Assembly: GCA_031416075.1 (NCBI GenBank)
Contig: JANOSY010000029.1
Coordinates: 1 to 26,261 of the forward strand
Length of the DNA stretch: 26,261 nucleotides
Direction of reading: 5' to 3'
Origin: Candidatus Tenderia sp.
Lineage (GTDB): Bacteria; Pseudomonadota; Gammaproteobacteria; Tenderiales; Tenderiaceae
Position numbers and translations under genes: made by a program. The notes beneath the pieces are model-generated. The model searched no databases. It had not been told where the DNA came from and worked only from the letters and a program-made list of their open reading frames with translations. Below are positions 1 through 26,261 of the stretch, one piece after another (the first letter of the stretch is position 1; each line of letters opens with the position of its first letter).

Positions 1-68
1 TCACCGTTGAAATTCCTGGTCTTCCCGGCAAATCGTCTCGCTATTGATATCGCACTCTTCCCCTTGAA
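1..68 (-). pseudogene. tnpA: IS200-type Y1 transposase fragment (C-terminal half only)
   Basis: The minus strand from 68 reads FKGKSAISIARRFAGKTRNFNG(E), matching the TnpA motif KGKSAIxIAR...RNFxG that precedes FWARGY. An in-frame TGA (71-69) lies directly upstream. There is no start codon and no HUH-containing N-terminal half. Confidence 0.8.
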
Positions 69-130
69 TCAGGCTGACCGTAGCGCTCGGTCAAACCTAG
101 TGAGTCCCCCGGCTAAGCCGGGGGATTACC
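1..130 (-). mobile_element. IS200/IS605-family element, internally deleted; one end plus a tnpA fragment, running off the window start
   Basis: Perfect 9-bp hairpin TCCCCCGGC-TAA-GCCGGGGGA (105-125) and a second hairpin TGACCG-N7-CGGTCA (75-93), typical of IS200-like subterminal structures. They lie next to a minus-strand TnpA-like reading frame at 68..1. Confidence 0.8.
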
Positions 131-166
131 TTATTTATTTACATTAAAATTTCTGGATTTCGAAGT

Positions 167-182
167 TGGCACTTACCTTGCA
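167..182 (+). promoter_or_regulatory. sigma54 (-24/-12) promoter of flgBCDE
   Basis: TGGCAC-TTACC-TTGCA matches TGGCAC-N5-TTGCW exactly and ends 45 bp before the flgB ATG. Confidence 0.88.
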
Positions 183-227
183 TTTGTTATGACAGAGTTT
201 AATATAGTGTAGATATAAGGTGATGTG

Positions 228-638
228 ATGGCTTCAGGATTGGATAATTATTTTGGTGTTCACGAGCAAGCGTTAAGATTGCGTTCACAGCGTACAGAAA
301 TTTTAGCATCCAATCTGGCAAACGCAGACACTCCCGGTTACAAAGCAAAAGATATTGATTTTGAAGGTGCTCTAAGAAGTGCTATGGGCAGTGGTGGTGG
401 GCAGGCCCCAGCGTTAAAAACCACCAGTTCAGGTCATATTGGAAATATAACCGGTAGCAGTCTTGATGCCTGGGTTAAATACCGTGTACCACACCAACCG
501 GCGCTTGATGGAAACACTGTTGAATCACATATAGAACAGGCCGCGTTTGCTAAAAATGCGGTGGAGTATCAGGCAACGCTTCAGTTTCTTGGTGGCAAAT
601 CAAAAAGCCTTATTCAGGCGATAAAAGGGAGTGAGTAA
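228..638 (+). CDS. flgB: Flagellar basal body rod protein FlgB
   Basis: Motifs LASNLANADTPGYKAKDIDF and DGNTV. ATG at 228 preferred over GTG at 225; AAGGTG RBS at 217-222. Confidence 0.97.
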   Translation: MASGLDNYFGVHEQALRLRSQRTEILASNLANADTPGYKAKDIDFEGALRSAMGSGGGQAPALKTTSSGHIGNITGSSLDAWVKYRVPHQPALDGNTVESHIEQAAFAKNAVEYQATLQFLGGKSKSLIQAIKGSE

Positions 639-643
639 TCATT

Positions 644-1051
644 ATGTTTAATATTTTTGATGTGTCAGGCTCGGCCATGAATGCTCAAAGTATACGATTG
701 AACACAGTCGCCAGTAATTTGGCCAATGCGGATACTATCAGCAGTAGTCCAGATACGGTTTATCAAGCTAAACACCCTATATTTTCAGAGCTACTTCAGG
801 AAGAAGGGAGTAAGCAGCGTGCATCAGGGGTACAGGTAAAAGAAATTATTGAAAGCAAAGCACCACCATTAATTAGGTATGAGCCAAATCATCCATTGGC
901 AGATGAAAAGGGGAATATTTATTCGCCAAATATAAATATGGTGGAAGAGATGGCTAATATGATGTCAGCCTCACGCTCATACCAAAATAATGTTGAAGTC
1001 TTTAATACATCAAAACAATTATTAATGGCTACTTTGAACCTGGGTCGTTAA
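644..1051 (+). CDS. flgC: Flagellar basal body rod protein FlgC
   Basis: Motifs RLNTVASNLANA, YEPNHPLAD and EEMANMMSASRSYQNN; second gene of the cluster. Confidence 0.97.
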   Translation: MFNIFDVSGSAMNAQSIRLNTVASNLANADTISSSPDTVYQAKHPIFSELLQEEGSKQRASGVQVKEIIESKAPPLIRYEPNHPLADEKGNIYSPNINMVEEMANMMSASRSYQNNVEVFNTSKQLLMATLNLGR

Positions 1052-1069
1052 TAGAATGGGAGATACGTA

Positions 1070-1744
1070 ATGTCACTGAATGTTGATGCTTCAGTTCTGG
1101 AAGGAATAGGGCTTACTGCACCGCAGAAACGGGCGGTTCCGGGAAATCAGAGTGATGAAGATACATTTATGAAACTGATTCTCACGCAATTGCAGAATCA
1201 AGATCCGACTAAGCCGATGGATAATAGCCAGTTTTTAAGTCAATTGGCACAGTTTAAGTCGGTTTCAGGAATAGATGAATTAAAGAAATCTGTTGATGCC
1301 ATGGCAGAATCATTTCAATCAAACCAGGCATTACAGGCTTCATCATTAGTAGGGCGCTGGGTCATGATTGAAAGTAATAGTGGTCAGCTCTGGGATAAAG
1401 TTGGAATGGCAGGTGCTGTTGATGTTCCATCATCATCCAGCAAAGTTACAGTTTCTGTAAAAGATTCCAGTGGCCAGATTATTAAACAGATAGATCTTGG
1501 GCCGCAGGAAAAGGGTGTTGTTAGTTTTAATTGGGATGGCATGGATGATGAAGGTAATTCATATAAAGTTGGTAAATACTTTATAGAAGCAAATGCAAAC
1601 ATTGCTGGAAAAACTCAGGCGTTAATCACAAATACAGTGGTTCCGGTTGAGAGTGTGATTATGGGGAAAGTAGGAACAGGTCTGACAGTTAATACATCGG
1701 GTTTTGGAAAAGTTAGCTTGTCTAATGTTAAACAGATTATGTAA
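1070..1744 (+). CDS. flgD: Flagellar hook capping protein FlgD
   Basis: Motifs FMKLILTQLQNQDPTKPMDN, QASSLVGR and the FxWDG Ig-domain motif. Confidence 0.97.
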   Translation: MSLNVDASVLEGIGLTAPQKRAVPGNQSDEDTFMKLILTQLQNQDPTKPMDNSQFLSQLAQFKSVSGIDELKKSVDAMAESFQSNQALQASSLVGRWVMIESNSGQLWDKVGMAGAVDVPSSSSKVTVSVKDSSGQIIKQIDLGPQEKGVVSFNWDGMDDEGNSYKVGKYFIEANANIAGKTQALITNTVVPVESVIMGKVGTGLTVNTSGFGKVSLSNVKQIM

Positions 1745-1767
1745 GTGTGTTGTAAAGGAGAACGGTC

Positions 1768-3024
1768 ATGCCATTTCGTATAGCACTTAGTGGGTTAAAC
1801 TCATCCACTGCTGATTTAAAGTCGACAGGCAATAATATTGCGAATGCCAGTACTACTGGGTTTAAGTCTTCACGTACTGAGTTTGTTGATGTTTTTGCTG
1901 TAGGCTATGGGGGTATCTCTGCTACGGCGATTGGTGGTGGAGTCAGACTTGCGTCGGTTACGCAGCAATTTTCTCAAGGGAATGTTGACTTCACGGATAA
2001 TAATCTTGATCTGGCGGTTAATGGGCAGGGTTTTTTTGTGTTAAGTGATGGAGGAACCAGAGTATTAACTCGAGCAGGGGCCTTTAAGTCTGACCGCGAA
2101 GGAAATGTTGTAAATAGCAGTGGCCATAAATTGCAAGTATTCCCCGCTATTACAACAGCCAGTGGAACTTCATTTGATACCGGAAGACTGACCGATTTAC
2201 AGCTTTCAACCAATGAAGGCGTTCCAAAATCAACTGATGAGATAAGCTCAAAATTAAATTTAAATGCAGCTGAGATAACTCCTCTGGTAGCATTTAATGC
2301 CGCGCTTACTACCCCTGATCCGGCTTCGTATAATAGTTCCACTTCGTTGACTATTTATGATTCATTAGGTGCGCAACATGCCGCCACTCAATATTTTGTA
2401 AAGACCAGCCCAAATAGCTGGGATGCATATCTTAAAATTGATGGTGCAACAGTGACTGGATCACCGGCAAATCTGACGTTTACTAATCAAGGTCTTCTTA
2501 ATCCATCTCTTAGCTCAGGTAGTAATGGAGTTGTTACGATGGGACCTACGACAACAATATCGTCGACCACCGGATCGTCTGAAATAACGCTTGATCTTGA
2601 TTTTTCTAATTTGACCCAATACGGGAGCCCTTTTTCTGTTAGTGCTCTGCAGCAAACAGGATACTCAACAGGTCGTTTGAGTGGTATTGATATCGATTCC
2701 GGCGGAATAGTCTCTGCTCGTTATACCAACGGACAGTCCAAAACACTTGGAAAAGTGGCACTCGCTAATGTTGCAAACCCGCAAGGGTTAAGTCCGCAAG
2801 GAGATACGGTCTGGGGTGAAACATTTTCTGCTGGGGACCTTATTCTTGGTGAAGCAGGCACTTCTAGCTTTGGATTAATGCAATCCGGAGCGCTGGAATC
2901 ATCGAATGTTGATATTGCGGGAGAGTTGGTTAATCTGATCACAGCACAGCGTAATTTTCAAGCTAATGCGCAGGTCATTAGTACGGCGGATGCCGTGACG
3001 CAGACGATTATTAACATTCGATAG
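1768..3024 (+). CDS. flgE: Flagellar hook protein FlgE
   Basis: Motifs GNNIANASTTGFKSSR, DLAVNGQGFF, IYDSLG and LESSNVDIAGELVNLITAQRNFQANAQVI. Confidence 0.97.
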   Translation: MPFRIALSGLNSSTADLKSTGNNIANASTTGFKSSRTEFVDVFAVGYGGISATAIGGGVRLASVTQQFSQGNVDFTDNNLDLAVNGQGFFVLSDGGTRVLTRAGAFKSDREGNVVNSSGHKLQVFPAITTASGTSFDTGRLTDLQLSTNEGVPKSTDEISSKLNLNAAEITPLVAFNAALTTPDPASYNSSTSLTIYDSLGAQHAATQYFVKTSPNSWDAYLKIDGATVTGSPANLTFTNQGLLNPSLSSGSNGVVTMGPTTTISSTTGSSEITLDLDFSNLTQYGSPFSVSALQQTGYSTGRLSGIDIDSGGIVSARYTNGQSKTLGKVALANVANPQGLSPQGDTVWGETFSAGDLILGEAGTSSFGLMQSGALESSNVDIAGELVNLITAQRNFQANAQVISTADAVTQTIINIR

Positions 3025-3048
3025 TTATTGATTATTTCACTACTGCAT

Positions 3049-3073
3049 AGGAGGACTTTAGTCCTCCTTTTTT
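3049..3073 (+). terminator. Rho-independent terminator after flgE
   Basis: Perfect 8-bp stem AGGAGGAC-TTTA-GTCCTCCT followed by a T run, 24 bp after the flgE stop. Confidence 0.85.
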
Positions 3074-3074
3074 A

Positions 3075-3113
3075 TTGCCCATAATTTGCCGTTAATGTGG
3101 CATATCTTTTCCG
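3075..3113. promoter_or_regulatory. Candidate enhancer (sigma54 activator, FleR/FlrC-type) sites upstream of flgF
   Basis: TTGCCC (3075), TTGCCG (3086), GTGGCA (3097) and TTTCCG (3108) occur at exact 11-bp spacing, about 60-100 bp upstream of the -24 box. The activator assignment is inference. Confidence 0.45.
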
Positions 3114-3173
3114 CTTTCTATCTCTTTGATGTAAACAAGTTAGCTATCTTGTTCTGCTGCAATGGTTTTTTAT

Positions 3174-3189
3174 TGGCACTGGTATTGCA
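3174..3189 (+). promoter_or_regulatory. sigma54 (-24/-12) promoter of flgFGHIJKL
   Basis: TGGCAC-TGGTA-TTGCA, exact consensus, ending 51 bp before the flgF ATG. Confidence 0.88.
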
Positions 3190-3240
3190 TTGATTTAATG
3201 GCGACTCTATGGTGTCAAATAAACCATAACGAGGTGATGA

Positions 3241-3984
3241 ATGGATAAGGTTTTATATCTGGCTAGCAGTGCAGGCAAAGAGATTATGTTTGCCCAGACA
3301 CAAAATTCTAATAATCTTGCCAACGCCAATACTATTGGTTTTAAGGAAGACCTTGCGTATGCCAAGAGCCTTCCAGTGTTCGGTGATGGATTATCAAGTC
3401 GTGTCTATGCTATCACTGAAGGTAAGGGATCGGATACTTCATCTGGGTCGTTAATGAGCACGGGACGTGAGTTGGACGTTGCTATTAATGGAAAAGGGTG
3501 GTTTGCAGTACAGGGATTGGATGGCAATGAAGGTTATACCCGTGCTGGGGATTTGCGTGTTACCCCGAGTGGTCTTTTGACTACGGCGGCAGGACATCCC
3601 GTTATTGGCAACAGTGGTGGCCCGATTACAGTTCCGCCTTATGAAAAACTTGATGTAGGTAGTGATGGCACAATTTCTATTCGTCCTATTGGGCAGGCAC
3701 CATCAACTTTAGCGGTTGTTGATCGTATTAAGATGGTTAAGCCAGATGAGAAAAAAATAGAGAAAGGTGAGGATGGTCTTTTTCATACCAATGATGGCGT
3801 GCCTGTGGTCGCTGATGCAGGTGTTTCTATGACATCAGGCGTCTTGGAAACAAGTAATGTGAATGTTGTTGCAAGCATGGTCTCAATGATGGAATTGGCA
3901 AAAAAATTTGAGATGCAGGTGAAAATTATGGAGAAAGCTAACGAAATCAGCACGGCATCACAACAAATTATGAAGATGAGTTAA
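3241..3984 (+). CDS. flgF: Flagellar basal body rod protein FlgF
   Basis: Motifs [38 protein letters not shown] and LETSNVNVV; GAGGTG RBS. Confidence 0.97.
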
Positions 3985-4003
3985 GCAACGCAAGGAGTTA
4001 ATT

Positions 4004-4789
4004 ATGAATTCAGCATTATGGGTGGCAAAAACGGGTCTTGATGCACAGCAAACACGGATGACTGTGATTGCAAATAACATGGCAAACGTCAATACCACTG
4101 GTTATAAACAAAGCCGTGCTGTATTTGAAGACCTTCTCTATCAAAATGTTAGACAAGCGGGTGGACAGTCATCACAGGACACTGTTTTGCCTTCTGGTCT
4201 GATGTTAGGTACAGGGGTTCGTACTGTAGCCACTGAAAAGCTTTTTACTCAGGGTAATTTACAGCAGACGGGAAATCAGTTGGATGTGGCAATCCAGGGG
4301 CGTGGTTTTTTTCAGGTTTTACGCCCAGATGGTAGTTTGGGTTACTCTCGCGATGGCAGTTTTCAAGTGGATGCTCAAGGTCAGTTAGTGACTTCGAGTG
4401 GTTATTCTGTTCAGCCGGCAATTACGATTCCGAGTGGTGCTGTTTCTGTTTCTATTGGCAGTGACGGTGTTATTTCAGCGATGCAGTCTGGCCAAACGGC
4501 ACCTACACAGGTAGGGAATATTCAACTTTCCGATTTTATAAATCCAAGTGGATTACAGCCAGTAGGCGAGAATCTTTTTCTAGAAACAGCAGCCAGTGGT
4601 GCGCCACAATCCGGTAATCCAGGTCTTAATGGTATTGGCAGTGTTATTCAAGGGGCATTGGAGAGTTCAAATGTGAATGTGGTAGAAGAGATGGTTGGAA
4701 TGATTGAGGCACAACGCGCTTATGAGATGAACTCAAAAGCCATCTCGACCGTTGATCAAATGTTGCAATACGCGTCTAACAACCTCTAA
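4004..4789 (+). CDS. flgG: Flagellar basal body distal rod protein FlgG
   Basis: N-terminus [16 protein letters not shown], plus FEDLLYQ and [27 protein letters not shown]; AAGGAG RBS. Confidence 0.98.
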
Positions 4790-4803
4790 TTTTGGGGATA
4801 ATG

Positions 4804-5526
4804 ATGAGTAATAAAGGTAGTATAAGTGCAATCACCACAACAATCATATTGAGCTCTGTAATAATGTCAGGATGCTCAACGTCATCTGTACGTCCAATAT
4901 CACAGGGATTTGAAGCATCAAGGCCGAGTTATTACAGCCCATCACCACCTCAAAATGGTGCCATATTTCAGGCAGGTTATGAAATTTCACTTTATGAAGA
5001 TATGCGTGCCCGTCGCGTTGGAGATATTCTTACAATTATATTAAGCGAAAAAACTAATGCATCCAAGAAGGCAGCAACTAATACGGCAAAAGACAGTTCT
5101 GTTGACATTAAAACACCAACGCTTCTTGGTAGGGAGTTTAAGTTTGATTTGCCACGTCCTTTTGCTTCGGCACTTCCAGATTTATCTTTAGATACATCGC
5201 TGAACAGTGCAAACTCTTTTAAGGGTGAAGGGGATTCGGCGCAAAGCAATAGTCTGACTGGAAGTATTACGGTGACAGTGTCTGAGGTGTTGCCCAACGG
5301 GAATCTATTTGTAAAGGGGCAGAAGCGCCTGACCATTAATCAGGGGAATGAGTATGTTCAATTCTCTGGGATTGTGCGCACTGCAGATATTAATCCAGAC
5401 AATTCTGTTGTATCTACAAAGGTTGCGGATGCCAATATTGCTTATATCGGTGAGGGTATGGTGGCTGATGTTAATAGTCAAGGCTGGTTGGCACGATTTT
5501 TTAACGGTAAATGGTGGCCTTTTTAG
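4804..5526 (+). CDS. flgH: Flagellar L-ring lipoprotein FlgH
   Basis: Lipobox IMSG-C, motifs [16 protein letters not shown] and VLPNGNL, C-terminal GWLARFF...WPF. Start placed at ATG 4804 (or 4801) after GGGGA rather than TTG 4792. Confidence 0.95.
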
Positions 5527-5543
5527 TGGCAGAGGACGTTGAT

Positions 5544-6650
5544 ATGTGGTTGAATATAAAAATATCTTTGATGGTAGTGCTTCTGCTGTTTACGCAAAGT
5601 GTGTTGGCTGAGCGTATAAAAGACTTAGCATCGGTAGCAGGGGTGCGGAGCAATCAATTAATTGGATATGGCATAGTTGTCGGTCTTGATGGTTCAGGAG
5701 ATCAGACCAGTCAAACTCCTTTTACCGTTCAAAGTGTTAAAACGATGCTAGCACAATTTGGAGTTCAGATACCCGCCAATGTTAATCCGCAATTAAAAAA
5801 TGTTGCGGCGGTTTCAATTCATGCGGAACTTCCAGCATTTGCCAAACCAGGGCAGAATATAGATATTACAGTGTCATCCTTGGGTAATGCTAAGAGTTTG
5901 CGTGGTGGTAGTCTGTTAATGGCACCGCTTAAAGGAGCTGATAATCAGACGTACGCAATGGCGCAAGGAAGTTTGATTGTAGGCGGGTTGGGCGTTGGTG
6001 GTGGTGATGGATCAAAAATCTCTATTAACATCCCGAGTGTTGGCAGAATTCCAGGAGGAGCCACAGTAGAACGCCCGGCTCCAACAGCATTTGGTAGTGA
6101 AACGAGTTTAGTGCTGAATCTGTTTAAACACGATTTTACGACGGCTAGCCGTCTTGCTAATGTGATTAATGAAAAGATTGGCATGGGTACAGCCACACCT
6201 ATGGATGGCTCATCGGTTATGGTTCAGGCACCACGTGATGTAGGACAACGTGTGGCCTATGTTTCATTATTGGAGAACTTAACACTGGAACCTGGTGAAG
6301 CATCGGCACGTATAATTATTAACGCACGTACTGGAACGGTGGTGATTGGTCGTCATGTACGTGTGACATCGGCAGCAGTGACTCATGGAAGCATGACGGT
6401 GACGATTAGTGAAAAAGCAAATGTGAGCCAGCCAGGGCCATTGGCGGGTGGTGGGACAGTGGTGGTGCCTGCCTCAGACATTAAAGTATCTCAGGAAAAT
6501 AACAAAATGTTTCTATTCGAACCAGGAATTTCATTGGGAGATATTGTTCAGGCGATTAATAACGTTGGTGCGGCCCCTGGTGATTTGGTTGCTATTTTAG
6601 AGGCACTTAAAGAGGCCGGTGCACTACGGGCTGAGCTGGTGATTATTTAA
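5544..6650 (+). CDS. flgI: Flagellar P-ring protein FlgI
   Basis: Signal peptide, then [32 protein letters not shown]; C-terminal [19 protein letters not shown] 5544 follows an AGAGGA RBS. Confidence 0.96.
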
Positions 6651-7648
6651 TGACTATTGCGATTAATGGTGGTGACATTTATACAGATGTCAGCTCTTTG
6701 CGTAATCTGAAGCGAGAGGCCGCACAGGGATCATCACAGGCGCTTGAAAAGACGGCAGAGCAATTTGAGGCGCTGTTCCTTCAAATGATGCTTAAGTCTA
6801 TGCGTCAAAGTTCCAGTGGTGATGGAATGTTTGAGAGTGATCAGACCCGTTTTTACCAGCAGATGTTTGACCAGCAGATTTCCATCGACATGGCAAAAAA
6901 AAGGCAAATTGGCATTGCTGATATGCTTGTTAAGCAGTTGGGTAAGGATAAAGTAGAGAATGATATTCCATTAAACAGTGTCATAAATAGTGTGTCTGGA
7001 CCATCTAACTATGTACCTCAAGATTTAATTAAGCCTCAGGTTGTTAATATGGCTGATAAAGTATCTGCTGTTGAATTATCCGATCCTTTCTCAACTGATA
7101 CGGTATCAAAGTTATCAATAGAGTTAAAAATCAATCCAGTACATAGTAGCCGTATAGAGAAAAAAAGTTTTGATTCGCCAAACGACTTTATAGAAGAGCT
7201 TATGCCACTAGCAGAAAAATATGCAGCGGAGCTGGGTGTTGACCCACGTGTATTGTTGGCACAATCGGCTTTGGAGACGGGATGGGGTAAAAAAATAAAT
7301 CGTGATATGGCTGGGGTGAGTAGCCATAACCTATTTAATATAAAAGCGGATCAACGATGGTCGGGAGATAAGGTAATGGTCTCAACGCTTGAGTATGAAA
7401 ATGGCCGACCTATGCAACAAAGGGCTGTTTTTCGCTCATATCCAAATTTTGAAGAGAGCTTTAAGGATTATGTGGGGTTTCTGAAATCAAACCCCCGTTA
7501 TCAACAAGCGTTGAGCAAAGCCTCTGATGGTGCCGCTTTTGTGCGCTCCCTGCATGAAGCTGGATATGCCACTGATCCTAGGTATTCAGCAAAGATTACG
7601 ACTATTATGAGAAGTGATCTCTTGAGTGATCTTTCCCAAAAGATGTAG
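6650..7648 (+). CDS. flgJ: Flagellar rod cap / peptidoglycan hydrolase FlgJ
   Basis: Rod-binding motif AEQFEALFLQMMLKSMR and glucosaminidase motifs AQSALETGWG, NLFNIKA and GYATDPRY. TAATG overlap with flgI. Confidence 0.96.
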   Translation: MTIAINGGDIYTDVSSLRNLKREAAQGSSQALEKTAEQFEALFLQMMLKSMRQSSSGDGMFESDQTRFYQQMFDQQISIDMAKKRQIGIADMLVKQLGKDKVENDIPLNSVINSVSGPSNYVPQDLIKPQVVNMADKVSAVELSDPFSTDTVSKLSIELKINPVHSSRIEKKSFDSPNDFIEELMPLAEKYAAELGVDPRVLLAQSALETGWGKKINRDMAGVSSHNLFNIKADQRWSGDKVMVSTLEYENGRPMQQRAVFRSYPNFEESFKDYVGFLKSNPRYQQALSKASDGAAFVRSLHEAGYATDPRYSAKITTIMRSDLLSDLSQKM

Positions 7649-7745
7649 TTATTGATACATGTGCCGCTAGCATGGCTATGTGATTCTACATAAAGTGGTC
7701 ATCCGTTTATATTGTGATGACGAGTGATGGTATAAGAGGTGATGC

Positions 7746-9659
7746 ATGGCATCAGGTATGTTAGGTGTAGGGATTTCCGGGCTGCTTGCGTATCAACGCA
7801 GTTTGCAGACTGTTAGCCATAACATCGCCAATGCCAATACTGAGGGCTACAATCGCCAACGTGTAGAGCTTGGTACCCAGCTGCCACAGCGGGTGGGACC
7901 AAACTTTATTGGTAATGGAGTCACTATTGAGGGGGTTTCACGGGTTTATGATAGCTTCCTGACAAATCAAGTACGTACTTATACTGCCAGCTATAACCAG
8001 GCTGACATCTATGCACAGCATGCTGGGATGATAGATGAGTTGCTGGCAGACCCGAAGGTCGGGTTGATGCCAACTATTGAAGGATTTTTTAGCGCAGTTC
8101 AGGGGGTTGCCAATGATCCATCCGCAATCCCAGCTCGGCAGGCATTGGTTACGCAGGGTGAAACATTAGTAGATCGATTTAAGTACCTCGATAAACGTTA
8201 TGAAGATTTACGTTCGCAGGTAAATCAGCAGCTTAATGGTAATGTGGCTGAAATTAATAGCTTTGCCAAGGCGATTGCCAGTGTTAATCGTGAAATTGTA
8301 TTGAGTCCAAATGGGTTGCCCCCTAACGACCTGTTGGATAGTCGTGACATTCTCTTAAACAAGCTGTCGGAGCGGGTATCGATTACCACTTTATTGCAGG
8401 ATAATGGGGCGATAGATGTTTTTATGGGGAAGGGGCAGATTTTGGTGTTGAATTTTGATGCCAATGAGCTTGTAATTACTAAAAATAAGTATGATATCAG
8501 CCAGTCTGAAGTGAGTATTAATTCGGGTATTGGTGGAAATCTTGAGATATCTGATTTTATTAGTGGTGGAAAGTTAGGTGGATTAATCGATTTTCGTAAC
8601 AACGTTTTAGCACCAGCACATAATTCAATAGGGACACTGGCGATAGGTCTTGCAGAATCTTTCAATGCTCAACATAAGCTAGGCCAGGACCTTAATGGCA
8701 ATATAGGGGCGGGGTTTTTTACAGATTCATCCCTGCAGGTATTGCCTGGACTAGGCTCTCCTTCAACAGTAACGGCTGGACTGGCTGATATACGGCAATT
8801 AACCAAAGATGATTATGTGCTACGTTTTGATGGTGGCAATAACTACAGTTTGATTCGCAGTTCAGATAAAAAACTGTTTTCCATTAATACCGGTGGTACA
8901 TCTCCCTATACTACGGTGGCTATGGACGGTTTTAATTTGACCATTACTGCAGGAGCGGTTGTGGGTGACAGTTATCTTATCCGTCCTGGTAAAACCGGCG
9001 CAACGCAGCTTGATGTGAATATCACGAGTGCACGAGAGGTGGCGTCAGGATCTCCTATTCGTACTCAGAAATCTATCGGTAATATTGGCTCTGGGCAGAT
9101 ATCTCCTGGCAGCACTACCAATACAAGTACGTTACCTCTGGCTGGAGGGGGTATTACTCTAACGTACAACGCAGGAAACATTACGATAGCAGGTGCTTCG
9201 CCAGCCTCTGTTCCGTATGTTAATGGTGGCACAATCCTTCTCAACAATCCTGGAGATGGTACAGGAATTGAGGTGATGATAAGTGGTATGCCCAGTAATG
9301 GTGATACTTTTAATATTGGCAATAATAGCAATGGTGTTGGTGATAACCGTAACGCATTGCTGCTTGGCAAGTTACAAACACAACGTATTCTTGATGGTGG
9401 CAACGCGAGCTATGATGAGTTTTATGGCGGTATGGTCGCTGATGTGGGAATCAAGACTAATCAAGCGCGGGTGACTAATGAGTCCCAGTTACGGTTGTTG
9501 GACCAAGCAAGAAATTCACGGGATGCATTGTCGGGCGTTAATCTGGATGAAGAAGCGGCTAATTTGGTGAAATTCCAGCAGGCATACCAGGCGGCCTCTC
9601 AGATAATTGTTACTACTAACTCTATGTTTCAGTCACTATTAGCGGCGTTGCGAGGGTAA
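7746..9659 (+). CDS. flgK: Flagellar hook-associated protein FlgK
   Basis: Motifs SHNIANANTEGYNRQ, NDLLDSRD and SGVNLDEEAANLVKFQQAYQAA; GAGGTG RBS. Confidence 0.97.
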   Translation: MASGMLGVGISGLLAYQRSLQTVSHNIANANTEGYNRQRVELGTQLPQRVGPNFIGNGVTIEGVSRVYDSFLTNQVRTYTASYNQADIYAQHAGMIDELLADPKVGLMPTIEGFFSAVQGVANDPSAIPARQALVTQGETLVDRFKYLDKRYEDLRSQVNQQLNGNVAEINSFAKAIASVNREIVLSPNGLPPNDLLDSRDILLNKLSERVSITTLLQDNGAIDVFMGKGQILVLNFDANELVITKNKYDISQSEVSINSGIGGNLEISDFISGGKLGGLIDFRNNVLAPAHNSIGTLAIGLAESFNAQHKLGQDLNGNIGAGFFTDSSLQVLPGLGSPSTVTAGLADIRQLTKDDYVLRFDGGNNYSLIRSSDKKLFSINTGGTSPYTTVAMDGFNLTITAGAVVGDSYLIRPGKTGATQLDVNITSAREVASGSPIRTQKSIGNIGSGQISPGSTTNTSTLPLAGGGITLTYNAGNITIAGASPASVPYVNGGTILLNNPGDGTGIEVMISGMPSNGDTFNIGNNSNGVGDNRNALLLGKLQTQRILDGGNASYDEFYGGMVADVGIKTNQARVTNESQLRLLDQARNSRDALSGVNLDEEAANLVKFQQAYQAASQIIVTTNSMFQSLLAALRG

Positions 9660-9662
9660 TTT

Positions 9663-10565
9663 ATGCGTATCTCCACTCAGATGATGCAACGGTTGGCGGT
9701 CGGTTCGATACTTGACCGCCAGTCTTCCTTGAGTCAGACCCAGCAGCAACTTGCAACAGGGAAGAGATTTTTAACGCCTGCTGAAGACCCCTCTGCATCG
9801 ACCCAGGTATTGATGAACAATCAACGCCTCAGTATTACCAAGCAATATCAGATAAATGCTGATAGATCGATATCCCGTTTAGAATCGGAAGAGTCGATAT
9901 TGGCAGCAGCTGGAAACTCACTGCAGCGTATTCGTGAGTTGGCAGTGCAGAGTCAGAACGACTCCTTGGGACAAGAGAGTCTTGATGCTATTGCTGCTGA
10001 AGTTAAACAACGATTGGATGAGTTGATCGATCTGGCTAATAGCAAAGATGGCAGTGGTGAGTATCTGTTTTCTGGGTTTCAGGGAAATACGGAGCCTGTT
10101 GTCAATAGTGGTCCGGGTGTTTACACCTATCAAGGTGACCAAGGTCAACGTAAACTGCAGGTGAGCCCCACGCGACAAACCGCAACATCTGATCCTGGGT
10201 CGGCCATATTTTTTGATCTTCCATACAGTGGTGGTGGTACTCAGAATGTATTTAAAACAGTTTATGACTTCTCCACTGCGCTTAATAACAATACTTCGGT
10301 GGGTTCAGTGCTGGATGATATTGATGCGTCAATGGATAAGTTGTTTAGTGTGCGAGCTGAAATCGGCGGACGTATCAACGCTATCAGTAGTCAGAAAGAC
10401 ATTAATGAACAGTACACTATTCAGCTTGAAGGGCTGCTTTCTGAGATACAGGACCTTGATTATGCAGAGGCGGTGGGGCGGTTGAATCTGCAATTAACAG
10501 GCCTACAGGCTGCCCAGCAATCGTTTCAGAAGATCCAGAGCCTGTCGCTTTTTAACTATTTATAG
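9663..10565 (+). CDS. flgL: Flagellar hook-associated protein FlgL
   Basis: N-terminus MRISTQ, motifs QLATGKR and ANSKDGSGEYLFSG, C-terminal DLDYAEA...LSLFNYL. Confidence 0.96.
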   Translation: MRISTQMMQRLAVGSILDRQSSLSQTQQQLATGKRFLTPAEDPSASTQVLMNNQRLSITKQYQINADRSISRLESEESILAAAGNSLQRIRELAVQSQNDSLGQESLDAIAAEVKQRLDELIDLANSKDGSGEYLFSGFQGNTEPVVNSGPGVYTYQGDQGQRKLQVSPTRQTATSDPGSAIFFDLPYSGGGTQNVFKTVYDFSTALNNNTSVGSVLDDIDASMDKLFSVRAEIGGRINAISSQKDINEQYTIQLEGLLSEIQDLDYAEAVGRLNLQLTGLQAAQQSFQKIQSLSLFNYL

Positions 10566-10686
10566 TGCCTGAAGACAATTTGTATACCGCTTTTTCATCG
10601 GACTCTATTTCTCGTTCACCATAGCATCACCCCTATTCAGGCCGTTATTACTATCCTCTGGCCGAAGTGACGAGAGAACATGCCCC

Positions 10687-10753
10687 GTCAATGTTTCGCC
10701 ATCATGCAGTTCTATTTATCTGGCCATCGCCAATAATTCGTCAAAATATCCAC
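10687..10753. promoter_or_regulatory. Candidate FleQ/FlrA-type activator boxes upstream of the glycosylation operon
   Basis: GTCAATGTTTCGCC (10687-10700), GCCAATAATTCGTC (10729-10742) and GTCAAAATATCCAC (10740-10753) each match the FleQ-box consensus GTCAATAAATTGAC at 9-10 of 14 positions, upstream of a sigma54-like site. Confidence 0.35.
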
Positions 10754-10792
10754 TATGGCGTCTATTTTTATCTGGTGGAGGCCCGTTATAGG

Positions 10793-10808
10793 TGGCATGG
10801 AAATTGAA
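10793..10808 (+). promoter_or_regulatory. Putative sigma54 promoter of the glycosylation operon
   Basis: TGGCAT-GGAAA-TTGAA: correct GG/-12 spacing with a degenerate -12 (A for C), ending 64 bp before the pseB ATG. Confidence 0.55.
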
Positions 10809-10842
10809 TCGATCTGAGTTGACTGGTTATAAATTACCATAA

Positions 10843-13015
<2,173 letters not shown>

Positions 13016-13019
<4 letters not shown>

Positions 13020-13882
13020 AAAACGGCCCAAAATTTATTGCCGAGGTCTCCAGCAACCACAGCCGTGATCTGAATCGTGCCCTTGAGTTTATCGATACCG
13101 CCGCTGAAATTGGTTGTGATGCAGTGAAATTCCAGCTCTTCAAGATCGAGCAGCTCTTTGCCCCGGTGATCCTGGCCAAGAGCGAGAGCCATCGTAAACG
13201 TAAAGAGTGGGAGCTGCCGCTGGAGTTTCTGCCGCATCTTCATCAGCGCTGTCGCGAGAAAAATATCGAATTCAGCTGCACCCCTTTTTATCTTGAGGCG
13301 GTGCAGGAGCTGCTGCCCTATGTCGATTTTTACAAGATCGCTTCGTATGAACTGTTGTGGGACGCGCTGCTGATCAAGTGTGTTGAGACCGGTAAGCCCG
13401 TGATCCTCTCCACCGGCATGGCGATCCTGCCGGAGATCAGCCACGCAATGGCGGTGATGCGTAACGCAGGTGGCAAAGATTTAGCGCTGCTGCATTGTGT
13501 CTCGGCCTATCCAACCCTGGCGCAGGACTGCAATCTGGCCGCCATCGCCACGATTCGTGAAGCGACAGGCGTGCCGCTTGGTTGGTCTGACCATACAGTA
13601 GATCCCGCCGTGATCTATCGCGCCATTAATCACTGGGGTGCCGAGTATATTGAGTTTCATCTTGACCTCGACGCCAATGGTGCCGAGTATGCCAGCGGCC
13701 ACTGCTGGTTGCCGCAGCAGATGGCGGAGGTGATCGCCACCGTCAAACGTGGTTTTAGTGCCGATGGTAATGGCCGCAAAGAGCCATCACCCTCAGAGCT
13801 GGCGGATCGTGATTGGCGCGCCGATCCTAAAGATGGCTTGCGGCCGATGCAGAAGATTCGTGACGAGTGGGAAAAACATTAA
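13016..13882 (+). CDS. pseI: NeuB/PseI-family nonulosonate synthase, short form without the C-terminal SAF domain
   Basis: Motifs FIAEVSSNH, DAVKFQ, KIASYE, PVILSTGM, LHCVSAYP, GWSDHT and IEFH; only 288 aa. ATGA overlap with pseC. The family call is secure but the exact product is not. Confidence 0.8.
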
Positions 13883-13897
13883 CAGGGAGTTTTACTG

Positions 13898-14644
13898 ATG
13901 GAACAACATCCACTAGTCATCATCACGGGCGGTACACGTGGCATTGGTTTGGCCACGGCGAAGGTGCTGGCGGCGCAGGGCTACGCGCTTGAACTCTGGT
14001 ATCAGAGCCGTAAGGATGATGCCGATAGCGCCCTGGAACAGTTGCAACAGTTCTCCGTGCCGGTGGTCTGCCGTCGCGTCAATATCGTTGAACGTAAACA
14101 GGTCCAGGATGCCTTGAATGATGTAGTCAGGTGCCACGGTGCCATTTATGGTTTGGTGAATAACGCCGGTATCCTGCAACAGAAACCCTTTGCCACCATC
14201 ACCGATGATGATTGGGAACGCATGGTCAACGTGAATCTCAAGGGGGCGTTTATCTGTTCGCAGGAGGTGATGGCGCGTATGGCTGGCAAAGGTGGTGTGA
14301 TTGTCAATGTCGCCTCGTCGGGTGGCCAGTTGGGTGGCATGTTGGCGGTCCATTACGCCGTCACCAAGGCGGGCATCATTGCCCTGACAAAATCGCTGGC
14401 GCGTGTTGGCGCCGCCAGTGGCATCCGTTCAAATTGTGTTTCACCTGGCTTGATCGTCACCGAGATGACTCAGGGTGAACTCAATTCAGACGCAGGCCGC
14501 GACAAGATCTCTCACCATGTGCCGATGGCCCGTCCCGGAGAGGCGGAGGAGGTGGCCGACGCCATCGCCTATCTGCTCTCGGACCAGGCAACCTACATCA
14601 CCGGCCAGACGCTCAACGTCAACGGCGGCTTGTACATGGGATGA
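13898..14644 (+). CDS. Short-chain dehydrogenase/reductase (FabG-like)
   Basis: TGGTRGIG, NNAG and catalytic S...YAVTK motifs; C-terminal YITGQTLNVNGG. Confidence 0.92.
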   Translation: MEQHPLVIITGGTRGIGLATAKVLAAQGYALELWYQSRKDDADSALEQLQQFSVPVVCRRVNIVERKQVQDALNDVVRCHGAIYGLVNNAGILQQKPFATITDDDWERMVNVNLKGAFICSQEVMARMAGKGGVIVNVASSGGQLGGMLAVHYAVTKAGIIALTKSLARVGAASGIRSNCVSPGLIVTEMTQGELNSDAGRDKISHHVPMARPGEAEEVADAIAYLLSDQATYITGQTLNVNGGLYMG

Positions 14645-15711
14645 AGCATGTGAATGAACAGCTTCATGCAGCAATCATCGGCCTGGGCCGCATCGCCTGG
14701 CGTATGGAGGATGATCCACTGCGCGCCAAGCCCTGCACCCATGTGGGCGCTTATCTCAAACATGGCTGCCGCATTCAGGCGGGGTGTGATGTGGATGAGA
14801 AGGCTCGCCAGGATTTTTCAAAACGTTATGGTGTTGAATCTCTGTACGACGATTACCGCCAGATGTTGCAACAGGAGCAGATCGACCTGCTCAGCATCTC
14901 GGCCTACGCCACCGAGCGCCATGCGATGGTGATGGCGGCCATCAAACAGAATATCCCGGCCATCTTCTGCGAAAAGGCGCTGGCCACCTCGCTGGAGCAG
15001 GCGGATGAGATGGTCGCAGCACTTGAGGCGAGTAATACCACGCTTGTCACCGGCCACATGCGGCGCTGGGCCAGTGATTACCAGCGCGTCAAATGGATGA
15101 TCGACAACGAGACCATCGGCCAGGTGCTCTCTGTCAACGTACTCTTCTCCGGCAGTCTGATTCACACCGGCAGCCACGCCTTCGATGTGCTCAACTGGTG
15201 GTTCGGTGAGCCACTGTCGGCGCAGGGGCGCGTGATCAGCAAGGCCAAAAAAGATCGGCAGAGTGGCTATCGCTACAGCGGTAAAAAGTTGGCGGATGGC
15301 GGTGGCGTGGGGCGCATTCACTTTGCCAACGGCGTGGTAGCCACCATCGAAGGGCAGGTGAAGGACTATTTTATATTTGAGTTTGATATCGTCGCCACCA
15401 AAGGGCGGATCAGGATCGGCAATGATGGCCTCGTGCTCTATCGTCCCGCTGCCAGTGAACGGATGAGCGGCTTTGATGAGCTGCTGCCTGCTACGCTTGA
15501 AACGCCACCACCTGCCTATGAGGGGACTGCCTGGGATGCAGCGGTGGCCGCGCTGTTAGGGAACGAGCAGTGTCTGCAAGTCGCATCAACGGCCAAAGAG
15601 GCACGCACGGCGCTGGAGATGGCGCTGACCTTCTACCACTCCCAGCAACAAGGGGGCATTGAGGTGACCTTTCCTCTGCCGCGAAATGGATTGTCAGTAC
15701 CTTCAAGATGA
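14641..15711 (+). CDS. Gfo/Idh/MocA-family NAD(P)-dependent oxidoreductase
   Basis: Rossmann motif AIIGLGRIA, CEKAL motif, GHMRRW and HTGSHAFD. ATGA overlap with the SDR gene. Confidence 0.9.
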   Translation: MKHVNEQLHAAIIGLGRIAWRMEDDPLRAKPCTHVGAYLKHGCRIQAGCDVDEKARQDFSKRYGVESLYDDYRQMLQQEQIDLLSISAYATERHAMVMAAIKQNIPAIFCEKALATSLEQADEMVAALEASNTTLVTGHMRRWASDYQRVKWMIDNETIGQVLSVNVLFSGSLIHTGSHAFDVLNWWFGEPLSAQGRVISKAKKDRQSGYRYSGKKLADGGGVGRIHFANGVVATIEGQVKDYFIFEFDIVATKGRIRIGNDGLVLYRPAASERMSGFDELLPATLETPPPAYEGTAWDAAVAALLGNEQCLQVASTAKEARTALEMALTFYHSQQQGGIEVTFPLPRNGLSVPSR

Positions 15712-15718
15712 CGGCGAG

Positions 15719-16954
15719 ATGATGAATATAAAAGAGTTGCCATGGACCCGGGTAAAACGGCTGCAACGCAGTGCAGCTGTTGCACCATTACAGTTGTTAC
15801 GCCACTGCCCTCTCTGCCATAGCAGTGCTGAAGAGGAGTTGTTTGCCCTGCACGACTTCCAGTTTTTTACCGATCAGGCGGGGCGCAATCGCGCCGATCA
15901 CCGCGTGGTGCACTGCCAGCAGTGTGGCCTGATCTATACCAACCCCTGTTACACACCTAAAGGTTTTCAGCTGCTGTTCGACAAGGCCGGTTGCAGTTAT
16001 GGTCACACCGCCGGGCGTATTGGTGAACAGGTGGCGTGGCTGAGCGGACAATTTCCCATCGCGCAATCGTTGCTGGATGTTGGGTGTGGTAATGGTGACC
16101 TGCTTAAGGCGTTGCCACACACAGTTTCACGCTACGGCATTGATGTCGATGAACAGACCCTTAACAGCGTTGCGCAAGCTGCGCCCGGCATCAACTTCAC
16201 TGTTTGCGACTTCAATGGTCTGAAGAGTCTGCCGCAGGTGGATGTGATCACCCTGTTCCATGTGCTGGAGCACCTTCCTGACCCCGATGGTTTTCTTGCT
16301 CAGCTGCGCCGCTTGTCGAAAGAGTCTGTTGCTCTGGTGATCGAGGTGCCGGTGGTGGATCGTGCCGCCGAATTGCAGGACCGCGATATCGTCGGATTTT
16401 TTACCGTGCAGCATCTCACCCATTTCAGTAAGACGACGCTGGAGAAGATGTTGGCGAAAAATGGCTGGCGCGTTGTTCATGCCGAGGCGATGGCGGGCTA
16501 CAACGGCTGGCGAGTCGTTGCGGAACATGGCCCGGCGCAGAGTGATGTTGGCCATGATGCCAGTGGCCTGATAGCCGCGCGCGTCTACCTCGATGTCTGG
16601 AAAAGAAACGTAGAACTGGTGAAGCGCCGCATCGAAAAATTGAACGGCGCACGGCAGATTATGATCTGGGGAGCAGGACAACACACTGAGTATCTGGCAT
16701 TGCTGACAGGTCTGTTTGATCTGGATGCCAGTTTTGTGGTGGTGGATAGTGATCCGATGAAACAGGGGCACCGTTACCATTCGTTGCCGGTTTTGTCGCC
16801 CGGGCAGATCTCTGAGTATGAGTGGCGGCAGGGGAGCTTCCCGATAGTGATCTCCACCTATGGCGGCCAGGAGAGTCTGTTGGCAATCCTGAAAGAGACG
16901 GGGGTGAATGAGTCCAGAATCATCGCGCTCTATGACAGGACATCACGTTACTAA
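15719..16954 (+). CDS. Class I SAM-dependent methyltransferase with N-terminal Zn-binding and C-terminal Rossmann-like domains (NDP-sugar C-methyltransferase-like)
   Basis: CPLC...CQQC Zn site, SAM motif LLDVGCGNG, HVLEHL, and C-terminal IWGAGQH...VDSDPMKQG. Start placed at ATG 15719 (or 15722), after the upstream stop. Confidence 0.85.
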   Translation: MMNIKELPWTRVKRLQRSAAVAPLQLLRHCPLCHSSAEEELFALHDFQFFTDQAGRNRADHRVVHCQQCGLIYTNPCYTPKGFQLLFDKAGCSYGHTAGRIGEQVAWLSGQFPIAQSLLDVGCGNGDLLKALPHTVSRYGIDVDEQTLNSVAQAAPGINFTVCDFNGLKSLPQVDVITLFHVLEHLPDPDGFLAQLRRLSKESVALVIEVPVVDRAAELQDRDIVGFFTVQHLTHFSKTTLEKMLAKNGWRVVHAEAMAGYNGWRVVAEHGPAQSDVGHDASGLIAARVYLDVWKRNVELVKRRIEKLNGARQIMIWGAGQHTEYLALLTGLFDLDASFVVVDSDPMKQGHRYHSLPVLSPGQISEYEWRQGSFPIVISTYGGQESLLAILKETGVNESRIIALYDRTSRY

Positions 16955-16980
16955 ATTGAAGATGACATGGAATTTCAATC

Positions 16981-18675
16981 ATGACAATCGGTGCTGAAAT
17001 TATCGTTGATGCATTTGTTCGCCACGGCTGCGAGCGGCTGTATGTCTATCCCGGCGGCACGATTGCGCCGATTCTGGATGATGCTAAAAAAAGGGGGCTG
17101 GATATATTTTGCGGCCGTCACGAACAGGGGGCCGGTTATGCCGCATTGGCGGTGTCACGCCTGCGGCAGCAGCCGCAGGTAGTGATGGTGACATCGGGGC
17201 CGGGGGTGACCAACCTCATCAGTGCGGTGGCCGACGCCTATTATGACAATACCCCGTTGATCGTAATTACCGGCCAGGTGGGGACGGGGGATCTCAAACG
17301 TGATCTGCCGATACGGCAGCGTGGTTTTCAGGAGACCGACAGCTGTGCCCTGATGGCTTCTATCACCAAGGCGCAGTTTTTGGTAGAGCATCAAGATGAT
17401 CTGGCGCGGGTGATGGAGCAGGCGTTTCATATCGCCGGCAGTGGCCGTTTTGGTCCGGTGTTGATCGATATGCCGATGAATGTGCAGCGTGGTGAGCTGT
17501 CTGCCGTCGCAGTTGTGCCTGCCATGTCGAAAGATGATCAGGCAGACGATCTTGCTGGCGTAGCAGAGTTAGCACAGTGGCTGAGTGAGGCGCAGCGTCC
17601 GGTTATCATCGCTGGGCAGGGAGTGCTGCTGTCACAAAGTCATGAACTATTGCGTGAGCTGGCAACAACCTATGGAATACCTGTCTCACATTCACTGCTG
17701 GGTCTGGGAGCGATGCCCTCTGATTCTGAATTGGCGTTGGGCTTTCACGGCCATACCGGCAATCAGTATGCAGGTAAGGCGATTCAGAATTCTGATCTTG
17801 TATTGACCATTGGCTCACGTCTCGATGTACGCCAGACCGGTAATCAGTTTGACCGTTTTGCACCAGGTGCACGCATTGTGCGTATCGACCTGGATGCCAA
17901 CGAGGTTAAACACGGCCGGGTCCGTACCAACCTGTTGATCAACGCCGATGCCAAGGCGGCATTGGCAGCACTGTTATTGGCATTGAAAAAGATGCAGCTG
18001 CCGCAGTGGACCGCCTGGCGACAACAGATTGATGGCTGGCGGCAAGAGTACGCGCTGACTTATAACCAACAGGGCAAACTCAAACCGCAACTGGTAGTGG
18101 AGAGTGCTGATCGCCTAAGCCGTGATAAACGGGTGATCTGCCTTACCGGTGTGGGTTCTCATCAACACTGGGTGGCGCGCCATTTCAGTTTTGACTATCC
18201 ACAACGCAGGCTGCTGACATCGGGTGGCCACGGTACCATGGGGTACGACCTGCCGAGTGCGGTAGGGGCGCAACTTCATGAAAAAGATGCGCTGGTGATC
18301 TGTATTGTGGGTGATGGTTCGTTTCAGATGAACATGCAGGAGCTGGGGGCAATTGCAGAACACAATCTGCCGGTAAAAATTATCGTGCTCGATAACCATC
18401 GCCTCGGCATCGTTTCGCAGTTCCAGAACTTCAACTGGCAGGATGACCCCACCACTGGCAATAAGTGGAATCCCGATTTCGCCGCCATTGCCCAGGGGTA
18501 TGGCATTCGCGCCTTTACGGTGAGTGAGAGCGGTGCGGTTGAGGCGACGCTGCAAGCGGCATTTGCCCACAACGGACCCGCGCTGGTCCACTGCATTATT
18601 GATGAAGAAGAGGATATTTCGCCCATGCTATTGGCGGGGCAGACACTCGACGGGATGTGGCCCCATGTTAAATAA
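16981..18675 (+). CDS. Thiamine-diphosphate-dependent enzyme, acetolactate synthase large-subunit-like
   Basis: YPGG, RHEQGA (catalytic Glu), TSGPGVTN, GSRLD, SGGHGTMG and the ThDP motif GDGSFQMN...LDN. Confidence 0.92.
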   Translation: MTIGAEIIVDAFVRHGCERLYVYPGGTIAPILDDAKKRGLDIFCGRHEQGAGYAALAVSRLRQQPQVVMVTSGPGVTNLISAVADAYYDNTPLIVITGQVGTGDLKRDLPIRQRGFQETDSCALMASITKAQFLVEHQDDLARVMEQAFHIAGSGRFGPVLIDMPMNVQRGELSAVAVVPAMSKDDQADDLAGVAELAQWLSEAQRPVIIAGQGVLLSQSHELLRELATTYGIPVSHSLLGLGAMPSDSELALGFHGHTGNQYAGKAIQNSDLVLTIGSRLDVRQTGNQFDRFAPGARIVRIDLDANEVKHGRVRTNLLINADAKAALAALLLALKKMQLPQWTAWRQQIDGWRQEYALTYNQQGKLKPQLVVESADRLSRDKRVICLTGVGSHQHWVARHFSFDYPQRRLLTSGGHGTMGYDLPSAVGAQLHEKDALVICIVGDGSFQMNMQELGAIAEHNLPVKIIVLDNHRLGIVSQFQNFNWQDDPTTGNKWNPDFAAIAQGYGIRAFTVSESGAVEATLQAAFAHNGPALVHCIIDEEEDISPMLLAGQTLDGMWPHVK

Positions 18676-19894
18676 ACAGAACAAAACTCTACTGGTGATC
18701 AGTGGCGGCGCCGAAGCAGTGCCGGGTATCAAACGCGCCAAGGCGATGGGATTGTATGTCGTAGTCAGCGATATGAACCCTGATGCGCCAGGGTTTGAGT
18801 GTGCCGATGATCGTCTCATCGCCAGCACTTACGATATTGAACAGACGGTTAGCGTTGCCCGCGATTACCACCTCAACAGGCGCAGGCTCGATGGCGTCAT
18901 CTGCATGGCCGCTGATGTGCCGCTGACCGTGGCCTCTGTCGCTGACGCCTTGGGGTTGCCGGGGTTGAGTCTGGAGACGGCGCATCTCGCCGCCGACAAG
19001 CTGCTGATGAAACAACGCTTCCAGCGTGATGGCATCGCCATCCCCTGGTTCAGCGCGGTGCAGTCACTGCAACAGTTACAACAGATTGTCAGCGAGCGTG
19101 GTGCGCGGCTGATTATCAAACCGGTGGACAGCCGTGGCGCCCGTGGTGTGTTGTTGCTAAATGAAGATATCGATCTTGGCTGGGCCTACGAACATGCGCG
19201 ATCACAATCACCCACGAGTCGGGTGATGGTAGAGCAGTATCTGCCCGGTCCACAGGTGAGCAGTGAGACGGTGATGGTGGATGGAGTCGGCTACACCTCT
19301 GGATTCGCCGATCGTAATTACGAATACATGGAGCGTTTTTCACCTTATGTGATTGAGAACGGTGGTGATCAGCCTTCACGTCTAAGCAGCGCCGATCAAC
19401 AGGCTGTCATCGCGTTGGCGGAGCAGGCAGGGCGTTCCATGGGTATCATGAACGGCATCGCCAAGGGTGACATGGTGATGACGGCGGATGGCCCGAAAGT
19501 GATTGAAATTGCCGCACGTCTCTCCGGTGGTTGGTTCTCAAGTGATCAGGTGCCATTGGCAACCGGTGTCGATCTGGTGGGCGCCGCGATTCAGACAGCG
19601 CTGGGCGAGAAGCCGGATACGGCTGCGCTGCTGCCCAAACATCACAAGGGGGTGGCGATCCGTTATTTCTTCCCTGAGCCGGGGGTAGTGAAGGCGATTC
19701 ATCACGCCGATCAGTTTGCCAACAAACCGTGGGTCCATCGGCTCGGCTTTTTTGTCGAGCCGGGTGAACGTATCGGCACGGTGAGCGACCACACCAAACG
19801 CGCCGGTTTTGTCATCACGCTCGGCAGTGACCGGGCTGAGGCGCTGGCCCGCGCTGATGAGGTGATCAACGCCATCGTGATTGAGATGGAATGA
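18665..19894 (+). CDS. ATP-grasp domain protein (L-amino acid ligase / carboxylate-amine ligase-like)
   Basis: Motifs DKLLMK, IIKPVDSRGARGV, VEQYLPG and IEIAARLSGG, with a C-terminal RAGFVITLG domain. True start is ATG 18665 (MLNKQNKTLLVISGG), overlapping the ThDP gene by 11 nt. Confidence 0.9.
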   Translation: MLNKQNKTLLVISGGAEAVPGIKRAKAMGLYVVVSDMNPDAPGFECADDRLIASTYDIEQTVSVARDYHLNRRRLDGVICMAADVPLTVASVADALGLPGLSLETAHLAADKLLMKQRFQRDGIAIPWFSAVQSLQQLQQIVSERGARLIIKPVDSRGARGVLLLNEDIDLGWAYEHARSQSPTSRVMVEQYLPGPQVSSETVMVDGVGYTSGFADRNYEYMERFSPYVIENGGDQPSRLSSADQQAVIALAEQAGRSMGIMNGIAKGDMVMTADGPKVIEIAARLSGGWFSSDQVPLATGVDLVGAAIQTALGEKPDTAALLPKHHKGVAIRYFFPEPGVVKAIHHADQFANKPWVHRLGFFVEPGERIGTVSDHTKRAGFVITLGSDRAEALARADEVINAIVIEME

Positions 19895-19898
19895 AACC

Positions 19899-21665
19899 AT
19901 GAGTGGATGCCGAGTATTGGGTGTCATCGGCGCCCGTCTCAACTCCAGCCGCCTGCCCGGCAAACATCTGCTCGACCTGGCGGGCAAACCGCTCATCGCC
20001 CGCATTTTCGAACGGCTGGAACAGATTCCTGAACTCGATGCCATCGTGCTCGCCACCACCGCTGACGACTACAACAAACCACTGGCGCAGTGGGCAGAGC
20101 AGGCGGGTAAAGCGCTGTTTGCCTTTGCTGGTGATGTCAATGATGTGGTGGGGCGTGTGAATGCCATCGTCAAACAGTACCAACCGCAGATGGTGGTCTA
20201 TTTCTGCGGCGACTCGCCACTGATCGAACCACCCACTGTTTCACGTCTCATCAATGCACTGCTTGCCGCACCTGAAGCCGATGTCGTTGAGCTGCGCTCC
20301 AGCCGTGCAGAGCGACGTTTCATTCATGAAGGGTTTATGCCCTGGCCGATCAAAACATGGCAGCGGCTGGTGGCGCTGGCGACTGCGGCGAGTGAGCGTG
20401 AGCACGTTGGTGCTTCACTGAAAAAAGCGGGGCCATTAACGACGGTGAGTGTCGCTGATGATGAGGTCTACTCACGCGTCGAACAGCGCATCTCGGTTGA
20501 TACCCCCTCTGACTACCAGTTTATGGCAGAGATCTATCGGCGCTGGTATGCAAAGAATCCGCCACGCTCCATCGTCTCGTTACCCTGGGTGATTGAACAA
20601 CTGCTGGCCGACGAGTCGTTGTCTCTTATGAATCAGCAGGTACGACAGAAGGGTGTTAACGATCGATCAGCCAAGATTGTTCTGCTCACACATTGCGGTG
20701 AGTCGATTGGTCTGGGCCATCTGCGCCGTGCCATGGTATTGGCGCGGGCGTTACAGGATCACCACTCGGCTGCCGTTGAGTTGTTGATTGTGGGTGATGC
20801 AGTTGCGTTGGCTGGTCTGGAGCTGCTGCCACACCGCTTTATTGTTGCAAACGGTGGTAGTGATCAGTTGGCGCAACAGCTGATGAGATGCCACCCCGAG
20901 GCGGTGGTGATAGATGTGGCGGCTGACCGTTTGAATGTTGATCTGGGTGCGCTGTTGGCACCACTACGTCAGCAGCGGATTGCCACGGTAGCCGTTGATG
21001 GTCTGATTGAACAGCATGAGCTGCTCGATCTGATCTTCATCCCATCATTCTATCTCGCCCCCGAGCAGAGGGCGCTGGTAGGGCAGGAGAAAGTTTTATA
21101 TGGCTGGGATAATTACTTTTTTGATTCGGCATTACAGCCGTCTCCCTGGAGTGGTGGTAATAAAGTACTGGTGATGACAGGTGGTAGCGACCATTACGGT
21201 TTGGGCACGCTCTGGCCAACCATGCTTGATAATGCATTGCCGACAGACACGGTGATCACCTGGATAGCAGGGCCTTACGCCAACGCGCCTGAGGTGCCGG
21301 TGAATCCACGGCTGACATGGCATATTGAACACGCACCTGACAATCTGGCGCAGTTGATGGCACAGGCCGATTACGCACTGACGCCGTATGGCGTTACATT
21401 GTTTGAGTTGTTGAAGTTGGCTAAACCGGTGGTCGCCTATCACCCTGATAGTAGCCAGCAGTCCGAGATGGCAGCTTTTATCGCGGCAGATGTGGCGCGG
21501 TTGTCCATGACGCCGACGGATGCGGTGGCGGCACTGGTAACGTTGATGAGTGATGTTAAGGCCGCCAGGGAGTTGGTAAAAAATGCAACGCAAAGGATGG
21601 TCAATAGCAATGGCGGCATCAAACTGGCTGCCAGTGTGATGGGACTCGTGGAGCGCCAACAATGA
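19899..21665 (+). CDS. pseF-pseG: Fusion of an SpsF/PseF-type cytidylyltransferase and a PseG/SpsG-type UDP-sugar hydrolase
   Basis: N-terminal ARLNSSRLPGK, GDSPLI, EREHV and ISVDTPSD. C-terminal IGLGHLRR (PseG catalytic His motif), MTGGSD and GVTLFE. Start ATG 19899. Confidence 0.85.
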   Translation: MSGCRVLGVIGARLNSSRLPGKHLLDLAGKPLIARIFERLEQIPELDAIVLATTADDYNKPLAQWAEQAGKALFAFAGDVNDVVGRVNAIVKQYQPQMVVYFCGDSPLIEPPTVSRLINALLAAPEADVVELRSSRAERRFIHEGFMPWPIKTWQRLVALATAASEREHVGASLKKAGPLTTVSVADDEVYSRVEQRISVDTPSDYQFMAEIYRRWYAKNPPRSIVSLPWVIEQLLADESLSLMNQQVRQKGVNDRSAKIVLLTHCGESIGLGHLRRAMVLARALQDHHSAAVELLIVGDAVALAGLELLPHRFIVANGGSDQLAQQLMRCHPEAVVIDVAADRLNVDLGALLAPLRQQRIATVAVDGLIEQHELLDLIFIPSFYLAPEQRALVGQEKVLYGWDNYFFDSALQPSPWSGGNKVLVMTGGSDHYGLGTLWPTMLDNALPTDTVITWIAGPYANAPEVPVNPRLTWHIEHAPDNLAQLMAQADYALTPYGVTLFELLKLAKPVVAYHPDSSQQSEMAAFIAADVARLSMTPTDAVAALVTLMSDVKAARELVKNATQRMVNSNGGIKLAASVMGLVERQQ

Positions 21666-23626
21666 AACAGGCCTATACCATCTTTCATCTCAATCTGGCT
21701 TACTCATCCATTGCGGAAGGGCAGCGCGGTACGGTGATAGAGAAGTGTTATATGCCGCTGCTCGAATTGATAGAACAGCGTGATTTTAAGATTGGCATAG
21801 AACTGACTGGCTGGACGCTTCTGCAGATCAATACACTGCTACCAGAGTGGGTGACACGGTTCAGGACGGCCCTGGCAGCGGGGCGTACCGAGTTGATTGG
21901 TAGTGGATATTGTCAGATTATTGGACCGTTGATTCCGTTTGAGGTCAATCAGTGGAATCAGCGCATCGGTTTGAATATCTATGACAAGTTGCTGGGCGTT
22001 AAACCACGGTTGGCGCTGGTCAATGAGATGGCCTACTCGTCGGGCATGCTGGAGCTTTATCAGGATGCGGGCTATGAAGGCATCATCATGGATAGTGACA
22101 ATGTGACGCTGGCCCATGATTTCATCGCCAGCCAACAGCGCCTGCCCAGTTACGCCAGCGATCAGAGTGGGAGTATTAAGCTGCCCGTGCTCTGGTCTGA
22201 TTCAATTTTGTTCCAAAAATTACAGCGCTATTGCCACGGTGATATTCGTCAGGTCGATTATCTCGGTTATTTCGAGAAGCGACTGGCCAATAGTCGTGTG
22301 CCACTGGCGCTCTACTGCAACGATGCCGAGGTGTTTGATTATCGCCCCGGTCGTTATGATTCTGAATCGAAACTGCATCTCGAAGGTGAGTGGCAGCGCT
22401 TAGCGAATCTGTTTGATAAGCTTGTTAATGAATATGCTATTGAAATGGCACTGCCTTCGGTTGTGCTGAAGAAACATTTATCACAGAATGGTCTTGAGTC
22501 ACTCTGTCTGACATCAGCAACACAGCCGATCCCGGTTAAAAAACAGGCCAAGTACAACATCAGCCGCTGGGCCATCACCGGGCGCGACGACCTCTGGTTA
22601 AACACCATGTGTCAGCGCCTCTATCAATGTTTGAAAGGTGGTCAGGACCAGGCGCAATGGCGCAGGCTTTGTGAACTCTGGTCGAGTGATATCCGAACCC
22701 ACATTACCACTGAGCGTTGGTGTGCGGCGCAGCAGCAGGTGCGGCAGATATTGGCCGAACTTGGTGGCAGTAGTGATTTTGATGGTGGTGTGAAACAGCA
22801 GTTCCCTATTGCGAATATTGATCATGGTGTATGTGATGGTGTGGTTGTTGAACGTGACCCCGAGGGGATCATGTTAACGCTTGCTACGCCTGATATACGA
22901 CTCAGGGTGAATCTACGGCGGGGCATGGCGTTTGATTCACTCGCCTTCAGGAGTCATGGCTGGCAGCCGATTATTGGTACCCTGCCACACGGTTATTTTG
23001 ACTCTATTGAACTGGGTGCAGATTTTTACTCGGCCATTACCGTGATTGAAAAGGTGACACAACATCAACGCATCACCGATCTGGAAAAGGTCGAGCCAGT
23101 GATCACACATGATGAACACCACCTCTATCTGCGCGCCGTGCTTGTCACCAAGGATGGCGAGATCGTCAAACAGCTGCGTATTTCACGTCATGGTGAAACG
23201 GTTGGTTTTGGCATTGAGTTTCCTGGCTGGAAACGCCCCTATGGCACCGTGCGCACCGGTTATCTCACCTTTCTGCCCGAGGCCTTTTCCGGGCCTATGA
23301 AGGTGAGGACCCGCAACGGTGGCAAGATGGCGGAGTCTTTTGAACTCGACCGTGATGTACTGCATACCCAACCCGCCTCGACGCTGGTCTCTGCGACTAC
23401 CGGCCTGGGCGGGGAGAGCGGGTCAATCACCGTGACAGATGATACGGTTGGGGTGGTGATTGACTGGCAGCCATCGGCGTGTGCAGCGTTCCCGATGCTC
23501 TATCATCGCGAATGTTCACCCGCCGCGTTGACGCGGATCATCTTTTCACTGGCAGAGCTGGATGAGTCATTCCGTGATGGTGCGGAACTGCCCGGTTTCT
23601 GTTTTTCAATCAGGCCATCAAGGTAA
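21662..23626 (+). CDS. Glycoside hydrolase family 57-like protein
   Basis: GH57 barrel pattern: CYMPLL, ELTGWTL, ELIGSGYCQIIGPLIP, LLGVKP, NEMAY (Glu122), IIMD and NDAEVF (Asp221), then a beta-rich C-terminal domain. ATGA overlap with the upstream gene. Confidence 0.8.
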   Translation: MKQAYTIFHLNLAYSSIAEGQRGTVIEKCYMPLLELIEQRDFKIGIELTGWTLLQINTLLPEWVTRFRTALAAGRTELIGSGYCQIIGPLIPFEVNQWNQRIGLNIYDKLLGVKPRLALVNEMAYSSGMLELYQDAGYEGIIMDSDNVTLAHDFIASQQRLPSYASDQSGSIKLPVLWSDSILFQKLQRYCHGDIRQVDYLGYFEKRLANSRVPLALYCNDAEVFDYRPGRYDSESKLHLEGEWQRLANLFDKLVNEYAIEMALPSVVLKKHLSQNGLESLCLTSATQPIPVKKQAKYNISRWAITGRDDLWLNTMCQRLYQCLKGGQDQAQWRRLCELWSSDIRTHITTERWCAAQQQVRQILAELGGSSDFDGGVKQQFPIANIDHGVCDGVVVERDPEGIMLTLATPDIRLRVNLRRGMAFDSLAFRSHGWQPIIGTLPHGYFDSIELGADFYSAITVIEKVTQHQRITDLEKVEPVITHDEHHLYLRAVLVTKDGEIVKQLRISRHGETVGFGIEFPGWKRPYGTVRTGYLTFLPEAFSGPMKVRTRNGGKMAESFELDRDVLHTQPASTLVSATTGLGGESGSITVTDDTVGVVIDWQPSACAAFPMLYHRECSPAALTRIIFSLAELDESFRDGAELPGFCFSIRPSR

Positions 23627-23632
23627 CGGCAT

Positions 23633-24916
23633 ATGCAGAGCGATTTTTTGCAGGGAAATCTCAAACTCATCGAGCAACGCTGGCCGCTGTTGCATCAGTC
23701 GCTCATCACTCTTACAGCTCCTGAGCGGGCGCACTTCATCAGCGAGACCCAACAGCCGACGCTGCTGCTGGATGGTATTCATCTGAGTAGCTGTTTTGAC
23801 AGCCGGAGTGAGGCGCGTCTGCAAGCCACGATGGTTGCAGAGTCTGCCACAACCGTGTGGGTCTATGGTGTGGCAACGGGTGATCTGCAACGTGAGTTGT
23901 TGCAAAGGCAGTGGCTGCAACGGTTGGAGGTGGTAATACTGAGTCTGGAGCTATTCAAAAGTTGTCTCCGATATTTTGATCATAGTGACTGGTTGGCAGA
24001 TAACCGCAGCAGATTAACACTGGCTACGGCCACCACCGATGTTCGGGTGCCGTTTGCCGTGGTACCGGGATGTCTTAAACTTATAGAACCGGCCGCTGCC
24101 AGGGTGCGCGATCTTATCGTATTAGAGCTGGATACTGGTTATCTCAATAGTCGGGTGAGGGGCAATCGTCAGTTCCAGCAACAGATAGATGAAAACCTAC
24201 CACTGGTTAAACAGGATGGTGATGTTGAGACGCTTTTTGGGCGTCATCGTGATGGTTTCTGCTATGTGGCGGCGGCGGGGCCATCTTTGAGTGAACAGTA
24301 TGAACGGTTGCGCGGACGTGGTGCCGATACCTATCTGATTGCGGTTGATGCGGCGCTCAGGCCGCTGTTGCTGCAAGGTATCGTGCCCGATTTGGTGGTG
24401 ACCATCGACGGTGTGCGTGATCACATCATGAAACTTTTTGATGTTGATCTTGCGCCACTGAAAGATATTCCACTGATCTATTTTCCGATTGTGCATGGCG
24501 ATGTACTTAAACAGTGGCCCGGGCCGCGTTATGCCGCCTATTCTAACAGCCCGCTTTATGAACAGCTGCTGTTGCAATCCCCCAAGGGCATGCTTTACGC
24601 GTCTGGCACCGTGCTGCATGCGGCCGTCGATCTGGCGGTGAAGATGGGCAGTCAAAAGATCTGGCTAATGGGGGCTGATTTCTCATTTCCCGGTAACAGA
24701 ACCCATGTTGCCAGCGCCGTCTTCTGCCAGTCGGCCGGTCAAACCGGTTATCAGGAGTGGCTTGAGGATGGCCATGGCCAACCGGTGCCGACCTCAAAAA
24801 ATTTGCGTGGTTATATGCGTGATCTTGAACGCTACATCGCCCAACATCCACAGCTCATATTTATCAATGCCAGCCGCAGCGGCGCGGCAATTATGGGGGC
24901 ACATTATGCCGATTAA
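23633..24916 (+). CDS. maf: Motility-associated factor (Maf, DUF115/MptE-like) flagellin nonulosonate glycosyltransferase
   Basis: Motifs AAGPSL, IAVDAAL, GIVPDLVVTID, GTVLHAAVDLA and LMGADFSF...TH; located in a pse cluster next to flg genes. Confidence 0.88.
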   Translation: MQSDFLQGNLKLIEQRWPLLHQSLITLTAPERAHFISETQQPTLLLDGIHLSSCFDSRSEARLQATMVAESATTVWVYGVATGDLQRELLQRQWLQRLEVVILSLELFKSCLRYFDHSDWLADNRSRLTLATATTDVRVPFAVVPGCLKLIEPAAARVRDLIVLELDTGYLNSRVRGNRQFQQQIDENLPLVKQDGDVETLFGRHRDGFCYVAAAGPSLSEQYERLRGRGADTYLIAVDAALRPLLLQGIVPDLVVTIDGVRDHIMKLFDVDLAPLKDIPLIYFPIVHGDVLKQWPGPRYAAYSNSPLYEQLLLQSPKGMLYASGTVLHAAVDLAVKMGSQKIWLMGADFSFPGNRTHVASAVFCQSAGQTGYQEWLEDGHGQPVPTSKNLRGYMRDLERYIAQHPQLIFINASRSGAAIMGAHYAD

Positions 24917-24931
24917 AACTGAGGCACTCGC

Positions 24932-25195
24932 ATGAAAAAAAACCCGTGTGATATATACAGGATGGAGGCAGTTGAGGCGTTTCGTATTGGCATGGAAGGC
25001 AAGGGCAGTGACGCGATGATGCGGTTGATGGATTGCATGGCGCCGCTGCTGGAGAATAATGCTGCTCATCTGGGGGCAGACGAGGCGGCATTGCTGAATC
25101 TTATTGCTGATGCACAGCAGCGCGGCGATTACATCTTTGTGGCAGATCTGCTGGAATATATGGTTCCAGATAGCGCGCTTGGTTTGTCTGTTTGA
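24932..25195 (+). CDS. Small helical protein associated with Maf
   Basis: 87-aa ORF with GAGG RBS 15 bp after maf. C-terminal AQQRGDYIFVADLLEY resembles the helical-bundle motif recalled from Maf C-termini and small flagellar-glycosylation proteins. Confidence 0.75.
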   Translation: MKKNPCDIYRMEAVEAFRIGMEGKGSDAMMRLMDCMAPLLENNAAHLGADEAALLNLIADAQQRGDYIFVADLLEYMVPDSALGLSV

Positions 25196-25207
25196 ACTCT
25201 ATTTTAT

Positions 25208-25229
25208 TCGGTAGTGACTGGTTTTTTTT
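25208..25229 (+). terminator. Weak candidate intrinsic terminator between convergent genes
   Basis: TCGGT-AGTG-ACTGG (stem with G-U pairs) followed by T8, in the 43-bp gap between convergent stops. Confidence 0.3.
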
Positions 25230-25238
25230 CAGCAGAAG

Positions 25239-26261
25239 TTATTTCTGTTTCAGTATCTGAGTCAGTTTTTCGACAGCAGGATGGTTTGGGTCAGTATCCA
25301 TAATATGGCCAAGGGCGCTTTCGGCGGCCTCGCGGGCGCCAACGTCGGATAGCAGTATGCCGAGTTCAAGCATGGTATCAAGATCGCCAGGATACTCTTG
25401 CAGGTAATGGGTATAAGCCGCTATCGCTTCAGTTACCTCTCCTGTCAATGCCAGGAAGCGGGCATAAAAAGGTTGGTAATTCACTCGGCTTTCCGCGAGT
25501 AATTTTAATGCCGGCAGGATGGTCTGATAATCTTCATTGACCAATGAGAAATTGACAATACGTTCAAGTGCTATCTGTTTCAGGTCACTGTTGATCTCTG
25601 CATCTATAGAGTAATAGAGCGCTTCGGCCTGCTTGGGATTATGCTCCAACTCCGCAATGAGCCCATCTGTAAATAGTTTTGTCTGTATGGCCAGGGGTTC
25701 TGTGCGCTTTGATAGCCCCGTGGAGATACGCTTTAGTCCCATCACATCACCCTTGGCATGATAGGTAATGGAATTTTCGACAATTGAACCAAAGGTGTTG
25801 GCTGCAGAGATAAGATTCTTAAAGCCCTGTTCAAAATTTTCTTTATCTGCACTGAGCATAGCGTGAAATTGAGAGTGCATCGATTTGATACGCTCTTTTA
25901 CTTGGGGTGATGCGTTTTTGTAGGTTTCAGGGTGACGCTGTTTCCATATGTCAGCGCGGCCATAACCTATGTCCTGCTGCCATTGATTGAACAGCATCTC
26001 AAAATCGGGTGATGGGCGTTCCTCTTCAATGCGGCTGCGCAGGCGTTGCTTGGCATCATTAATGACCTCCAGAAGCAGGGTGGCGCCATGGAGAAACTCT
26101 TCATAATAGATTTTTGTTTTGTTGAAGAGTTCATCGGCCGACCAGTCATCACCGGAATCGGCAGTGATAATCTTTGCAAAACCGACAGAGTTGTAGCGCT
26201 TTACTGTTTTGCTCATCATTTTAAAACGGATTTCGAGTCGTCTCTCGATCTTCTCCATCTG
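25239..26261 (-). CDS. 3' part of a larger helical/TPR-containing protein, possibly the C-terminus of a long Maf/DUF115 protein; partial at the window edge
   Basis: The frame stays open to the window end (CAG precedes the ATG at 26258). TPR-like C-terminal repeats: YARFLALTGEVTEAIAAYTHYLQEYPGD and LGILLSDVGAREAAESALGHIMDTDPNH. The Maf assignment rests on context and recalled architecture only. Confidence 0.7.
   Translation of the reverse strand, partial: QMEKIERRLEIRFKMMSKTVKRYNSVGFAKIITADSGDDWSADELFNKTKIYYEEFLHGATLLLEVINDAKQRLRSRIEEERPSPDFEMLFNQWQQDIGYGRADIWKQRHPETYKNASPQVKERIKSMHSQFHAMLSADKENFEQGFKNLISAANTFGSIVENSITYHAKGDVMGLKRISTGLSKRTEPLAIQTKLFTDGLIAELEHNPKQAEALYYSIDAEINSDLKQIALERIVNFSLVNEDYQTILPALKLLAESRVNYQPFYARFLALTGEVTEAIAAYTHYLQEYPGDLDTMLELGILLSDVGAREAAESALGHIMDTDPNHPAVEKLTQILKQK

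Follow-up and report, generated by a model that had tools for sequence, protein, structure and literature searches.

Genes of the locus

The window analysed here is a whole stretch of 26,261 nt from Candidatus Tenderia sp. (contig JANOSY010000029.1). It holds a pseudaminic-acid-type gene set that includes a gene for a GH57 protein (Table 1), as expected from the first-pass annotation, which had described a GH57 gene coupled within a nonulosonate operon. The ORF upstream of it ends in TGA at 21663–21665, giving an ATGA junction with a 4-nt overlap, and the GH57 ORF ends in TAA at 23624–23626, leaving a gap of 6 nt before the next ORF, which encodes an MptE-like/Maf domain. Both junctions are as that annotation had them.

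Table 1. Features mapped in the window, with the evidence for each
Feature	Coordinates	Strand	Basis and remarks
PseB UDP-GlcNAc 4,6-dehydratase (inverting)	10858..11871	+	TIGR03589, 544.2 bits (cut-off 407.75)
PseC aminotransferase	11868..13019	+	TIGR03588, 447.1 bits (cut-off 423.5)
Short NeuB-family synthase, 288 aa, NeuB domain only (SfmA/PseI-like)	13016..13882	+	Domain matches
FabG-like short-chain dehydrogenase (SDR; SfmC-like)	13898..14644	+	Domain matches
GFO/IDH/MocA-family oxidoreductase	14641..15711	+	Domain matches; in only 3/80 related loci
SAM-dependent methyltransferase (SfmD-like)	15686..16954	+	Domain match
TPP-dependent acetolactate-synthase-like enzyme (SfmB-like)	16981..18675	+	Domain matches
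ATP-grasp carboxylate-amine ligase (SfmE-like)	18665..19894	+	Domain match; homologues in 60/80 related loci
Cytidylyltransferase (CTP_transf_3) + PseG-like GT-B fusion	19881..21665	+	Pfam, NCBIfam, AlphaFold2, Foldseek
GH57 'alpha-galactosidase-related' enzyme, 654 aa, ATG start	21662..23626	+	Pfam, PDB alignment, AlphaFold2, Table S1 strings of PMC6037648
Short Maf-type flagellin glycosyltransferase candidate (Maf-2 type), 427 aa	23633..24916	+	PF01973 MptE-like, E 1.7e-32
Candidate GlfM-like adaptor, 87 aa, directly 3' of short Maf	24932..25195	+	Position and size only
C-terminal TPR part of long Maf (Maf-1 type)	25239..26261	-	Gene runs past window end

The likely ATG start of the ATP-grasp ligase lies within a longer GTG ORF beginning at 18524. 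The fusion protein had been called pseF-pseG. Its cytidylyltransferase half stands (CTP_transf_3, residues 14–138, E 4.4e-23), and the second half is modelled with a GT-B fold (~260–594; AlphaFold2, pLDDT 94.1, and Foldseek), but the identification as PseG is less secure: NCBIfam TIGR03590 aligns to residues 265–528 with E 6.1e-14 yet scores 52.3 bits, below its cut-off of 153.55. We call this half PseG-like. The short Maf was typed as Maf-2 against the description in bioRxiv 10.1101/2023.12.03.569772, according to which GlfM is 89 aa long and its gene adjoins maf-2. A Pfam match was sought for the counterpart of the 87-aa ORF in a related locus, L001, and none was found. The full-length counterpart of the long Maf in L001 has 827 aa, with an MptE-like domain at 168–330 and C-terminal TPR.

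The available text of PMC3765264 describes the sfmABCDE operon of Shewanella oneidensis as required for flagellin modification. On domain content and length alone, the S. oneidensis and window proteins pair as follows (aa): short NeuB 290 (SO_3261, a NeuB-domain protein) and 288, TPP enzyme 581 and 564, SDR 255 and 248, methyltransferase 395 and 422, ATP-grasp 412 and 409. Both organisms also have PseB and PseC, an unusually large cytidylyltransferase, a short Maf with an ORF of ~88 aa after it, and a long TPR-Maf; the GFO/IDH/MocA oxidoreductase is extra in the window.

A GH57 fold with invariant catalytic residues

The 654-aa protein matched Pfam PF03065 (Glyco_hydro_57) with E 7.2e-14 and 52.2 bits (cut-off 21.2). 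The alignment covers residues 25–272 and profile positions 43–282 of 291, so the first conserved region falls outside the aligned part. Counting positions from the HMMER alignment to PDB 1k1w (659 aa, E 1e-5), E122, D221, E223 and E77 correspond to chain residues 123, 214, 216 and 79. E122, D221 and E223 were invariant in all 70 aligned family members (38–93% identity), in agreement with the original claim of a GH57 fold with both catalytic acids. The invariant positions number 56; they include D343 and H347, H9 and N11 of the N-terminal FHLNLAYSS, and seven basic residues (R228, R231, K293, K294, K297, R302, R345).

The AlphaFold2 model (pLDDT 89.9, pTM 0.91) predicts a (beta/alpha)7 barrel (~1–260, holding E122 and D221), a helical bundle (~300–367) and a C-terminal beta-sandwich (~395–654). 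E122 directly follows strand 117–121 and D221 directly follows strand 215–220; Glu122, after the fourth barrel strand, is the predicted nucleophile, and Asp221, after the seventh, the predicted acid/base. No signal peptide or membrane segment was found in the protein: the highest 19-residue Kyte-Doolittle mean was 1.08, and residues 3–9 form the first barrel strand of the model. The first reading had likewise seen no signal peptide, and the protein is predicted to be soluble and cytoplasmic.

Foldseek placed 1k1x first (E 2.3e-20), followed by other GH57 structures and GH38 mannosidases. By both E-values the Thermococcus litoralis 4-alpha-glucanotransferase is thus the nearest solved relative; it shares the domain order and a similar length, and its nucleophile and acid/base align. 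Nevertheless, identity in the structural alignment is 12–13%, the whole-chain TM-score is only ~0.42, the first conserved regions cannot be aligned, and the window protein gave no match to the Pfam domains in the middle and at the C-terminus of the T. litoralis enzyme; PF09094 and PF09095 were sought at E ≤ 1 without a match. The gene contexts differ too, glycan biosynthesis in the window against glucan metabolism for the T. litoralis enzyme. Whole-chain overlap was highest with GH38 alpha-mannosidases such as Bl_Man38A (PDB 7ufu), with query-normalised TM-scores of 0.57–0.66 and E-values down to 3.8e-20. These too combine a barrel of this kind with a beta-sandwich, but the GH38 targets are 900–1100 residues long and the window protein has no GH38 Pfam match. 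GH38 enzymes have their own catalytic nucleophile and a metal site.

A non-catalytic role, whether as a sugar-binding scaffold or as a chaperone to the ATP-grasp or the GT-B enzyme, would suit the tight adjacency to both genes. We regard it as extremely unlikely: a scaffold would not be expected to keep its catalytic pair and the polar residues around it strictly invariant in 70/70 sequences.

Family membership and gene neighbourhoods

The conserved-region strings of the window protein are HLNLA, GRTELI, LVNEMA, CNDAEVFDYR and LWSSDIRTH. All five match, in Table S1 of PMC6037648, the 'alpha-galactosidase-related enzymes', a group of 15 sequences set up in silico by Martinovicova and Janecek in 2018, which includes a member from S. 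oneidensis MR-1 and is described there as of undefined specificity. The strings of one related locus (L047) are identical to the Pelobacter carbinolicus entry in that table. The window protein is close to the group mean length of 660 aa and shares with the S. baltica member (E126/D225) a complete Glu/Asp pair 99 residues apart. Like the group as given in PMC6037648, it has Thr and His at logo positions 35–36, where the group lacks the aromatic residues that separate the glucan-active specificities. It differs in having Met after the nucleophile (NEM; in the 15 listed members Gln, NEQ) and Cys-Asn before the acid/base (in those members Gly/Ser-Ser/Asn). Judged from these strings, we found no difference that would exclude it, and the window protein appears not as an orphan but as a member of a group already named in print. 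HLNLAY, noted at first as replacing the HxHQP of the first region, is indeed present; it is no peculiarity of this protein, since HLNLA is the signature of the group in the PMC6037648 table.

At E-value cut-offs of 1e-30, 1e-10 and 1e-3, a search of 1.84 billion sequences with the family profile returned 610, 990 and 1332 representatives, while the T. litoralis enzyme was matched with only E 7.6e-6, in the much smaller PDB search. Together with the conserved-region strings, these counts upheld the prediction of a cluster apart from the amylase, branching-enzyme and glucanotransferase groups. In one metagenomic member the protein is fused to a domain of the aminoglycoside-N-acetyltransferase family. 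No Shewanella protein was among the best 120 matches of either the window protein or an Alishewanella protein, implying that the Shewanella copies form a more distant branch.

Our survey of the gene's surroundings took in 80 related loci spread over many phyla. Linked genes encode ATP-grasp (60 loci), cytidylyltransferase/PseG-like (50), methyltransferase (42), short NeuB (39) and SDR (31) proteins, TPP enzymes of three kinds (27), UxaC (6) and KduI-family proteins (5). A recurring order is ATP-grasp, short NeuB, PseG-like, GH57, and the commonest immediate upstream neighbour is a stand-alone PseG-like GT-B protein (29/78). The GH57 start lies within 20 nt of an upstream same-strand ORF in 46 of 67 assessable loci, and overlaps it in 22 of these 46. 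Independent annotation of a RefSeq plasmid gives pseF, PseG-like, methyltransferase, fabG, transketolase N, transketolase C, methyltransferase, ATP-grasp, 'glycoside hydrolase', pseB, pseC. Judged by domains, this neighbour set is that of the S. oneidensis sfm operon plus PseB/PseC. The supposed tie of the homologues to glycan-biosynthesis loci thus held in most loci examined, and the family does not fall with ordinary amylases. In 8 of 69 typed loci no ATP-grasp, short NeuB or PseG-like gene lay within 8 genes, and for at least two of the eight (L008 and L024) the flanks are complete and the neighbours unrelated. We found no account of this group's gene context in the literature searched.

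A conventional alpha-glucan or alpha-galactoside enzyme that just happens to lie in the operon would fit the Pfam match, public annotations as GH57 or alpha-amylase, and the domain order of the T. litoralis enzyme. It is scarcely credible given the pathway synteny conserved across phyla, the missing aromatic residues, a first region unlike the HSHLP/HAHLP of branching enzymes in the PMC6037648 table, and neighbour clusters in which no glycogen genes were seen.

Possible role in the pathway

Flagellar or Maf genes are near the GH57 gene in 26 of the 80 loci; the other 54 have none in reach, which points slightly away from the flagellin glycan as the target. A hydrolase that trims, edits or recycles the finished glycan or dead-end activated sugars would have its catalytic residues intact, and the gene is usually last in the biosynthetic block, adjoining transferases or flagellin (position +1 is flagellin in 7 loci, short Maf in 4, long Maf in 2). 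This is nonetheless very unlikely, given the cytoplasmic protein and those 54 loci; 38–50% identity over many phyla and tight biosynthetic coupling are more in keeping with a core than with an accessory step.

The first-pass annotation had offered a de-N-acylase as an alternative, stripping a sugar N-acetyl group and freeing an amine for the ATP-grasp ligase. That ligase is the most constant neighbour, no PseH-type acetyltransferase was found in the window cluster, and the metagenomic fusion ties the family to amino-sugar chemistry. The fold class of GH57 is common to deacetylases. We consider this reading highly improbable, however: the GH57 signature (E77, E122, D221, E223, D343) is fully kept, four of the five being invariant in 70/70; deacetylase families were sought at E ≤ 1 and none matched; a separate PIG-L de-N-acetylase and a formyltransferase lie between the ATP-grasp and GH57 genes in 3 loci; and PseC already supplies a free amine.

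Our leading explanation, offered tentatively and with less than even confidence as a whole, is that a catalytically competent GH57 enzyme is devoted to an sfm-type pathway, in which it hydrolyses an activated sugar intermediate via Glu122. In such a pathway PseB, PseC, the short NeuB, the cytidylyltransferase/GT-B fusion, the ATP-grasp ligase, a TPP carboligase, the SDR and methyltransferases would build a derivatised, pseudaminic-acid-like nonulosonate, activate it with CTP and pass it to Maf transferases. The GH57 substrate would be a small, alpha-linked, negatively charged sugar intermediate, most likely nucleotide- or phosphate-activated, cleaved in a double displacement with a glycosyl-enzyme formed on Glu122. 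Our guess is that the sugar goes to water. The resulting free reducing sugar could then feed enzymes that would accept free sugars only (the NeuB-type synthase, the TPP carboligase, or UxaC or KduI in sister loci), and the ATP-grasp ligase would then attach this branch's product.

In the canonical pseudaminic acid pathway the UDP-sugar hydrolase is PseG, which resembles the proposed step in freeing a sugar from a nucleotide sugar for a NeuB-type synthase. The GT-B fold of PseG is unrelated to that of GH57, and its mechanism is inverting. A PseG-like GT-B protein adjoins the GH57 gene as well, so the GH57 enzyme is not simply a replacement for PseG; if that protein already does the needed nucleotide-sugar hydrolysis, the GH57 enzyme would be left without the proposed role. 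Transketolase- and DXS-like enzymes normally take phosphorylated sugars and need no hydrolase, which also counts against this explanation, as does the occurrence of the gene away from such clusters. We further weighed against it the distance of the Shewanella branch and the deletion study, the sfm deletions described in the available text of PMC3765264 having left out the GH57 gene.

Transfer instead of hydrolysis is unlikely. Here the sugar of the Glu122 glycosyl-enzyme would pass to the nonulosonate, whether activated or not, adding an outer unit like the labile 236–264 Da moiety that the available text of PMC3765264 reports for the S. oneidensis flagellin glycan as easily lost in the ion source. 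The nearest solved relative is itself a transferase, and apart from the Mafs and the GT-B PseG-like protein no classical glycosyltransferase was found in the window cluster or in the pDCAR1 operon up to pseC. On the other hand, glycosidase-type enzymes are uncommon in biosynthetic small-molecule glycosylation, and the GT-B protein or a second Maf could do the outer-unit step.

The maltosyltransferase GlgE belongs to GH13 and uses a sugar-1-phosphate donor and a glucan acceptor. It is a precedent, of another family and fold and so by analogy only, for a retaining glycosidase-fold enzyme working in biosynthesis on a phosphate-activated donor. From the evidence above we infer the substrate class, the exact step, and hydrolysis rather than transfer. 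The best reading of the GH57 protein is as a pathway-dedicated retaining glycosidase or transglycosylase acting not on an alpha-glucan but on an activated sugar intermediate that is small and charged; this would probably be a new, putative job for a GH57 enzyme in a nonulosonate pathway.

A cytoplasmic GH57 barrel with an invariant catalytic pair

The GH57 gene sits in its operon as the first-pass annotation had described: its ATG and the stop codon (TGA) of the preceding ORF overlap in an ATGA, and 6 nt separate its own TAA from the next ATG. No signal peptide had been seen either, and indeed the N-terminus is not hydrophobic, with residues 3-9 forming the first predicted barrel strand. No membrane-like segment was found in the protein (top 19-residue hydropathy mean 1.08), whose pI is 5.9. 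The overlap, the short spacing and the lack of a hydrophobic N-terminus or membrane-like segment together indicate a cytoplasmic protein translated with its operon. Every particular of those earlier sequence observations that could be checked was correct.

Pfam PF03065 (Glyco_hydro_57) scored 52.2 bits against the protein (curated cut-off 21.2; E 7.2e-14), aligning residues 25-272 with profile positions 43-282 of 291; NCBIfam held no model for it. The sole solved relative found by sequence in the PDB was the 659-aa Thermococcus litoralis 4-alpha-glucanotransferase (1k1w, E 1e-5), and a profile of 31 family members added only the Thermus branching enzyme (E about 7e-4). The printed alignment with 1k1w placed E122 on residue 123 and D221 on residue 214, bearing out the catalytic pair that had been proposed, and also matched E223 to 216 and E77 to 79. 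E122 and D221 were invariant in 70/70 aligned sequences.

The AlphaFold2 model, built from a 31-sequence alignment, reached a pLDDT of 89.9 and a pTM of 0.91. Within the first 260 residues it has seven main barrel strands alternating with helices (3-9, 44-47, 76-80, 117-121, 140-144, 173-179 and 215-220) and a short additional strand at 164-166; after the barrel come helices at 300-367 and then a beta-rich region at 395-652. In the model E122 directly follows the fourth strand and D221 the seventh; PMC6037648 describes this placement of the two catalytic acids for GH57. The top Foldseek match was the T. litoralis enzyme (1k1x, E 2.3e-20), and other GH57 structures followed at E 1e-9 to 7e-12. 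Next after the top match were GH38 mannosidases, which gave the best whole-chain overlap (TM-score 0.57-0.66). The likeness to GH38 alpha-mannosidases is structural only; no GH38 Pfam domain was found in the protein at E ≤ 1.

The first-pass annotation had offered a de-N-acylase as an alternative, the barrel being related to that of CE4 enzymes. Profiles spoke against it: no deacetylase family, CE4 or other de-N-acetylase, matched at E ≤ 1, and the sole match beyond PF03065 at this threshold was a chance one to PF25319 (14.6 bits). Neither PF09094 nor PF09095, the T. litoralis-type middle and C-terminal domains, matched at E ≤ 1.

The named group and its conservation

All five GH57 conserved regions are present, in the form given for one GH57 group in Table S1 of PMC6037648. 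The window strings (HLNLA / GRTELI / LVNEMA / CNDAEVFDYR / LWSSDIRTH) match those of the 15-sequence bacterial "alpha-galactosidase-related enzymes", named in 2018 by Martinovicova and Janecek (PMC6037648), for which the table has, for example, HLNLA / GQCELV / LVNEQA / GNDIEIFDFR / LWSSDFRTH. The replacement of the first region, already pointed out in the first-pass annotation, was thus confirmed as HLNLA: since the strings match the 15-sequence group, it is a signature of the whole named group. It differs from the first regions of the branching-enzyme strings in that table. This region lies outside both the Pfam and the HMMER alignments. The first and fifth regions could not be aligned by sequence to a solved GH57, because PDB searches gave no real match (none at E ≤ 10 for residues 1-60; only a chance one, E 0.85, for residues 281-380).

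In PMC6037648 the group has a complete catalytic pair and a specificity until now undefined, according to the authors, with a mean length of 660 aa (633-663 aa in 13/15 rows; 747 for two C. kluyveri entries). The window protein fits, with 654 aa and a C-terminal beta domain. The same source considers two logo positions (35-36) the best discriminator of glucan-active specificities; there the group is without aromatics and has Thr and His/Lys instead. These positions are T346 and H347 of the window protein, both invariant in relatives. Members in Table S1 include Shewanella oneidensis MR-1, S. baltica, S. halifaxensis, Geobacter metallireducens, Pelobacter carbinolicus and Desulfovibrio alaskensis G20, and one of our related loci (L047) has exactly the strings given for P. 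carbinolicus. Because the window protein belongs to a group already delimited in print, there is nothing new in its fold, its catalytic pair or its odd first region.

Among 8000 candidates scored in a word-indexed search, 2225 proteins matched at E ≤ 0.001; the best 120 of these were without exception full-length proteins, most of them unnamed, with identities of 46-94%. When 1.84 billion representatives were searched with the profile, 1332 matched at E ≤ 1e-3, 990 at 1e-10 and 610 at 1e-30. The T. litoralis enzyme met the same profile at only E 7.6e-6, in a much smaller PDB search, and because it scores so weakly these counts can be read as essentially those of the group. In the ESM Atlas, PF03065 is the only domain of the nearest clusters, T. 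litoralis-type ones (PF03065 with PF09094/PF09095) appearing only from rank 10.

Across the window protein and 69 genomic relatives, 56 aligned positions are invariant, among them H9, N11, N121, E122, N220, D221, E223, D343 and H347. Seven invariant Lys/Arg residues (R228, R231, K293, K294, K297, R302 and R345) would, judging from sequence, suit an anionic ligand.

One metagenomic family protein, P0328 (957 aa, a singleton cluster), ends in an aminoglycoside 3-N-acetyltransferase-family domain (PF02522, residues 720-936), a single case that links the family to amino-sugar chemistry. It alone had an extra domain among the scanned representatives above 690 aa in length (6, out of 150 listed); no family protein longer than 1146 aa was found, which is weak evidence. 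Long ORFs in five loci (L070, L072, L073, L076 and L078), considered as fusions, are probably start-codon artefacts, since homology begins at query residue 1-5 in the GH57 ORFs and at about 35-54 in the ATP-grasp ORFs.

Gene context in the window, in Shewanella and across phyla

Genes of the window cluster, in order, with the number of related loci encoding a homologue (ORFs ≥ 70 aa, blastp E ≤ 1e-5; counts are lower bounds, many loci being cut by contig ends)
Feature	Position	Strand	Remarks	Loci (of 80)
flgL-pseB gap	10566-10857		292 nt	
PseB			downstream of flgB-flgL; above NCBIfam equivalog cut-off	16
PseC			downstream of flgB-flgL; above NCBIfam equivalog cut-off	22
Short NeuB			288-aa NeuB-domain protein	39
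SDR			FabG-like	31
Oxidoreductase			GFO/IDH/MocA	
Methyltransferase				42
TPP enzyme			acetolactate-synthase-like	16
TPP/ATP-grasp gene overlap	18665-18675		11 nt	
ATP-grasp ligase			nearest structure 3vot, L-amino-acid ligase	60
Cytidylyltransferase/GT-B (PseG-like) fusion	19881-21665		ends in the ATGA	50
GH57 protein	21662-23626	+	654 aa	
Short Maf	from 23633		427 aa	12
Small ORF	24932-25195	+	87 aa; starts 15 nt after short Maf gene	
Long Maf, TPR end	25239-26261	-	second Maf; runs off window	

The domains of an sfm-type cluster (short NeuB, TPP enzyme, SDR, methyltransferase, ATP-grasp, PseB, PseC and Mafs) all lie at 10858-26261. In S. oneidensis, sfmABCDE encode a short NeuB, a TPP enzyme, an SDR, a methyltransferase and an ATP-grasp protein; also part of the set are pseB and pseC, a cytidylyltransferase of unusually large size (SO_3269), Maf-2 together with GlfM (89 residues), and a TPR-bearing Maf-1 (PMC3765264, PMC3120886 and bioRxiv 10.1101/2023.12.03.569772). 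This set (SO_3259-SO_3273) matches the window cluster in a comparison by domain and size only. Its product is reported to be a 274-Da mono-N-acetyl pseudaminic-acid-like sugar on serine, to which an additional unit of 236, 250 or 264 Da, its structure unsolved, is attached, for a whole glycan of 510-538 Da; flagellin modification was lost on deleting sfmA-D and reduced on deleting sfmE (PMC3765264).

In position and size the 87-aa ORF resembles GlfM, an adaptor required by Maf-2 in S. oneidensis (bioRxiv 10.1101/2023.12.03.569772), and the same small ORF stands behind Maf in four related loci (L001-L004). The counterpart of the long Maf in L001 has 827 aa, with an MptE-like domain at 168-330 and a C-terminal TPR, similar to S. 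oneidensis Maf-1. Because the protein at 25239-26261 is the C-terminal end of a long Maf, the window locus encodes both Maf types.

No PseH-type N-acetyltransferase was found in the window cluster at 10858-21665; the ATP-grasp ligase may acylate the 4-amino group in its place. In two loci (L001, at 5907-6995, and L004) an FkbM-family methyltransferase gene (362 aa) separates the TPP enzyme gene from that for ATP-grasp; in the window these two genes overlap and FkbM is absent. In relatives of this type the GH57 protein is 74-93% identical to that of the window. A sigma-28-type pattern has been reported upstream of the sfm operon, and a pattern modelled on the consensus quoted in that report (PMC3765264) had 0 matches in the window.

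A genome scan found relatives encoded at 259 loci; the best 80 were retained. These come from Gamma-, Beta- and Alphaproteobacteria, Thermodesulfobacteriota, Chlorobiaceae, Verrucomicrobiota, Acidobacteriota, Acidimicrobiia, Chitinophagaceae, Omnitrophota, Patescibacteria and an Aenigmatarchaeota archaeon. In most loci the homologues are tied to glycan-biosynthesis genes, among them those for ATP-grasp, cytidylyltransferase/PseG-like and short NeuB proteins (table), and the commonest arrangement is ATP-grasp > short NeuB > PseG-like > GH57. In 2 of these loci the GH57 ORF was missed by ORF selection. Within 8 genes, of 78 loci, we found ATP-grasp in 55, PseG-like in 44, methyltransferase in 42, short NeuB in 36 and SDR in 31, with flagellar neighbours less frequent (flagellin 20, FliD 16, FlaG 15) and others rarer still (UxaC 6, UDP-glucose-dehydrogenase family 6, KduI family 5, formyltransferase 4, PIG-L 3). 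Split transketolase- and DXS-like TPP enzymes occur in further loci. A TPP enzyme of some kind is present in 27/80, and 26/80 have flagellar or Maf genes. Translational coupling recurs: the GH57 start lies ≤ 20 nt from an upstream same-strand ORF in 46/67 assessable loci, overlapping it in 22 of the 46, by 4 nt in 14.

The same module is present on an independently annotated RefSeq plasmid, Solidesulfovibrio carbinolicus pDCAR1, in the order pseF, PseG-like, methyltransferase, fabG, transketolase N, transketolase C, methyltransferase, ATP-grasp, "glycoside hydrolase", pseB, pseC, with a NeuB-family gene close by. Its PseG-like gene (6969-8048 of locus L081, NZ_CP026539.1), annotated as acylneuraminate cytidylyltransferase, matches the PseG-like GT-B profile (E 8e-39) and is, on this match, probably mislabelled. 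As exceptions, 8/69 typed loci were without ATP-grasp, short NeuB and PseG-like genes within 8 genes; in two of the loci studied, L008 and L024, the flanks are complete and the neighbouring genes unrelated.

According to the residue that follows the nucleophile, the family divides into NEM (42 loci) and NEQ (27 loci) types. A PseG-like gene is upstream on the same strand in 25/42 NEM loci, and ATP-grasp is the upstream neighbour in 12/27 NEQ loci. NEM-type genes mostly follow short NeuB and PseG-like genes; NEQ loci often have split transketolase-like enzymes, Fe-ADH, B12-radical-SAM enzymes and sulfotransferases. Four loci of Desulfuromonas/Pelobacter type (L042, L046, L047 and L054) have ATP-grasp, a PIG-L de-N-acetylase (3/4) and a formyltransferase before GH57, an order that suggests an N-formylated sugar variant; flagellin genes come directly after GH57 in L046 and L054. 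UxaC or a KduI-family cupin, with an SDR, lies between PseC and ATP-grasp in some sister loci (L019, L020, L043 and L050; L011, L018, L037, L056 and L079), which hints that the group joined by the ligase derives from a uronic acid in these organisms.

The PseG-like partner is a GT-B protein (model pLDDT 94.1). Its model matched MurG, MGD1, GT1 enzymes and UDP-GlcNAc 2-epimerases in Foldseek, generic GT-B enzymes, with no PseG structure among the matches listed (ranks 1-50). By sequence it matched nothing in the PDB at E ≤ 0.01, and its NCBIfam PseG match was sub-threshold. Gly19, His20 and Arg23 are invariant and Gly17 nearly so, an N-terminal motif (Gly17-Gly19-His20-Arg23) that we take to resemble the PseG catalytic motif. 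Two predictions of a complex between this domain (alignment A2) and full-length GH57 protein (A1) each scored 0.00, the mark being 0.32, which speaks neither for nor against an interaction.

Proposed function and significance

The GH57 gene is inherited and translated together with a module, centred on ATP-grasp, that derivatises a sugar of the pseudaminic-acid type. With retaining alpha-glycosidase/transglycosylase machinery intact, the enzyme would cleave an alpha-linked sugar via a Glu122 intermediate. The lack of glucan-subsite aromatics, together with the seven invariant basic residues, makes a small anionic substrate, e.g. a nucleotide- or phosphate-activated sugar, more likely than a glucan. 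GH57 and ATP-grasp are constant while the tailoring enzymes between them vary (ALS-, transketolase- or DXS-like TPP enzymes, UxaC, KduI, SDR/ADH, O- and radical-SAM methyltransferases), which argues for a GH57 step common to all pathway variants.

NeuB-type synthase and several of these tailoring enzymes take free, not nucleotide-bound, sugars, and for this reason our leading proposal is that the GH57 enzyme would release a free sugar from an activated precursor. Its main rival is transfer: the sugar would be passed to the nonulosonate and form the outer unit of pseudaminic-acid glycans of the sfm type. Tentatively, this widespread group may represent a new GH57 specificity, on a nucleotide- or phosphate-activated sugar in nonulosonate biosynthesis, freeing it for the side-chain branch or transferring it to such glycans. 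If true, this would supply the activity still lacking in any explanation of the unsolved 236-264 Da unit that the Shewanella flagellin glycan carries.

Searches of the freely accessible literature gave no report of the group as a conserved pseudaminic-acid/sfm-type component across many phyla, including non-flagellar loci. Queries joining GH57 to flagellin glycosylation, pseudaminic or nonulosonic acid returned nothing or PMC3765264 alone, in which "glycoside hydrolase" does not occur; "galactosidase-related enzymes" with GH57 returned only the 2018 paper (PMC6037648). For S. oneidensis SO3266-SO3269, Q8EC76 and AAN56266, only SO_3269 was mentioned, in a preprint.

The proposal would give GH57, regarded as an alpha-amylase family, a new role: a large and phylogenetically broad branch of at least 610 clusters at 50% identity appears committed to biosynthesis of sialic-acid-like sugars. 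For a branch flagged in 2018 with undefined specificity, the gene-context link gives a concrete, testable place to look. S. oneidensis MR-1 and D. alaskensis G20, which carry members of the group (Q8EC76 and Q316D0), are genetically tractable. Solving the GH57 role would bring the chemistry of derivatised pseudaminic acids, on flagella as on other surface glycans, closer to completion, and may provide a new glycoengineering tool.
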